From NCBI GenBank assembly GCA_964646435.1, contig CAZYEJ010000007.1, positions 1 to 57,630 on the forward strand: DNA of 57,630 nt, in the 5' to 3' direction. This DNA is from an uncultured Thermodesulfobacteriaceae bacterium (GTDB lineage Bacteria; Desulfobacterota; Dissulfuribacteria; Dissulfuribacterales; UBA3076). The position numbers were made by a program, and so were the translations under genes. Positions 1 to 57,630 of this stretch are shown here, in pieces; within the stretch, counting starts at the first letter, position 1; the number at the start of each line of letters is the position of its first letter. The notes beneath the pieces were generated by a model. That model did no database searches. It saw only the letters and a program-made list of their open reading frames with translations, and was not told the origin of the DNA.

Positions 1-1
1 C

Positions 2-619
2 CAACATGAGTCGGAACTGGAGCTGGCGCGGCTGGGTTGTGCGCATCTGGCTGGTTGCAAGGCGCCCAGCATACTCATCGGAGGCTTAGGTATGGGCTAT
101 ACCCTGCGCCAAGCTCTCGACATACTCAGCCCCCACGCCCAAGTGGTGGTGGGTGAACTATTGGGTGCTGTAGTCGAATGGAATCGTGAGTTCCTTGGAG
201 AACTCAACGGCCAGCCGCTGGGGGACGAACGAGTTGACCTCAAGACAGGCGATGTCGTCGAGCTTATCTCACGTTCCAAGAGCAGATTCGATGCGATCCT
301 GCTGGATATCGATAATGGCCCCGCCGTGATGACAGATTCAGGAAACCGCCGTCTGTACGGTCGTGAAGGAATTCGAGCCTGTAGTTGCGCGTTGCGCGAA
401 CAGGGGTGTCTGGCTGTGTGGTCGGCTGAGCCGAGTAAGAAATTCGAGCAGCTCTTGATGAGTTGCAGCTTCCACGTGCGCCGTTTCCGGGTTTCCGCCT
501 ACAAGGGCAGTAAATCGCGGTCACGTTTTGTATGGGTCGCTTCGGAGGACAAGATGATCCTCCCCTGCGGTGGCAGCAAACCGCGCCTGCCGCTCAAGAA
601 CGAGTTGAAGGGAAAATAG
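2..619 (+). CDS. Spermidine synthase-like SAM-dependent methyltransferase (5' end outside window)
   Basis: Frame is open from base 2: QHESELELARLG...ILIGGLGMGYTL (SAM-binding GxGxG), VVVGEL, FDAILLDIDNGP, LAVWS. Confidence 0.8.
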   Translation, partial: QHESELELARLGCAHLAGCKAPSILIGGLGMGYTLRQALDILSPHAQVVVGELLGAVVEWNREFLGELNGQPLGDERVDLKTGDVVELISRSKSRFDAILLDIDNGPAVMTDSGNRRLYGREGIRACSCALREQGCLAVWSAEPSKKFEQLLMSCSFHVRRFRVSAYKGSKSRSRFVWVASEDKMILPCGGSKPRLPLKNELKGK

Positions 620-1288
620 GGTTGACTCAACGGCCACAATGGACATGGAACCGAATTAGCAAAGTTGGTCAAGGATCATTTTCAGGTCATTTGGCAGCTT
701 TTTCCTGACGAGGATCCTTTCGTTGTCATCAATGACACAGAGGAAACAATCTCATATATATCGAACAGAATGTTATATACATGTTAAACACCGATTTTCA
801 CAGAGGTAAAAATAGTCAAAATAACCACCAAAACTGTCAAAATTATAGACATATATACTGATGAAATATCAGGTAGTTATACTTTTTATAACATGGCATT
901 GTCTATCAATAATAGGGTCTTAATATGACAATTAAGTTTTGTGATTACTCATGTAAAAAAGTAAATAGCAATGATTATCTGTTTCAAATTAAACATAAAA
1001 ATAGCATATTCCTGAATAAATAGATAAAAATAGCATATTTATAATCGTCATAAATATATTTTATTCGTCAAAGTTAAACCCTGAAGATGCCTTACAGAAT
1101 TTGGACAAAAAGTATAAAAAGTCAATAATTAAAGGTAAATACAAACATCCAACAATAGAATTGTCTTGATATGTTATAAAATTTTAGGGGTAAACTATGT
1201 CGGTTAGGGTATCTGTAAAAATCGGTGTTAAATAAAGGGTAACCGTTCACGGGGTTACAACGCCAGTTTTACCGCAACCCACCGAACT

Positions 1289-1398
1289 GTAAGCTTTTAC
1301 AGGGTGCTGCAGATGCGAGGCGTACGGGTACGCAGACGTACTTCCTGTACTTCAAGTACCCGACAACAAAGCAGATGCGGTGTCCTGTGAACGCTTAC
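1289..1398. mobile_element. 110-bp MITE-like inverted-repeat element, family A
   Basis: Ends GTAAGCTTTTACAGG / CCTGTGAACGCTTAC; near-identical 110-bp copy at 44018-44127. Confidence 0.85.
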
Positions 1399-1557
1399 AA
1401 TAAAGGTGATATCAGAAAGGCTATGGTCTTGGCAAGTAAGTTGTGTCAATTCGCCCAAGTTTCTGGCAGGAATGGAGAGTAATCGTGGATCTGGAAAAAA
1501 TATTCCTGGTTTCTCAGTAGATTACCAGGGCGACCAATATCCCCCTTATCAGCCAGA

Positions 1558-2088
1558 TTATTCGGGCACCTCAGGTGTGGCTACCGCCACGATTTCCTTA
1601 AGCAGGTCTTCTTTTAAAAGAATTCCTACGACAGCTTCCCCTTCCACAACCGGGAGCCAATCGATCTTGTGAGAAGTTATGAGATGGACAGCTTCCATGA
1701 GGGTACCATCTTGATGAATGACATGCATAACCGGCGACATGATTTCGCTGCCGGGCCTTTCAAGTATAGCCTCACACTCTTCTAAAAACTGACCCTGCCA
1801 GAAGATAGGAAGTTCTTCGATGGCCTTTGTAGAAGACTCCATATGAGCAAGGATATCATCAATAGAGAGCATTCCCAGAATCTCTTTCTCGTCTGCCACC
1901 TCGTTAACCACCAGCAAGGACGAAGGACACCTACCTTTTTGTTTTTCATTCAGCACTTTGACCGCTTCTGCCACCTTTGTCTGCGGCGATATACGTTCAA
2001 GTGCCAACACATCAAGCATCAGATCTTTAATTCGTTTTTCAGGCATTCTATCCAGACTCTTTAAGTAAAAGGTTGAAGATTGAAGCAT
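1558..2088 (-). CDS. CBS-domain pair protein
   Basis: Two CBS repeats (IKDLM...LLVV...ILGMLSIDDIL; EIMSP...LPVVEGEAVVGILLKEDLL); alternative start at 2046. Confidence 0.85.
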   Translation of the reverse strand: MLQSSTFYLKSLDRMPEKRIKDLMLDVLALERISPQTKVAEAVKVLNEKQKGRCPSSLLVVNEVADEKEILGMLSIDDILAHMESSTKAIEELPIFWQGQFLEECEAILERPGSEIMSPVMHVIHQDGTLMEAVHLITSHKIDWLPVVEGEAVVGILLKEDLLKEIVAVATPEVPE

Positions 2089-2161
2089 GTTAGCTTATCA
2101 CCTTCAGCCTTTTACCTTCTACCTATTCTAGCTACGTTCCTCAAGTTGACTTCTTAATTTG

Positions 2162-2177
2162 AGCAAGCGATGTGCCA
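2162..2177 (-). promoter_or_regulatory. sigma54 (-24/-12) promoter of the CBS gene
   Basis: Minus strand TGGCACATCGCTTGCT, GG-N10-GC spacing. Confidence 0.8.
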
Positions 2178-2266
2178 AATTCTTGGGTATTCACTGTTAT
2201 TTGCTAACATATTGATTTTTAAACACTTATGTACTATCTGCAGAAAACTTGAGCCATTTATGAAAC

Positions 2267-2320
2267 GGCATATTTATGCCGCATAATTCGAGCCAACATA
2301 GGTTTTGACATTTTTTTGCC
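2267..2320. promoter_or_regulatory. Paired palindromic enhancer (UAS) sites GGCA-N6-TGCC
   Basis: GGCATATTTATGCC (2267) and GACATTTTTTTGCC (2307), 40 bp apart and about 90 bp upstream of the sigma54 site; mirrored at 5717/5756. Confidence 0.65.
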
Positions 2321-2422
2321 CATCTGCTACTAATCTGAATTTAAAGAAAGCAGGCTAATTACTTTGTAAGGGCCTTGTATGGGCTTGGGCAATCGGCAGT
2401 TGGGCAACGAGAGAAGGCGAAG

Positions 2423-3490
2423 ATGATTTCTCATAAAATTGCGTTACACGGTCAAATCGAGCCGGATCTATTCCCGGAGTTTATCGTAGTAAGCGAGCAC
2501 ATGCGTTCGGTGATCAGGACCGTGCAACAGATTGCCAGATTTGACGCCAATGTTTTAATTTCCGGGGAGTCCGGAACTGGTAAGGAGCTTGTGGCCCGCA
2601 TCATTCATCAAAAAAGCGACCGGAGGGATAAACCTATTGTGCCGGTGAACTGCGGTACCCTTTCCGGTGAACTGTTTGAAAGTAAACTATTCGGCCATGA
2701 AAAGGGGGCCTTTACAGGTGCTGTTAGGCAAACCAAGGGGAGATTTGAGCAGGCCGATAACGGGACTCTCTTTTTAGATGAAGTCTCGGAGATTTCACCA
2801 TCTAATCAGGTAAACTTTCTGAGGGTACTGGAAGATGGCTGCTTCTGTCGAATCGGAGGAGAGATACCCATCAGGGTGAACGTTCGTATTGTTGCAGCGA
2901 CCAATAAGGATCTGACAACAGAAGTAAAGACAGGGCATTTTAGAAAGGATCTCTACTACCGCCTAAAGGTGATCCCCATTAACCTTTTTCCTTTAAGGAA
3001 ACGGAAGGAAGCAATTCCTCATTTGGTGAATAATTTCCTGGAAAGATTTGCCAAATTATATAAAAAATCCAGGGTATCCGTTTCCTCTGAGACTATGGAA
3101 TACTTGATATCGTATGATTGGCCGGGGAATATTAGACACCTTAAGAACATAATGGAAAGAATGTTTCTGATGGCCCAAGGACCGATAATCAATGTGAACG
3201 ATTTTCCAGAGGATATTATGGACGTAGTGTCCTTTGATCCTGGAGAGAATCCAGGGCAAGAGACCCACAATCAAAGCGCATCATCTTTCGATTTTGCAGC
3301 CTATGGTCCTATTGAACCATTGCGAAAGGCACGTCAACGGCTGGAGAAAACCATCATTCTGAGGGCCTTAGAGATGACGAAAGGACAGAGGGCCAGGGCC
3401 GCTGAACTTCTGGAGATTAAACCCCGCACCCTTCGCCAAAAGATGAGCGATTATGGTATTGAGTTCCGGAGGACGGGAAAAAGAGGATGA
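2423..3490 (+). CDS. sigma54-dependent enhancer-binding protein (AAA+ and Fis HTH) lacking an N-terminal regulatory domain
   Basis: Walker A GESGTGKE, GAFTGA, Walker B LFLDEV, FRKDLYYRL, WPGNIR, C-terminal HTH; ATG at 2423 has an RBS (track start 2375). Confidence 0.92.
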   Translation: MISHKIALHGQIEPDLFPEFIVVSEHMRSVIRTVQQIARFDANVLISGESGTGKELVARIIHQKSDRRDKPIVPVNCGTLSGELFESKLFGHEKGAFTGAVRQTKGRFEQADNGTLFLDEVSEISPSNQVNFLRVLEDGCFCRIGGEIPIRVNVRIVAATNKDLTTEVKTGHFRKDLYYRLKVIPINLFPLRKRKEAIPHLVNNFLERFAKLYKKSRVSVSSETMEYLISYDWPGNIRHLKNIMERMFLMAQGPIINVNDFPEDIMDVVSFDPGENPGQETHNQSASSFDFAAYGPIEPLRKARQRLEKTIILRALEMTKGQRARAAELLEIKPRTLRQKMSDYGIEFRRTGKRG

Positions 3491-3894
3491 AACCCAGGCT
3501 CTTGCTAGTTGATGATGAAGAAATGTTTCTGGAATTTCTCTCCAGGCGCTTGATAAGTTACCAGTATGATGTAACAACTTGCTTAAGTGGTGAAAACGCC
3601 CTTGAAATGATTATGGATCACGATTTTGATGTGGTTATACTGGATGTGCTTATGCCTGGTATGGACGGAATCGAGACCCTGAGGGAAATAAAGAAGATAA
3701 AGCCACTTACCGAGGTGATCATGCTAACTGGCCATGCATTCCGGGAATCGGGCATAGAAGGAATGAGGCTTGGTGCCTATAGTTATTTGAGCAAACCCTG
3801 CAATACTGAAGACCTGATCGCAAAAATCAACAAGGCCTATGATAGAAAGGCCGAACATGAAAAACGCATCAACATGGCAAGCCGGCATCCATGA
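3487..3894 (+). CDS. Stand-alone response regulator receiver protein
   Basis: LLLVDDE, VVILDVLMPGMDG, MLTGH, SKP; overlaps the activator stop (ATGA). Confidence 0.9.
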   Translation: MKPRLLLVDDEEMFLEFLSRRLISYQYDVTTCLSGENALEMIMDHDFDVVILDVLMPGMDGIETLREIKKIKPLTEVIMLTGHAFRESGIEGMRLGAYSYLSKPCNTEDLIAKINKAYDRKAEHEKRINMASRHP

Positions 3895-4068
3895 GGACAT
3901 TAATGCCTATCCTGTGACCTGCGCGCGAATGGGGGGGGCGTCGGCCCCTGGAATTCCCTTGACAAGGCCCTGAGAAAATACTAAAAAAATTTTAGTTAAG
4001 GTTTTCGAATAGATATATGTTTTGACCGAATGTAACTAGGACTTGCAATTGATTTCAAGGAGCAATCT

Positions 4069-4572
4069 ATGAATGATCAATCAACCATTCGAGTTATTCG
4101 AGTTTTACTGGTAGACGATGAGGCGACTTTGCTCGAATACCTATCCAAGCGCCTTCTTAGACAGGGCCATACAGTGAAGGCCACTTTCTCCGGCGAAGAG
4201 GCTATTGAGGTGGCAAAACAAGAAAATTTTGATGTGGCGGTTGTCGACTTGAAGATGCCGGGGATAGACGGGGTGGAGACGCAAAAAAGACTGAGAGAAA
4301 TCCAACCATTCCTGCAATGCATCGTATTGACCGGCCACGGTTCCATAGAAAGCGCCCTGGAAAGCGGCTACGAGGAAGCCTTTCGGTATTTGCTTAAGCC
4401 CGTTGACTATGAAAATCTTGTGACTGTCATTAAAGAAGCCTACGAGAAAAAAATAAAGTTACAGGAAGCGAAATTCCAAGAGGAACTGGAAAAGCTTCAC
4501 CACCATGGGATGGGGGCACGCGGGATGAGAAATGCCATTGCTGAATTGCGCAAGATCTATGGATTCGAATAG
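4069..4572 (+). CDS. Response regulator receiver protein with short C-terminal helix
   Basis: VLLVDDE, AVVDLKMPGIDG, LTGHGS, LKP; AGGAG RBS. Confidence 0.9.
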   Translation: MNDQSTIRVIRVLLVDDEATLLEYLSKRLLRQGHTVKATFSGEEAIEVAKQENFDVAVVDLKMPGIDGVETQKRLREIQPFLQCIVLTGHGSIESALESGYEEAFRYLLKPVDYENLVTVIKEAYEKKIKLQEAKFQEELEKLHHHGMGARGMRNAIAELRKIYGFE

Positions 4573-5713
4573 CTCTCTGGAGACCGAGCTGAAAAAGGCC
4601 AGGCAGGAACTGGCCGGTTATAAGATAGAGTTACATCAGACCAGGGGCTATCTTCAGTGTATTCTGCAGAATTCCGAGGATATGATCTTTGCTACAGAAG
4701 TTGGCGGAATACTGATTTCCTTTAGCAAGGGCGGTGAAAAGGTGCTTGGTTACTCTTTTGCAGAATTAATAGGTACCTACATAAAGGATTTGGCCGAAGA
4801 CCCTGTATCATTTGAGCGGTTCTTTACCTCCTCCCAGGATGAAGGCCCGACAGTGCAATTGGACATTCCCTTCCGTCACAAGGAAGGAGGAATAGTCCAT
4901 TGCAATGTTTCTCTAATAAACCTGATGAACAGGGAAAGCCAAAGAGTAGGCACGGTCGGGGTCTGCAGGGACATTACCCTGTGGAAAAAGATACAGGAAG
5001 ACCTGGTCCGAATCGACAGACTGGCGGAAATCGGAAGGATAGCAGCAGGGGTCGCCCACGAGATCAACAATCCTCTGGCGATTATTAGCGAGGCTTCGGG
5101 ATGGGCTGGCGTGGTAATCAGCGATGCTAAGGGCCTAAGTCCCGAGGACCGGGAAGAACTGGAAAAGGCCACCAAAGAGATCAGCCACCAGACCAAGCGA
5201 TGTAGCAGCATAACTCATGAATTACTGGACTTCGCCCGTGGTTCAACCCCGGCATTAATCGAATTTGATATCCATGATGTGCTCAGAGACAGCATTAGTT
5301 TTCTCAAACCCGAACTCAAACACACACCCATAGAAATCGATACTCAGTTTATGTCTGGTCCCCTACTTATGAAATCTGATCCAAAGTTGTTGGAGCAGGT
5401 CTTTGTAAATTTTATTACCAATGCCATTCATGCTATCCGAAGTAAGGGGGAAGACAAAGGATATATCCAGATAAAAACCCTTTCAACAAACTCGGATGTG
5501 GAGATAGGTTTTGAAGACAATGGTACCGGGATCACGGAGGAAGACCAGAAAAAGATCTTTCAACTGTTTTTTACCACCAAAGCTCCGGGCAAGGGGACAG
5601 GCCTTGGCCTCTCAATCAGCCAGAATATCGTCAAGAAGTTAGGCGGAACTATCACTCTTGACAGCAAGGTTGGAGTCGGTACCAACTTTACAGTGCGACT
5701 TCCACTCTCCTAG
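4559..5713 (+). CDS. Cytoplasmic PAS-domain sensor histidine kinase (NtrB-like)
   Basis: PAS/PAC, H-box AHEINNPL, N-box QVFVNFITNA, DNGTG, FFTTK, GTGLGL; probable start 4559 (track start 4532). Confidence 0.9.
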   Translation: MDSNSSLETELKKARQELAGYKIELHQTRGYLQCILQNSEDMIFATEVGGILISFSKGGEKVLGYSFAELIGTYIKDLAEDPVSFERFFTSSQDEGPTVQLDIPFRHKEGGIVHCNVSLINLMNRESQRVGTVGVCRDITLWKKIQEDLVRIDRLAEIGRIAAGVAHEINNPLAIISEASGWAGVVISDAKGLSPEDREELEKATKEISHQTKRCSSITHELLDFARGSTPALIEFDIHDVLRDSISFLKPELKHTPIEIDTQFMSGPLLMKSDPKLLEQVFVNFITNAIHAIRSKGEDKGYIQIKTLSTNSDVEIGFEDNGTGITEEDQKKIFQLFFTTKAPGKGTGLGLSISQNIVKKLGGTITLDSKVGVGTNFTVRLPLS

Positions 5714-5716
5714 GTT

Positions 5717-5769
5717 GGCAAAAAAATGCCTAAATAATCATTTCCTTATTTATGCGGCATTATTTTGCC
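5717..5769. promoter_or_regulatory. Paired palindromic enhancer (UAS) sites GGCA-N6-TGCC upstream of the mrp operon
   Basis: GGCAAAAAAATGCC (5717) and GGCATTATTTTGCC (5756), 39 bp apart and about 100 bp upstream of the sigma54 site. Confidence 0.65.
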
Positions 5770-5870
5770 ACTTTCCAACAATGCCAAATCTATTTCCGTC
5801 TTAAAACAAGTTAGAATAAAATTTGTAAAATCAGTGTGTTAAATAGCAATACGGCAATCTAATGAGGGAC

Positions 5871-5886
5871 TGGCACATCTATTGCT
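5871..5886 (+). promoter_or_regulatory. sigma54 (-24/-12) promoter of the mrp operon
   Basis: TGGCACATCTATTGCT, consensus GG-N10-GC. Confidence 0.85.
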
Positions 5887-5957
5887 GTTAAACAATCAAC
5901 TCGTCTCGTCCGTTTCCCAAATTTGCAAACCGATCAAAAATAGGGGAGGGGCACCTG

Positions 5958-6533
5958 TTGGATAAGCAAGAGAAAGAAGGGCTGGGAAGCAAACACAATA
6001 CCAGCAAAGTAGAAAATTCGGATCAAGGTCCAGTGCGCCGAAAGAATTTAGCCCCTTATGTGGTCACATTCTTTATCATGTTCGGCGTCTGGGTCGTCCT
6101 TTCAGGCAAGTTTGATCCCTTTCATCTCAGCCTCGGGGTCATCTCCTGCGCCATCGTGGCTTACCTTTCGGCCGACCTATTGCGTCCCTCTATGAGAGGC
6201 CTTTTAATTATGTTGGTCCGATGGGTCCCATATCTCCCATGGCTGATGAAGGAGATCATCAAAGCAAACCTACATGTTACATATCTCGTCTTCCATCCAA
6301 GGATGATGGACCTGATCGACCCCAGAATTATCAAATTTCGAAGCAAGCTGGAGGGCGACCTAGCCCTGGTCACCTTTGCCAATTCAATCACTCTCACTCC
6401 CGGCACTATTACGGTCAATGTATCACCCGATGGCGATTTTAAGGTTCATGCCATTGACAAGGCGTCTGGTGAGCCCTTGCCAGGCGAGATGGAGGCCAGG
6501 GTTGCCAAGTTATTTGGGGAATTTGATGGATAA
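5958..6533 (+). CDS. mnhE: Na+/H+ antiporter subunit E (Mrp/Mnh)
   Basis: ANSITLTPGT signature; WLMKEIIKANLHV. Confidence 0.9.
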   Translation: MDKQEKEGLGSKHNTSKVENSDQGPVRRKNLAPYVVTFFIMFGVWVVLSGKFDPFHLSLGVISCAIVAYLSADLLRPSMRGLLIMLVRWVPYLPWLMKEIIKANLHVTYLVFHPRMMDLIDPRIIKFRSKLEGDLALVTFANSITLTPGTITVNVSPDGDFKVHAIDKASGEPLPGEMEARVAKLFGEFDG

Positions 6534-6813
6534 CATCTTTTCATATTCGAGTCTTTATCTGGCCTTTCTGATGGCCCTTTCTTTAGTCCGGGCCGTGATT
6601 GGGCCAACAGTCCTGGACCGGATGATTGGCGTCAATGCTATTGGGAGCAAGACTGTCGTATTACTTATTATGATCGGTTTTCTTTATCATCGGGTGGATA
6701 TGTTCGTGGACATTGCACTAGCCTATGCCATGCTGAACTTTATCGCAGTACTGGCGGCTTCAAGATACTTTCAAAAGCGTAAAGGATTGTACGACGAAGC
6801 ACTGTATCGATAA
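6526..6813 (+). CDS. mnhF: Na+/H+ antiporter subunit F
   Basis: GPTVLDR...DIALAYAMLNF; start re-called at ATG 6526, overlapping the mnhE stop. Confidence 0.88.
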   Translation: MDNIFSYSSLYLAFLMALSLVRAVIGPTVLDRMIGVNAIGSKTVVLLIMIGFLYHRVDMFVDIALAYAMLNFIAVLAASRYFQKRKGLYDEALYR

Positions 6814-6901
6814 AGACTACTCAAGGATTCTCGCAGCAAGGACAGGCAGTATGCCAATACCTTTGACAGGGGTTCACGAGGAAGCCGAGAGGTTTTGACA
6901 A

Positions 6902-7234
6902 ATGGACATCATGGATATCATTGTATGCGTGCTATTGTTCTCCGGACTGTTTTTCCTTACAGGGGGGGCGGTTGGGATTCTGCGTTTTCCTGATTTTTAT
7001 TCCAGGCTTCACCCCGCAGGTAAACTCGATACCCTTGGCTCTCTTCTGTCCATGACCGCCTTTGCCCTTTTTAACCTCCATCATTTTTCCCTGGGCGCCT
7101 TGCTGACCAGCCTGAAGATTCTTCTTATCGTTGTATTTATTTTTCTGGCCAGCCCCACAGCAACCCATGGTATTGTTGACGCCGGTGTCAGGGCCGGTCT
7201 GGCCCCCTGGACCAAGGGAGAGAAAAGGAGGTAA
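6902..7234 (+). CDS. mnhG: Na+/H+ antiporter subunit G
   Basis: GILRFPDFYSRLHPAGKLDTLG, PTATH. Confidence 0.92.
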   Translation: MDIMDIIVCVLLFSGLFFLTGGAVGILRFPDFYSRLHPAGKLDTLGSLLSMTAFALFNLHHFSLGALLTSLKILLIVVFIFLASPTATHGIVDAGVRAGLAPWTKGEKRR

Positions 7235-7237
7235 CCT

Positions 7238-7483
7238 ATGATCTGGCCGATAGATCTGGCAATTCTTACCCTGGTCGTTATCGCTAGCATCGGTGCCCTC
7301 ATGGTCAAGGATTTGCTTGGCGCCGCCATCCTGTTTGGGGCTTACAGCTTCATGATGTGTCTGCTCTGGTCCATTATGGGAGCAGTAGATGTGGCCTTTA
7401 CTGAGGCTTCGGTCGGAGCAGGTGTCAGTACGGTCTTTTTTGTTGCCGCTGTATTCCGTACATCAAGGAGGACAAAAGATTGA
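7238..7483 (+). CDS. DUF4040-type Mrp subunit (detached part of the MrpA C-terminus)
   Basis: KDLLGAAIL...GAVDVAFTEASVGAGVSTV. Confidence 0.85.
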   Translation: MIWPIDLAILTLVVIASIGALMVKDLLGAAILFGAYSFMMCLLWSIMGAVDVAFTEASVGAGVSTVFFVAAVFRTSRRTKD

Positions 7484-8307
7484 GGATCATCGGGCTCATC
7501 ATAGTAGTCGTGACAGGTGCACTGCTTATTTACGCCGCGACTGATTTTCCAGCGTGGTCAGACCCGGCCTCTCCGGCCAGCACGTATCTTTCTCCTTACT
7601 ATATTGAAAAGACCATGGAAGAGACATCGGTACCCAACATCGTCACCGCTGTCCTCGCGGACTATCGTGGTTTTGACACCATGTTTGAAACCACCGTGAT
7701 CTTTTCAGCCGGCGTCGTATGTTTTTTTCTCCTGCGCATCCCTCGCCGAGAAGAGCCTGAGATAAGGTATTACCGGCATGTCCTCACCGGCGTGACCATC
7801 CAGCTCAAAGAGGGATACAAGATACCGCCGTCCGCTGATTTTGAACGGATTGACGCCGTCTGGACACCTCCTGACCTGATTATCAAGACGGGGTGTCGAA
7901 TATTGATTCCCTTTATTCAGCTTTTTGCCCTGTATGTAATCGCCCATGGACATCACAGCCCTGGCGGCGGATTCCAGGGAGGTGTTATCCTGGGGGCAAG
8001 CATTATCCTGCTTGCCATTTCCCACGATCTGAGAACTGCTGTCAGACGAATGAGCGAGAAACTTATAGCCATCCTCTGTGCTGTCGGCGTCTCGATCTAT
8101 GCCGGCACCGGTGCCCTCTGTCTATTGTTAAAGCAAAATTTCCTGGACTACAGCGCTCTTGCGGGGGTACTTCATGTCGACCCGATTACCGCGCGATCCC
8201 ACGGTATTCTTATGGTGGAAATCGGCGTAGGGATTGCTGTCATGGCCACCATGATCTGGATCTATAACAATATCTCATCTGCAGGCAGATACAGACAGGG
8301 GCTTTAG
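7480..8307 (+). CDS. mnhB: Na+/H+ antiporter subunit B (MbhE-like + MnhB fusion)
   Basis: PNIVTAVLADYRGFDTMFE and GHHSPGGGFQGG motifs; TTG start. Confidence 0.88.
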   Translation: MRIIGLIIVVVTGALLIYAATDFPAWSDPASPASTYLSPYYIEKTMEETSVPNIVTAVLADYRGFDTMFETTVIFSAGVVCFFLLRIPRREEPEIRYYRHVLTGVTIQLKEGYKIPPSADFERIDAVWTPPDLIIKTGCRILIPFIQLFALYVIAHGHHSPGGGFQGGVILGASIILLAISHDLRTAVRRMSEKLIAILCAVGVSIYAGTGALCLLLKQNFLDYSALAGVLHVDPITARSHGILMVEIGVGIAVMATMIWIYNNISSAGRYRQGL

Positions 8308-8310
8308 GAT

Positions 8311-8706
8311 ATGACCGATCTGATTTCAACGGTTGTTGCCAAATATAATTACTGGATTTACATCACCTTGATGATGATCGGGCTATACGCCATGATCGCC
8401 AAGAACAATCTCGTAAAAAAGATCGTTGGTATGAATATCTTTCAGACCGCCATCATCTTGTTTTACGTGTCCATAGGCGTCAAGAAAGGGGGCACGATTC
8501 CAATCTTAGAGCATGCCCACGGCCACGAACACCACGTCGTGCATGCCGTGGACTATATTAATCCATTGCCTCATGTGTTGATGCTGACCGCCATTGTGGT
8601 GGGCGTGGCCACCCTTGGGGTGGCCCTGGCTTTGGCCATAAGGATCTATAATAACTACAACACCCTGGAAGAAGATGAAATCCTAACGCAGGTAAGGGAA
8701 AAATGA
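8311..8706 (+). CDS. mnhC: Na+/H+ antiporter subunit C
   Basis: NLVKKIVGMNI, NPLPHVLMLTAIVV. Confidence 0.92.
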   Translation: MTDLISTVVAKYNYWIYITLMMIGLYAMIAKNNLVKKIVGMNIFQTAIILFYVSIGVKKGGTIPILEHAHGHEHHVVHAVDYINPLPHVLMLTAIVVGVATLGVALALAIRIYNNYNTLEEDEILTQVREK

Positions 8707-10193
8707 ACGAACAGTATCCTGCACTCCTTGTCGTTGTCCCGCTCCTGTCGGCCCTTGCCATCAGTGTTGCCGGATGGGTAAACAAAAGATTGTGTTTCCC
8801 TATTGCTGTTGCCGCCCTGGGTGTGTCAGCCTGGTCATCCGTTGGTCTGCTGTTCAGGGTCCTGAATGAAGGTGCTATTGTCTATAAATTAGGTGGATGG
8901 CTGCCGCCTATGGGCATAGCCTATTATATAGATTATCTCAATGGTCTTGTTCTGCCGGTGGTGTCCATAGTTGCCCTCCTTAATTTAATATCAAGCAAAA
9001 AAATTGTTGAGCAACAGTTCCCGGACAAAGCAGGCCCTTTTTATACACTATATGTCCTGATGGTAACCGGTTTATTGGGTATTGTGGTCACTGGAGATGC
9101 CTTTAACCTGTATGTGCTGTTGGAGATTGCGTCACTCACGGGTTACGGGTTGCTTGCCATGGGAGAGGAGCGTGCCCCGCTGGCGACCCTTAATTATCTG
9201 TACATGGGTACGATTGGTGCCTGCTTTTATCTGTTGGGTATTGGATATCTCTATATTGTCACCGGTTCGTTAAATATGGTGGATATTGCCCGGTTATTGC
9301 CACCCCTTTATCAGTCTAAGGCCGTGCTGGCCGCCTTTATCATCTGTATGGTCGGGGTGTGGCTTAAGATGGCCTTTTTCCCCCTTCACGCCTGGTTGCC
9401 CAATGCCTATACATATGCCAACTCTGCGTCAAGCGGTCTGATTGCCCCATTGATGACTAAGGTGATGGTCTATGTGATGATTCGCCTCATCCTGACTGTT
9501 TTTACCCCCGCATTTGTCTTTAGCACTCTGGCCGTAAGTCACTACATCGTCTGGCTTGCCTGTATCGCCATTGTCATAGGCGCCGTTCTTGCCCTGAAAG
9601 AGCGCAATTTAAAGAAGATGTTAACATACATCGTCGTGGCGGAAGTGGGCTATATGGTTGGTGGTGCATGGCTCGGAAACCGTGCCGGATTGACAGGGGC
9701 GGTCCTCCATATTGTAAACGACGCCCTGATGACCCTCTGCGTCTTTCTTGTTGTGGGTAACATAGTTTACAAGGTAAAGGGATATGCCTTCGCAGACCTG
9801 AAAGGGTTGTTTTCCAAGATGCCTTTTACCATGGGGGCCTTTGTGATCGGGGCACTATCCATCATCGGTGTGCCTCCGACGTGCGGTTTTTTCAGCAAGT
9901 GGTATCTCATATTGGGGGCCATTCAGGCGCACCAGTACGGTTTTATGGTCGCATTGCTCTTCAGCAGCCTGATCAATGTAGTGCTCTTTTTCAGGGTCTT
10001 TGAGATCGGCTTTTATGAGCCCTTCAGCGACCATGAGGGGCACGAACATCATCCGGCAGTGATGGCTGAGGCCCCGCTCACCATGCTGGTTCCCCTTTAT
10101 GTAGTTGCTATAAGCCTGATCTTGGTTGGTCTGTATACCGGTGATATCGTAAACCACATAGTCCAGTTTGTCATACCAAAGGGCTTTATGTGA
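8703..10193 (+). CDS. mnhD: Mrp subunit D-type antiporter (NuoM/N-like), copy 1
   Basis: DAFNLYVLLE, KMAFFPLHAWLPNAY, GVPPTCGFFSKW. Confidence 0.88.
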   Translation: MNEQYPALLVVVPLLSALAISVAGWVNKRLCFPIAVAALGVSAWSSVGLLFRVLNEGAIVYKLGGWLPPMGIAYYIDYLNGLVLPVVSIVALLNLISSKKIVEQQFPDKAGPFYTLYVLMVTGLLGIVVTGDAFNLYVLLEIASLTGYGLLAMGEERAPLATLNYLYMGTIGACFYLLGIGYLYIVTGSLNMVDIARLLPPLYQSKAVLAAFIICMVGVWLKMAFFPLHAWLPNAYTYANSASSGLIAPLMTKVMVYVMIRLILTVFTPAFVFSTLAVSHYIVWLACIAIVIGAVLALKERNLKKMLTYIVVAEVGYMVGGAWLGNRAGLTGAVLHIVNDALMTLCVFLVVGNIVYKVKGYAFADLKGLFSKMPFTMGAFVIGALSIIGVPPTCGFFSKWYLILGAIQAHQYGFMVALLFSSLINVVLFFRVFEIGFYEPFSDHEGHEHHPAVMAEAPLTMLVPLYVVAISLILVGLYTGDIVNHIVQFVIPKGFM

Positions 10194-10226
10194 CGGTTTA
10201 TATAATGGAGATAAAATAGGGATAGA

Positions 10227-11711
10227 ATGGAAACGATTACGTCAATAAGGCCCTTGCTTGCTGTCCTGGTCTCTCTCTTGATTATTCCTTTGGTGGTGGT
10301 CTCAAGCAGAAGCCCCAATGTCCGTGAGTCTTGGACTTTTGTGGCGGCTGTTGCAAAGTTTCTGATCGTCCTGTCTATGCTCCCAGTAATCTTAAAGGGG
10401 ACTGAAATAGTATATACGGTAGTTCAGTTCATGCCTGGGGCGGCGATCAAGTTCAGGGTTGATGCCCTGGGAATGCTCTTTGCGCTCGTGTCTTCGTCTC
10501 TCTGGATCATTACATCGGCATACTCGATCGGTTATATGAGAGGGCTGAAAGAGCACGGGCAGACCCGGTATTTTTGCTTCTTTGCCATCTGTCTTTCAGC
10601 TACCATTGGTGCGGCCTTTTCTGCGAACCTCTTAACCCTGTATCTCTTTTACGAGATACTTTCTCTTGCCACCTATCCATTGGTTACACACCATCAGGAT
10701 CTGGAGGCGCGAAGCTCAGGCAGAAAATATCTCCTTTATGTCGTAGGTGCGTCCATCGGTCTTGTTTTGCCGGCCATGCTTATATGTTATAACCTGGCAG
10801 GTACCCTCGAATTCAGCAAAAATGGCATTTTGGCAGGGACTGCCGCATCTCCGTCCCTACTCTTTATCCTTTTGTTCATGTTTGTCTTCGGGTTTGCCAA
10901 GTCAGCGATTATGCCCATGCACTCATGGCTTCCCGCTGCCATGGTGGCACCTACGCCGGTCAGTGCCTTGCTGCACGCAGTAGCTGTTGTGAAGGTGGGT
11001 GTCTTTAGCATCATTCGTATCCTGACCGGGGTCTTTGGGATTCAACTCTTATCCTCATCTCATTTAGGGATAGCAGTATGTTGTGTTGCCGCCTTTACCA
11101 TCCTGGTCGGCTCATTCATTGCCCTTTCCCAGGATGGCCTTAAAAGGCTTCTCGCCTTTTCCACCATCGCCCAGCTCTCTTATATTGTGCTTGGGGTAGC
11201 ACTCCTCTCCCCAAAAGGGATGACTGGCGGCATGCTCCATATTGCAATGCATGCCTTTGGGAAGATCACCCTATTTTTTTGTGCCGGGGCAATCTTTGTA
11301 GCCACGGGTAAAAAGAACATCAGCGAGATGATAGGGATAGGCCGAAGGATGCCGGTGACCATGGCAGCCTTTTTTATCGCTTCGTTGAGTATCATTGGAG
11401 TTCCACCTTGCGGCGGGTTCATAAGCAAATGGTATCTCGCACTAGGGACCCTCCAGGCCCACCAGATAGGCTTCCTGGTAGTCTTGCTCTTTAGTTCGCT
11501 TCTGAATGCCGCATACTTTATACCCATTACCTATAAGGCATTTTTCTGCAGGCCCGAAGATGCCATGTTTGAAAACAAGGTGCAAGAGGCCCCGGCTTTC
11601 TGTGTAGTACCCTTGGTTATCACAGCGACAATTTCCGTGATTTTGCTTTTTTATCCCCAGCCTTTTCTCAGGCTGGCCAGAATGATGGTGCAGAGTATAA
11701 CTGGAGCATAA
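10227..11711 (+). CDS. mnhD: Mrp subunit D-type antiporter, copy 2
   Basis: NLLTLYLFYE, PMHSWLPAAMVAPTPVSALLHA, GVPPCGGFISKW. Confidence 0.85.
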   Translation: METITSIRPLLAVLVSLLIIPLVVVSSRSPNVRESWTFVAAVAKFLIVLSMLPVILKGTEIVYTVVQFMPGAAIKFRVDALGMLFALVSSSLWIITSAYSIGYMRGLKEHGQTRYFCFFAICLSATIGAAFSANLLTLYLFYEILSLATYPLVTHHQDLEARSSGRKYLLYVVGASIGLVLPAMLICYNLAGTLEFSKNGILAGTAASPSLLFILLFMFVFGFAKSAIMPMHSWLPAAMVAPTPVSALLHAVAVVKVGVFSIIRILTGVFGIQLLSSSHLGIAVCCVAAFTILVGSFIALSQDGLKRLLAFSTIAQLSYIVLGVALLSPKGMTGGMLHIAMHAFGKITLFFCAGAIFVATGKKNISEMIGIGRRMPVTMAAFFIASLSIIGVPPCGGFISKWYLALGTLQAHQIGFLVVLLFSSLLNAAYFIPITYKAFFCRPEDAMFENKVQEAPAFCVVPLVITATISVILLFYPQPFLRLARMMVQSITGA

Positions 11712-11713
11712 AC

Positions 11714-11854
11714 ATGACAAATGAGAGGACAGACGAGATAGAAGGCAAGATGGAACTTGGCCATAAGCCCGTTCCGCCTTTTCGAACCGTTTTTTGGGCG
11801 GCTCTCACCATAGGTGTTTTGTATCTGGGACTTATCTTCTTCAAGACGCTTTGA
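11714..11854 (+). CDS. 46-aa single-TM membrane protein inside the mrp operon (absent from ORF track)
   Basis: MTNERTDEIEGKMELGHKPVPPFRTVFWAALTIGVLYLGLIFFKTL*; GGAG RBS; starts 2 bp after the mnhD2 stop. Confidence 0.7.
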   Translation: MTNERTDEIEGKMELGHKPVPPFRTVFWAALTIGVLYLGLIFFKTL

Positions 11855-11907
11855 AAGGATCGTCAGTGGTGCACAGTGATTATTGCTTAGGATATTGAGG
11901 TATTACT

Positions 11908-12168
11908 GTGAAACAAGAGAACAGCGAAGACAAAAAATATCTTTTTGATAAACCTGGAAACATGAAGATACTGGCATGGTCTTTTTTCTTATCGCTCGTT
12001 TTTCTTCTTGTTTTAGAATTCTTTATTCACAAGCATTCTCATTTTCCCTCGGAAGAGTGGCCCGAGTTCTATTGTGTATTTGCCTTTGTCGCCTTCGTAG
12101 CGCTTGTTCTTTCTGCAAAATATATCCTGCGGCCCCTTGTGAAGAGACGAGAGGATTACTATGACTAA
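11908..12168 (+). CDS. Small 2-TM Mrp-associated membrane protein
   Basis: LFDKP...HSHFPSEEWPEFY...LRPLVKRREDYYD; overlaps the next gene; GAGG RBS. Confidence 0.75.
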   Translation: MKQENSEDKKYLFDKPGNMKILAWSFFLSLVFLLVLEFFIHKHSHFPSEEWPEFYCVFAFVAFVALVLSAKYILRPLVKRREDYYD

Positions 12169-13936
12169 CGTCCTGCCGCCAGCGGCCATTTTTATCATCG
12201 GAGGACTGCTGGTTCCTCTGATAAAAGGAAAATGGAAAAGCGCCTACATGTTGCTCATCCCGGTGGTAGGTTTCATAAACCTGATCAATATCCCTGAAGG
12301 AACTCATTGGGTTGTAGGGTTTATGGAATATGATCTTATCTTTGGTAAAGTGGACAGACTGAGCCTCCTGTTCGGTTACATCTTCCATCTCATATCTTTT
12401 GTAGCTATTCTCTATGCCATTCACCTAAAACACAATCTGCAGCATGTGGCTGGGCTGGTTTATGCCGGCAGCGCCCTGGGGGTTGTCTTTGCCGGAGACC
12501 TTTTTTCTTTCTTTGTCTTTTGGGAGATGCTTACCGTAGCTTCCATATTTCTTATCTGGGCCCGCAGGACAAAGGCAGCTCAAGGCGCAGGATACAGATA
12601 TCTCCTGGTTCACGCAGCCGGAGGCCTGTGCCTTCTGGCAGGCATTGCCCTGTATGTGAATCAGACAGGCTCTATTGAGTTTGGGTATATCGGGCTGAAT
12701 GGATTTGCCACCTTATTAATTTTCCTGGGTTTTGGCGTAAATTGCGCCTGGCCTTTTCTCCACCCATGGCTGACGGACGCTTATCCGGAGGCCACGATTA
12801 CCGGGACCATATTCTTGAGCGCTTTTACCACAAAATGTGCTGTCTACGCCCTGGCCAGGGCCTTTCCGGGCACCGAGGCCCTTATCTGGATCGGAGCGAT
12901 TATGACGGCGTTTCCTATCTTCTATGCGGTCATTGAAAACAACCTCAGGCGAGTTTTGTCCTACAGCTTGATCAACCAGGTAGGATTCATGGTATGCGGG
13001 ATCGGCATTGGCACACAAATGGCCATAAATGGCGCTGTTTCCCACGCCGTGAACGATATCCTCTTCAAGGCCCTGCTGTTCATGTCCATGGGTGCGGTGA
13101 TGTATCGTAATGATAATAAAATCAACTGCACCGCCTTGGGCGGACTGTACCGGACCATGCCGCTCACTTGTATCTTTTGTATAATTGGGGCCGCATCCAT
13201 CTCGGCCGTTCCACTTTTCAGCGGTTTTGTCAGTAAGTCAATGGTTATGGATGCGGCTGCTACCGGTCATATGCAGATCATATATTTTATTCTTCTGTTT
13301 GCCTCAGTTGGTGTATTAGAGCATGCAGGTATCAAGATTCCGTTTTTTGCGTTTTTCGGCCATGATTCCGGGCTGAGACCCAAGGAGGCACCCCTCCACA
13401 TGCTTCTTGCCATGGGCATCGCGGCATTTTTCTGCATCTTCAACGGGTCATTTCCCAGCTACTTGTATAGCCTGCTCCCATATCCGGTTGAGTATGTACC
13501 GTATACGATTCCGCATGTAGTAGGTCAGACCCAGCTCATTTTCTTTGCCGCCTTGGCCTTCATATTTCTCACGCTTTCCGGTATGTCTCCCGCCGAGATG
13601 AGGGCTGTCAATGTTGATGCTGACTGGTTTTACCGTAAGGGTGGCGGGCTTTTTTACCGTGTCATGGATATTAGCATGAACGGAATAAACAGAATTGCCG
13701 ACAGGGTCATTGTGGGTGAGTTGACCGGATCTATCTGCCGTATATTCCAACGCTGGCCTGAGGTCCTCTGTCTTGGGGTTATGATTCCCCTATGGAGTGT
13801 CACCGGCACAAGAGGAAAAGACCTCCATGGTAAGATCGAAAGGACTCGATCGGCTTTGCAAACACACACCTCACCGATAGGGATCAGTGCGGCTATGGCT
13901 ACGATCTTTTTAGTGTTAATTTACCTATTGATGTGA
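12161..13936 (+). CDS. Mrp subunit A'/D-type large antiporter subunit (NuoL-like)
   Basis: DLFSFFVFWE, LHPWLTDAYPEA, FLSAFTTK, PLFSGFVSK, DADWFYRK. Confidence 0.85.
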   Translation: MTNVLPPAAIFIIGGLLVPLIKGKWKSAYMLLIPVVGFINLINIPEGTHWVVGFMEYDLIFGKVDRLSLLFGYIFHLISFVAILYAIHLKHNLQHVAGLVYAGSALGVVFAGDLFSFFVFWEMLTVASIFLIWARRTKAAQGAGYRYLLVHAAGGLCLLAGIALYVNQTGSIEFGYIGLNGFATLLIFLGFGVNCAWPFLHPWLTDAYPEATITGTIFLSAFTTKCAVYALARAFPGTEALIWIGAIMTAFPIFYAVIENNLRRVLSYSLINQVGFMVCGIGIGTQMAINGAVSHAVNDILFKALLFMSMGAVMYRNDNKINCTALGGLYRTMPLTCIFCIIGAASISAVPLFSGFVSKSMVMDAAATGHMQIIYFILLFASVGVLEHAGIKIPFFAFFGHDSGLRPKEAPLHMLLAMGIAAFFCIFNGSFPSYLYSLLPYPVEYVPYTIPHVVGQTQLIFFAALAFIFLTLSGMSPAEMRAVNVDADWFYRKGGGLFYRVMDISMNGINRIADRVIVGELTGSICRIFQRWPEVLCLGVMIPLWSVTGTRGKDLHGKIERTRSALQTHTSPIGISAAMATIFLVLIYLLM

Positions 13937-13956
13937 TATAAATATAAAAATAATCA

Positions 13957-14508
13957 TTGAACCCTGAACCCGTGAACGGTTACAAAACCATCAAAGATGC
14001 GGGCACGGAGAGGAGAAATAAATATTTGGCTTCTATAGAACATCTGAAAAGAATTCGACTCTTTGAAGATTTGACCGACGGCATGCTGGAAAAGATACTT
14101 CCCCTGGCTCAAGAGCAGTCGTTTGCGGAAAGGGAAATTATTTTCGAACCAGGTAGTGAGGCCTCCCATTTTTACTCACTGACCACAGGTAAGGCATTAC
14201 TCCAGACAGAGCTTGCTCCAGCCCTAATTATTTCACTCGGGGCCATCAAGCCGGGATACTCATTCGGCTGGCCTGCCCTTCTTCCTGGGCCCGTCCATAC
14301 CTCCCTTGCTGTTTGTATGGAACCAAGCGAAATCCTGGTCATGCCTGGAAACGAATTTAAGGCCCTTCTCGATCAAGACCACACCATGGGATTCCTGGTT
14401 ATGCAAAAGACTGCCACGATCCTTGAGAACCGCTTGGAACGTCGTACAACACAGTTTGTCAAGGTAATAACTAAACACCCCGATATAGCAACGCTTTTGG
14501 GTCTGTAA
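13957..14508 (+). CDS. Cyclic nucleotide-binding domain protein (Crp-like, no HTH)
   Basis: LKRIRLFEDL, IIFEPG...FY, PGYSFGWPAL; start uncertain. Confidence 0.8.
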   Translation: MNPEPVNGYKTIKDAGTERRNKYLASIEHLKRIRLFEDLTDGMLEKILPLAQEQSFAEREIIFEPGSEASHFYSLTTGKALLQTELAPALIISLGAIKPGYSFGWPALLPGPVHTSLAVCMEPSEILVMPGNEFKALLDQDHTMGFLVMQKTATILENRLERRTTQFVKVITKHPDIATLLGL

Positions 14509-14532
14509 GGGGAAGATGTATTTCCAGACGCT

Positions 14533-16059
14533 TTAGTCTTCATGTGAGCGAGGCTCAGAAGGCAGCCTGATGACAAAGGTTGTTCCTTTCCCAAGTTCAG
14601 AGTCTACACTTATGGTTCCGCCGTGTTCTTTGACTATCTTCTGGGTAATCAGCAGGCCGAGGCCCGTACCTCTTGACCCCTTGGTGCTGAATAGCGAACT
14701 AAAGATTTGCTTTCTTACGGCCTCATCCATACCACAACCATTGTCAGAGACCTGAAGAATAAACGCTTTATCACTTTCGCGCTTTGTAGTCACCCGTACC
14801 AGGTGTTCCTTGCCCTCTTCTTCATCAAATATAGCGGCATCAATGGCATTGGAAACCAGGTTAAGCAGACAATGATGAATTCCTTTGGGGTCTAAAGATA
14901 CATCGCCTACAGTTGGATCAAGATCTCTAACAATCTCTACTCCGGATTCTTTTGCCTTGAGATCCATTAGCTTGCATACCTCTTCCGCAATTTTATTCGG
15001 GGAGCACTTTTCATATTCAGGCTCACGTTCCTTGGAGTAGTTGAGGAGATCCATAGCCAGGCCGGAGACCCTGTCAATATTCCTTCGCACCATGTCCCAG
15101 CCAATGCGAAGGCTATTCATATCCTCCTTCTTAAGTGCGTTGTCTACTATATAGACCCCTCCCTGCAGACCACCCAAGATGTTTTTGATACCGTGGGCAA
15201 GTCCGGCCGCAGTTTCTCCAGTGGCAGCCAATCTTTCGGATTTGATCAATTCCTGCTGTAACTGCTTGATTTCCCTCAGATCGTGGAGAAAACCCACACT
15301 GCCAATAACCTCACCATCTTGATACAGAACAATTCCCGAAAATTTAACCGGTATCTTGTCACCGTCTTTTCCCAAAACGAAGGTCTCTCGCCAAACATGC
15401 ATTTCTTGTCTTTCTCGTTCTTTGCCATGCAGACCTTGCATGATTTCTTCGGCTGTCTCTGGTGGATAGAGACTCCTTATATCAATCTTCCCTATTACTT
15501 CATCCTTAGAATATCCAAATATTTTCTCATCCCCTCGATTAAAAATCATTATTTTTCCCTGCTTATCAGTGCCGACTATACCGTCGAGGGAACGCTGAAT
15601 CAGATTGTCTTCAAACTCATACCTCTGCCTTATCTCCTCTGTGGCTTGCTTAACCTTATCTTCCAGATTGTCGGTATATTCCTTGAGCATCCTCCTTAAA
15701 TGAAGCCTTTCCTTGGCCCGTTTTAGGGCAACTGTCAGGGCTTCGTCCACAATAGGCTTGGTGACAAAATCAGAGGCCTCAAGTTGCAGAGACTGGATAG
15801 CCACGTCCATATCGCCGTGCCCGGTAACCACTATCACCTCGGTTTCAGGACTTATTTCCTTAATCCTTTTCAATACCTCGATGCCATCCATGCCTGGCAT
15901 CTTTACATCAGTTAAGACAATTGGGGGATCTTCTTTCTCAAAAATCTCCAGGCCGCTTTTGCCATCCTCTGCGGTCAGCACCTCGTAGCCATCAGCTCTC
16001 AGCGACATTCCAACAATCTTCCTTGCCGGCTCTTCATCATCAATAAGTAAAAGCTTCAA
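14533..16059 (-). CDS. Hybrid histidine kinase REC-PAS-HisKA-HATPase
   Basis: LLIDDE...TDVKMPGMDG; PAS; AHGIKNIL; NLVSNA, DNGCG, GTGLGL. Confidence 0.92.
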   Translation of the reverse strand: MKLLLIDDEEPARKIVGMSLRADGYEVLTAEDGKSGLEIFEKEDPPIVLTDVKMPGMDGIEVLKRIKEISPETEVIVVTGHGDMDVAIQSLQLEASDFVTKPIVDEALTVALKRAKERLHLRRMLKEYTDNLEDKVKQATEEIRQRYEFEDNLIQRSLDGIVGTDKQGKIMIFNRGDEKIFGYSKDEVIGKIDIRSLYPPETAEEIMQGLHGKERERQEMHVWRETFVLGKDGDKIPVKFSGIVLYQDGEVIGSVGFLHDLREIKQLQQELIKSERLAATGETAAGLAHGIKNILGGLQGGVYIVDNALKKEDMNSLRIGWDMVRRNIDRVSGLAMDLLNYSKEREPEYEKCSPNKIAEEVCKLMDLKAKESGVEIVRDLDPTVGDVSLDPKGIHHCLLNLVSNAIDAAIFDEEEGKEHLVRVTTKRESDKAFILQVSDNGCGMDEAVRKQIFSSLFSTKGSRGTGLGLLITQKIVKEHGGTISVDSELGKGTTFVIRLPSEPRSHED

Positions 16060-16087
16060 TAGATTGCCCCTATTGTTAGAATATTAT

Positions 16088-17782
16088 TTAAGCGTCTGGA
16101 CATGGAAGAAATTTCAACAGAAATGTTGTACCAGTCCCTACCTCAGTCTTTACATCTACAGTTCCACCATAATCCTTGACAATTCCATAGCTGATGGACA
16201 GGCCTAATCCCGTTCCAATACCTACTTTTTTAGTGGTAAAGAATGGTTCAAATATCTTATCCAACACATGTTCGGGGATACCATTTCCTGTATCAGACAC
16301 AGAAATTGCGGCCCGTCCTCTGTCTGAAAATGACTTTATTGTCACTTTACCACCTGATTCGCCTTTTTCCTCAATGGCTTGCCGGGCATTTACAACCAGG
16401 TTCAAAAGGACTTGCTCCAACTTATTACTATCTGCCATTATATGGGGTAGGTTATCATCCAGGTCCAAATCTATCTCTATATCACGTACCTTGAACTGTT
16501 GTCCCAATATCCCAAAAATATTTCTGATAGGCACATTCACATCAAGCTCTGCTGTCTTGACACCAATCCTTGAAAAGTCCCGCATATGATTGATGATTGC
16601 CGATGCCCTATCTACCTGACCAACGATTTCTTCAGTCACAGTTTTTAATTCTTCATCCTCAATCTTTTGGCCCTTTTTGATCATCTTTGACAGAAACGTA
16701 GCGCCCATTCTAATAACACTTAACGGTTGATTTAACTCGTGGGCTACGCCTGATGCCATCTCACCCAAGGTGGACATCTTACTGGCCTGGACTAACTGGG
16801 TCCTTTTTTCTAATTTCCTTATCTCTCTTTCAGAAATATCCAGTTTAGAGACCATATGTTTAAAGGAATCTGCCAACTGGACCGTCTCGTCACCCACATG
16901 GGTTTTATACACTTTGCATTCACGACACTCATCCAGCTTTTCTGGAAAGCTTCCTGATGGCTGGCCAAAACAGAGTGTTCCGTCCATGTACCAGCACATT
17001 GTCGTAGTATTTCCATAAGCAGGGCAGTCAGTTTTTGTGCATTTTTCTATCTCCCAGCATTTGACCTCTCTGCCAAAATCAAGGTCTGTTTTCCCACGGC
17101 TGATTTCATCGGATAATCGCGTAAGTTTGGAGAGTGGCCTGGTAACGAATTTGGATAAGAAAATGAATAAGAAAACACCCACAATTACGACGGAAGCCAG
17201 GCCCCAGGCAATCTCTCTATTCCTGACTTCTGCTATTCGCTTCTCTACCGGACCCCAGCTAATTCCTACGGTTAAAATCCCCAATATTTCATTTTCCTTT
17301 CCATGGCATTTATAGCAGGTTTTCTCATTCGGGATAGGCATGGCATGGAGAAGTATCTTTTCTCCCTCCTGCACCTCCAGGACCTTTGCCAGGAAACCGG
17401 TGTCTAATGCCTCTTCAGTAGCATGTGAATCATCAAGCCTTTTTACATTGGCCGGTAATCCACTGTATTTGATAGTGCCTGTAAGATCGCAAAGATTTAC
17501 GACTCTCACATCCTTTAATTTATACAAGCTTTCCAGGATGGCCTGCGCGGCCTCCATGTCTCCGTCGAGCATGGGGTATTCAATACTTCTCATTACCGTG
17601 TCACTGATCTCATATGCCCGCTCCTCCTGCTTTCCAAAATGATACTTTATTCGCGTAACCATGTCATAGTAAGTAAGGATGCCAATTACTATGATTAAAA
17701 ACGCACTCATACCTATTATTACCTTTTCCGTGACACTGGTTATGTGGAGCCTTACCCATAATCTATCCAAAAGAGGTGTCAT
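16088..17782 (-). CDS. Membrane sensor kinase: periplasmic heme-c (CYKCH) domain, HAMP with inserted 7-Cys CW domain, HisKA-HATPase
   Basis: Two TM helices; CYKCH; CW...CPAY...CW...C..CxxC; AHELNQPL; DTGNG; GTGLGL. Confidence 0.9.
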   Translation of the reverse strand: MTPLLDRLWVRLHITSVTEKVIIGMSAFLIIVIGILTYYDMVTRIKYHFGKQEERAYEISDTVMRSIEYPMLDGDMEAAQAILESLYKLKDVRVVNLCDLTGTIKYSGLPANVKRLDDSHATEEALDTGFLAKVLEVQEGEKILLHAMPIPNEKTCYKCHGKENEILGILTVGISWGPVEKRIAEVRNREIAWGLASVVIVGVFLFIFLSKFVTRPLSKLTRLSDEISRGKTDLDFGREVKCWEIEKCTKTDCPAYGNTTTMCWYMDGTLCFGQPSGSFPEKLDECRECKVYKTHVGDETVQLADSFKHMVSKLDISEREIRKLEKRTQLVQASKMSTLGEMASGVAHELNQPLSVIRMGATFLSKMIKKGQKIEDEELKTVTEEIVGQVDRASAIINHMRDFSRIGVKTAELDVNVPIRNIFGILGQQFKVRDIEIDLDLDDNLPHIMADSNKLEQVLLNLVVNARQAIEEKGESGGKVTIKSFSDRGRAAISVSDTGNGIPEHVLDKIFEPFFTTKKVGIGTGLGLSISYGIVKDYGGTVDVKTEVGTGTTFLLKFLPCPDA

Positions 17783-17842
17783 TTTACCTGTTCCTCAGTC
17801 TCTCCTAAGCTCATACTAATGATGGCGTATAAGTGCGGTGGT

Positions 17843-18283
17843 TTAATACCCCGGATGCCTGTGCCCGCTGTGACAGCTTGTACATATATTCTTTGGAATG
17901 CTTAATGTCTTTTGATGTTCCAGCCTGGTCGGGGCCTTGAGATGTAAGCTGGCCGGACCATGGCAACTTTCACACTGTTTATTGACCATCCGCGGGGTTT
18001 TTTCCACGCTGACAAATCCTCCCGTTTTCCCAAAACCGGTCGTATGGCAAGGCAGACAGCCTGGGTCATGATCTTTTTTCCTCATCTGTATGACCCGAAA
18101 ATTTCTTGAGTATTTCCAGGAAAGATAGCTATCCACATGCTCTGGATGGCATTCTTTGCACTTGTCCATTCCAACATAGGTGGCCTTCTCTTTTTCAGCA
18201 CAAAGATATGGTGTGCTAAAAACAAAGAAATATAAAGCAAAAAGCCCGGTGGCCATGGTGATAGATAGTTTTTTCATTTTCAT
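17843..18283 (-). CDS. Periplasmic tetraheme cytochrome c (c554-like)
   Basis: Signal peptide, YVG, CKECH, CLPCHTTG, CESCHGP, CTSCH; AGGAG RBS before ATG 18283. Confidence 0.9.
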   Translation of the reverse strand: MKMKKLSITMATGLFALYFFVFSTPYLCAEKEKATYVGMDKCKECHPEHVDSYLSWKYSRNFRVIQMRKKDHDPGCLPCHTTGFGKTGGFVSVEKTPRMVNKQCESCHGPASLHLKAPTRLEHQKTLSIPKNICTSCHSGHRHPGY

Positions 18284-18430
18284 CTTCAAGCTCCTTTGAC
18301 CGGATTCCAAATCGAAAATCCGGAAAAATAGAATTTTATCCTAGCGCGAAGCATGATGGATAAAATAGTGTTGGACCGAGTAGTGACCTGCGTCCGTTTT
18401 GCGAACCCTATTAATATGATATTAATATAA

Positions 18431-18620
18431 TACTTGAGTTTTCGAAAAAGAGTTGAAGAACCAAGTAAGCAATTGGCACATTTATTGCTGTTAAACGTCC
18501 ACCACGTCATTCCCGCGAAGGCGAGAATCCAGTAACTGTTACCCAGACTTATTGAGAAGTTACCAAAAATCATTCCAAATCCTTGTTTTTCTGACCAACT
18601 ATTTTTCGAAAACTCAAGTA
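18431..18620. mobile_element. 190-bp composite MITE-like element with 25-bp TIRs (family B)
   Basis: TACTTGAGTTTTCGAAAAAGAGTTG / CAACTATTTTTCGAAAACTCAAGTA (24/25 match); contains a REP-like unit and one family C end. Confidence 0.75.
18474..18489 (+). promoter_or_regulatory. sigma54-type -24/-12 sequence inside the family B element
   Basis: TGGCACATTTATTGCT; 22/23 nt identical to 5871-5893 including the downstream GTTAAAC. Confidence 0.55.
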
Positions 18621-18854
18621 TAAAAATTATTATATAGAAACCCGATCATCCGATCAAGTATGATTAGAACAATGATATTGTTTCCTGGTGCCTAAAGATC
18701 AGGTTATTTGAAGCAGAACGAGCCGGTGAAGTAAAAACCTGCATTATTGCCATTTTGTCTTTCAAAACGCAGCATTCTGTGCTATGTATTCGTTTAGATG
18801 AAGACATAGGCTTACCTGAGGGCTTTCTCAATAATTATAGGAGTGAGGAAGGAA

Positions 18855-19289
18855 ATGGCTAAAAAGATACTTATCGTGGACGATGAGCCTGATATTATTA
18901 CCTTTATCAGTGCAGTTCTTGAAGAAAACGGTTATTCAAGCATAAGTGCCAGTGATGGGATCGAAGGGCTTGAACTCTTGCGCAAGGAGAAGCCTGATCT
19001 GGTTTTGCTCGACCTCATGATGCCCAAAAAAAGTGGCATTGCCATGTTCCAGGAGTTGAGAAAGGATCCAGACATGAGCGATACTCCTGTGATTGTGCAA
19101 ACCGGGGTCTCTGAGGTGACAGGGGTCGATTTTAGAAACTTCATGTTTAAACAACCGCTTCGTGATGAAAAGAAATTTGTCGAGAGCACGGGATTGACAA
19201 AATATACTATTCCAGACGGCTATATTGAAAAACCAATTGATCCCGTCGAGTTGATTGAAGCAGTTAAGAAAGCCTTAAAAGAAACATAG
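18855..19289 (+). CDS. Single-domain response regulator
   Basis: KKILIVDDE, LVLLDLMMP, YIEKP; about 20-aa insertion before the final strand. Confidence 0.9.
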   Translation: MAKKILIVDDEPDIITFISAVLEENGYSSISASDGIEGLELLRKEKPDLVLLDLMMPKKSGIAMFQELRKDPDMSDTPVIVQTGVSEVTGVDFRNFMFKQPLRDEKKFVESTGLTKYTIPDGYIEKPIDPVELIEAVKKALKET

Positions 19290-19369
19290 ATAAAGATTGT
19301 AAGGTAGCTCCCGTTGTAAAGGCAGTTGACCACCAAAAACAAGTCAGTCTTCACAATTCAGGTCCATCT

Positions 19370-19518
19370 ATAACTTCTCAATAGCTCAGGGTAAAATGTC
19401 TGGATTCCCGCCTTCGCGGGAATGACAGGCGCTCACACCCAATCGTCATTCCCGCGAAGGCGGGAATCCAGTGGATGAATTGCAAAATATGATTTGCCCG
19501 GACTTATTGAGAAGTTAC
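19370..19518. repeat. Family C inverted-repeat element carrying two REP/dRS3-like units
   Basis: TAACTTCTCAATA...TTATTGAGAAGTTAC ends; inverted pair CTGGATTCCCGCCTTCGCGGGAATGAC and GTCATTCCCGCGAAGGCGGGAATCCAG. Confidence 0.8.
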
Positions 19519-19547
19519 TACAAATCTACAAACGGGTTTCTTGAATA

Positions 19548-19584
19548 ATAGATTGAGACGACCTTAAAGGTCGTCTCAATCTAT
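19548..19584. terminator. Perfect 17-bp hairpin between convergent genes
   Basis: ATAGATTGAGACGACCT-TAA-AGGTCGTCTCAATCTAT, 8 bp past the cytochrome b stop. Confidence 0.65.
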
Positions 19585-19592
19585 ATTATTGA

Positions 19593-20231
19593 TTAGTGTT
19601 CTTCTACCTCTTCCTCCCAGCCGGTTATCATGGTTATGATATGAGCCCAGAAGGTATGGCCCAGGGTAGCCAGATACATGTGGACAAAGAGAAAGGCAGC
19701 GAAACAGCAGGCTACCAGGAAATGTAACCCGATCACTATTTTTACCCCGCCTAGAAACACCATCCATTTTTGCGTAATCAGCAGAAGCAACAGACCGGAC
19801 AACAGGATGATCGGTACAAGAGTCAGCATGATCATCAAATATGCCCCTTTCTGCATGGGGTTGAATTTGGCATCAGGCGTGGAGTGATGAGGGTTTGGTC
19901 CACCCTTGAAGTAGTTAAAGCCATAAAACACCATCTGTTTTATGATACCAGTCTTCAGGTCATACATGTTGGGGACATAGAGCTTTATCAGGCTCTTATC
20001 AATAAACACGTAATATACAAACCACAACAACCAATCGATGCATACAAAAATTCCGGTAAAATCATGAACCAGTACCGCTGCTCTATAGCTGCCAAATAGA
20101 TTAAAATACTCAGGAAACCTGATCTGAGCCCCTGTAATGCACAGAGTTGTTATTCCAATGGCATGAATCCAATGCCATATCCTCACTGTAAGAGGGTTGA
20201 GGTAGATCATTTTTGGCTTTTCCATGATCAA
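19593..20231 (-). CDS. Di-heme cytochrome b membrane subunit (Ni-hydrogenase cyt b family; CbcB-like)
   Basis: RIWHWIHA, VLVHD, KFNPMQK, GLHF, FVHMYLA, MITGW; four TM helices. Confidence 0.88.
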   Translation of the reverse strand: MIMEKPKMIYLNPLTVRIWHWIHAIGITTLCITGAQIRFPEYFNLFGSYRAAVLVHDFTGIFVCIDWLLWFVYYVFIDKSLIKLYVPNMYDLKTGIIKQMVFYGFNYFKGGPNPHHSTPDAKFNPMQKGAYLMIMLTLVPIILLSGLLLLLITQKWMVFLGGVKIVIGLHFLVACCFAAFLFVHMYLATLGHTFWAHIITMITGWEEEVEEH

Positions 20232-21421
20232 TGTTTCCTCCTATTTTTTTGAGTCAGAATTCTGAAAGTGCCATGGAGGCAGGCTGCGCCTAAACCACCG
20301 GCTATGATCAGCAGGCCCAAAATGCTGAGAATATCGTTTCTGGTGGAGCCCACCATGTAGAAGTCAGCAGTAGCAAAAAGAGGGTCGAGCACTGCTCCCT
20401 CTTCAACAGGGACCCTGCTGTACGTGCCATTTTGATTAGGGAAGGCTACATAACATGTCTGCATGGCTTTGGGTCCGGCAGCATGACAGAAAGAACAATC
20501 CCGGCGGTCTTCAAATATTCCATAACTGTGACTTGCTGTCTTTGTTGACAGCACCCCCCAAAGCCCTACACTCTTATATTTTGAGTTCAAATTAAACTCT
20601 TTGAGCTCTGCTGTTGTAATGGAGCCGTCACCATTACTATCTATGAGAGATTGAACTCCCTTGTCTCCGACTAATTGCGTGAGATCTTGGTAAGTTGCGA
20701 GGTCAATCTCACCTTCTTTATCTGGTTTGATATCCTTTCTTTTCTCGATATACATGGTGATGACAATGCCTTTTGAATCAGTATGGCAGCTTATGCACGT
20801 AGTTGCCTGCATATGGAGCTTGTTCCGGAGGAGCCATTCAGAGTGGCCGTCACCTTCATGACAAGTAAGACACTGTTTGTTTTTTTCAAAACCAGAGGTC
20901 TCCAGGTAGCTTATGACTGTATGAGGGCTGTGACAATCTGAGCAAGCCGCGTTTCCTGCATGGGGGCTATTCAAATACTCTTCAACGGCTTCTTCATGAC
21001 ACATACCACAACTTTCACCAGGAGACTTGAGCCCTTTGACCGCATGGGGATTGTGACAATCTATGCATTCCGCATTTCCAGCATGAAGGCCCTTTGATAC
21101 CTCATCAATAGTATCTTCATGGCACATGTCACAGCTTTCTTTAGAGGGCTTAACCCCGTCGTCCGGGTGGCTATCGGTTACTGAATGGCAGGACCCGCAA
21201 CCATCTTCTGCGTGTTTTGTGCCAGCGAACTGGGTGCCATCGATATATAGACGCACGTCCCCTTCATCAAAATTGGATGAATCGCCATGGCATTCCAGAC
21301 AGTCATCGGTTTCCATGGCACTCGACGAGTTGATGCCGATGCCTGCCACCCACATCATGAAACCGAAAATACAGATTATAAGAAACTTTGCTTTGAGCAC
21401 CATCCTTCCTCTCTTCCTCAC
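20228..21421 (-). CDS. Nonaheme cytochrome c with EF-hand-like loop and C-terminal TM anchor (CbcA-like)
   Basis: Nine CxxCH: CLECH, CGSCH, CDMCH, CIDCH, CGMCH, CSDCH, CLTCH, CISCH, CSFCH; DSNGDGSITTAE; C-terminal TM ending LHGTFR. Confidence 0.88.
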   Translation of the reverse strand: MRKRGRMVLKAKFLIICIFGFMMWVAGIGINSSSAMETDDCLECHGDSSNFDEGDVRLYIDGTQFAGTKHAEDGCGSCHSVTDSHPDDGVKPSKESCDMCHEDTIDEVSKGLHAGNAECIDCHNPHAVKGLKSPGESCGMCHEEAVEEYLNSPHAGNAACSDCHSPHTVISYLETSGFEKNKQCLTCHEGDGHSEWLLRNKLHMQATTCISCHTDSKGIVITMYIEKRKDIKPDKEGEIDLATYQDLTQLVGDKGVQSLIDSNGDGSITTAELKEFNLNSKYKSVGLWGVLSTKTASHSYGIFEDRRDCSFCHAAGPKAMQTCYVAFPNQNGTYSRVPVEEGAVLDPLFATADFYMVGSTRNDILSILGLLIIAGGLGAACLHGTFRILTQKNRRKH

Positions 21422-21592
21422 CTATAGAACTTAGAAGTTCATGTGCGAGCATACTCTAATGTCCCTTGCTGAAACAGAAATTTCACACAGGACTTGAAAT
21501 AGCTATGCACCCACGATAAGGGCGCAGATCCCAAGAAAAGTTCAGATATAGACACCGCTTTTGTCATTTCTGATATTATAGATCACAGGAAC

Positions 21593-21752
21593 TAAGAAAC
21601 GTACAATAAATAACTTGAACAAATTAACGTCTTTTTTGCCGTCTTCTTCGTTGCTCGTCGATCACATAACCCGTTATGCTCGCTCCTTGCGCCTTGAATA
21701 CAACAAAAAATCCTGTTAATTTTTGTTCAACTTATTTCTCTCCCGTTCCTAA
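21593..21752. mobile_element. About 160-bp MITE-like element, family D
   Basis: Imperfect TIRs TAAGAAACG..AAATAACTTGAACAAA / TTTGTTCAACTTATTT..CGTTCCTAA; second copy starts at 57576. Confidence 0.8.
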
Positions 21753-22142
21753 AAAAGCGGTAGTTAAAAAGAAAACCAATGCAAGAATTATTTTTTTGTG
21801 TTCTTTTAATGGCACGCCCCTCCTTCCCATTTTGCTGTTTATTTTAAAACGATTCTCATATTACACCCATGTGAAATTATAGTATTGTTATTCTAAAACT
21901 ACTTTGTAACCTGCTTGGAAGAAATTGGCAATATCAGTCTGACCACCCAGGCAAATCTTTTTTGTTTTTTTATAGAGCATGAGATCAAATCATAAGGGAA
22001 ATTCACCATAATCTCAATCGATTCTGTCTTATGTCCGAAGCATATTCCTATGCTTGACAAGGCTAAATGGCGTTGCTACTACCTATGTTGAGCGATTAAC
22101 TGTTAGCCATTTGATTAGAGATACCATTAAGATTGGGGCACA

Positions 22143-22616
22143 ATGAGATACTTCCTCGCCGTTTTCATGGCAATATCAACGATCATTATCTTTAATCCGG
22201 GAAAGGTTAGGGGTGGGAATAACACTGAAATACAAAAATATGTCGGTTCGGAAGCCTGTAAGCCCTGTCACCAAAAGGAATATGGGAGTTTCACCAAATA
22301 TGCAAAGAAGAGCAGTTCGTTCGAGAGCATTCAAAGGGTGAAAAAGGGCCTTACCGGGGAAGAAATCAAAAAGTGTTATTTTTGCCATACAACAGGATTT
22401 GGCAAGCCGAACGGCTTTGTCAGTCTTGAAGAGACCCCTTACTTGAAAAACGCGGGCTGTGAAGTATGCCATGGCCCTGGTGAAATACATGTCAGGACGA
22501 AGCGCGCTCAGGATATCAAGGGGGATCTCACAACGAAAGATTGTGAGGAGTGTCACATATCAGAGAGGGTTAAGGCCTTCAGGTACAAGCCTTTGATTCA
22601 CGGAGGTGCACATTAG
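22143..22616 (+). CDS. Periplasmic tetraheme cytochrome c (c554-like)
   Basis: Signal peptide, YVGSEA, CKPCH, CYFCHTTG, CEVCHGPG, CEECH. Confidence 0.9.
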   Translation: MRYFLAVFMAISTIIIFNPGKVRGGNNTEIQKYVGSEACKPCHQKEYGSFTKYAKKSSSFESIQRVKKGLTGEEIKKCYFCHTTGFGKPNGFVSLEETPYLKNAGCEVCHGPGEIHVRTKRAQDIKGDLTTKDCEECHISERVKAFRYKPLIHGGAH

Positions 22617-22650
22617 CGACTCCGATAGGCACCGCATTGTTGAGGACAGG

Positions 22651-25344
22651 ATGTTTGGTTTTATAAGAAAAAGTTTTGCAAACAAGATAATGGCTACTGT
22701 AATAATCAGCATAGCCCTGGTTATGACGGCTGAGATTGTCTTGAGAATATACTTTGGGACAAGAGACAGGATGGAGTTGGTGAAAGCTCATAATTTTGAT
22801 GTGTCTGAATCGATCTATTCCGGCATAACATATCCAATGCATGTTGGAGATAGTGTGGCCGTCAAGGAGGTCTTGTCCGATGTCCGTAAGAAAATGGAAG
22901 ACATCGAGGCATGGGTGTGCGATTTTGATCAAGAGATAACCTGGTCCACACACGAGGAAAGGGTAAAGACCATGGTTGCGGATTCTATTTCCGATGAGGA
23001 GGCACTGGCAGCCTTAACCAAGACGTTGAGTTCAGGAGTAGCACCGGAGAAGGCATTTGTAGCAGAACTTGTCGGAAGAAAGCTCCTTATTACCATCCAG
23101 CCCATCCTGAACTATAAAGACTGCCATCACTGCCATGGCGCTTCAAGGAAAGTTCTCGGTGGCCTGATAATAGGAACGGATGTTGAGCATACTTATGAAA
23201 TGGTCGCTGCTGCCATGAACAGGACCATATTGATAAGTTTTATTGGAATATCAATAATTATAGCCATAATTTATATGATGATTACCAGATTCATTAGGCG
23301 CCCTGTGGAGGATCTGGCTGACAAGGCAAAGAGATTTGCAGAGGGCGGTACGTCTGTTTCAGTAGACGTAAGGTCAGAGGATGAAATAGGTGTACTGGGC
23401 AACGCATTTAACTATATGGTTCAAAGGGCATCTCAATTCAGCAAAAGACTTGAGAGTGAGGTTGCCAGAAAAACCGACCTGTTAGGCGAAAGGACCAATC
23501 TTATAGCACTATTGGAAAAAGCAAATATCCAACTTAGGGAACTTGACAAACTAAAATCCATGTTCTTGGCAAACATGTCTCATGAGCTAAGGACACCAAT
23601 GAATTCTATTATCGGATATTCTGATTTACTAATAGATGGGGTTGATGGACCAATCAACGAAGAACAGGAAAAGAGCCTGGGCAGAATTTCTAATAATGCC
23701 AGGCACCTTCTACAATTGTTAAATGATCTTCTCGATCTCTCCAAGATAGAAGCAGGAAAAACCGAGTTAGAAGCAGAACAATTCAATCTAAAAGGACTCA
23801 TTGATTCAGTAATTTCCATGTTTGAGGGAATGATAACCCAAAAGGGTCTTTCCCTTGATTTTGATATCGATGAGGATCTGCCTTTAGTCTATGGCGATAA
23901 GAATAAGATCAAGCATGTTTTGATGAACCTGCTGTCCAATGCGACCAAATTTACCGATGAGGGAGGCATAACCATCCGTGCCAGGATATCCGATCGCGGC
24001 ATTCATCAACGTGGCGAGCCTCCTATATTTGCAGAGGTCTGTGTAGAGGATACAGGTATTGGGATAAATGATGAGGACCTTAGTAAGATTTTTGATAAGT
24101 TCGTGCAGGCTGACCTTTCTACTGTCCGCCAATATGAAGGGACCGGCCTGGGGCTCAGTATTGCGAGGGGGTTGATTGCATTGCACAACGGTATGATCTG
24201 GGCCACGAGCAAGTATGGCAAGGGAAGCCAATTCTATTTCACTATTCCTCTCAGAAAAGAGGTAGTCGAAACTATAACTAAGCCGATCATAGAATTACGA
24301 GTGGCTGATGACTTGGCTGAGCACTTCGGGGTGCCTGTCGAGACCTTTTTGAAGGACCCCGAATATGGCGGCAAACCGTTAAGGTGCCACGAATACATAC
24401 ATTGCGGACAGTCTGACTGTCCGGCCTATGAGAGTGAAGAAAGACGTTGCTGGCTCGTTCTTGGGACACATTGCGCAGGAATGAAAATCGGTGTCTATCC
24501 GGAGAAAGTTGATTTTTGCAAAGATTGTAAGGTCATACAGAAACTGGTGCTTGAGTCACAGGAGTCAAAAACCGTTGAGGCAAAGCCGTTGACTGTAGAG
24601 GACATTTCTCGAAAGACGGTCCTGGCAATAGATGACAATCCGGACGCCATTGATATCATCAGGAAATCCCTGGGAGAGGACTACAAAATAGTAGGTCTTC
24701 TCAGCGGGGAGAAGGCAGTTGAAAAGGCCATAGAGACGAGACCAGTAGCCATTACTCTGGATATCATGATGCCGAAAAAAGATGGATGGCAGGTGTTGCG
24801 GGAGCTGAAAAGTACGCCAGAGACCCAAAATATCCCGGTAATTGTCCTTTCAATTGTGGATAATAAAAAACTGGGATTCAGTCTGGGTGCCGCGGAATAT
24901 ATGGTAAAGCCGCTAGATAAGAATTTTTTGCTCAGAAAAATAAGAGATCTGGAAAAAATGGGCAAAATACAACGGGCACTTGTAGTAGATAGTGAAACAG
25001 ATACAGTATCGCTGATCGAACATACCTTGCAAGACGTTGGGTGTCAGGTAAAGACAGCCTATAACAGCCAGGATGCGATCGAGTTGATAAAGGGTTTCAT
25101 GCCTAACCTGATTATCCTCAATCTGACAATGCCCAAGGTGAATGGTTTTGATGTAATTGAGTACATTAAAACAGATAAAAATGTCAAGAAGGTCCCCCTT
25201 ATTATTATTACGAAAAGGGACTTGAGCAAAAAGGAGAAAGACGCTCTGGACGGCAGGTTACGTGGCATATTAAACAAGGATGCACTCAAAGAAGATCTCT
25301 TACAAGAGCTCAAGCATAGAATTGATGAGATAAAAAGTGCCTGA
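22651..25344 (+). CDS. Hybrid sensor kinase: periplasmic heme-c (CHHCH), HAMP, HisKA, HATPase, 7-Cys CW domain, REC, pseudo-REC
   Basis: Two TMs; CHHCH; FLANMSHELRTP; GTGLGL; CPAY...CW; ITLDIMMP; second REC reads LIILNL; start re-called at ATG 22651 (GAGG RBS). Confidence 0.92.
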   Translation: MFGFIRKSFANKIMATVIISIALVMTAEIVLRIYFGTRDRMELVKAHNFDVSESIYSGITYPMHVGDSVAVKEVLSDVRKKMEDIEAWVCDFDQEITWSTHEERVKTMVADSISDEEALAALTKTLSSGVAPEKAFVAELVGRKLLITIQPILNYKDCHHCHGASRKVLGGLIIGTDVEHTYEMVAAAMNRTILISFIGISIIIAIIYMMITRFIRRPVEDLADKAKRFAEGGTSVSVDVRSEDEIGVLGNAFNYMVQRASQFSKRLESEVARKTDLLGERTNLIALLEKANIQLRELDKLKSMFLANMSHELRTPMNSIIGYSDLLIDGVDGPINEEQEKSLGRISNNARHLLQLLNDLLDLSKIEAGKTELEAEQFNLKGLIDSVISMFEGMITQKGLSLDFDIDEDLPLVYGDKNKIKHVLMNLLSNATKFTDEGGITIRARISDRGIHQRGEPPIFAEVCVEDTGIGINDEDLSKIFDKFVQADLSTVRQYEGTGLGLSIARGLIALHNGMIWATSKYGKGSQFYFTIPLRKEVVETITKPIIELRVADDLAEHFGVPVETFLKDPEYGGKPLRCHEYIHCGQSDCPAYESEERRCWLVLGTHCAGMKIGVYPEKVDFCKDCKVIQKLVLESQESKTVEAKPLTVEDISRKTVLAIDDNPDAIDIIRKSLGEDYKIVGLLSGEKAVEKAIETRPVAITLDIMMPKKDGWQVLRELKSTPETQNIPVIVLSIVDNKKLGFSLGAAEYMVKPLDKNFLLRKIRDLEKMGKIQRALVVDSETDTVSLIEHTLQDVGCQVKTAYNSQDAIELIKGFMPNLIILNLTMPKVNGFDVIEYIKTDKNVKKVPLIIITKRDLSKKEKDALDGRLRGILNKDALKEDLLQELKHRIDEIKSA

Positions 25345-25360
25345 TAAACTAGGAGATGAC

Positions 25361-25756
25361 ATGAAAGAAACAGAGAAGGTTTCCGGGACAAAATTGCTGA
25401 TAGTTGAGGATAACCAGGATAGCCGGGAACTGGTAATCAAGGTCTTAAGAAACCGGGATTATCAGCTAATTGAAGCTGTTGATGGAAAAGATGGCCTGGA
25501 AAAGGCGATTGCAGAACAGCCGGATATTATTCTTTTGGATATCTCGCTTCCGAAAATGGGAGGTTATGAGGTTGCGAAAACCCTGAGGCTTCGAGAGGAG
25601 TTTAAGCATACCTCGATAATTGCATTGACCGCACATGCAATGAAAGGGGATGAGGAAAAGGCTTTGCAGGCGGGATTCAGTGGATATATATCAAAGCCGA
25701 TAAATGTCCGCGAGTTGCCGGAGCAGATAGAATACTACGTGAAAAAAACAAGATAG
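25361..25756 (+). CDS. Single-domain response regulator (DivK-like)
   Basis: LLIVEDN, ILLDISLP, IIALTAHAMKGDEEKAL, YISKP; AGGAG RBS. Confidence 0.9.
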   Translation: MKETEKVSGTKLLIVEDNQDSRELVIKVLRNRDYQLIEAVDGKDGLEKAIAEQPDIILLDISLPKMGGYEVAKTLRLREEFKHTSIIALTAHAMKGDEEKALQAGFSGYISKPINVRELPEQIEYYVKKTR

Positions 25757-25765
25757 GTTATTCGG

Positions 25766-26833
25766 GTGGACAAAAATAAAATCCTGATCGTTGAGGATAA
25801 CGTAGATACCGTAGACCTCTTGAGAAAGAGGCTCCGTGCTGACGGGTATGATACCGCTGAGGCATACGACGGCCAAGAAGGCCTCGACAGATTCGCTGAA
25901 TACGAGCCGGATTTGGTTGTGCTGGACATTATGATGCCTAAAATGGATGGGCTTGAGGTATGCAAAAGACTCAAGGAAGATAAAAACACCCGACACATAC
26001 CTGTCATCATCCTCACTGCCAAGGGCGACGTTGACAGCACTGTCAAAGGTCTTGATATCGGCGGGGATGATTATCTGGCGAAACCCTTTGATTATAAAGA
26101 GCTTGTTGCAAGAATACGATCATTGCTCAGCATAAAAGAAGAACGTAAGAAGTTGATGGAGGCGGAGAAGACAGAAGCATTAGAAAAGATGATGGATCAA
26201 GTAGCGCATGAGATAAGGAACCCTCTTGTTGCTATAGGAGGATTTGCGCGAAGGATCTGTGACTCCCTTTCTGAGAGTGATCCAAACAGAAAATATCTGG
26301 AATTAATTGTACAAAATGTTGAGACTCTGGAACATATGATAAAAAAGCTCATTGAGCTGAAGACCACTGTAATATCTTATAGAGAGCCAGCGGATATTAA
26401 TAAAATTATTGCCAAATCGATTGAAAAATACAGATCTGCACTTGAAGAAAAACACATAGATATCAAAACCGAATTAATGAAGAATCTTCCTGATATTTCT
26501 GTTGATAGAGAACAGATTGAGGCAGCGTTTGCCCATCTTATTAAAAACGCAATTGAAGCAATGCGAAACACGACGCGCAGGCTAAATATCAGCAGCCGTG
26601 TCAGCGAGGGATATATCGAGATCAGGATATCCGATACAGGGGTCGGTATCCCAAAAGACAAACTCAAAAATGTTCTGGACCCTTTTTTTACTTCAAAGAT
26701 CCACGCCGGACTCGGCCTTACTTATGCACTCAAAATTATTCAGGCCCACAGGGGCACGATCTCAGTGGAAAGCGAACCAGGCAAGGGATCTACCTTTACA
26801 ATTAGATTGCCTGTGAAAAGAAGTGGTAAATGA
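25766..26833 (+). CDS. REC-HisKA-HATPase hybrid kinase
   Basis: ILIVEDN, LDIMMP; AHEIRNPL; DTGVG, PFFTSK, GLGL. Confidence 0.9.
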   Translation: MDKNKILIVEDNVDTVDLLRKRLRADGYDTAEAYDGQEGLDRFAEYEPDLVVLDIMMPKMDGLEVCKRLKEDKNTRHIPVIILTAKGDVDSTVKGLDIGGDDYLAKPFDYKELVARIRSLLSIKEERKKLMEAEKTEALEKMMDQVAHEIRNPLVAIGGFARRICDSLSESDPNRKYLELIVQNVETLEHMIKKLIELKTTVISYREPADINKIIAKSIEKYRSALEEKHIDIKTELMKNLPDISVDREQIEAAFAHLIKNAIEAMRNTTRRLNISSRVSEGYIEIRISDTGVGIPKDKLKNVLDPFFTSKIHAGLGLTYALKIIQAHRGTISVESEPGKGSTFTIRLPVKRSGK

Positions 26834-26889
26834 CTCTGATGATCTCGGCATCTTTCAGTAGAATTTCCATTACGTTAGCTCACCTTAAG

Positions 26890-26958
26890 GTAACTTCTTA
26901 ATAACTCAGGATAAGATGTCGCAAAATGTAATTTACTCCCAACTTATTGAGAAGATAC
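26890..26958. repeat. Short (69-bp) family C element
   Basis: GTAACTTCTTAATAACTCAGG...ACTTATTGAGAAGATAC. Confidence 0.7.
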
Positions 26959-26988
26959 ACTTTAAGCACTTTCTGAAAAACTAGAAAA

Positions 26989-28413
26989 ATGAAGGATGTC
27001 CATGCTTTATTGAAAAACCAGCTCGGGCAGTATTTCGGTAGCCTGAAGTCCATTCCCAAAGAGTGGCAAGGTTTTATTGAAGCGGTCAACAATGCTTATT
27101 GGCAATCTGAAGTTGACCATACAGAGCGAAAGCAGGCAAAGCAGGAAATACAGAATCTCCAGCGCTACAACCGCGGATTAATTGAGACAAGCCTTGATCC
27201 TCTGGTAACTTTTGATCAGAAGGGGATTATTCTGGATGTTAACGGGGCCACAATTCGAGCTACTGGGAGAAGTCGGGAGGAATTAATCGGGACCCCATTT
27301 GCTGATTATTTCACAGATTCGGAGAAGGCTTATAAGGGGGCGATGTTGGTTTTTGAGACCGGTGAGGTTCGGGATTACGAGCTGGTCATGAGGGCCAAAG
27401 ATGGAACAGAGACCATTGTTGCCTACAATGCCTCGCTTTATAGAGATCAGACCGGACAGGTAATGGGTGCCTTTGCCGCTGCCCGTGATATCACTAGCCT
27501 GAAACGTTCTGAGGCGGAAGTACGACGGGAAAGAGATAGAGTGAAAGAAAGTATGCTGAAAAAAATCAGCTTGTTAAACGAGAGGGCAAAACTAATAGCG
27601 CAATTAGGAGAAGCAAATATCCAACTTAGAGAACTTGACAGGCTTAAATCAGCATTTTTGGCGAATATATCTCATGAACTTAGGACACCGATGAATTCTA
27701 TTATCGGATACTCAGATTTGTTATTAGACGGAGTTGACGGAGTAATCAACGAGGAACAGGAAAAGAGTCTAGGCAAAATCACCGATAATGCAAAACACCT
27801 TTTACAATTGATAAATAATCTTCTCGATCTTTCCAAGATAGAATCAGGGAAAATTGAGATAGAAGCAGTTCAGTTCAACCTCAAAGGACTTATTGATTCA
27901 GTAGTTTCCTTTTTTAAGGGGATGATAACCAAAAAAGGGCTAACTCTTGATTTTGATATTGAAAAGAATCTGCCTTTGGTCTGTGGCGATGAGGATAAGA
28001 TCAAGCATGTTTTAATAAATCTGTTAAACAATGCGATCAAGTTTACCCATGAGGGAGGTATAACCATTAGTGCCAAGATATCCGATCGCGGTATTCAGCC
28101 TGGCGAGTCGCCCATATTTGCAGGGGTCTGTGTAGAGGATACAGGCATCGGGATTAAGGATGAAGATCTTGATAAAATTTTTGACAAGTTCATTCAGGCT
28201 GACATATCTGCTTCGCGCCGATATGAAGGGACCGGCCTTGGGCTCAGTATTGCGAGAGGGCTGATCGCATTGCACAATGGTATGATCTGGGCCACGAGTG
28301 AGTATGGCAAGGGAAGTCAATTCTATTTCACTATTCCGCTAAAAAAAGAGACGCTGAAGAATCCGGATAAGCCGGTCATGGAATTAGGAATTGCGCATCC
28401 CCACATAGGATAA
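26989..28413 (+). CDS. PAS histidine kinase, paralogous to the 22651 kinase core and possibly 3'-truncated
   Basis: PAS (LIETSLDPLVT...), FLANISHELRTP, GTGLGL; stop lies 3 bp from the tRNA CCA end. Confidence 0.85.
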   Translation: MKDVHALLKNQLGQYFGSLKSIPKEWQGFIEAVNNAYWQSEVDHTERKQAKQEIQNLQRYNRGLIETSLDPLVTFDQKGIILDVNGATIRATGRSREELIGTPFADYFTDSEKAYKGAMLVFETGEVRDYELVMRAKDGTETIVAYNASLYRDQTGQVMGAFAAARDITSLKRSEAEVRRERDRVKESMLKKISLLNERAKLIAQLGEANIQLRELDRLKSAFLANISHELRTPMNSIIGYSDLLLDGVDGVINEEQEKSLGKITDNAKHLLQLINNLLDLSKIESGKIEIEAVQFNLKGLIDSVVSFFKGMITKKGLTLDFDIEKNLPLVCGDEDKIKHVLINLLNNAIKFTHEGGITISAKISDRGIQPGESPIFAGVCVEDTGIGIKDEDLDKIFDKFIQADISASRRYEGTGLGLSIARGLIALHNGMIWATSEYGKGSQFYFTIPLKKETLKNPDKPVMELGIAHPHIG

Positions 28414-28416
28414 ATA

Positions 28417-28502
28417 TGGTGCCGAAGGGGGGATTCGAACCCCCATGGGTTTTGCCCACCACCCCCTCAAGATGGCGTGTCTACCTATTCCACCACTTCG
28501 GC
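28417..28502 (-). tRNA. tRNA-Leu(GAG)
   Basis: GCCGAAGTGGTGGAATAGGTAGACACG CCATC-TTGAGGG-GGTGG, long variable arm, GGTTCGAATCC, CTTCGGCACCA; usual position after secG. Confidence 0.95.
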
Positions 28503-28522
28503 AAAAAACTATTTGTAAGCGC

Positions 28523-28900
28523 TCACAGTTCGGTCTTTTCATCCAGGCCTTGCACGGGTTTCTCAACCCCTGTTACTGGTGCAGGAGTAGCTTCAGGAAT
28601 TACAGCAGGTTCAACTGGTTCGGTAGTAACAGGACTGGTAGTTACCTCCACGTCCTGCATTATTGAGTCCTCCACCCTGTGAGCTGACAAATAGGTGAGA
28701 ATAAGGGCCAAAACCATAAAAAGCACTGCTAGTCCTGAAGTGAGTTTGTGCAGAAAAGAGGCTGGTCCCGCGCTGCCGAAAATGGTATCACTTGACCCGA
28801 ATACAGCTCCGATCTCAGCTCCTTTGCCTTGCTGGAGCAAGACAGTAAGAACTAAGAGGACACATACAATAACGTAAACTACTATTAAGATAGAGTACAA
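28523..28900 (-). CDS. secG: Preprotein translocase subunit SecG
   Basis: VLLQQGKGAEIGAVFG; tpiA-secG-tRNA-Leu synteny. Confidence 0.95.
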   Translation of the reverse strand: MYSILIVVYVIVCVLLVLTVLLQQGKGAEIGAVFGSSDTIFGSAGPASFLHKLTSGLAVLFMVLALILTYLSAHRVEDSIMQDVEVTTSPVTTEPVEPAVIPEATPAPVTGVEKPVQGLDEKTEL

Positions 28901-28935
28901 AACATATCCTTTAAGTTGCTTCCTTAATTAACTAT

Positions 28936-29077
28936 TGCCTGAACGAAAACCCCAAATTTTATTTTCTCAATTTAGGTCAAAAACCATCAACATATTGGGG
29001 GTTATTCACTTTTTTAAATTCAAAATTTAGAATTTAGAATTCAAAACTGTGTCTGGACGGTCTTTTCGTTCAGACAC
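28936..29077. repeat. Family E inverted-repeat element (GTGYCTGAACG ends)
   Basis: TGCCTGAACGAAAAC ... CTTTTCGTTCAGACAC; internal 29-bp hairpin 29049-29077 resembles 42490-42518. Confidence 0.55.
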
Positions 29078-29850
29078 TAACGAATATGACAACTCACAAT
29101 TTGACCAAAACTCCCAGGCTTGAGAGATGCACCGCCAACAAGAGCTCCGTCTACATCGGGGAGCGCCATTAATTCATTAACATTTTCAGGTTTAACCGAG
29201 CCACCATACAATATTCGAATTTGCCCTGCAATACCGGAATCGAAACGATCGGTAAGCCATGACCGGATATTGATGTGGGCATCCTGTGCCTGATTCGGTG
29301 TAGCTGTCTTACCCGTGCCGATTGCCCATACAGGTTCATAGGCAACTACTACTTTGTCTGCTTCTCGGTTACCTACCTCTGAGAAGCCAGATGATAACTG
29401 TTTTTCAAGTATCTCATGCGTAAGCCCGGCTTCTCTTTCCTCCAATTTTTCTCCGATACATAGGATTGGAAGTAAATCATTTTCCAGGGCAGACTTGAGC
29501 TTTAAGGAAATAAGGCTATTTTTTTCTCCAAAAATGTGTCTGCGCTCTGAATGCCCAAGGATTACCCACTTGACTCCGAATTCCTTGAGCATGATAGATG
29601 ATATTTCACCAGTGAAGCCGCCCTTTTGCTCAAAGTACATGTTCTGAGCTGCAAGGGACACAAGTTTACTTTCCTTAATGATTTCACCGGCTGCTGAAAG
29701 GGCAGTAAACGGAGGCGCAATTACTATCTCTCTTTCCGTCAAGTAATTCACCAGGGGCAAAAAAACTTTAAGGAAATCACGGGTCTCGGCCACGGTTTTA
29801 TACATCTTCCAGTTAGCTGCTAAAACAGGTCTTCTCTTTGAAGAATTCAT
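29077..29850 (-). CDS. tpiA: Triosephosphate isomerase
   Basis: ANWKM, LGHSERR, AYEPVWAIGTG, YGGSV, LVGGAS. Confidence 0.98.
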   Translation of the reverse strand: MNSSKRRPVLAANWKMYKTVAETRDFLKVFLPLVNYLTEREIVIAPPFTALSAAGEIIKESKLVSLAAQNMYFEQKGGFTGEISSIMLKEFGVKWVILGHSERRHIFGEKNSLISLKLKSALENDLLPILCIGEKLEEREAGLTHEILEKQLSSGFSEVGNREADKVVVAYEPVWAIGTGKTATPNQAQDAHINIRSWLTDRFDSGIAGQIRILYGGSVKPENVNELMALPDVDGALVGGASLKPGSFGQIVSCHIR

Positions 29851-31040
29851 TTTTTGCTACACTCCTCAAGTGCCGTTATGCCCGGCAGTTTTTTTCCTTC
29901 TAAAAGCTTGAGAAACGCCCCACCACCTGTGGACATGTAAGATATGTTTTCTACTTCACCGGCCCTGTGGATGGCCAGATCAGTATCTCCTCCGCCTACA
30001 ATGCTGAGGGCCTGACTGCTGCCGACTGCGTGCGCCAGGGCCATTGTACCCCGGCTGAAGGGATCGAACTCAAAGGCCCCCATCGGGCCATTCCACACTA
30101 TGGTTTTGGCATTGTAAAGGGCTTCACTGAAAAGGTCTGACGTTGCAGGCCCTATGTCCAATGCCATCCAATCATCAGGAATTTCCTGGGTTGGGACGAT
30201 CCTGGTTTCGGCGTTTGTGCCAAGATCCTGTGCTATGACGCAGTCAACAGGAAGGTAGAATTTAATGCCTTTATCTTTTGCCTGATCAATTAATGCCCTA
30301 GCCGTGTCTACCAGCTCTTTTTCAGTAAGGGATTTTCCTATATCAATGCCCTGCGCTGTCAGAAACGTATTGGCTATTGCCCCGCCGACTATCAGCTTAT
30401 CCACCCGGTTCAGTATGTTTTTAACGGCCTCCAGCTTGCCGGATATCTTGGCCCCACCCAGGATGGCCACCAGGGACCTGGCAGGTTTTTCCATGGCCTT
30501 TTTGAAGTATAAAAGTTCCTGCTTTATAAGTAAACCGGCTGCGCACTCTTTAACCAGGCCGGGTACTCCGGTCACTGAGGCATGTGTCCGGTGTGATACC
30601 GCAAAGGCATCATTTATATATATATCGGCTATTTTTGCCAGGGCTCCTGCAAAACCAGGGTCGTTTTTTGTTTCTCCTTGATGATATCTGAGGTTTTCAA
30701 GTAGTAGCACTTCTCCATCTGACATGGAGTTGACCTGGTTCTCCACTTCATCTCCAATGCAGTCCGGGGCCAGAGATACCTCCCTGCCTATCAGCTCTCC
30801 AAGACGCTTTGCTACCGGTCTCAGGCTGAATTTTTCTACTCTCTGTCCCTTCGGGCGGCCAAGATGCGAACAGAGTATCAGTCGTGCTCCATCCTCCATG
30901 GCGTGTCGTATGCTTGGCAAGGCCGCCCTGATGCGGTTGTCGTCTGTGATATTGCCGGAATCGTCCAGGGGGATATTGAAGTCCGTCCTCATCAGGACTC
31001 TTTGGCCTTTCAGTGAAATTTCATCTATGTATTTGATCAT
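29847..31040 (-). CDS. pgk: Phosphoglycerate kinase
   Basis: DFNIP, SHLGRP, LLENLRY, WNGPMG, STGGGA. Confidence 0.98.
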   Translation of the reverse strand: MIKYIDEISLKGQRVLMRTDFNIPLDDSGNITDDNRIRAALPSIRHAMEDGARLILCSHLGRPKGQRVEKFSLRPVAKRLGELIGREVSLAPDCIGDEVENQVNSMSDGEVLLLENLRYHQGETKNDPGFAGALAKIADIYINDAFAVSHRTHASVTGVPGLVKECAAGLLIKQELLYFKKAMEKPARSLVAILGGAKISGKLEAVKNILNRVDKLIVGGAIANTFLTAQGIDIGKSLTEKELVDTARALIDQAKDKGIKFYLPVDCVIAQDLGTNAETRIVPTQEIPDDWMALDIGPATSDLFSEALYNAKTIVWNGPMGAFEFDPFSRGTMALAHAVGSSQALSIVGGGDTDLAIHRAGEVENISYMSTGGGAFLKLLEGKKLPGITALEECSKK

Positions 31041-31092
31041 GACCGTATCTCTCTTTGCAAAACCCTAACTCCGACCTTAGCTCTTGTAATTT

Positions 31093-34000
31093 TTAGACAA
31101 GAGACATCTCTTCCTCTATTTGCGTGGCATGCTTACCCATATATATCGAGCCATTTCTGCCGTCAATACTCAGGAATTCACCGGAACGAATAATGCTGTC
31201 GTTTAATCGTGCAAAACCCAGATTTTCAAAGACCTGCAGTTGCTTGCAGCCCACAATGCAGTTTTTGTCCAGACGAAATGCAATAATGGCTGCATGGGAT
31301 GTCTGCCCTCCCTTTGCTGTGAGCAGGCCATCTGTTAAAGTAATTTCCTTGATATCGTCCGGGACCGTGTCTGACCGGATCAGGATCAATGGGGTTTTGG
31401 GTTCCTTCTCGCGAAAGGTTTTAATCTCAGAAAGGGTAAACACGGCCTTTCCTGTTACGGCCCCTCCACTTACCCCAATGCCTCTGCCCCGGTAGCTGGC
31501 CTCTAATTCTGCTGAATGTACAAAAACCTGAACGATGTGTCGCCTTTTGGTGGTCATGTTTCGGCTCTGGAGTATGAAAAGCTGGTTGCTCTCCGGGCCT
31601 TCAAAGGTAAATTCTATTTCTTGTGGGTCCCATCTTTTTTCGTAGATGAGCTTTTTGGTAATGGATAGCAAGTTATTATAAATCTCAGGAAAGTTTTTTT
31701 CCAGAGTCATTTCGGAATCAAGCCCCAGGGCTTTTTCCTGTTTTATTGAAATCGGATATGTAGTGACCAGACCGCTTACGATGTCATCCCCCTGGTTGCC
31801 GGTGGTGAAGTCGCCACACAGGCTGATATTGTCTATATGGTCAGTATGGATTGGCGTAAAGGCCACGCCGGTACCCGATGTCTCGGCAAGGTTTCCATAA
31901 GCCATGGCCTGCAGTATCACAGCCGTGCCCCAGTAATCGGACATTTCCATTATTTCCCTGTAGTTCTTTGCTCTTTCAGACTCCCAGGATGTAAGAATCA
32001 GTTGTATGGCCACAAGGAGTTGCTCAAAAGGTTCCACCTCTAGCTCCAGACCGTGGTCCAGCGTGGCTTGACGGTAAGCCAAGGCCAATTCTTTCATCTG
32101 GTCTCCAGTAAACTCCCTTTTCTGCTTTACTCCATACCGGCGTTTGTGATTACTAATGAGCTCGGTGAACATCTCACGGTCCAGATCAAAGGCCATGGCC
32201 CATGATTGGACAAACCTGCGGTAGTTGTCCCAGGCAAACCAGTCATTACCGGTTTTTTTAGCCAGGCCTTCTATGATTTCAAAATTACTGCCCACATTAA
32301 TAATTGTTGACATCATCCCCGGCATGGAAATGGCCGCTCCGCTCCTTACAGATAGGAGCAAGGGATTTGACGGGTTGCCAAACCTGAGCCCGGTTTGATG
32401 CTCTATCTCACCAATGGCTTTCTGAAGCTGTAATCTGAATTCTCTATACACACTGGGCAGTTTCCGGATAATCGGGTAGCACCTGAAGACCTCGGTTGTG
32501 ACTATTACTCCTGGTGGAACAGGCATACCATTCTGTGCCAGGAGCACCAGGTTAAAGCCCTTGTTCCCCAGGTGTATGAGGTTTTCTGTCTGTTCTTTCG
32601 GACTGTGTATGGTACACAATATTTGATTCGGATCATAGCTCAATAGTAAGTCAAGGTCTTTGTGATCCAGTCTCTCTTTTTGCTCTCCAAGCACCTGGTA
32701 TACCCTGGCTATAAAGTTGTCCAGGTACTGTAGACCAAAGGTGCCGGAGATAAGGTCTCTCAGGAACCATTCTGTTATCTGATGAATGAGTTGGGTCTCG
32801 TTTTCAGCCTCTTTTATAGCGGTCTTGTATTTTGTTAGAAGGTTGTGTCTGCCCAACTGGCGAATAATAAGAGAGATATTGTCCTGATGGGGACTTATGT
32901 AATAGACATGGATAATGTCTTTAACCCCCTCAGACAGCCCTCTCACTACATCCAGGTACTGGGAAAAGGCAAATCGCCGGACCTCAAGAGATTTTTCCAG
33001 CAATCCGAGATAAGTGGCGAACTTCCTGGAATACACTCCACCTAACTGTACTGCTCTCCAAAAGAGGCGGAGGTACCTCAGGATGCGCACAAAAATAGAT
33101 CTTGAGATAAAGGTTGAATCTATCTCAGCTATCAATTGTTCGAAATAAATATTGGCCAGGTTCTCCAGGCGGAAACTGAGGCTGAGGGCGTCAAACTTGC
33201 GCTCATGGTAACGGCCGTACATTGAAGGAATATCCACTGTTATATGCCGCTTGTGGTATATGTCCTCCCTGATTTCAAACTGCTCCTTGCTCAGTATAAT
33301 GCTCTTAAGGACATCAAGCTGGTCCAGGATTACCTCAAGACACCGCTCCGGATCGTCGTCCACATCCAGGACTTCAAGTACCCTGTCCAGTCCCTCAAAA
33401 CCCAGATTTTTGGCTTCCTCCAGATGATGACGGATTTCCTGGGTACCGAGCTTATATTTTTGGGCCTCAAGCCTGTACATCCGGATAAGAAGTTCAATAC
33501 GTCTTCTCTCTTGATGGGGAATATCCTGTACTTGACACAGTATTTGTGAGAGCCTGTCCTCTTCCAAATTTAGCAGGCTATCTACACTATGGGTAAATCG
33601 TTTAAGATCCAGCACATCTGCCAGGTGTTGTATGAGTCTGTGGACATGATCCACGTGAGGGCCATGGTCAGGAACCTGCTCCAGGATTTCAGGGGGCAGG
33701 AAGGGGGCCAGCCCTTGCTTTTGCCTGCTGAACCAGAAGCACAGAATGGCCTCAATAAAATCGACAATGCGGTTGTTGCTCTCAACATGGCTCTGTTTTC
33801 TCAGGAAATGAATAAGGATATCCTTGCGAAGAGATATCTCATCAAGCTCTGTTGACACATCCCTCAGGAGATCCTCTGCTCCTATTTCATTGAAGTAAAC
33901 CGGCAGGATCTTGGCCAACTGTTTGACGAGATTGTAATTCGGCTCTATGTCACAGTTCAATAATCTGCTGACGTCTTTCTGAAACAGGTCTGTATCCCGG

Positions 34001-35370
34001 ATACATGTGCCTGCCAGTTTAAGATTTATTATAAGGGCTGACAACAGGATACCGCAGACACTGGTTTTTTGTTCTACAAATTTTAGCCAGACACGAATAT
34101 TCTGCAGATGAGCAGGATCGCTCAAGATATGCCATTCGGCATCTACGCCCTTAATCCCCGGGGGTTTGAAGCCAAACTGGACTACCTGATTGAAGAAAAG
34201 CTTTATAAGCCTTGTGTCGTCCTTGCGGATGATCTCTGAACCCAGGGCCTCGATGCACTGAAGTGCAGTCCTTGGGAAATTGCCTACTTGCTGCTTTAGC
34301 AGCGCAAAGCTTCTGGAAAGGATTTCTTGAAGCTGCTCCAGGTCTGCAGTGCGTATAAGATACAAAAGGCTGCGGTTGATCTGTCGAAGGATTTCCTCGT
34401 GGATCGTGGACAGACCCTCTATTTCAATAAGATGGAATGGCAGCAGAAGGTATAATCCGGCATCTTGATTGCGGGAAGCCTGCTCTTTTGATGATACGGG
34501 CTGGATTTGACACGACAGACGGCCTAGGTCCTGGACAATCTTTCTGTACTGATTCACTATATCCAGATAGCCTGGGCGCCTGGCCAGTTCCAGGACGTCT
34601 TTTTCCTTGAGAGGCGCTTTCCTTTCGATTTCCAGGTTTTCCAGAGAGAATTTGAGCTGTTTATGGGAGACCGGCTCGATAAGTCCCAGCGTCTTTTTCA
34701 GGTCTTCAGAGGCCAGTTCCATAGGGAATTGTTCAATGGCGCTATTTAGCCAGTTAACAGGGTCTTCCTGCTCAAGCCAGTACTGAGAGGTGGCTTTCCG
34801 AACTTCAACAAGAAGTCTTCCCGCTTCATCCCACAATCCCGGAGAGATTTTTTGCCCCTCCAGGCGATTGGAAAGATTCTGTATCAGGCGTGATACAGGG
34901 TGATAGCTCCTGGCAACAGCCTTAATCACAGGCGCATTGGATTCTTTAAGCCTGTGAAAGGCATGTTCAATATCAGGCAGTATTGTCAGAAGCTTTTCAT
35001 TGTCTACTTTTTGAACGATTTTTTCCAGAAAGGCCAGGAGTCCGTTTACGGCTTCGGTCTTCTGGTTATTCTCAGGGGTCTGGAAAATGACATCAGAGAA
35101 AGTGTCCAAAAGTACTCTGATGGCTTCAGGTCCCTGAGACGAGCGGCTGTAAGTAGCAAGATTCTTTAGGGCAAATGACCTTAGATCTCCAATTACGATT
35201 TCCCAGTTGCGAAATGGATGGTGCAGCTCGAAGAGGAGGCTATCAACAGCCTTAATTATGCCCTGATAATCCTTGACTGCGTCCCGGAGGACCTGGTAGC
35301 GGGAGTCATACTTTACTTCCCGGACGGCTGTGGCCTCGAGATTTACACGGAGGGCTTCTGATGCTATCAT
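31093..35370 (-). CDS. PPDK-like dikinase: about 930-aa unknown N-domain, ATP-grasp and phospho-His swivel, no PEP/pyruvate barrel
   Basis: LGNKG, PLLLSVRSGAAISMPGMM, QAMAYGN, SGTGV, QGDDIVSG, EIEFT, LQSR, GGQTSHAA, SIDG then stop; start uncertain (track start overlaps gap). Confidence 0.85.
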   Translation of the reverse strand: MIASEALRVNLEATAVREVKYDSRYQVLRDAVKDYQGIIKAVDSLLFELHHPFRNWEIVIGDLRSFALKNLATYSRSSQGPEAIRVLLDTFSDVIFQTPENNQKTEAVNGLLAFLEKIVQKVDNEKLLTILPDIEHAFHRLKESNAPVIKAVARSYHPVSRLIQNLSNRLEGQKISPGLWDEAGRLLVEVRKATSQYWLEQEDPVNWLNSAIEQFPMELASEDLKKTLGLIEPVSHKQLKFSLENLEIERKAPLKEKDVLELARRPGYLDIVNQYRKIVQDLGRLSCQIQPVSSKEQASRNQDAGLYLLLPFHLIEIEGLSTIHEEILRQINRSLLYLIRTADLEQLQEILSRSFALLKQQVGNFPRTALQCIEALGSEIIRKDDTRLIKLFFNQVVQFGFKPPGIKGVDAEWHILSDPAHLQNIRVWLKFVEQKTSVCGILLSALIINLKLAGTCIRDTDLFQKDVSRLLNCDIEPNYNLVKQLAKILPVYFNEIGAEDLLRDVSTELDEISLRKDILIHFLRKQSHVESNNRIVDFIEAILCFWFSRQKQGLAPFLPPEILEQVPDHGPHVDHVHRLIQHLADVLDLKRFTHSVDSLLNLEEDRLSQILCQVQDIPHQERRRIELLIRMYRLEAQKYKLGTQEIRHHLEEAKNLGFEGLDRVLEVLDVDDDPERCLEVILDQLDVLKSIILSKEQFEIREDIYHKRHITVDIPSMYGRYHERKFDALSLSFRLENLANIYFEQLIAEIDSTFISRSIFVRILRYLRLFWRAVQLGGVYSRKFATYLGLLEKSLEVRRFAFSQYLDVVRGLSEGVKDIIHVYYISPHQDNISLIIRQLGRHNLLTKYKTAIKEAENETQLIHQITEWFLRDLISGTFGLQYLDNFIARVYQVLGEQKERLDHKDLDLLLSYDPNQILCTIHSPKEQTENLIHLGNKGFNLVLLAQNGMPVPPGVIVTTEVFRCYPIIRKLPSVYREFRLQLQKAIGEIEHQTGLRFGNPSNPLLLSVRSGAAISMPGMMSTIINVGSNFEIIEGLAKKTGNDWFAWDNYRRFVQSWAMAFDLDREMFTELISNHKRRYGVKQKREFTGDQMKELALAYRQATLDHGLELEVEPFEQLLVAIQLILTSWESERAKNYREIMEMSDYWGTAVILQAMAYGNLAETSGTGVAFTPIHTDHIDNISLCGDFTTGNQGDDIVSGLVTTYPISIKQEKALGLDSEMTLEKNFPEIYNNLLSITKKLIYEKRWDPQEIEFTFEGPESNQLFILQSRNMTTKRRHIVQVFVHSAELEASYRGRGIGVSGGAVTGKAVFTLSEIKTFREKEPKTPLILIRSDTVPDDIKEITLTDGLLTAKGGQTSHAAIIAFRLDKNCIVGCKQLQVFENLGFARLNDSIIRSGEFLSIDGRNGSIYMGKHATQIEEEMSLV

Positions 35371-35390
35371 GTCTGTAGTTATTGATTCCT

Positions 35391-36398
35391 CTAAAGGGCC
35401 TTGTGAGCATTCATGTGAAGGATCAGATCCAATATCCTGTTGGAGTACCCCCATTCATTGTCATACCATGACATGACCTTGATCAACTTGTCCCCAATAA
35501 CTTTGGTGCATCCGCCGTCCACAATAGAGGATCTTGGGTCTCCCATGAAATCAGTGGAGACCAGGGGTTTGTCTGTGTATCCAAGGAAGCGGTTGGTAGC
35601 CGCCTTAATGGTCTCGTTTATTTCGGCTACTGTGGCACGTTTTTCCACCAGGACCACAAGATCCACTATGGAGACGTCAGGGATGGGCACGCGGACTGCC
35701 AGGCCGTCAAATTTGCCGACAAGCTCAGGAATGACTTTGCTTACTGCTGCTGCGGCACCGGTCTTGGTGGGGATCATATTAACAGCGGCGGCCCTGGCCC
35801 GCCTGAGGTCGCTGTGGGGAAAATCAAGCAATCTCTGATCGTTAGTATAGGCGTGTACAGTGGTAATCAGCCCGGAAACTATACCAAATCTGTCCAGTAT
35901 TACTTTGGCCATTGGGGCGAGACAGTTGGTGGTGCAGGAGGCATTAGATACGATGTGGTGATTGGCTGGATCGTAGTCGTCTTCATTGACCCCCATCACA
36001 ATCGTGACGTCTTCATGCTTTGCGGGGGCTGTGATTACGACTTTTTGCGCTCCGGCCTCCAGATGCCCGCGTGCAAGATCCGCATCACTGAACCGTCCGG
36101 TAGCTTCGATTACATATTCCACACCCATTTCCTGCCATGGCAACTGGGACGGTTCCTTGATGGCTGTTATCCGTATATCTTTGCCGTCCACAATTATTCC
36201 CTGATCTGTGTCCTTCACATCGAGAGGGAATGTTCTCATTACAGAATCATACTTTAACATGTGAGCCAGCGTATAGGTGTTTGTCAGGTCATTTATGGCC
36301 TCAATTTCAATGGCTTCAAATTCTTTATATTGTTTAGAAGCCCTGAAAATGCTCCTTCCGATGCGTCCGAAACCGTTGATGCCGACCTTAATAGTCAT
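35391..36398 (-). CDS. gap: Type I glyceraldehyde-3-phosphate dehydrogenase
   Basis: GINGFGRIGR, SNASCTTNCL, WYDNEWGY. Confidence 0.98.
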   Translation of the reverse strand: MTIKVGINGFGRIGRSIFRASKQYKEFEAIEIEAINDLTNTYTLAHMLKYDSVMRTFPLDVKDTDQGIIVDGKDIRITAIKEPSQLPWQEMGVEYVIEATGRFSDADLARGHLEAGAQKVVITAPAKHEDVTIVMGVNEDDYDPANHHIVSNASCTTNCLAPMAKVILDRFGIVSGLITTVHAYTNDQRLLDFPHSDLRRARAAAVNMIPTKTGAAAAVSKVIPELVGKFDGLAVRVPIPDVSIVDLVVLVEKRATVAEINETIKAATNRFLGYTDKPLVSTDFMGDPRSSIVDGGCTKVIGDKLIKVMSWYDNEWGYSNRILDLILHMNAHKAL

Positions 36399-36485
36399 GT
36401 CTAAACCTCCTAGCAGCTAATATTCAGGATTAATTATATTGATTGGGCCTTGATCATTGTTCAGGCCAATACGATGTTAAGCCGC

Positions 36486-36572
36486 AGAATATCGAACAAG
36501 GAATTTCGAATCATGAAGGATTTTTAAAGCCATTTCCTTCGACAGTTATAATTCCTTGTTCGATATTCGATA
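36486..36572. repeat. Hairpin repeat element (family F)
   Basis: GAATATCGAACAAGGAATT ... AATTCCTTGTTCGATATTC perfect arms. Confidence 0.7.
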
Positions 36573-36618
36573 TTTAAATGTCATTTCGAATGGCCCAAAT
36601 GAAGATCAAGACCATTGA

Positions 36619-37020
36619 TTACTTTTTCAGGATTGCAGTAGCCTGATTAATGCTTTTTCTACTATAATCTACTACTTCATCTGCCAATTCATGCAGGGTC
36701 TGATTTTTATTCCTGCATTGGCACAATTTGATCAACATAGGAAGATTTACTCCTGTTATGACCTCGACTTTGTTGTCCTCCAGGAAGGCAAGGGTCATGT
36801 TGGCCGGAGTTCCACCGAACATGTCTGTAAGTATCAGTACACCGTCACCAGTATCTACTTCCTTAATAGCCTTGCGGATGTCGGACTGTAATTTATCTAT
36901 AGGCCTTGACGGATCTATAGAAAGGGCAATCATCTGTTCGGCCTTGCCCACAATGAAAACCGTCGTTAATAACAGCTCATCAGCAAGACGGCCGTGGGAT
37001 GTCAAAACCACACCTACCAT
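36619..37020 (-). CDS. PTS EIIA component, mannose/fructose family
   Basis: MVGVVLTSHG, ILTDMFGGTPAN, GVNLPML; GGAGG RBS. Confidence 0.92.
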   Translation of the reverse strand: MVGVVLTSHGRLADELLLTTVFIVGKAEQMIALSIDPSRPIDKLQSDIRKAIKEVDTGDGVLILTDMFGGTPANMTLAFLEDNKVEVITGVNLPMLIKLCQCRNKNQTLHELADEVVDYSRKSINQATAILKK

Positions 37021-37024
37021 ATAT

Positions 37025-37939
37025 TTATCCCTCCAGTTCCAGGTCTCTGTGTGTAACGATAACCTCCTCATCAATCCCTGTAAATAGTTCTTTTAGATGC
37101 TCTACAATGGCAACACTTCTGTGTCGACCTCCTGTGCATCCTACAGCAATAACAAGATAAGATTTACCTTCATTTCTGTATTCCGGCACAAGGAATTTCA
37201 AAAGGCCTTCGGCGTGTTTAAGAAATTCAATAGTGTTTTTTTTCTCCAAGACATAGGTTCGGACTTCCTGGTCGCAGCCGCTTAAGGGGCGCAGCTCCGG
37301 CTCGAAGTATGGATTTGGCAAGAACCTGACATCCAGGACCAGGTTGGCATCGGCAGGGACCCCATACTTAAAGCCGAATGACAGTATGTGTATCACAAGT
37401 TGATCCAGACGCTTTCTGGGGGAGTAAAGCCTGACAATACCCTGCCTTAGCTGATGAACATTGAAATCTGAGGTATCAAATAATTTGTCGGCACATTCCC
37501 TCAGCCCCATCAGATGTTCCCTCTCAACATGTATTCCTTCAAGGATATTGCCCTTGGGCTTCAAGGGATGCCTGCGGCGAGTTTGGCTGAATCTTCGTAC
37601 CAATACCTCATCCTTTGCATCGAGAAACAGAATTTCGAGATGAAAGCCTTTTTCTTTAATCTGTGTAAAGATAGACTGGTATTGATCAAGGAAACTCTCT
37701 TCTCGCATATCCATCACAAGGGCTACACGGGTGGGCATTGTGGACACATTTTCAGTAAGGGAGAGGAACTCCGGCAAGAGGGCTATCGGAAGATTGTCCA
37801 CACAGTAATAGTCCATATCTTCAAAGGCTTTGAGTGCATTACTCTTACCGGATCCGGACATGCCGGTTATAATTACTGTTTGGACCAGTTTGATCGGCTC
37901 ATCTTTTTGAAACGGGGCTTGTGGGGATTTGTCAGTCAC
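37025..37939 (-). CDS. rapZ: RNase adapter / P-loop protein RapZ
   Basis: GMSGSGKS, DNLP, SFGFKYG, DVRFLPNP, GCTGGRHRSV; probable GTG start 37939. Confidence 0.95.
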   Translation of the reverse strand: MTDKSPQAPFQKDEPIKLVQTVIITGMSGSGKSNALKAFEDMDYYCVDNLPIALLPEFLSLTENVSTMPTRVALVMDMREESFLDQYQSIFTQIKEKGFHLEILFLDAKDEVLVRRFSQTRRRHPLKPKGNILEGIHVEREHLMGLRECADKLFDTSDFNVHQLRQGIVRLYSPRKRLDQLVIHILSFGFKYGVPADANLVLDVRFLPNPYFEPELRPLSGCDQEVRTYVLEKKNTIEFLKHAEGLLKFLVPEYRNEGKSYLVIAVGCTGGRHRSVAIVEHLKELFTGIDEEVIVTHRDLELEG

Positions 37940-38004
37940 TTCTCGTTCTTTGTGTAAAACGCTGTAGGTCTGAGGAACTGTCCGCAAATAAGCTGGACAG
38001 TTCC

Positions 38005-38472
38005 TCAGACCTGACCATCTATTTCTTCTATTACTTTTTGAATGGCACATGCATCCGGCGCTTCCATAATTCGCTTATGCACTTCCTGGGTCTTTAACAC
38101 CCTTGAAACTTGGGCTAATAGTTTGAGATACTGGGTTGCCGAGTTGTCAGGTGCAAGCAAAAGAAACATTATGTGAACCGGACGGTTATCCATTGCATCA
38201 AAAGGGATACCCACTGGGCTCCGGCCGACTAATATGAGCATATGGTCCAGTTCTGGGAGTTTTCCGTGTGGAATTGCCACTCCCCCCCCAATACCTGTAC
38301 TGCCCAGTTGTTCACGTTCATTGAGGACAGATAATACAGCATCCTTGTCCAGGGCGGGCTCTATTTCTGCTACCCTTTTAGCCAGACTGGCCAGCGCCTC
38401 TTCTTTGGATTTGGTATTAAGATCGGGGATGATACATCCGTTGCAAAGAAAATCGAGTATCTTCACTGTCAT
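38005..38472 (-). CDS. ptsN: PTS EIIA-Ntr
   Basis: REQLGSTGIGGGVAIPHGK. Confidence 0.93.
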   Translation of the reverse strand: MTVKILDFLCNGCIIPDLNTKSKEEALASLAKRVAEIEPALDKDAVLSVLNEREQLGSTGIGGGVAIPHGKLPELDHMLILVGRSPVGIPFDAMDNRPVHIMFLLLAPDNSATQYLKLLAQVSRVLKTQEVHKRIMEAPDACAIQKVIEEIDGQV

Positions 38473-39002
38473 TACGGTTCGACTAACCCCAAGGTCCCAT
38501 CCATAAGCCAGTAAAGGACGTTTATTTCGTTGGTCTCAGCGTTGGTGAACATCATAAAGTTTTGATTAAGTGACTGGAACTGAGCCGCTGCTTCCTCAAC
38601 AACCATGGGTTTGGCATCCATTTTTTTTGTGGTGATTATACCCAGGTCCTCTTTTTCTGTTTCGGGAGACGGTGATATGTCTAAAAGGGCCGGTTTGGCT
38701 ATTGGGCCGGATCCTCTCTTGCTGCGGATTTTTTCTTTATATCGCTTTAACTGCTTATAGATTTTGTCAGATACCAGATCTATAGCCGTCCGCATTTCAT
38801 TCTGTTCTTCCTTGGCTGCTGCCCTTACGCCATCTCCTGAAAGCACAACCTCTGCTGTCTGCCTGAATTTCTCCACTGACAAAACGACATTTACATCCAT
38901 GGGACCATCGGCATATTTTTTGAGTTTTTGGAGTCTGTTTTTAGCATATTCGCGCAGTACATCCGAAGGATCCAGGCGCCTAAAAGTCACATTGATTTGC
39001 AT
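38472..39002 (-). CDS. hpf: Long ribosome hibernation promoting factor
   Basis: MQINVTFR...AIDLVSDKI; C-terminal KPMVVEEA domain; downstream of rpoN. Confidence 0.93.
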   Translation of the reverse strand: MQINVTFRRLDPSDVLREYAKNRLQKLKKYADGPMDVNVVLSVEKFRQTAEVVLSGDGVRAAAKEEQNEMRTAIDLVSDKIYKQLKRYKEKIRSKRGSGPIAKPALLDISPSPETEKEDLGIITTKKMDAKPMVVEEAAAQFQSLNQNFMMFTNAETNEINVLYWLMDGTLGLVEP

Positions 39003-39023
39003 ATAATACCTCCAAATGGGGAT

Positions 39024-40511
39024 TTATAGATTACAATTTATTGCAGGTCGCTTGCGACGGCTGGAGGGCAAAATACCCATCAAATCCCTATATTTTGCCA
39101 CAGTTCGTCTTGCAATACGTATATGGTCCTTGGCCAATATTTCCACAATCTGCTTGTCACTGTATGGTTGAATCGGGTCCTCTACCTGGATCATCTGACG
39201 AATCTGTTCTTTTACGCTATAAGATGCCACATCAGAGCCGTCATCCCGGCCCAGGCTCGCACTGAAAAAAAACTTTAGCTCAAAAATACCCTGTGGTGTG
39301 TGGACATATTTATTTGTGGTTACTCTGCTTATGGTGGATTCGTGCATCTCGATGTCATCTGCCACTGTTCTGAGTATTAAAGGCTTGAGATAGGTTATTC
39401 CTTTGTCCAGGAACTCCCTCTGGAACTTTACAATACTCTTCGTGACTCTGTAGATAGTTTTTTGGCGCTGTTGGATGCTGCGAATCAGCCATAGGGCAGA
39501 CTTGAGCTTGCCCTGTATGAAGTCCTTGGCAGAGGAACCGGCAATTCCGTTTTTAATGGCATCGCGATAAAAAGAGCTTATTCTCAGTCTCGGCATACCT
39601 TCGTCATTCAAGGAAACTACATACTCATCGTCTACTTTACAAACATAAATGTCAGGAACAATGTATTGGATTTCCTCATTGCTGAATGATCGCCCAGGAC
39701 AGGGTTCCAAGTTGGTTATTATCTCAATTGCCCGGGCTATTTCCTCCAATGACTGCCCGGTAGCTTTGGCCATAGCTTGATAATTGTGTCGTTCAATATA
39801 GTTAAGGTGCTCACTTACCAGTTCCAAGACCAGCGGGTCATTGATACCCAGATAATCCATCTGAACCAATAAGCATTCTTTAAGATCCCGGGCTGCTACA
39901 CCAACAGGGTCGAAAAACTGGATTTTTTTTAGCACATCCTCTACTTGTTGCGGAGCACACCCCACTTCTTCAGCTATTTCCTCAATTGTAGTCTTGAGAT
40001 AGCCGTTTCGGTCAAGATTGCCGATAATGAGACAGGCATTCTGACGCTCTAAGTCATTGGAGTGTGCCATCTGAAGTTGCCACGTCAGATGTTCACTCAA
40101 ATTTGTGGTGCGAGTGGAGAGATTGTCATAGTTTGGGGCTTCCTTTTTTTCAAAGGAATATGCAGGAAGCGAGGACCTGTTATCTTCGTCCCAAAAATCT
40201 TTCCAATTTATATCTTGAATTGCATTGTCTTCCCAGGGAATTTTTTCAAGTTCAGAGGAAGCCAGAGTTGGAGGTGGGGTCTCGTACGAGTCGGATTCTT
40301 CTTGCAGAGAGTTGCTGAAATCAGTATCATTTGAAGATGAAGCTGCTTCCGATTCAGATTCCTCCAAGACCGGATTAATTTCTAATTCCTGGTCAATCGT
40401 TTCGATTAGTTCAACCTGGGAGAGCTGAAGCAGTTTAATAGCTTGCTGTAACTGGGGGGTCATTACCAGTTGCTGTGTCAGCTTAAGTTGCTGTCGAAAT
40501 TCTAGGGCCAT
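39024..40511 (-). CDS. rpoN: RNA polymerase sigma-54 factor
   Basis: MTPQLQQAIKLLQ, HESTISR, RpoN box ARRTVAKYR. Confidence 0.98.
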   Translation of the reverse strand: MALEFRQQLKLTQQLVMTPQLQQAIKLLQLSQVELIETIDQELEINPVLEESESEAASSSNDTDFSNSLQEESDSYETPPPTLASSELEKIPWEDNAIQDINWKDFWDEDNRSSLPAYSFEKKEAPNYDNLSTRTTNLSEHLTWQLQMAHSNDLERQNACLIIGNLDRNGYLKTTIEEIAEEVGCAPQQVEDVLKKIQFFDPVGVAARDLKECLLVQMDYLGINDPLVLELVSEHLNYIERHNYQAMAKATGQSLEEIARAIEIITNLEPCPGRSFSNEEIQYIVPDIYVCKVDDEYVVSLNDEGMPRLRISSFYRDAIKNGIAGSSAKDFIQGKLKSALWLIRSIQQRQKTIYRVTKSIVKFQREFLDKGITYLKPLILRTVADDIEMHESTISRVTTNKYVHTPQGIFELKFFFSASLGRDDGSDVASYSVKEQIRQMIQVEDPIQPYSDKQIVEILAKDHIRIARRTVAKYRDLMGILPSSRRKRPAINCNL

Positions 40512-40537
40512 AAAAAATTAGATAAACCATAACCGGC

Positions 40538-41260
40538 TTACAGTTTAAAGTTTTCTCCCAAATATATTCTCCGTGCCAGATCGCTTGAGGCGATGTGTTC
40601 AGGAGTACCCTCTTCGTTAATAACTCCTAAATTAACAATATAGGCCCAATCACATACAGTCAAGGTTTCGCGAACGTTGTGGTCTGAAATGAAGACTCCT
40701 ATTCCCCTGGCCTTCAAGTCCCGTATTATCTTTTGCAGGTCGGAGACAGCTAGGGGATCAACGCCTGCAAAGGGTTCGTCAAGCAGAATAAACGAGGGGT
40801 CGGTAGCAAGTGCCCGCATAACTTCCACACGTCTCCGTTCTCCTCCAGAAAGCGACTGTGCCTGTTGATCCGCGAGGGCGGAGAGTCCCATGTCATCTAA
40901 GAGTTCAAGGGTCTTGCTTTCTATTTCCTGGCGAGAGAGCCCCTTTATTTCCAATACAAGGCGGATGTTATCAGCAACTGACAGTTTCCTGAATACCGAT
41001 GGCTCTTGAGGTAAATAGGTTATGCCTTTACGAGCCCGTTTGTGCATAGGTAAATCGGTTATATCTTCCCCATCAAACGAAACTTTCCCTTCGTCGGGTC
41101 TGATGAGGCCGGCGATCATATAGAATATAGTGGTTTTGCCGGCACCATTTGGGCCCAGCAGACCTACTATGCTATGGTCTGATAACTCAAGGCTTACGCC
41201 ATTGACCGCCGGCCGGCCACGAAAACGCTTTACCAGTTTTTCTACGTTCAATTTGCTCAT
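40538..41260 (-). CDS. lptB: LPS export ABC ATPase
   Basis: GPNGAGKT, YLPQEPSVFR, LSGGERRR, LLDEPFAGVDP, DHNVRETL. Confidence 0.96.
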   Translation of the reverse strand: MSKLNVEKLVKRFRGRPAVNGVSLELSDHSIVGLLGPNGAGKTTIFYMIAGLIRPDEGKVSFDGEDITDLPMHKRARKGITYLPQEPSVFRKLSVADNIRLVLEIKGLSRQEIESKTLELLDDMGLSALADQQAQSLSGGERRRVEVMRALATDPSFILLDEPFAGVDPLAVSDLQKIIRDLKARGIGVFISDHNVRETLTVCDWAYIVNLGVINEEGTPEHIASSDLARRIYLGENFKL

Positions 41261-41278
41261 AGATAACCTGAGAGGTGA

Positions 41279-41848
41279 TTATTCATTTGGATAGACAACC
41301 GCCCTAACCTTTGTTTCACTGCTTCCTTTAACTACACTTCGATCTTCATTAATAAAAAAGATAATCCGTTCTCCACTCACACGGTTAAGGCCCTCCGAAA
41401 CTTGGGCCCTACCTGTAATAGTTATTTTTTCAGCAGGTTTATCGTAGATAGCCTGTTTTCCTGTACCGACCCGCTCACCCTGGATTATACGTACATGACC
41501 TGTGGCCACGATTTTTTTAACAGTCTTTTTTGTTTCTCCCCCCTGTTTTCTTTTTTCATAAAAGACCTCGAGTTTGTCAGAATATATTGTAAGATCACCT
41601 CTGGTGGCCTTCACATGCCCGGTGAACACCACGATACCGGATTTATCCATCGACTCCATCAGGTCACTCTCTATATTTATTGGGAGTTTGCCCCCACTTG
41701 TCGTACCGGCAGGTGGAGTATCCGGGGTGTCCAACTGGGCCATAGCCATCGAGCATTGAAAATGCATAAAAATAAGGATACAAAACCAGATAGCTGAATT
41801 TCTAACCTTGCTCATTTGCTGGCGTACACAAAAAATTTGAAACTTCAT
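41279..41848 (-). CDS. lptA: LPS transport periplasmic protein
   Basis: OstA-like beta-jellyroll pattern (PINIESD...FTGHV...IVATGHV); synteny. Confidence 0.88.
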   Translation of the reverse strand: MKFQIFCVRQQMSKVRNSAIWFCILIFMHFQCSMAMAQLDTPDTPPAGTTSGGKLPINIESDLMESMDKSGIVVFTGHVKATRGDLTIYSDKLEVFYEKRKQGGETKKTVKKIVATGHVRIIQGERVGTGKQAIYDKPAEKITITGRAQVSEGLNRVSGERIIFFINEDRSVVKGSSETKVRAVVYPNE

Positions 41849-41892
41849 TATGATTCCTCATAGGCGTTCAAGGGTTCAGGGTTACATTCCCC

Positions 41893-42459
41893 TTAAGGTT
41901 CCAGCTCGCCGTTTTCCGGCAGGACAGTCGTCTGTCTCTTTACTGTGAGTTTACCCTTTTGAAGATCGTACTCAAGCCCTTCGCCCTTCATTTCTAGTCT
42001 GTCTCCTTTGATAAGTACTTTGTCCTTGGTCCAGATAAGTCTTTTTTTCTGACTGAAGCACATAGTTTCTGAAAAGAGCGTAGAGCCATCTTCAGAGTGT
42101 ATTTTTACATCGCCATTTAGTGACATTTCATCATTACCGATTCTGTACACGCCTGAATCAGCAGTGACAATAGCATGACCTCCTCCAGTAGGGAAAAACT
42201 TTATTTTTATCCTTTCCAGGTCCATGATGTTTTTGTCCTCATAAAGTTGGGCTACATTTGCCTTTAGGACCCACTGGATCTTTTCGCCTATGTTTCTCGT
42301 GTAACGAATACCTCCAAGGGTAAGATCAGCCTTCATTTCTTTGAAATCCGTGGTCCATAGATCACTGGTACTCTTGCTTTGTTGCCACGGCATCCAAAGA
42401 GCTATCAAAGAAAGGACGGCAGCAAGTATCCAGAATAGATGTTGTTGCTCGAGTTTCAT
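41893..42459 (-). CDS. lptC: LPS export protein LptC
   Basis: N-terminal TM followed by beta-rich domain; kdsC-lptC-lptA synteny. Confidence 0.85.
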   Translation of the reverse strand: MKLEQQHLFWILAAVLSLIALWMPWQQSKSTSDLWTTDFKEMKADLTLGGIRYTRNIGEKIQWVLKANVAQLYEDKNIMDLERIKIKFFPTGGGHAIVTADSGVYRIGNDEMSLNGDVKIHSEDGSTLFSETMCFSQKKRLIWTKDKVLIKGDRLEMKGEGLEYDLQKGKLTVKRQTTVLPENGELEP

Positions 42460-42489
42460 GCGTTGGCCATTGGTTTTGCAGGATATTCC

Positions 42490-42518
42490 GTGTCTGAACG
42501 GAAAGGCAGTTCAGACAC
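42490..42518. repeat. 29-bp hairpin, family E
   Basis: GTGTCTGAAC-GGAAAGGCA-GTTCAGACAC. Confidence 0.6.
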
Positions 42519-42525
42519 ATTACCA

Positions 42526-43086
42526 TCAGGGGGTGGGGTTAAGGTAATGATTCAGGAATTCACTTCTCCTGTTTTGGGCCTTGAGGATCAGTTCGCAGAC
42601 TTCCCTAACCGCACCCCTTCCCCCTGCTTGTTGTGTAACATAATCAGCATAATCTTCCATAGATTGTGCGGCATCGGCAACTACTATGGCAAGACCCGCT
42701 TTCTGAAGAAGGGGTAGATCCACCCAGTCGTCTCCTATGTATGCAATTTCTTCATCTTCTATCCCCAGCTTTTCCTTTATTCCCTCATATACTTCTGTTT
42801 TGTCAGGCAGTCCTTGATATACCAACTTTATGCCTAATTCCTCGGCCCTGATAGCAAGGGCACGAGAAGAACGGGAACTGAGAATTGCTACATGGATTCC
42901 CGCCAGACCAAGGAGCTTAAGGCCAAGGCCATCGTGAACATGAAAATTCTGCACCTGTTCCCCTTGAGAGGTATATACAATACTTCCGTCGGTCAGTACT
43001 CCGTCAACATCCAACGCAAGAAGGCGGATGTTACCGGCCTTTGTCATGAGCAGTTCTTTATCTATATGTGCCATCTGAAAATGCAA
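42526..43086 (-). CDS. kdsC: KDO 8-phosphate phosphatase
   Basis: LDVDGVLTDG, YIGDD, GGRGAVRE. Confidence 0.95.
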   Translation of the reverse strand: MHFQMAHIDKELLMTKAGNIRLLALDVDGVLTDGSIVYTSQGEQVQNFHVHDGLGLKLLGLAGIHVAILSSRSSRALAIRAEELGIKLVYQGLPDKTEVYEGIKEKLGIEDEEIAYIGDDWVDLPLLQKAGLAIVVADAAQSMEDYADYVTQQAGGRGAVREVCELILKAQNRRSEFLNHYLNPTP

Positions 43087-43149
43087 TGTTAAATTTTAAA
43101 TTTTGAATTGTGGAAAAAGAGTTAAAAAACATATACCTTAATTCAAAAT

Positions 43150-43986
43150 TCAGTCTACCGCCTGCCTAATCCTGGAAAGAATCTTCAGCAGGTCTGCCGC
43201 AGCTTCAAGGGAGAGACTGTTGGGGCCGTCACAAAGGGCCTTGTCCGGATTTGGGTGGACCTCCAGAAAGATTCCATCCACTCCTGCTGCCATTGCAGCC
43301 CTGGCAAGGGTGGACACGAATTCCCTCTGGCCTGATGAGCACCCATCCCCACCGCCAGGGAGTTGAACACTGTGTGTGGCGTCAAAGACCACGGGAAACC
43401 CGATTTCCCTCATTATAGCCAGACTTCGCATGTCAACCACCAGATTATTGTAGCCAAAAGAGGTGCCCCTTTCAGTGAGGATAATCTGGTCATTTCCACT
43501 CTTTTTTATCTTGGCAACTGCGTATCTCATGTCCCACGGGGCCATGAACTGCCCCTTCTTGATGTTGATTGGAAGACGGGTTCGGGCTGCTGCCACCAGA
43601 AGATCTGTCTGTCTGCAAAGAAAGGCAGGTATCTGTATACAGTCAAGGACAGTTGCGGCTGCCTCTACCTGGTCCGGAGTGTGGACATCTGAAATCACCG
43701 GAACATTCAGTTTCTCCTTGATGGCAGAGAGCATCTCAATGCCTTCAGCCACTCCTGGTCCTCTGTATGACCTTATAGATGTCCTGTTTGCCTTGTCGAA
43801 GGATGCCTTGAATAGATAGGAAAACCCATAATCCCCGGCAGCCTGGGCCATAAAGGCGCCGATGGAAATGGCGGTTTCAATGTCTTCCAGCACGCAGGGT
43901 CCTGCAATAAGTAAAGGCGGTTGTCCTGAACCAACGCCGATTCCGGCTATATGCACGTTTGCTACTTGGATATCTTTTGTACTCAT
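43150..43986 (-). CDS. kdsA: KDO 8-phosphate synthase
   Basis: IAGPC, KASFDKANRTS, IPAFLCRQTD, DATHSVQ. Confidence 0.97.
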   Translation of the reverse strand: MSTKDIQVANVHIAGIGVGSGQPPLLIAGPCVLEDIETAISIGAFMAQAAGDYGFSYLFKASFDKANRTSIRSYRGPGVAEGIEMLSAIKEKLNVPVISDVHTPDQVEAAATVLDCIQIPAFLCRQTDLLVAAARTRLPINIKKGQFMAPWDMRYAVAKIKKSGNDQIILTERGTSFGYNNLVVDMRSLAIMREIGFPVVFDATHSVQLPGGGDGCSSGQREFVSTLARAAMAAGVDGIFLEVHPNPDKALCDGPNSLSLEAAADLLKILSRIRQAVD

Positions 43987-44017
43987 TGTCTTAGCTTTCA
44001 GCTTTTTTGCAAATACT

Positions 44018-44127
44018 GTAAACGTTTACAGGATGCTGTAGATGCAAGGCGTACGGGTACGCAGACGTACTTCGTGTACTTCAAGTGCCCGACAACAAAG
44101 CAGATGTGGTGCCCTGTAAACGCTTAC
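44018..44127. mobile_element. 110-bp family A element inserted in the 3' end of pyrG
   Basis: TIRs GTAAACGTTTACAGG / CCTGTAAACGCTTAC; supplies the last pyrG codons and stop. Confidence 0.88.
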
Positions 44128-45745
44128 CAAGTGCAGCCTGTATAAATGCCGCAAACAGGGGATGGGGATCAAGGGGCCTGGATTTGAACTCGGGATGGAA
44201 TTGACAGACGAGAAACCATGGATGTTCCGGTATTTCAATAATTTCCACCAATTCACCATTGGGACTCAGTCCGGCGAACCTGATCCCAGCGTCCTCAAGG
44301 GCCTTGCGATAGGAATTGTTGAACTCGTACCTGTGGCGGTGCCTTTCGGAGATCTGTTCGACCCCATAGGCGGCATATGCCTTGCTGTCCATGGCCAACC
44401 GGCATGGATATGCGCCAAGGCGCATAGTGCCTCCCTTATCAGTGTTCTCATCTCTTTTTTGTATTTTATCAGCGCGGTAGTCGTACCATTCTTTCATCAG
44501 GTAGATTACCGGATCAGATGTGGTAGGATCGAATTCAGTGCTGTCAGCCAGGGGCAGCCCGGCCACGTTTCGGGCAAATTCTACAACTGCCAACTGCATG
44601 CCCAGACAGATGCCGAAAAAAGGCACCTTGTTTTCTCTGGCATAAGTAATGGCCTCAAATTTTCCAGGTATTCCCCTTGAGCCAAATCCCCCCGGGACCA
44701 AGATCCCATCGGCTTTTGAAAGCCGGTTTACCAGCTCTTCGCCCCTTGTTTCCTCTGAGTTCACAAAATCTATTTCGACTTCGGAGCTGTTTGCAACACC
44801 CCCGTGGAACAGTGCCTCATTCAGGCTTTTGTAGGACTCCCTGAGGTTCACATACTTACCAACCATAGCAATCCGCACTTTGTGCTGTGGTTCCTTAACT
44901 TTGGCAAGAAGGTCCTCCCACTCGGTAAGCACAGGTTCCCTTGTCCACATGTTAAGGGATTCGATGATTCGTTCGTCTAGCCCTTGCTCGTGAAATCGTA
45001 TCGGCACTTCATAGATGCACTTTACGTCTTTGGCTGCAATAACCCGGTTTTCTTCTACGTTGCAGAATAATGATATCTTGGACTTAATGTCCGGTGAAAG
45101 ATCAATCTGAGTGCGGCAGAGCAGGATGTCCGGCTGAATCCCTATGGATAACAGTTCTTTTACGCTGTGTTGTGTTGGTTTTGTTTTAAGTTCACCTGCT
45201 GCCTGGATATAGGGCACATAGGTCAAATGGATATAAAGGGTATTTTTAGTACCCAGGTCGCTCCTTAACTGTCTGATAGCCTCCAGAAACGGCAGGCCTT
45301 CAATGTCCCCTATTGTGCCTCCTATTTCAATAATGGCTATATCTGCCTCACCATTTAATTGGAGAATCGCCTGTTTGATCTCGTCAGTTATGTGAGGGAT
45401 GACCTGGACCGTACCTCCAAGGTAGTCTCCCCTTCGCTCCTTTGTGATAACACTATAATAAATACGTCCTGAAGTGTAGTTGTGCCTCTGCCCCAGCTTT
45501 GCATGGGTGTAACGCTCGTAATGCCCGAGATCCAGATCTGTTTCAGTACCATCGTCTGTCACAAATACCTCGCCGTGCTGGAAAGGGTTCATGGTGCCGG
45601 GATCCACGTTGATGTATGGGTCCAGCTTCTGAATAGTGATCCGAAGCCCCCTGGCCTCGAGCAATGCCCCTATGGAAGCTGCCGCCAGGCCTTTCCCCAG
45701 AGATGAGAGTACCCCTCCTGTGATAAAAATGAACTTTGTTGTCAT
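44081..45745 (-). CDS. pyrG: CTP synthase
   Basis: [43 protein letters not shown]. Confidence 0.98.
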
Positions 45746-45794
45746 ATTTATAAAATCCTATGCAGATAAAGGGTTATATCATTCGAACAGTTAG

Positions 45795-45879
45795 GAATTC
45801 TTATACCTCTTCGCAGGATTACAACGCCTGTTTTACCGCAACCCACCTAACTGTAAGCGTTTGCGAATTCTTATACCTC
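45795..45879. repeat. Repeat fragment flanked by 15-bp direct repeats
   Basis: GAATTCTTATACCTC at 45795 and 45865; the interior matches about 1255-1294. Confidence 0.7.
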
Positions 45880-45932
45880 ATCAGAGACCAAAACCTGATG
45901 TTTTGCAAGCGGTTTCCAAGGCAAATTATTTC

Positions 45933-46577
45933 TTACACTGCCATACGGAGCAAGGCATTGACTATTGCTATTGCCACAGTACTGCCACCCTTTCGTCCCA
46001 GGGCCGTAATGTAGGAAACGTTTTGCTTCAGCAGAAGTTCCTTGGACTCAGCGGCGTTCACAAATCCTACAGGTACGCCGATTATTAGATCCGGCCTGAA
46101 CTGCCCTGAGGACACCAGTTCTATAATTCGCAAGAGGGCGGTCGGAGCATTGCCGATTGCCACAATCCCCACATCATCCCCGGCCCCAAGGGTCATGGCA
46201 GCCTTGGCTTTGGTACAACCAAGGTCTTTTGCCATCTCTATGCACTCCCTGGTCTTAATAGGAGCCACCACTTTTACGCCTAAGAATTTTATTATGCCGG
46301 GACTTATACCGGCAGCTACCATTCCAACATCCACGAGTATGGATCTACCTGCCAGTAAGGCCTTTATCCCATTTTTTATTGCAGCAGGATGAAACCTGAC
46401 ATTTTCAGCAAAATCAAAATCAGCCGTGGCGTGGATAATTCTGTAAACCACGGGGAGTTCCTTGTCATTGAAAGTAGTGGGACCCAGTTCCTGAGCGATG
46501 ATTTCCATACTCCTGGCCTCAATCTCATCCCCGGGAAGACCTGACACTCCCTCCATACTGACATTTTCAGCCCTCAT
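45933..46577 (-). CDS. cobH: Precorrin-8X/cobalt-precorrin-8 methylmutase
   Basis: IEARSMEII, RIIHATAD, IGNAPTAL, PVGFVNAAESK, GRKGGS. Confidence 0.95.
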   Translation of the reverse strand: MRAENVSMEGVSGLPGDEIEARSMEIIAQELGPTTFNDKELPVVYRIIHATADFDFAENVRFHPAAIKNGIKALLAGRSILVDVGMVAAGISPGIIKFLGVKVVAPIKTRECIEMAKDLGCTKAKAAMTLGAGDDVGIVAIGNAPTALLRIIELVSSGQFRPDLIIGVPVGFVNAAESKELLLKQNVSYITALGRKGGSTVAIAIVNALLRMAV

Positions 46578-47098
46578 TTTTCTATCCCTTCCCTTGCCCT
46601 CACTCCCTTACTGAAATAATGTTTTATCATTCGTGCTTCTGTTACCAGATCGGCTCGCTCCATTATTTCTTTAGTCGCCCATTTCCCGGTAAGTACGAGT
46701 TCTACATCTTGAGGCCGTTTTTCTAAAAGGCTTATTATGCTTTCCAACGGGATGAGCCCGAAGTGAACAGCCACATTTATTTCATCAAGTACGATCAGGT
46801 CATATTTTCCATCTTCCATTACCTGCATTATTTCACTAAGGCCGGTCCGGGCCATTTCTATCTCTTTCTCTGAGGGTCTTCCTTTAGTAAATCTGCCTAA
46901 GCCGTATTGATGAATGGTGACCTGGTCCCCAAATTTTTTAAGGGCCTTTATTTCACTGAATTCGCCATGTTTCAGAAACTGGGTAAACAATACCCTCCAG
47001 CCGGCTCCAACTGACCGGAGGACTAGCCCAAGAGCGGCAGTAGTCTTCCCCTTTCCGTTCCCGGTATAGACGTGGACATAACGCGTTTCTTTCTGCAA
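46574..47098 (-). CDS. cobO: Cob(I)alamin adenosyltransferase (CobA/CobO/BtuR)
   Basis: YTGNGKGKTTAALG, QFLK, LDEI, ELVLTG, KHY. Confidence 0.93.
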   Translation of the reverse strand: MQKETRYVHVYTGNGKGKTTAALGLVLRSVGAGWRVLFTQFLKHGEFSEIKALKKFGDQVTIHQYGLGRFTKGRPSEKEIEMARTGLSEIMQVMEDGKYDLIVLDEINVAVHFGLIPLESIISLLEKRPQDVELVLTGKWATKEIMERADLVTEARMIKHYFSKGVRAREGIEK

Positions 47099-47115
47099 GT
47101 GTCTCCTTTGGATTT

Positions 47116-50100
47116 TTATGGAAAAATCGGGCTCAATATACGAAACGGCAGCATTAATGTGTTCTTGACCAGGTTTATCATGGCTCCGCCTACTGCATCA
47201 GGTGAAAGGACCGTGACCTCCGGGTCTTTTATCTGTCCTTTGATTTTTACCGGAAATGCCACGATTACCGCGTCCTTTCCTCCTAGGGCCTTCCCTATCA
47301 GAGGTACCTTTGAGACTATAGTGTCTATGGTCTTCAATGGAGCTACCAGTACAATCATGTCTGCATCCATGTCGTCCAGATCAATTTTCCCGCTAGCGAA
47401 GAGGTTTAACCCTTTCCCTTTGATTATAGCATGATCAATAATTAGGTTGTTGTCCTTTATGTTGCCCTTAATATCCATTTGTGAAAAAGGAAAGCCTCCA
47501 GTAAGGAAATCCTGGAATCCATTTTTGGAAAAAAGGTCTATAACATTAAGAACGCTGAATATTTTGGAGAGCAGTGTCATGCGTCTGATTATACCGTTGG
47601 AGGATAGGAGTTCAACAGTGCCACGTTGCCAGTTGCCAGGTGTCCCTTCAATGTTTGCATTAAAGACAAATGGCCCCTCTAATATGTCTTGCTTAAAACC
47701 GAGGCATGAAAGCACTTCCTGGAAAAGCACTTCCTCTTCGTGATCAGTAGAAATAGACAGATTGGCCATGCCATAGCCTGGTCCTGAACGCCAGGTGCCA
47801 ATGGTATTGAGGCCGCAGATTGTTCCTGAGGATATAGAGACGGCTGTTTTCCCCTGAGGTAAGAATTTTACCTGACCTGTGATGGGTTGCCAGACATAGT
47901 CGGTGACTTTGTGGTCTTTATCTGCAAAGGCCGCTTCCTCACTGCCTGTGTATTTAAAGCTATCCAACTCGAAGTTGATTCTGCCTGTAAGAGAAAGGGG
48001 AGAATTTGATGATTTGAGAGTAGGTGCAAGGTCGGGGGGAGAAGGTTTTTCTTTATATGTACCAATGAATCGGGAGAGGTTTTTCCAGGAAAGGGAATCG
48101 GATTTCAGATCCAGGTCCAGATCAATATTATGCTTTGAGAATGAGGCCCTTCCCTTAGACATTACTGATTCGTCATTTATTACCAAAGAGAGTTCCTCTA
48201 TGTCTGTCCATGAGTTATGACCTGCCAAGTTGGCATGTTTGACAGCTATCGGCTCTGCAACTCCCCAGTGCCAGTTTAGTCCAGATGCCTCTATAGAGCC
48301 CTTAAGTTGGGCAGAACTCGGATCTGACAGCAAGTAACTCAGGTTGCATAAGCCCTCTATATGGCCTGATAATATATTATTCTCTTCCAGAATTTTGTCC
48401 AGAGTGTCTCTTTCCAGGTATCCTTCCCAATTTAGCAGTAAATTTTCCCTGGGAGTCTGTAGCAAATTCAGAGAAAGACTCGCCTTTTCATCCGGAGTAG
48501 TAATAGTAAGATCTTTTATAGAAAACTCCTTTGGACTGGAGCTGATATCCAGTTTTACCTTTGTGGTCTTCTTGTTTTCTATATCTGAGATGATCTCTCC
48601 TTTTACGTCAGTCTTTTTGGGATCCCAGGCAATCCTTAAATGGTTCATGGTGCAAGGGGTCCTTGGAAAGTACAGGACGGGTATCCAACCCTTTGCCTTT
48701 ACCCACTGGGAAATACCTTCTCTCGCAGTCCCGCTCAGATCAAGCCGGCCCTGCCATTCTTGCCATCTTTTGTGTTTAAGATCTCCGTTTAAGTTCATCT
48801 GTTGGTCTGAAAGGCGCATCCTGCAACTGGATATTCGAACATTTTCCTGATCAACCTGTGCAGAGGCCTGCTCAATGTTGGATGGTCCTGGAAGCAGGGG
48901 GCTGTGGAAATCAAGGTCTTTTGTGTTGGCCGTTATGCTGTATTTCCAGCTCAGAGGTTTCCTCACGGGTCCTTTAAGCCATGCATCAGTTACTTCCAAG
49001 GGACCATCAATTGAAAGAAGTACTTTGGAAAGGATTTCTTGCAGCCTGGGATAGCGTTTCAGCTCCGAGAAAAAGGGGCCTGAGTCCAGAGAGGCATTAA
49101 GCTTTCTGATATCGAGAAAAACCTCATCTTTCCATCTTACTGATCCCTCAGTTTTGTGAATAGAATTGGGACCGGCTACCCCCTGAACATTGCTCCAGCT
49201 CACTTCGTCAGGAAGGACCTGGAGTTGACCTTTCTTGATCTTGATAGGCCATGTGATCCGCTCGTAATTTGCCGTTCCATCAATGCTCGACACTTCCACT
49301 CTCACTGAAATATCTTTTAATCTGTCTCCCAGGATAAGACGCCCTGAGGTCTTGCCCCGGACATTGCTAAATTTGGCCAGCTCATCCCTGAACTCTTGGT
49401 GATTAACCAGCCTGTGCAAAAGGGCAGGGAGTTTTGAAAGGTCTGCATCCAGTTCCATATCCAATTTGAAGACCTTGTCATCACCAACCAGACCCAATAC
49501 AAGAGAGCCATTTGTACCCAGGGAGTCGCCCAGTCTGGCTGAGAGATTCTGTCCTGTCAGTATCCCGTTTCTGATCTCGATTTGACCCGAGGTCTCTTTG
49601 AGGTCCAGATCCACATTTGGAACGTGTACCGGCGCTCCATCTACGTCGGCTGTGATGGTCATGGCCTTTAGTTTCCGAAAGTGTGACACAGGTCCCTCAA
49701 AGTAAAATTTTGCCTCCCTGGCCTTTCCTCCCAGGACTATGCTGCACACCAGGTCGGCCACTTTATGCCTGCCGAACAGGGCGAGGACTTTTTCTCTGAC
49801 TCCTGAAAGATTTACTTCCTTTGCCTTGAGGTCAATATACCAGAGAGCCTCATCAGTGAGAGCCGCCTGACGCCTTTCTATCACTCCTGATAAGGTCAGC
49901 CCGGGGTCTGTAAGCTCCAACGCATTTACCGACACGTGAAGTTGCTGCCCCTGTTTTTTAAAACTCAGGTCTGTATAACCGCATGAAAACAGCAGTTCTT
50001 TGTCATGTGATTCGATTTTTAGACAAGGGGAGTCTCCTTTTACTGAGGCCTTTATATCGTCAAGACCGGTTCCTGTGATAACAGCCTTTATGTTAACGTC

Positions 50101-50787
50101 TGAGTCTAAGGGTTTAACCAGGCTTTTGTTCAGGGAAGTAAGGAAGATTTCGTGCGGTTTGAAGTCTTGGCAGTCTATCCTTAACTCATAGGAGTTTTTT
50201 GACGGAATAAAATGGCCTTTGGTCTCCAGGCTTTTGGCATAAGGGGGGATACATATGAGAAATGCATCAACCCTGTCAGGTTTTATATATATCCTGGCCT
50301 CGACATTTGAAAAATTAAGGCTATTGGTGTGCTGAAGCAGTCCTGGAAAAATACCCTCCGGATCTAAAGCAAGGCCACCATTTTTTATAACAAGTGTGGC
50401 TGAAAGAGTAGGCAGTGACCATGGCTCTTTGTCGGCAGACGGAGCCAGGGACTTGAGATGGAGATTTGGATTGTCGAGAACCACACGGCTTATTCCGAGC
50501 CTGCCACGAAAAAGGCCCAGCCAGTCGGGGGAAAGCAGGATCTTCGGCATCTCTGCCTCTAACTGGTTGTTGGAAACTAGGGCGTCAGTGAGCACTATGC
50601 AGGGAAGGGGAAACCACTGCCAGGAGGTAGCCTTGATGTCGATATTACTGTCCAGTCGATGGGTTATCTCATGGGTTATCCTGGAGCGGACCTGTTCCAA
50701 CTTCAAAACGTATGGGGTGAGAAACACAAGTAGCCCAACGATCGCAAAAACAAAGATAAAAATTTTAGCAGCGCGCGCTTTTTTCAT
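47116..50787 (-). CDS. AsmA-like/YhdP-family large membrane-anchored protein
   Basis: N-terminal TM, long beta-rich body, C-terminal AsmA_2-like region (APLKTIDTIVSKVPLIG...KGQIKDPEV). Confidence 0.8.
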   Translation of the reverse strand: MKKARAAKIFIFVFAIVGLLVFLTPYVLKLEQVRSRITHEITHRLDSNIDIKATSWQWFPLPCIVLTDALVSNNQLEAEMPKILLSPDWLGLFRGRLGISRVVLDNPNLHLKSLAPSADKEPWSLPTLSATLVIKNGGLALDPEGIFPGLLQHTNSLNFSNVEARIYIKPDRVDAFLICIPPYAKSLETKGHFIPSKNSYELRIDCQDFKPHEIFLTSLNKSLVKPLDSDVNIKAVITGTGLDDIKASVKGDSPCLKIESHDKELLFSCGYTDLSFKKQGQQLHVSVNALELTDPGLTLSGVIERRQAALTDEALWYIDLKAKEVNLSGVREKVLALFGRHKVADLVCSIVLGGKAREAKFYFEGPVSHFRKLKAMTITADVDGAPVHVPNVDLDLKETSGQIEIRNGILTGQNLSARLGDSLGTNGSLVLGLVGDDKVFKLDMELDADLSKLPALLHRLVNHQEFRDELAKFSNVRGKTSGRLILGDRLKDISVRVEVSSIDGTANYERITWPIKIKKGQLQVLPDEVSWSNVQGVAGPNSIHKTEGSVRWKDEVFLDIRKLNASLDSGPFFSELKRYPRLQEILSKVLLSIDGPLEVTDAWLKGPVRKPLSWKYSITANTKDLDFHSPLLPGPSNIEQASAQVDQENVRISSCRMRLSDQQMNLNGDLKHKRWQEWQGRLDLSGTAREGISQWVKAKGWIPVLYFPRTPCTMNHLRIAWDPKKTDVKGEIISDIENKKTTKVKLDISSSPKEFSIKDLTITTPDEKASLSLNLLQTPRENLLLNWEGYLERDTLDKILEENNILSGHIEGLCNLSYLLSDPSSAQLKGSIEASGLNWHWGVAEPIAVKHANLAGHNSWTDIEELSLVINDESVMSKGRASFSKHNIDLDLDLKSDSLSWKNLSRFIGTYKEKPSPPDLAPTLKSSNSPLSLTGRINFELDSFKYTGSEEAAFADKDHKVTDYVWQPITGQVKFLPQGKTAVSISSGTICGLNTIGTWRSGPGYGMANLSISTDHEEEVLFQEVLSCLGFKQDILEGPFVFNANIEGTPGNWQRGTVELLSSNGIIRRMTLLSKIFSVLNVIDLFSKNGFQDFLTGGFPFSQMDIKGNIKDNNLIIDHAIIKGKGLNLFASGKIDLDDMDADMIVLVAPLKTIDTIVSKVPLIGKALGGKDAVIVAFPVKIKGQIKDPEVTVLSPDAVGGAMINLVKNTLMLPFRILSPIFP

Positions 50788-51781
50788 TTATGATTTTAAG
50801 TGGTGAATTTTGATTTTTATCAGAGATGTCTGCTATCAGCAAATTCAGGTTATCAAGTTTTTCAAAGTCTTTGCGGACAAGCAGCGCCTTTAAATTTGAA
50901 AGGGCAGGTGAGACAAAAGGCTTAAAGAAGACCTTCCCCTTTTTAAGATAGAGGTATGAATACGCACCTAATGCCTGCATGGTACGAAGAAGGGCAAGCA
51001 GGTAAAACTCCCTTTCAAATACAGCTTTATCCAGGGCGATATTCAGAGAATCAAGCTCGTCGAGATAGAATTCTAAAAGTTCAGGCCAAATAATCTCGGG
51101 TAGTGCAACATAAGGATCTATGAGCAGGGCGGCAACGTCATAACCCAAGGGACCCAGACGACCACCCTGAAAATCAATTATCCTCAAGGCCCCGTTCCAG
51201 ACCAAAATATTGCGGGACTGAAAATCCCGATGTAAAAAATACCCCTTATTGTCAATTAAATCTACTTGAAGTGCCAGCTCTGCAAGCTCATTTTCAAGTT
51301 CTGGTGTTTTGCTGCCGCCCATGAGACCTTCAACAAAGTATTGCAAAAAGTAAAAGGCCTCTCGTTCCCTGGCCAGTTCACTGTCATAATATTCTGAGTC
51401 ATAGCACCATTTGCGGTTGAATCCACGGCAGCAATATACCTGCATCCTTGCCAGTAAAGAAAGGGCCTGCCGGTAAAGCCTTTTGACCTGTGACCATTTA
51501 TTTTGGGAGATTAGTGCCAGGATCTCGGTCTGTAAATGCCTATTTCCCAAATACTCCACTACAATAACTCCGGTATCTTTGTTGAAATCATATATTTTAG
51601 GAACCGGAATTCCGACCCTGGCCAGATGATTCCCAATAGCAATATAGCTATAGGTCTCGGAAGTACCTGTGTCCCCTGGAGAAGGTTCAATTGCCACGGC
51701 AGGTTTGTCTTTCCACCGGATCTTGAAAAAACGTCTGTCAGATCCATCGGAAGAGAGAGGTATGGCAAGTGGCGGTTTCAA
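50765..51781 (-). CDS. Aminoglycoside phosphotransferase-family kinase (AmgK-like MurNAc/GlcNAc kinase)
   Basis: DGSDRRFF, HRDFQSRNI, IIDFQG, GPLGYD, QALGAY; probable TTG start 51781 (track start overlaps the upstream gene). Confidence 0.82.
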   Translation of the reverse strand: MKPPLAIPLSSDGSDRRFFKIRWKDKPAVAIEPSPGDTGTSETYSYIAIGNHLARVGIPVPKIYDFNKDTGVIVVEYLGNRHLQTEILALISQNKWSQVKRLYRQALSLLARMQVYCCRGFNRKWCYDSEYYDSELAREREAFYFLQYFVEGLMGGSKTPELENELAELALQVDLIDNKGYFLHRDFQSRNILVWNGALRIIDFQGGRLGPLGYDVAALLIDPYVALPEIIWPELLEFYLDELDSLNIALDKAVFEREFYLLALLRTMQALGAYSYLYLKKGKVFFKPFVSPALSNLKALLVRKDFEKLDNLNLLIADISDKNQNSPLKIINEKSARC

Positions 51782-51842
51782 AATTAGTACCTTAGTAATT
51801 ATTTTCGTGTTTCTAGTGGGATTTCCACATTGGTCTTTTTTC

Positions 51843-52928
51843 CTAGAAAAGCTTTCCGATTTTCCTAAAACCATACCAAAACAGGACTCCTCCGAGGACA
51901 ATAACCCCTGCAAAATATTCCCACAGATCTATCAAGGCGGTCCCTCTGAAAAAGACGCTTTCACTCCCTTGAATATAATAGCGCAATGGTGAAATAATCG
52001 AGAGATACTCTAAAATCGGATGCATTGCATAAACCGGTGTCCATGCCCCGCTGAGGAATAGCAACGGCATCATGATTAAAACGGAAAGTTGTGCTACTTG
52101 CATGATATTACGTGCCACCGAGGCGATAAAAAGCCCGATGCCGGCACTTGTGAATGCATAAAAAAAAGTCAGTAACATAAAGACGGCCAGTGAACCATTA
52201 ATCGGTAGATCAAAAATTCCAAAGAGCACGGTGCCGACACAGATAAATGTACCGATCATCACTATAATTACCTGGGACAGGCTTTTTGCCAGAATGATGG
52301 CCTTTGCATCGGTAGGCATCAAAAGCATGATATCCCAGGTGCCATTCTCTTTCTCTTTGACAAAGACAGCCGCAGTTAGAATAACAGCCAAGATTGTAAT
52401 AATCGACAAAAGTTCAGCAAGGGCCATGAAATAGCTATAAGATGTATTGGGGTTAAAGAGCTTGTGGATTTGGATTTCTATCGGGGCAAGCGATAAAGTA
52501 TCCTGGAAACGCATAAGTATGTGCTGGATATAATTGAGTGCCAAATAGCTCTGTGCCGAGGCAGTTGAATCCATTAACAAATTGAGGACCGGATTATTTC
52601 CGTTATGATATCGTTTTTCAAAATCACTCTCAAAGACAATACCAACCATAATTTTTTTATTGCGTATTGCAAGATTTAGTTTTTCCTGCGATGCAAAAAA
52701 GACAGGCTCTTGGAATTGTGGATAGTGCAGATCTGATAGTATTTTATTGCTTATAAAGCCTGGTGAATAATCTATTACCCCTACGCTGACATTTCTAGCA
52801 TCCAGATTTATTCCATTACCAGCAATATAGACATCGAGTGTAAAGGAATAGAGCACTACAATCAAGAGTCCGTAAGATCGCAGAAATTCTAACAGCTCTT
52901 TACGGATAATCGCCAAGAAGGCGCTCAT
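51843..52928 (-). CDS. ABC-2 type exporter permease (YhhJ/YbhR-like)
   Basis: KEKENGTWD, FLSGAWTP, SPLRYY. Confidence 0.9.
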   Translation of the reverse strand: MSAFLAIIRKELLEFLRSYGLLIVVLYSFTLDVYIAGNGINLDARNVSVGVIDYSPGFISNKILSDLHYPQFQEPVFFASQEKLNLAIRNKKIMVGIVFESDFEKRYHNGNNPVLNLLMDSTASAQSYLALNYIQHILMRFQDTLSLAPIEIQIHKLFNPNTSYSYFMALAELLSIITILAVILTAAVFVKEKENGTWDIMLLMPTDAKAIILAKSLSQVIIVMIGTFICVGTVLFGIFDLPINGSLAVFMLLTFFYAFTSAGIGLFIASVARNIMQVAQLSVLIMMPLLFLSGAWTPVYAMHPILEYLSIISPLRYYIQGSESVFFRGTALIDLWEYFAGVIVLGGVLFWYGFRKIGKLF

Positions 52929-54043
52929 GCAATCCTCTTTTTCAGTAGTAGTGATCCAACAGTAAGCAATATAGTTGCATATCCCACCAAAATAAGAAGA
53001 TAAAGCAAATTTTTACTGGCGCTCAATCCGTCTCCAACCAAAAAGACATCATAAAGAATATGAGTATAATACATCACGGGATAGATATGGGCTTCAATGA
53101 CTGATTCCCCTTCCATTGAACTAATGGGCATAAGCATCCCGGAGTAAAGAAAGCCGGGGATTATAGTAATAATCAATGTTAATACATAGGCTACAATTTG
53201 GGATGACGTAACAATTGATACGAGTAGACCAATTGAAAGACTAATAATAATATATATAAATGATGAGAAGGTATAGAGCAAAAAACTTCCACGAAATGGC
53301 AGTTCAAATAAATATATGGCCCATAAAAAAAGAATAAAGATATTGATGACATGAAGCAGTAATACAGACAAAAGCTTGGCAGCTAGAAATTCGCTTTTTT
53401 TAACAGGAGATGAATAAAAGTTGAAAATAGTACCATTTTCTTTCTCTTTGACAATAAGAAGCGCTGATGAAATGGCAGGTACAACGAGTAGTACAAGGCC
53501 GATGAGCCCAGGCACAATCATATCCTCATCACGCAGCGACTGGTTAAAGAGGTTGCGCGCATTGATTGTTATCAAGGCCCTGCTCTCCGTCTCAGAACCG
53601 GACCTTTTCATTATTGCATCATATATTACTCCATCGACATAATTTTCAGTGGTCTTTGCGCGCGACGGGAATGAGCCATCAATATAGACTCCAACCGAGG
53701 CCTTCAATCCTTTGAGAAGGTGCTTTCCAAATTCTTCCGGTATAATAATTATCAGGTCTTTTTTATCCTGTTTAATTAAGTTCAACGCCCTGTTTTCAGA
53801 GAGATTCTTTACTTCAGAATTAAAATATTTAGAGTGTTCAAATGCGCTGACGAGGTCATATGATGCCTTGCTTTGATCATTATCAATAATGAGTGTCCGG
53901 ATATGAGTGACTTCCAATTTGATGCCATAGCCAAAGAGTATGAGTATCATTGATGGCATAATATAGACCATTAAAATGAGTTTACTGCGGTAGATATCCA
54001 AAAGCTCTTTTTTGCAATAAGCCCTAATAACCCCTATTCTCAT
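52925..54043 (-). CDS. ABC-2 type exporter permease (YbhS/RbbA-TM-like)
   Basis: LILFGYG, VPGLIG, VKEKENGTIFNFYSSP, YSGMLMP. Confidence 0.9.
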   Translation of the reverse strand: MRIGVIRAYCKKELLDIYRSKLILMVYIMPSMILILFGYGIKLEVTHIRTLIIDNDQSKASYDLVSAFEHSKYFNSEVKNLSENRALNLIKQDKKDLIIIIPEEFGKHLLKGLKASVGVYIDGSFPSRAKTTENYVDGVIYDAIMKRSGSETESRALITINARNLFNQSLRDEDMIVPGLIGLVLLVVPAISSALLIVKEKENGTIFNFYSSPVKKSEFLAAKLLSVLLLHVINIFILFLWAIYLFELPFRGSFLLYTFSSFIYIIISLSIGLLVSIVTSSQIVAYVLTLIITIIPGFLYSGMLMPISSMEGESVIEAHIYPVMYYTHILYDVFLVGDGLSASKNLLYLLILVGYATILLTVGSLLLKKRIA

Positions 54044-55668
54044 TAGAATGCCTTTTCGTAGTAATCTAAAAAGATATCTTCAAAATTGTGCGCATCAGGG
54101 TGTATCTGATACAGATTTTTTACAGTATCATCAGCTATTTTTTTACCATTTTTTAATAGCACTACCCGATCGCAAAATTCGGCCTCACTCATATAGTGGG
54201 TCGTAATCAAAATAGCGATATTCCACTCCTCTTTCAGTCTTTGCAGCATTTCCCAGAATGTGGCCCTTGCTACAACATCCACCCCGCTGGTTGGTTCATC
54301 TAAAAAGAGCACCACAGGTTCATGCATAATAGCCGCGGCTACTGAAAAGCGTTGGTTAATCCCCAGGGGTAAATCCGTGGGCAATGCATCCAGGTAGCTG
54401 TAAAATCCCAGGGTATTGGCATATTCTTTAATTAAGTCCGAAGCCCGTTTAGGCTCAATGTGATGCATATTTGCAAAATAGCGCAGATTCTCCCTTACGC
54501 TCATTCCCTTGTAGAGGGCAAAGTGCTGGCTTACATATCCGATTTTCGCCTTGAGCATCTGCCTGTTATTAGCACTTTTAATCCTTTTCCCAAGCAAAAA
54601 GAGTTCGCCCTCATCAATGGGCAAAAGTCCCAGAAGCATCTTTATAAAGGTGGTTTTCCCAGCTCCATTGGCTCCAAGCAGGCCCAGTATTTCGCCTCTG
54701 TTTAATTCCATATTGATGTGATCGTTTGCAACAAATTCCCCAAATCGTTTAGTCAACTCCCTAGCTTCCATAATAGTGGCAGGCACATCTTCATCTCTAT
54801 CTTTATGGACAATCGAAATCTCAGGGATAGGGCCATATTTTTTGAGGAAATTGATAAAAAAGACTGCGTCAAGGGTTGGTTCTTTTGGCTTAAGCTCCAG
54901 AGGTTTAAGAGAGTAAGTGTATCCGTGAATAGTGATGCTGTTTTCAAAAGGCTCAGGTGCAGCTTCATAACTGAAAGACCTCACCTTTTCAACCAATTCC
55001 CCGGCCCTGCCCTTGTCAATAATCTCTCCGTTTTCAAACAAAAGCACTCTATCCATTTGGGTGGCTTCAGCCATATAGGCGGTGCTGACAATGCAAAGTG
55101 TCTTTTCTTTGGTAATAATATCATTTAAAATATTCCACAATTCCATGCGGCTGAGTGGATCGACTCCTGTGGTTGGTTCATCCAAAAGCAATAGCTTGGG
55201 ACGATGCAGCAATGTGCAAATAAGTGCCAATTTCTGCATCATCCCGCCGCTCAATCTGCCTGCCTGTCGCTCAGTAAAATCAGACAGCCCCGCCATATGC
55301 AGCAGGCGTTCCCTGTAAACCTTGAAGGCACTATCCTGTTTGATTCCGCGAATATCGGCAAAAAAGTCCAGGTGCTCGTTTACGCTCAGTTGTTCATATA
55401 AAATCAGACCAAGACCTTGCGGCATGAATCCAATACTGTCCTTAATCTTTTCGGCCTCTTTGGGGGAGCGGTAGATATGATTGTTAAATTCAATTTCCCC
55501 GTCAAAACTCTTTGCCCCTGCAATTGCATGCATCAAAGAACTTTTGCCGGCACCGTCAGCACCGATAAGACCGATGATTTCTCCTCCGGTTGCTTCAAGA
55601 CTTACTGGTTTTAGCCCTGTTTTTTTACGATAAGTAACTGAGACTTTTCGTACCTGAAGCCGATTCAT
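54043..55668 (-). CDS. ABC exporter ATPase with two NBDs (RbbA/YbhF-like)
   Basis: GADGAGKS/LSGGM/LDEPTTGVDP and GANGAGKT/LPLG/LDEPTSGVD; probable start 55668. Confidence 0.92.
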   Translation of the reverse strand: MNRLQVRKVSVTYRKKTGLKPVSLEATGGEIIGLIGADGAGKSSLMHAIAGAKSFDGEIEFNNHIYRSPKEAEKIKDSIGFMPQGLGLILYEQLSVNEHLDFFADIRGIKQDSAFKVYRERLLHMAGLSDFTERQAGRLSGGMMQKLALICTLLHRPKLLLLDEPTTGVDPLSRMELWNILNDIITKEKTLCIVSTAYMAEATQMDRVLLFENGEIIDKGRAGELVEKVRSFSYEAAPEPFENSITIHGYTYSLKPLELKPKEPTLDAVFFINFLKKYGPIPEISIVHKDRDEDVPATIMEARELTKRFGEFVANDHINMELNRGEILGLLGANGAGKTTFIKMLLGLLPIDEGELFLLGKRIKSANNRQMLKAKIGYVSQHFALYKGMSVRENLRYFANMHHIEPKRASDLIKEYANTLGFYSYLDALPTDLPLGINQRFSVAAAIMHEPVVLFLDEPTSGVDVVARATFWEMLQRLKEEWNIAILITTHYMSEAEFCDRVVLLKNGKKIADDTVKNLYQIHPDAHNFEDIFLDYYEKAF

Positions 55669-55678
55669 GATTGGCGTT

Positions 55679-56827
55679 TTACAGATCTCCAAGGATTTTG
55701 GAGCTTTCCGGCAATCCTTTTCCGTCAGTACTGATTACTCCAATGGCCGGAATTCCCAGTTTCAGATATGAATTAGGAGTGATTGGTTTCAGATGAACCG
55801 CGTACATTCTTTGAATACGATCACTTTTGACACTCACCTCTTTGGGAGTAAACTCCGCTCGTTGTCCAATCCGTATTACACTTGCTTGAATCGGCATGTC
55901 CGGGAAACTATCCAAAAAGATAACTGCCTTATCTCTTAATTTGATTTTGCCGTTTTCAAGCGTATCCACAAACATTTTCAGGTAAAGTTCGTCAGGGTCT
56001 ATCAATGTGGCCACTACCATCCCGGGAGCCAGGACCTCGCCGGTTTGCGCAACCTTTTCAATCACCACACCATCAATTGGAGATATGATGGTCAGTTCTT
56101 TTATCGTTGCTGATACTTCTCTCTTGTTCGCCTCCAGCGAAGCGGTTTGATTTCGTGCAGCCCCTATGTTTGCTTTTAACGCGTCAAGCCTTTTCAACTG
56201 ATTTTGGGCGATTTTGAGATCGGTTCCGGAGACATTAATTTTGTCATTACTCTGGCTCAGTCCTTGATGCAACGATTCAAGCTCGTTGATGTCATTGTCA
56301 AGTTTGAGTCTGGAAAGTTCAAATGCATGTTTTGCTATGAGATCTTTTTCAGAAAGCCTTTTTGCGCGCGCAAAATCCCTTTTATCCTGTGTAATTACCA
56401 GATTCAGATTATCGATTGAACGTAGTAGCTGCTCTTTTTGGGCAATGGCAATATCAATGCCTTTTTTTGCTTTTTCAATTGCCAGAGGAATTGATACCTT
56501 GGCGATCTCATAGTCTTTTTGCAGGGCCTCAAGGCCCTTTTGGGAGGACTTGACGCCCTCTTCTATGCTTTCTAACTTGGCTTTAAACTCATCGCTTTGA
56601 AAAATTGCTATTGTATTTCCCTTATGGATGCTTTGTCCCTCTTCAATCAAAATTGTTTCGATACGTCCGATGTATTTGGTATTTAAAGCGATTATATCTC
56701 CATCGATTCTGCCTGTACCTGCTATAAGATTTGGAGGTAATTGTGTTGGATAGAGTTTCTGATAAATAAAGAAACCGGACAGCAAGATCAAAAAAACAAT
56801 AATTATTCCAATAATATAATTTTTCAT
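55679..56827 (-). CDS. HlyD-family membrane fusion protein (YhiI/YbhG-like)
   Basis: N-terminal TM, GRIDG, coiled coil, SPIDG, AEFTPKEV. Confidence 0.92.
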   Translation of the reverse strand: MKNYIIGIIIVFLILLSGFFIYQKLYPTQLPPNLIAGTGRIDGDIIALNTKYIGRIETILIEEGQSIHKGNTIAIFQSDEFKAKLESIEEGVKSSQKGLEALQKDYEIAKVSIPLAIEKAKKGIDIAIAQKEQLLRSIDNLNLVITQDKRDFARAKRLSEKDLIAKHAFELSRLKLDNDINELESLHQGLSQSNDKINVSGTDLKIAQNQLKRLDALKANIGAARNQTASLEANKREVSATIKELTIISPIDGVVIEKVAQTGEVLAPGMVVATLIDPDELYLKMFVDTLENGKIKLRDKAVIFLDSFPDMPIQASVIRIGQRAEFTPKEVSVKSDRIQRMYAVHLKPITPNSYLKLGIPAIGVISTDGKGLPESSKILGDL

Positions 56828-57110
56828 AGCTTTTTTTCGGTGAACCCTAAATCCGTGACCTGTCTATAGTTTTTCCGGTGCGTGCACTTTTTCCCTTTGT
56901 CCGGCTACCACGAGGGTATCTCCATCACGGATAAGATAGTCGGAAGATGGGACAATTATCTGTAGACCACGCCCTTCAACATGTGTACGGATAAAAGCCA
57001 CTTCTATGCCATAGCGCACACGGACGTCCAGCCCCTTTATAGGGTCTTGCCAATAAATCTCCCGGGTGTCAAGACCTCAACCAGCACATAATCGTTGCCG
57101 ATATTGGTGT
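56824..57110 (-). pseudogene. Frameshifted TrkA-C (RCK_C) domain remnant
   Basis: IGNDYVLVEVLTPGRFIGKTL* then, after a 2-bp shift near 57040, KGLDVRVRYGIEVAFIR...IVPSSDYLIRDGDTLVVAG. Confidence 0.7.
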
Positions 57111-57294
57111 CGGTATCAAAACACAGCAGCTCGGGATATTTAATTTTAGGACGTTTCTTAATATTGCGATGTTGCTGACCGAAAAAGAACGGTCCCGCGT
57201 GCTAAAGAAAAAATTATATTTTATAGCTTGACTTTCAATAACAATGATGTGTTTTGCTCACTTTTCACAAAGTGAACGTCACTCATACGCAAAA

Positions 57295-57385
57295 AGCTAT
57301 TGTGAGCGAAGGGTATGGATTGAAACAATAAAAATGAAGTATTGAAAGGAAATGTCGCCCTCTTTTATGAGGGCGTGGATTAAAT
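57295..57385 (+). CRISPR. Degenerate orphan mini-array (type I-C-like repeats, one 27-bp spacer)
   Basis: ...TGGATTGAAAC (ends 57326), 27 nt, then GTCGCCCTCTTTTATGAGGGCGTGGATTAAAT with a CGCCCTC/GAGGGCG hairpin; no cas genes in window. Confidence 0.4.
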
Positions 57386-57460
57386 TAGATTATACAATAA
57401 AATTTAGTTAAATTATTATTGACAAACTCAGCGGGTTGAATCAATGTTGTATTTAACAAC

Positions 57461-57505
57461 ACCCGCCACGCCTCTCCATTGGAAGCGCACCTCGGTGGGT
57501 TTTTT
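57461..57505 (+). ncRNA. Structured RNA resembling the abiF RNA motif, or a terminator-like hairpin
   Basis: ACCCGCC-ACGCCTC...GCGCACC-TC-GGTGGGT-TTTTT; the resemblance is recalled from memory, not searched. Confidence 0.4.
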
Positions 57506-57575
57506 GTAACTCAAGCCCTTCCTATGCTAAAAAAAGGAATTGCAGGGATTTGGATTGAATTCCTTTCATATTGCT

Positions 57576-57630
57576 TAAGGAACGTACAATAAATAACTTG
57601 AACAAATTAACGTCTTTTTTGCCGTCTTCT
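57576..57630. mobile_element. Family D element, cut by window end
   Basis: Differs at one position over 55 bp from 21593-21647. Confidence 0.85.

Follow-up and report, generated by a model that had tools for sequence, protein, structure and literature searches.

Two gene modules in a methane-seep sulfate reducer, Seep-SRB2, each combine a small secreted tetrahaem cytochrome with a haem-sensor kinase, and together they flank the genes for a CbcBA-like cytochrome bc pair. (CbcBA is reported for Seep-SRB2 by Murali et al., PMC10553843.) The modules are old sister gene cassettes that diverged anciently. The favored reading, to which we assign a probability of roughly 0.55, is that each is a "cytochrome-partnered haem sensor" cassette, in which the cytochrome is a likely dedicated redox partner of the receptor haem.

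The locus

Open reading frames and Pfam domains were analyzed across the window, the whole 57,630-nucleotide stretch of DNA (Table 1). Both modules were found, gene for gene, where the original prediction had placed them. Each begins with a secreted cytochrome (C1 or C2) containing four CxxCH motifs and matching PF13435 above cut-off; next comes a kinase with two transmembrane segments and a single periplasmic CxxCH (CYKCH in K1, CHHCH in K2); and receiver or hybrid-kinase relay genes follow (HK0 behind K1; RR2, HK3, and HK4 behind K2). The multihaem cytochrome c, cytochrome b, and lone receiver described between the modules are all present. A domain search found no DNA-binding domain in 14533-28413, again as described, and the nearest such regulator is a sigma54 activator lacking a receiver.

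The 2.0-Mb genome has no further copies of the cytochrome, sensor domain, or Cys-rich domain, so their pairing is more than chance. Each copy is a paralogue of its counterpart in the other module (identity 39% for C1/C2, 30% for S1/S2, and 42% for CW1/CW2).

Table 1. Features of the locus (positions in the window)
Feature	Position	Strand	Basis or remark
Sigma54 activator without receiver (AAA+ and HTH_8), context	2375..3490	+	nearest DNA-binding regulator
HK0, REC-PAS-HisKA-like-HATPase relay kinase of K1-type cassette	14533..16059	-	Pfam REC, PAS, HATPase_c
K1, 2-TM sensor kinase: haem-c sCache/PF21563, weak HAMP, two-CW, HisKA-HATPase	16088..17782	-	
K1 two-CW 7-Cys domain	16883-17080	-	NF045718, 43.7 bits (cut-off 35)
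K1 haem-c sensor domain, CYKCH	17219-17647	-	PF21563, 33.7 bits (cut-off 27)
C1, secreted c554-like tetrahaem cytochrome, clade B (partners CxKCH sensors)	17843..18310	-	PF13435, 4 CxxCH
Lone receiver, REC only; by homology putative terminal receiver of K1-type cassettes	18843..19289	+	Pfam REC
Hairpin, 17-bp stem, terminator-like, between convergent receiver gene and cbcB	19548..19584	.	
CbcB-like dihaem cytochrome b ("thiosulfate reductase cytochrome b"-like)	19593..20231	-	PF01292
CbcA-like periplasmic cytochrome c, 9 CxxCH, C-terminal TM anchor	20228..21421	-	
Divergent cbcA/C2 control region	21422..22142	.	alignment of 8 genus loci
C2, secreted c554-like tetrahaem cytochrome, clade A (partners CxHCH sensors)	22143..22616	+	PF13435, 4 CxxCH
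K2, 2-TM hybrid kinase: PF21563, HAMP, HisKA, HATPase, two-CW, REC, pseudo-REC	22606..25344	+	
K2 haem-c sCache/PF21563 domain, CHHCH	22759-23199	+	
K2 two-CW domain	24358-24555	+	NF045718, 31.3 bits (under cut-off 35)
RR2, stand-alone receiver, gene 3 of conserved four-gene cassette	25337..25756	+	
HK3, REC-HisKA-HATPase, gene 4 of conserved cassette	25766..26833	+	
HK4, cytoplasmic PAS kinase; some genus members only	26989..28413	+	

A known sensor domain with kinase outputs

By homology, the periplasmic domain of K1 and K2 is the haem-c sensor known from GSU0582 and GSU0935 of Geobacter sulfurreducens (PDB 3b47 and 3b42, respectively; PF21563, renamed sCache_haem in bioRxiv 10.64898/2026.02.01.703092). 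PF21563 scores above cut-off in both kinases, and phmmer matches the sensor domains to 3b42/3b47 with the CxxCH motifs aligned (K1 with 3b47, E 0.002), supporting the earlier assignment of the kinase motif to haem sensing. In an AF2 model of K2 (pLDDT 91.5), the motif occupies a short helix flanked by two strands, and the best fold match is 3b42 (E 3.3e-8). The single CYKCH of K1 (residue 156) falls between hydrophobic segments 14-45 and 189-218; in K2, which may start at GTG 22606 or ATG 22651, CHHCH (residue 173) falls between segments 23-51 and 199-231.

The Geobacter domains likewise lie between two transmembrane helices, carry one CxxCH on a short helix within a PAS/Cache-like fold, and contain an N-terminal helical region with a conserved methionine, although identity to the sensors here is only about 20-24%. 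In the published mechanism, this methionine binds the haem c when reduced and is released on oxidation. The midpoints of this redox switch are -156 and -251 mV, and two paralogues per cell, as here, underlie a two-range model (PMC8396549). A "PM"-motif methionine, retained at ≥90% in 88 clade-A and 12 clade-B sensors, is the candidate counterpart of the axial methionine. The Geobacter proteins are chemoreceptors, however, whereas K1 and K2 are histidine kinases, contain a cytoplasmic two-CW domain, and are preceded by a c554-like tetrahaem cytochrome gene; the best two Geobacter-like PF21563 loci sampled lack such a cytochrome.

The two-CW domain (NCBIfam NF045718) has seven cysteines with the same spacing in both kinases (6, 5, 10, 8, 15, and 3), including CP and CW motifs. 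K1 passes the family cut-off, but K2 falls short. Within the phylum this domain is often a stand-alone open reading frame of 80-180 residues, whereas in K1 and K2 it is inserted, at two different positions. A full-text literature search for the term two-CW returned 0 papers. The domain may provide the kinases with a second input. Neither it nor the K2 pseudo-receiver (Asn at the REC2 acceptor residue) figured in the original prediction.

A conserved cytochrome partner

A neighborhood survey of an even set of 150 other genomes of the phylum, as proposed earlier for the cytochrome and CxxCH-kinase pair, was strongly positive: the receptor lies directly downstream in 27 of 27 strong matches to the small cytochrome, from 20 genomes. 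By the reverse count, the cytochrome accompanies 19 of the 49 PF21563 matches from the phylum sample and is missing from 30 (including the best Geobacter-like chemoreceptor matches), so the sensor domain is able to work alone.

A second set comprised the 80 best of at least 554 loci, containing 86 cytochrome open reading frames. The sensor profile used to examine them started from the domains in the window and was refined iteratively with the fetched loci; Pfam confirmed PF21563 in six of seven other receptors submitted. Among these best 80 loci, a sensor is encoded directly downstream of 75 of the 86 cytochromes (gap -16 to +294 bp). Five others are paired if start codons are relaxed, four run off the contig end, and two are real exceptions. 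The pair is kept across different outputs: plain kinases; hybrid kinases; and HAMP-MCP chemoreceptors, with the two-CW domain present or not.

Sensors fall into clade A (CxHCH, support 98), with 58 of 60 rows paired, and clade B (CxKCH, support 96), with five of eight. The cytochrome partners of B and A likewise form separate clades (support 87 and 95), the C1 clade being sister to the C2 clade, and unpaired c554-like proteins lie outside both. Five genomes with unpaired clade-B sensors were checked, three of them the source of the three unpaired tree rows; all five encode a C1-type cytochrome beside another sensor. The two trees show the same split, C2 going with CxHCH sensors and C1 with CxKCH sensors; cytochrome and sensor have co-diversified. 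Outside the cassette, loci of other phyla have housekeeping genes as neighbors and thus give no sign of a conserved target.

A literature search found no paper describing this cytochrome partner. The sensor domain itself was already known; new are the pairing, its independence of output, the two-clade split, and the presence of two-CW in both kinases.

Relay genes and the CbcBA connection

Full-length HK0 homologues (59-62% identity) lie directly behind K1-type kinases in three other genomes (G110, G158, and G095), and the HK0 receiver is 65% identical to that of the cassette sigma54 activator in G158. The receiver between the modules is indeed a lone REC domain, as first described, but by homology it probably belongs to the K1-type cassette, a connection missed earlier: it shares 45% identity, along 95% of its length, with the last receiver of the G110 cassette (EBP-C1-K1-HK0-RR), and 37-38% with the G158 and G095 counterparts of that receiver. 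Its NCBIfam match (DVU0259/DivK-like) is below cut-off. The DHp/CA core of HK4 is 74% identical to that of K2. Signal may flow through multi-kinase phosphorelays. K1 would pass it to HK0 and the lone receiver; K2 would pass it to the receiver within K2 itself and to RR2 and HK3, and HK4 would act on these receivers of K2 as well.

The bc pair is built like CbcBA, with a C-terminally anchored multihaem cytochrome c followed by a PF01292 cytochrome b, and the name given earlier agrees with the Seep-SRB2 literature (Murali et al., PMC10553843) and with G. sulfurreducens CbcBA (Joshi et al., bioRxiv 10.1101/2021.04.15.440034). The end of cbcA overlaps the start of cbcB by 4 bases. As here, databases liken the G. 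sulfurreducens b subunit to that of thiosulfate reductase, a terminator follows cbcB, and signaling genes adjoin (same preprint). G. sulfurreducens CbcA, also anchored C-terminally, has seven haems rather than nine motifs, and in place of its divergent BccR-type receiver-sigma54 gene stand the two cytochrome and haem-kinase cassettes.

In a second account, each module would read the periplasmic pool in a potential window of its own, and by doing so the two would control cbcBA expression in Seep-SRB2. Two windows would follow by analogy with the GSU0582/GSU0935 model, and the clades do differ, the sensors at the haem motif and the cytochromes in conserved histidines. Induction of the G. sulfurreducens cbcBA genes is restricted to low potential and runs through BccR, a regulator of the receiver-sigma54 type (bioRxiv 10.1101/2021.04.15.440034); in other lineages (G110, G158, G095, G074, and G169), K1-type cassettes adjoin regulators of this type, receiver-sigma54-HTH. 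CbcBA expression is reported to be high in AOM consortia (PMC10553843). Moreover, about 450 nt of the cbcA/C2 control region are highly conserved in the eight genus loci aligned, and the bracket (K1-C1, receiver, cbcBA, C2-K2) is retained in five of them, the other three ending before C1-K1. Control of cbcBA is nonetheless a guess, and the account as a whole is doubtful, because cbcBA adjacency is so limited: among 80 fetched C2-type loci, cbcBA-like neighbors are confined to the eight Seep-SRB2-type loci, apart from one weak case (L088). The bracket is therefore genus-specific, whereas the cassettes are ancient and widespread; the CbcBA link drawn originally is weakened. Furthermore, no receiver-sigma54 regulator adjoins the modules, and the genome's approximately 11 sigma54 activators include no evident orthologue of the type that goes with the cassette. 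No -24/-12 site precedes cbcA, and the only perfect sigma54 site of the region (18474) is inside a strain-specific insert missing from five sister loci.

The control region itself is split in this strain by a 158-bp inverted-repeat insert (21591-21749) with 26 BLAST matches across the genome; cold-seep contigs from two runs skip it (21590/1-21749/50). RNA-library contigs from cold seeps (93-99% identity) cover cbcBA and pieces of C1, K1, HK0, K2, and HK3, which supports the cassette reading weakly, since contigs are no proof of transcription. Neither "histidine kinase" nor "sensor" occurs as a term in the Joshi et al. preprint, and term searches of it and of Murali et al. returned no mention of kinases or sensors at this locus.

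What the cytochrome may contribute

C1 starts at TTG 18310 or ATG 18283, has one N-terminal hydrophobic segment and the haem motifs CKECH, CLPCH, CESCH, and CTSCH, and ends 60 bp before K1. C1 and C2 match PF13435 with 48.8 and 68.6 bits (cut-off 20.8), and share four CxxCH motifs with the family member c554 of Nitrosomonas europaea (PDB 1bvb/1ft5). The alignment of C2 (residues 34-114) with c554 (residues 6-96) spans three haem motifs and includes the CH-x-x-GFG signature. In contrast to c554 (211 residues), C1 and C2 have only 155-157 residues and score 37-38 bits, far below the NCBIfam equivalog cut-off of 400; C2 carries its own conserved C-terminal motif, AFRYKPLIHGGAH; and the partner by genome context is a sensor here, hydroxylamine oxidoreductase there. 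Elsewhere the cytochrome module is fused to redoxin/AhpC domains; none of nine longer homologues is a cytochrome-receptor fusion. The c554 alignment and the redoxin/AhpC fusions point to an electron-transfer module.

The receptor would sense through its periplasmic sCache/PAS-like domain, which would carry one covalent haem c of the GSU0582/GSU0935 type, and the cytochrome encoded immediately upstream would interact with this domain in the periplasm. Most likely, the cytochrome equilibrates with the periplasmic cytochrome pool and, passing electrons to the sensor haem, sets its oxidation state. In this way, receptor output would reflect the redox poise of the electron-transfer chain.

The cytochrome could instead be a ligand-binding co-receptor, an open or weakly ligated haem binding NO, CO, sulfide, or O2 and the loaded or unloaded form docking on the receptor, in the style of LuxP-LuxQ or TorT-TorS. 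Besides the four CxxCH histidines, clade-A cytochromes retain only H116 and H157 (≥90%) and, less strictly, H153, with no conserved methionine; with two or three such histidines for four haems, a ligand-accessible haem fits equally well as a pure wire. The alignment also places the second CxxCH of C2 opposite motif 2 of N. europaea c554, where the haem is five-coordinate. Clade-B cytochromes, however, conserve five additional histidines as well as two methionines, sufficient for six-coordinate haems throughout, yet show the same pairing, and haem ligation is unreadable from sequence alone. That homologous sensor domains bind NO and CO (PMC3460858) counts in favor of a co-receptor; against it, the receptor would already have a haem of its own for gas binding. 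A co-receptor role is unlikely. It is very improbable that the cytochrome is no more than a periplasmic electron carrier sharing the operon (for example, as a regulated product), with no part in sensing: small multihaem cytochromes are abundant carriers in such organisms, and the interaction with the receptor is inferred, but the gene sits upstream of the receptor rather than downstream, with tight or overlapping spacing, is kept beside chemoreceptors, which exert no control over transcription, had a receptor in every sampled case, and co-diversifies with the sensor clade.

A cytochrome that provides input to the receptor would also have functional parallels. TorT-TorS is a sensor kinase with an accessory periplasmic protein. 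LuxP and the haem-binding HbpS of Streptomyces reticuli (HbpS-SenS, known here from a reference title) provide others (PMC8396549). In these systems, too, a separately encoded secreted protein, its gene beside that for the kinase, provides primary or auxiliary input. The comparison is one of working principle only: their partners are unrelated to C1 and C2 in sequence and fold, whereas here partner and receptor would both carry covalent haem c, and the partner type also serves chemoreceptors.

In Seep-SRB2 the cassettes came to flank cbcBA, where they may serve to adjust the respiratory chain to electron supply. More broadly, the pairing is kept in many anaerobes and is a good candidate for how these organisms read periplasmic redox state.

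Layout of the Locus

The 57.6-kb window is one entire contig of a 2.0-Mb genome in 78 contigs. Its closest named relative is a SeepSRB2 contig, whose C2 is 91% identical to that of the window. Two modules are present, each opened by a gene for a small tetraheme cytochrome (C1 or C2) and one for its partner sensor kinase (K1 or K2), with relay genes behind (HK0, RR2, HK3, and HK4). Between them lie a cytochrome bc gene pair (cbcA and cbcB) and a lone receiver gene. The original prediction had described this layout from sequence, and ORFs (our own longest-ORF calls throughout), motif counts, hydropathy, Pfam and NCBIfam bear out each of its elements. It had also named a receiver-less sigma54 activator as the nearest DNA-binding protein, correctly.

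Features of the locus, in order of position
Feature	Coordinates	Strand	Description
Perfect sigma54 site	2162-2177	-	Upstream of CBS-domain gene
sigma54 activator	2375-3490		No receiver; nearest DNA-binding protein
Perfect sigma54 site	5871-5886	+	Upstream of Mrp/Mnh-like antiporter operon
HK0	14533-16059	-	REC-PAS-kinase
K1	16088-17782	-	Two TM segments; periplasmic domain with CYKCH
Two-CW of K1	16883-17080	-	Between HAMP and HisKA
C1	17843-18310	-	Four CxxCH; c554 family
Dispersed-repeat insertion	18410-18640		About 215 bp
Perfect sigma54 site	18474-18489	+	-24/-12 match inside the ~215-bp insertion, pointing at lone receiver gene
Lone receiver	18843-19289		Between modules
Dispersed-repeat insertion	19390-19530
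Cytochrome b (cbcB)	19593-20231		PF01292; between modules
Cytochrome c (cbcA)	20228-21421		Nine CxxCH, C-terminal anchor; between modules
Inverted-repeat insert	21591-21749		158 bp; inside cbcA-C2 control region
Conserved non-coding stretch	21750-22142		Candidate regulatory region or leader
C2	22143-22616	+	Four CxxCH
K2	22606-25344	+	Two TM segments, CHHCH, HAMP-HisKA-HATPase, two receiver domains
Two-CW of K2	24358-24555	+	After ATPase domain
RR2		+	After K2
HK3		+	REC-kinase; after K2
HK4	26989-28413	+	PAS-kinase; after K2
tRNA-Leu(GAG)	28417-28502	-	Directly after HK4
Copy of 158-bp element	57576-57630		Starts at contig end

A Known Sensor Domain

Both kinases match PF21563 (K1, 33.7 bits; K2, 31.0 bits; cut-off 27), and their isolated periplasmic domains score 37.2 and 37.9 bits, respectively. 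Hydrophobic segments flank the domain at residues 14-45 and 189-218 in K1 and at 23-51 and 199-231 in K2, as assigned by a simple Kyte-Doolittle scan rather than a topology predictor. The CxxCH of each aligns with that of 3b42 and 3b47, the sensor domains of Geobacter chemoreceptors. For the K2 domain, AF2 modeling with 64 homologues (pLDDT 91.5) places the CxxCH on a helix (120-126) between two strands (107-117 and 132-141). Foldseek with this model returned 3b42_B as best match (E 3.3e-8), followed by sCache domains of WalK/YycG (TM 0.6-0.67). A short CxxCH helix between strands of a PAS/Cache-like fold is the feature described for sCache_haem, the name that PF21563 received in a 2026 preprint (bioRxiv 10.64898/2026.02.01.703092). 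Because PF21563, 3b42/3b47, and the fold all point to this homology, the original label of heme-c sensor kinase is sound. The sensor thus belongs to an already known domain type, and heme binding is predicted for it.

In the Geobacter domains, an axial methionine is bound to the reduced heme and comes off upon oxidation; midpoints lie at -156 and -251 mV, and the two receptors are proposed to span two potential ranges (PMC8396549). Both sensor clades (described below) conserve, at 90% or more, a methionine in a "PM" motif, and this residue is nearly invariant in one alignment. In the alignment with 3b47, the stretch around the methionine falls opposite the "ELMMAGDM" region; a role in ligation is putative.

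The Small Tetraheme Cytochromes

C1 and C2, with four CxxCH motifs each, belong to the cytochrome c554 family (PF13435; 48.8 and 68.6 bits, cut-off 20.8), and C2 matches 1bvb with an E of 1.9e-6. Their scores against Nitrosomonas CycA (NCBIfam NF043010), however, are 38 and 37 bits, far from the cut-off of 400. By these scores the kinship is one of fold family only, and the proteins are different. Relatives of C2 form 1191 clusters (E <=1e-5), and at least 554 C2-type loci are found in species-representative genomes, which, as titled, are mostly Desulfobacterota-type and Nitrospirota/Thermodesulfovibrionales MAGs. In proteins of 620-640 residues (P0125-P0128), the c554-like module is joined to redoxin/AhpC-type domains; it also resembles the C-terminal domain of a "UshA-like (seleno)protein" (NCBIfam NF041198, E 1e-21).

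Cytochrome and Receptor as a Pair

ORFs from the best 80 of the at least 554 loci were searched with profiles made from the window's own domains. Among 86 cytochrome ORFs, 75 have a same-strand CxxCH sensor ORF directly downstream (gap -16 to +294 bp), five more are paired once over-long ORF starts are allowed for, and four run off their contig. The two true exceptions that are left are L055 and L058; in L058, 5.6 kb separates cytochrome and kinase. Since the 80 loci are near-orthologues of one another, the survey was widened to an even sample of 150 further genomes from the phylum. Here 20 genomes yielded 27 strong matches to the cytochrome profile (E <=1.7e-42); the best of the remainder stands at 8e-28, and these weaker ones lie mostly within proteins of 400-500 residues. 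All 27 are paired, 19 with a PF21563 match just downstream and eight with a downstream sensor-MCP gene identified by our own sensor profile. The neighborhood survey called for by the original prediction has therefore come out in favor of the pairing. (That profile was seeded from the window's domains; Pfam gave PF21563 in six of seven other receptors submitted, and the two-CW MCPs of genomes G027 and G028 are recognized by our profile only.)

Two of the 27 pairs look broken. At L178 (G120:C21) the cytochrome gene contains an internal in-frame TGA, either selenocysteine or a break; at L174 (G164:C1) the receptor is spread over several ORFs. In both, the pair is still adjacent.

The reverse dependence is looser: a cytochrome is present at only 19 of the 49 PF21563 matches in the 150-genome sample. 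The best Geobacter-like PF21563 matches lack one, and 9 of 29 sampled loci are paired. Remoter c554-like genes of sister species are unpaired (L093-L098), and nine matches among longer proteins, a weak search, included no cytochrome-receptor fusion. A heme-free, control-free complex prediction for the K2 sensor domain (64-row alignment) with mature C2 (residues 27-157) gave scores of 0.03 and 0.15, where the mark is 0.32, and bears on binding in neither direction.

The receptor's output varies. Sister Seep-SRB2 species have a third paralogue, whose cytochrome gene is followed by that of a sensor-HAMP-MCP chemoreceptor; in two other families of the order the cytochrome goes with a sensor-twoCW-MCP protein; and some pairs lie within apparent chemotaxis operons. 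In 100 collected pairs the receptors are sensor-kinase-twoCW-REC-REC (55), sensor-twoCW-kinase (10), sensor-MCP (10), sensor-kinase-twoCW (9), sensor-kinase (7), sensor-twoCW-MCP (2), and others or contig-end cuts (7).

Trees made by a quick method from short alignments (131-168 columns) divide the sensors into clade A (CxHCH; support 98), with 58 of 60 rows paired, and clade B (CxKCH; support 96), with five of eight. The cytochromes that partner A and B sensors fall into separate, matching clades (support 95 and 87, respectively), and unpaired c554-like proteins lie outside both. Five genomes with an unpaired clade-B sensor were checked, and all five have a C1-type cytochrome beside another sensor; the three unpaired clade-B rows of the tree come from three of these five. 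Since neighboring genes share a history anyway, matching clades speak for inheritance as a unit, not for contact. It is the persistence of the pair through swaps of output, together with the 27 of 27, that argues for a periplasmic partnership: cytochrome and receptor forming one unit irrespective of output.

We favor a model in which the cytochrome is a dedicated redox partner that would set the oxidation state of the sensor heme. The probability of the cassette model as a whole is put slightly above one half, at about 0.55. The main rival holds that the cytochrome is a ligand-binding co-receptor. Clade-A cytochromes, which keep just two or three conserved non-motif histidines for four hemes, fit such a role, but their clade-B counterparts conserve five non-motif histidines plus two methionines, and so speak against it. 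Given these differing conserved residues, C1-type and C2-type cytochromes probably differ in heme ligation, which could also underlie distinct potential ranges. That the cytochrome is merely a co-transcribed carrier is unlikely, considering how the genes are ordered, that chemoreceptors are among the partners, and that all 27 strong matches are paired.

The new part is the cytochrome partner; the sensor domain was already known. A search of openly accessible full texts found no cytochrome partner of heme-c sensors, and the available text of the sCache_haem preprint makes no mention of neighbor, operon, multiheme, or c554 (bioRxiv 10.64898/2026.02.01.703092).

The Relay

In most of the best 80 loci, the C2-type cassette consists of four genes, C-K-RR-(REC-kinase), often with a fifth kinase of K2-like core. 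In the window this fifth kinase is HK4, whose kinase core shares 74% identity with the K2 core over 299 residues. HK4 looks like a recent duplicate that probably signals to the receivers used by K2, and only some members of the Seep-SRB2 genus have it. In Nitrospirota cassettes, a similar additional kinase is encoded between K2 and RR2. Recurrent neighbors of the C2-type cassette in other phyla (ParA/MinD-like, thymidylate-synthase-like, CBS, ABC transporter, PanB, and RecR genes) were considered as conserved targets; they are housekeeping genes, and the association is read as lineage synteny rather than function.

K2 contains two receiver domains. The first has Asp at the phospho-acceptor position in 53 of 55 orthologues. 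The second (residues ~790-905) has Asn in K2, and N, K, S, or Q in 48 of the 55, the other seven being unscored. Because the acceptor is never D, this second domain is a conserved pseudo-receiver.

Both kinases also carry a cytoplasmic two-CW domain (NF045718), with seven cysteines in the same spacing. K1 scores 43.7 bits against the cut-off of 35, whereas K2, at 31.3 bits, falls under it. Across 28 sequences, residues C8, C14, C19, P20, C29, and W30 do not vary. Of 151 genomes of the phylum, 54 encode the domain, often as an ORF of its own, 80-180 residues long. A word-limited search with this region returned 45 proteins, nearly all K1 orthologues, and the ESM Atlas returned small unnamed proteins only (0.87-0.89, under the 0.9 lead level). 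An AF2 model from the 28 sequences (mean pLDDT 52.6) is too poor for use, and "two-CW domain" as a term had no match in the full-text literature.

K1-type cassettes of other genomes vary in gene order. G110 has the order [REC-x-sigma54-HTH]-C1-K1-HK0-RR; G158 and G095 share it without the cytochrome; and G074 and G169 have C1-K1-(REC-kinase)-(REC-sigma54-HTH), with a REC-Lon protease close by. HK0 of the window is 59-62% identical to the HK0-type genes of G110, G158, and G095, and its receiver is 65% identical to that of the G158 activator. The lone receiver shares 45% identity with the receiver that closes the G110 cassette, and because of this homology to G110-type genes it is assigned to the K1 module. 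The ancestral output of that module, as judged from these gene orders, was probably a sigma54 activator. The ~11 activators of the window's genome include no evident orthologue of the cassette type. The proteases that adjoin K1-type cassettes are REC-AAA-Lon fusions (L167, 10649-12688, minus strand; L170, 16594-18591, plus strand), which hints that the relay may act through proteolysis.

The CbcBA-Like Pair and Candidate Control Regions

The cytochrome b subunit (PF01292, E 1.8e-20) is encoded directly after the cytochrome c gene, with a 4-base overlap. The cytochrome c subunit contains nine CxxCH motifs, a hydrophobic segment at 362-386, and a His just behind it. The pair matches the architecture of published CbcBA, with nine heme motifs here versus seven there (bioRxiv 10.1101/2021.04.15.440034). 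CbcBA is proposed by Murali et al. to be a horizontally acquired, highly expressed link between quinones and cytochromes in Seep-SRB2, whose CbcB groups with that of Desulfuromonadales; a term search of the available text found no mention of kinases or sensors (PMC10553843). The original prediction of a CbcBA-like pair between the modules thus stands for architecture. The adjacency reaches little wider than Seep-SRB2: among the best 80 loci, cbcBA-like genes lie beside cassettes in eight Seep-SRB2-type loci only and, weakly, in L088. Control of cbcBA by the modules is plausible; its support is adjacency in one genus.

Geobacter induces cbcBA at low potential via BccR, a receiver-sigma54-HTH protein; "histidine kinase" and "sensor" are absent from the available text of that preprint (bioRxiv 10.1101/2021.04.15.440034). 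The window contains no divergent BccR-type gene at 14-28 kb, and none of eight genus loci has a sigma54 -24/-12 match before cbcA. Allowing up to two mismatches, the window has 26 sigma54 sites versus 30.6 expected, so there is no excess. Of only five perfect TGGCAC-N5-TTGCW sites in the genome, three lie in the window, where by our own arithmetic ~0.06 would be expected. The one that points at the lone receiver gene was rejected as a conserved promoter: its insertion is missing from five sister loci. Repeat cores of the two insertions around that gene have 30 and 61 BLAST hits in the genome.

The region between cbcA and C2 is conserved over ~450 nt within the genus, and the non-coding stretch before C2 about as well as the flanking genes; this stretch is a candidate regulatory region or leader. 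Rfam returned chance-level matches only on 18250-22200 (E 0.26-0.92, far under gathering scores). The 158-bp insert is missing at this position in six of seven sister loci (L019 has a copy elsewhere), is skipped by contigs of two runs, and has 26 BLAST hits in the genome. Scans for sigma70 promoters (31 versus 27.8 in shuffles) and terminators (18 versus 13.9) did not differ from chance, and from the latter only a 17-bp hairpin after cbcB was used. Logan contigs from RNA libraries of relatives contain parts of the locus genes, each run covering 5-13% of sampled words. They speak for presence in RNA libraries only, not for transcription, operon structure, or levels, and stretches without coverage, such as C2, are uninformative.

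Implications

A more far-reaching proposal makes the tetraheme cytochrome and its receptor a so far unrecognized "redox antenna" general in anaerobes, with the cytochrome as a dedicated wire that would couple the sensor heme to a defined periplasmic electron pool. The two diverged Seep-SRB2 copies would read the electron supply from the ANME partner at two potentials and, by way of a phosphorelay with a sigma54-type activator at its end, would adjust the amount of CbcBA, where ANME electrons would enter the quinone pool. Taken together, these steps are improbable. Were they true, they would hint at what type of sensor acts upstream of the BccR-type regulators of Geobacter.

To our knowledge, heme-c sensor domains have hitherto been studied as isolated domains. 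A cytochrome ahead of one large branch of these sensors provides a concrete two-protein system that can be expressed, titrated, and reconstituted; the pair is present in cultured strains, such as Desulfoferrobacter suflitae DRH4 (L087). The finding bears on the means by which electroactive and syntrophic anaerobes gauge redox potential, be it that of their own periplasm or that of an external partner. In Seep-SRB2, CbcBA is the one respiratory complex proposed for electron uptake from methane-oxidizing archaea (PMC10553843). Given its location at CbcBA, the module is a natural candidate for the system with which the bacterium tracks the activity of its archaeal partner.
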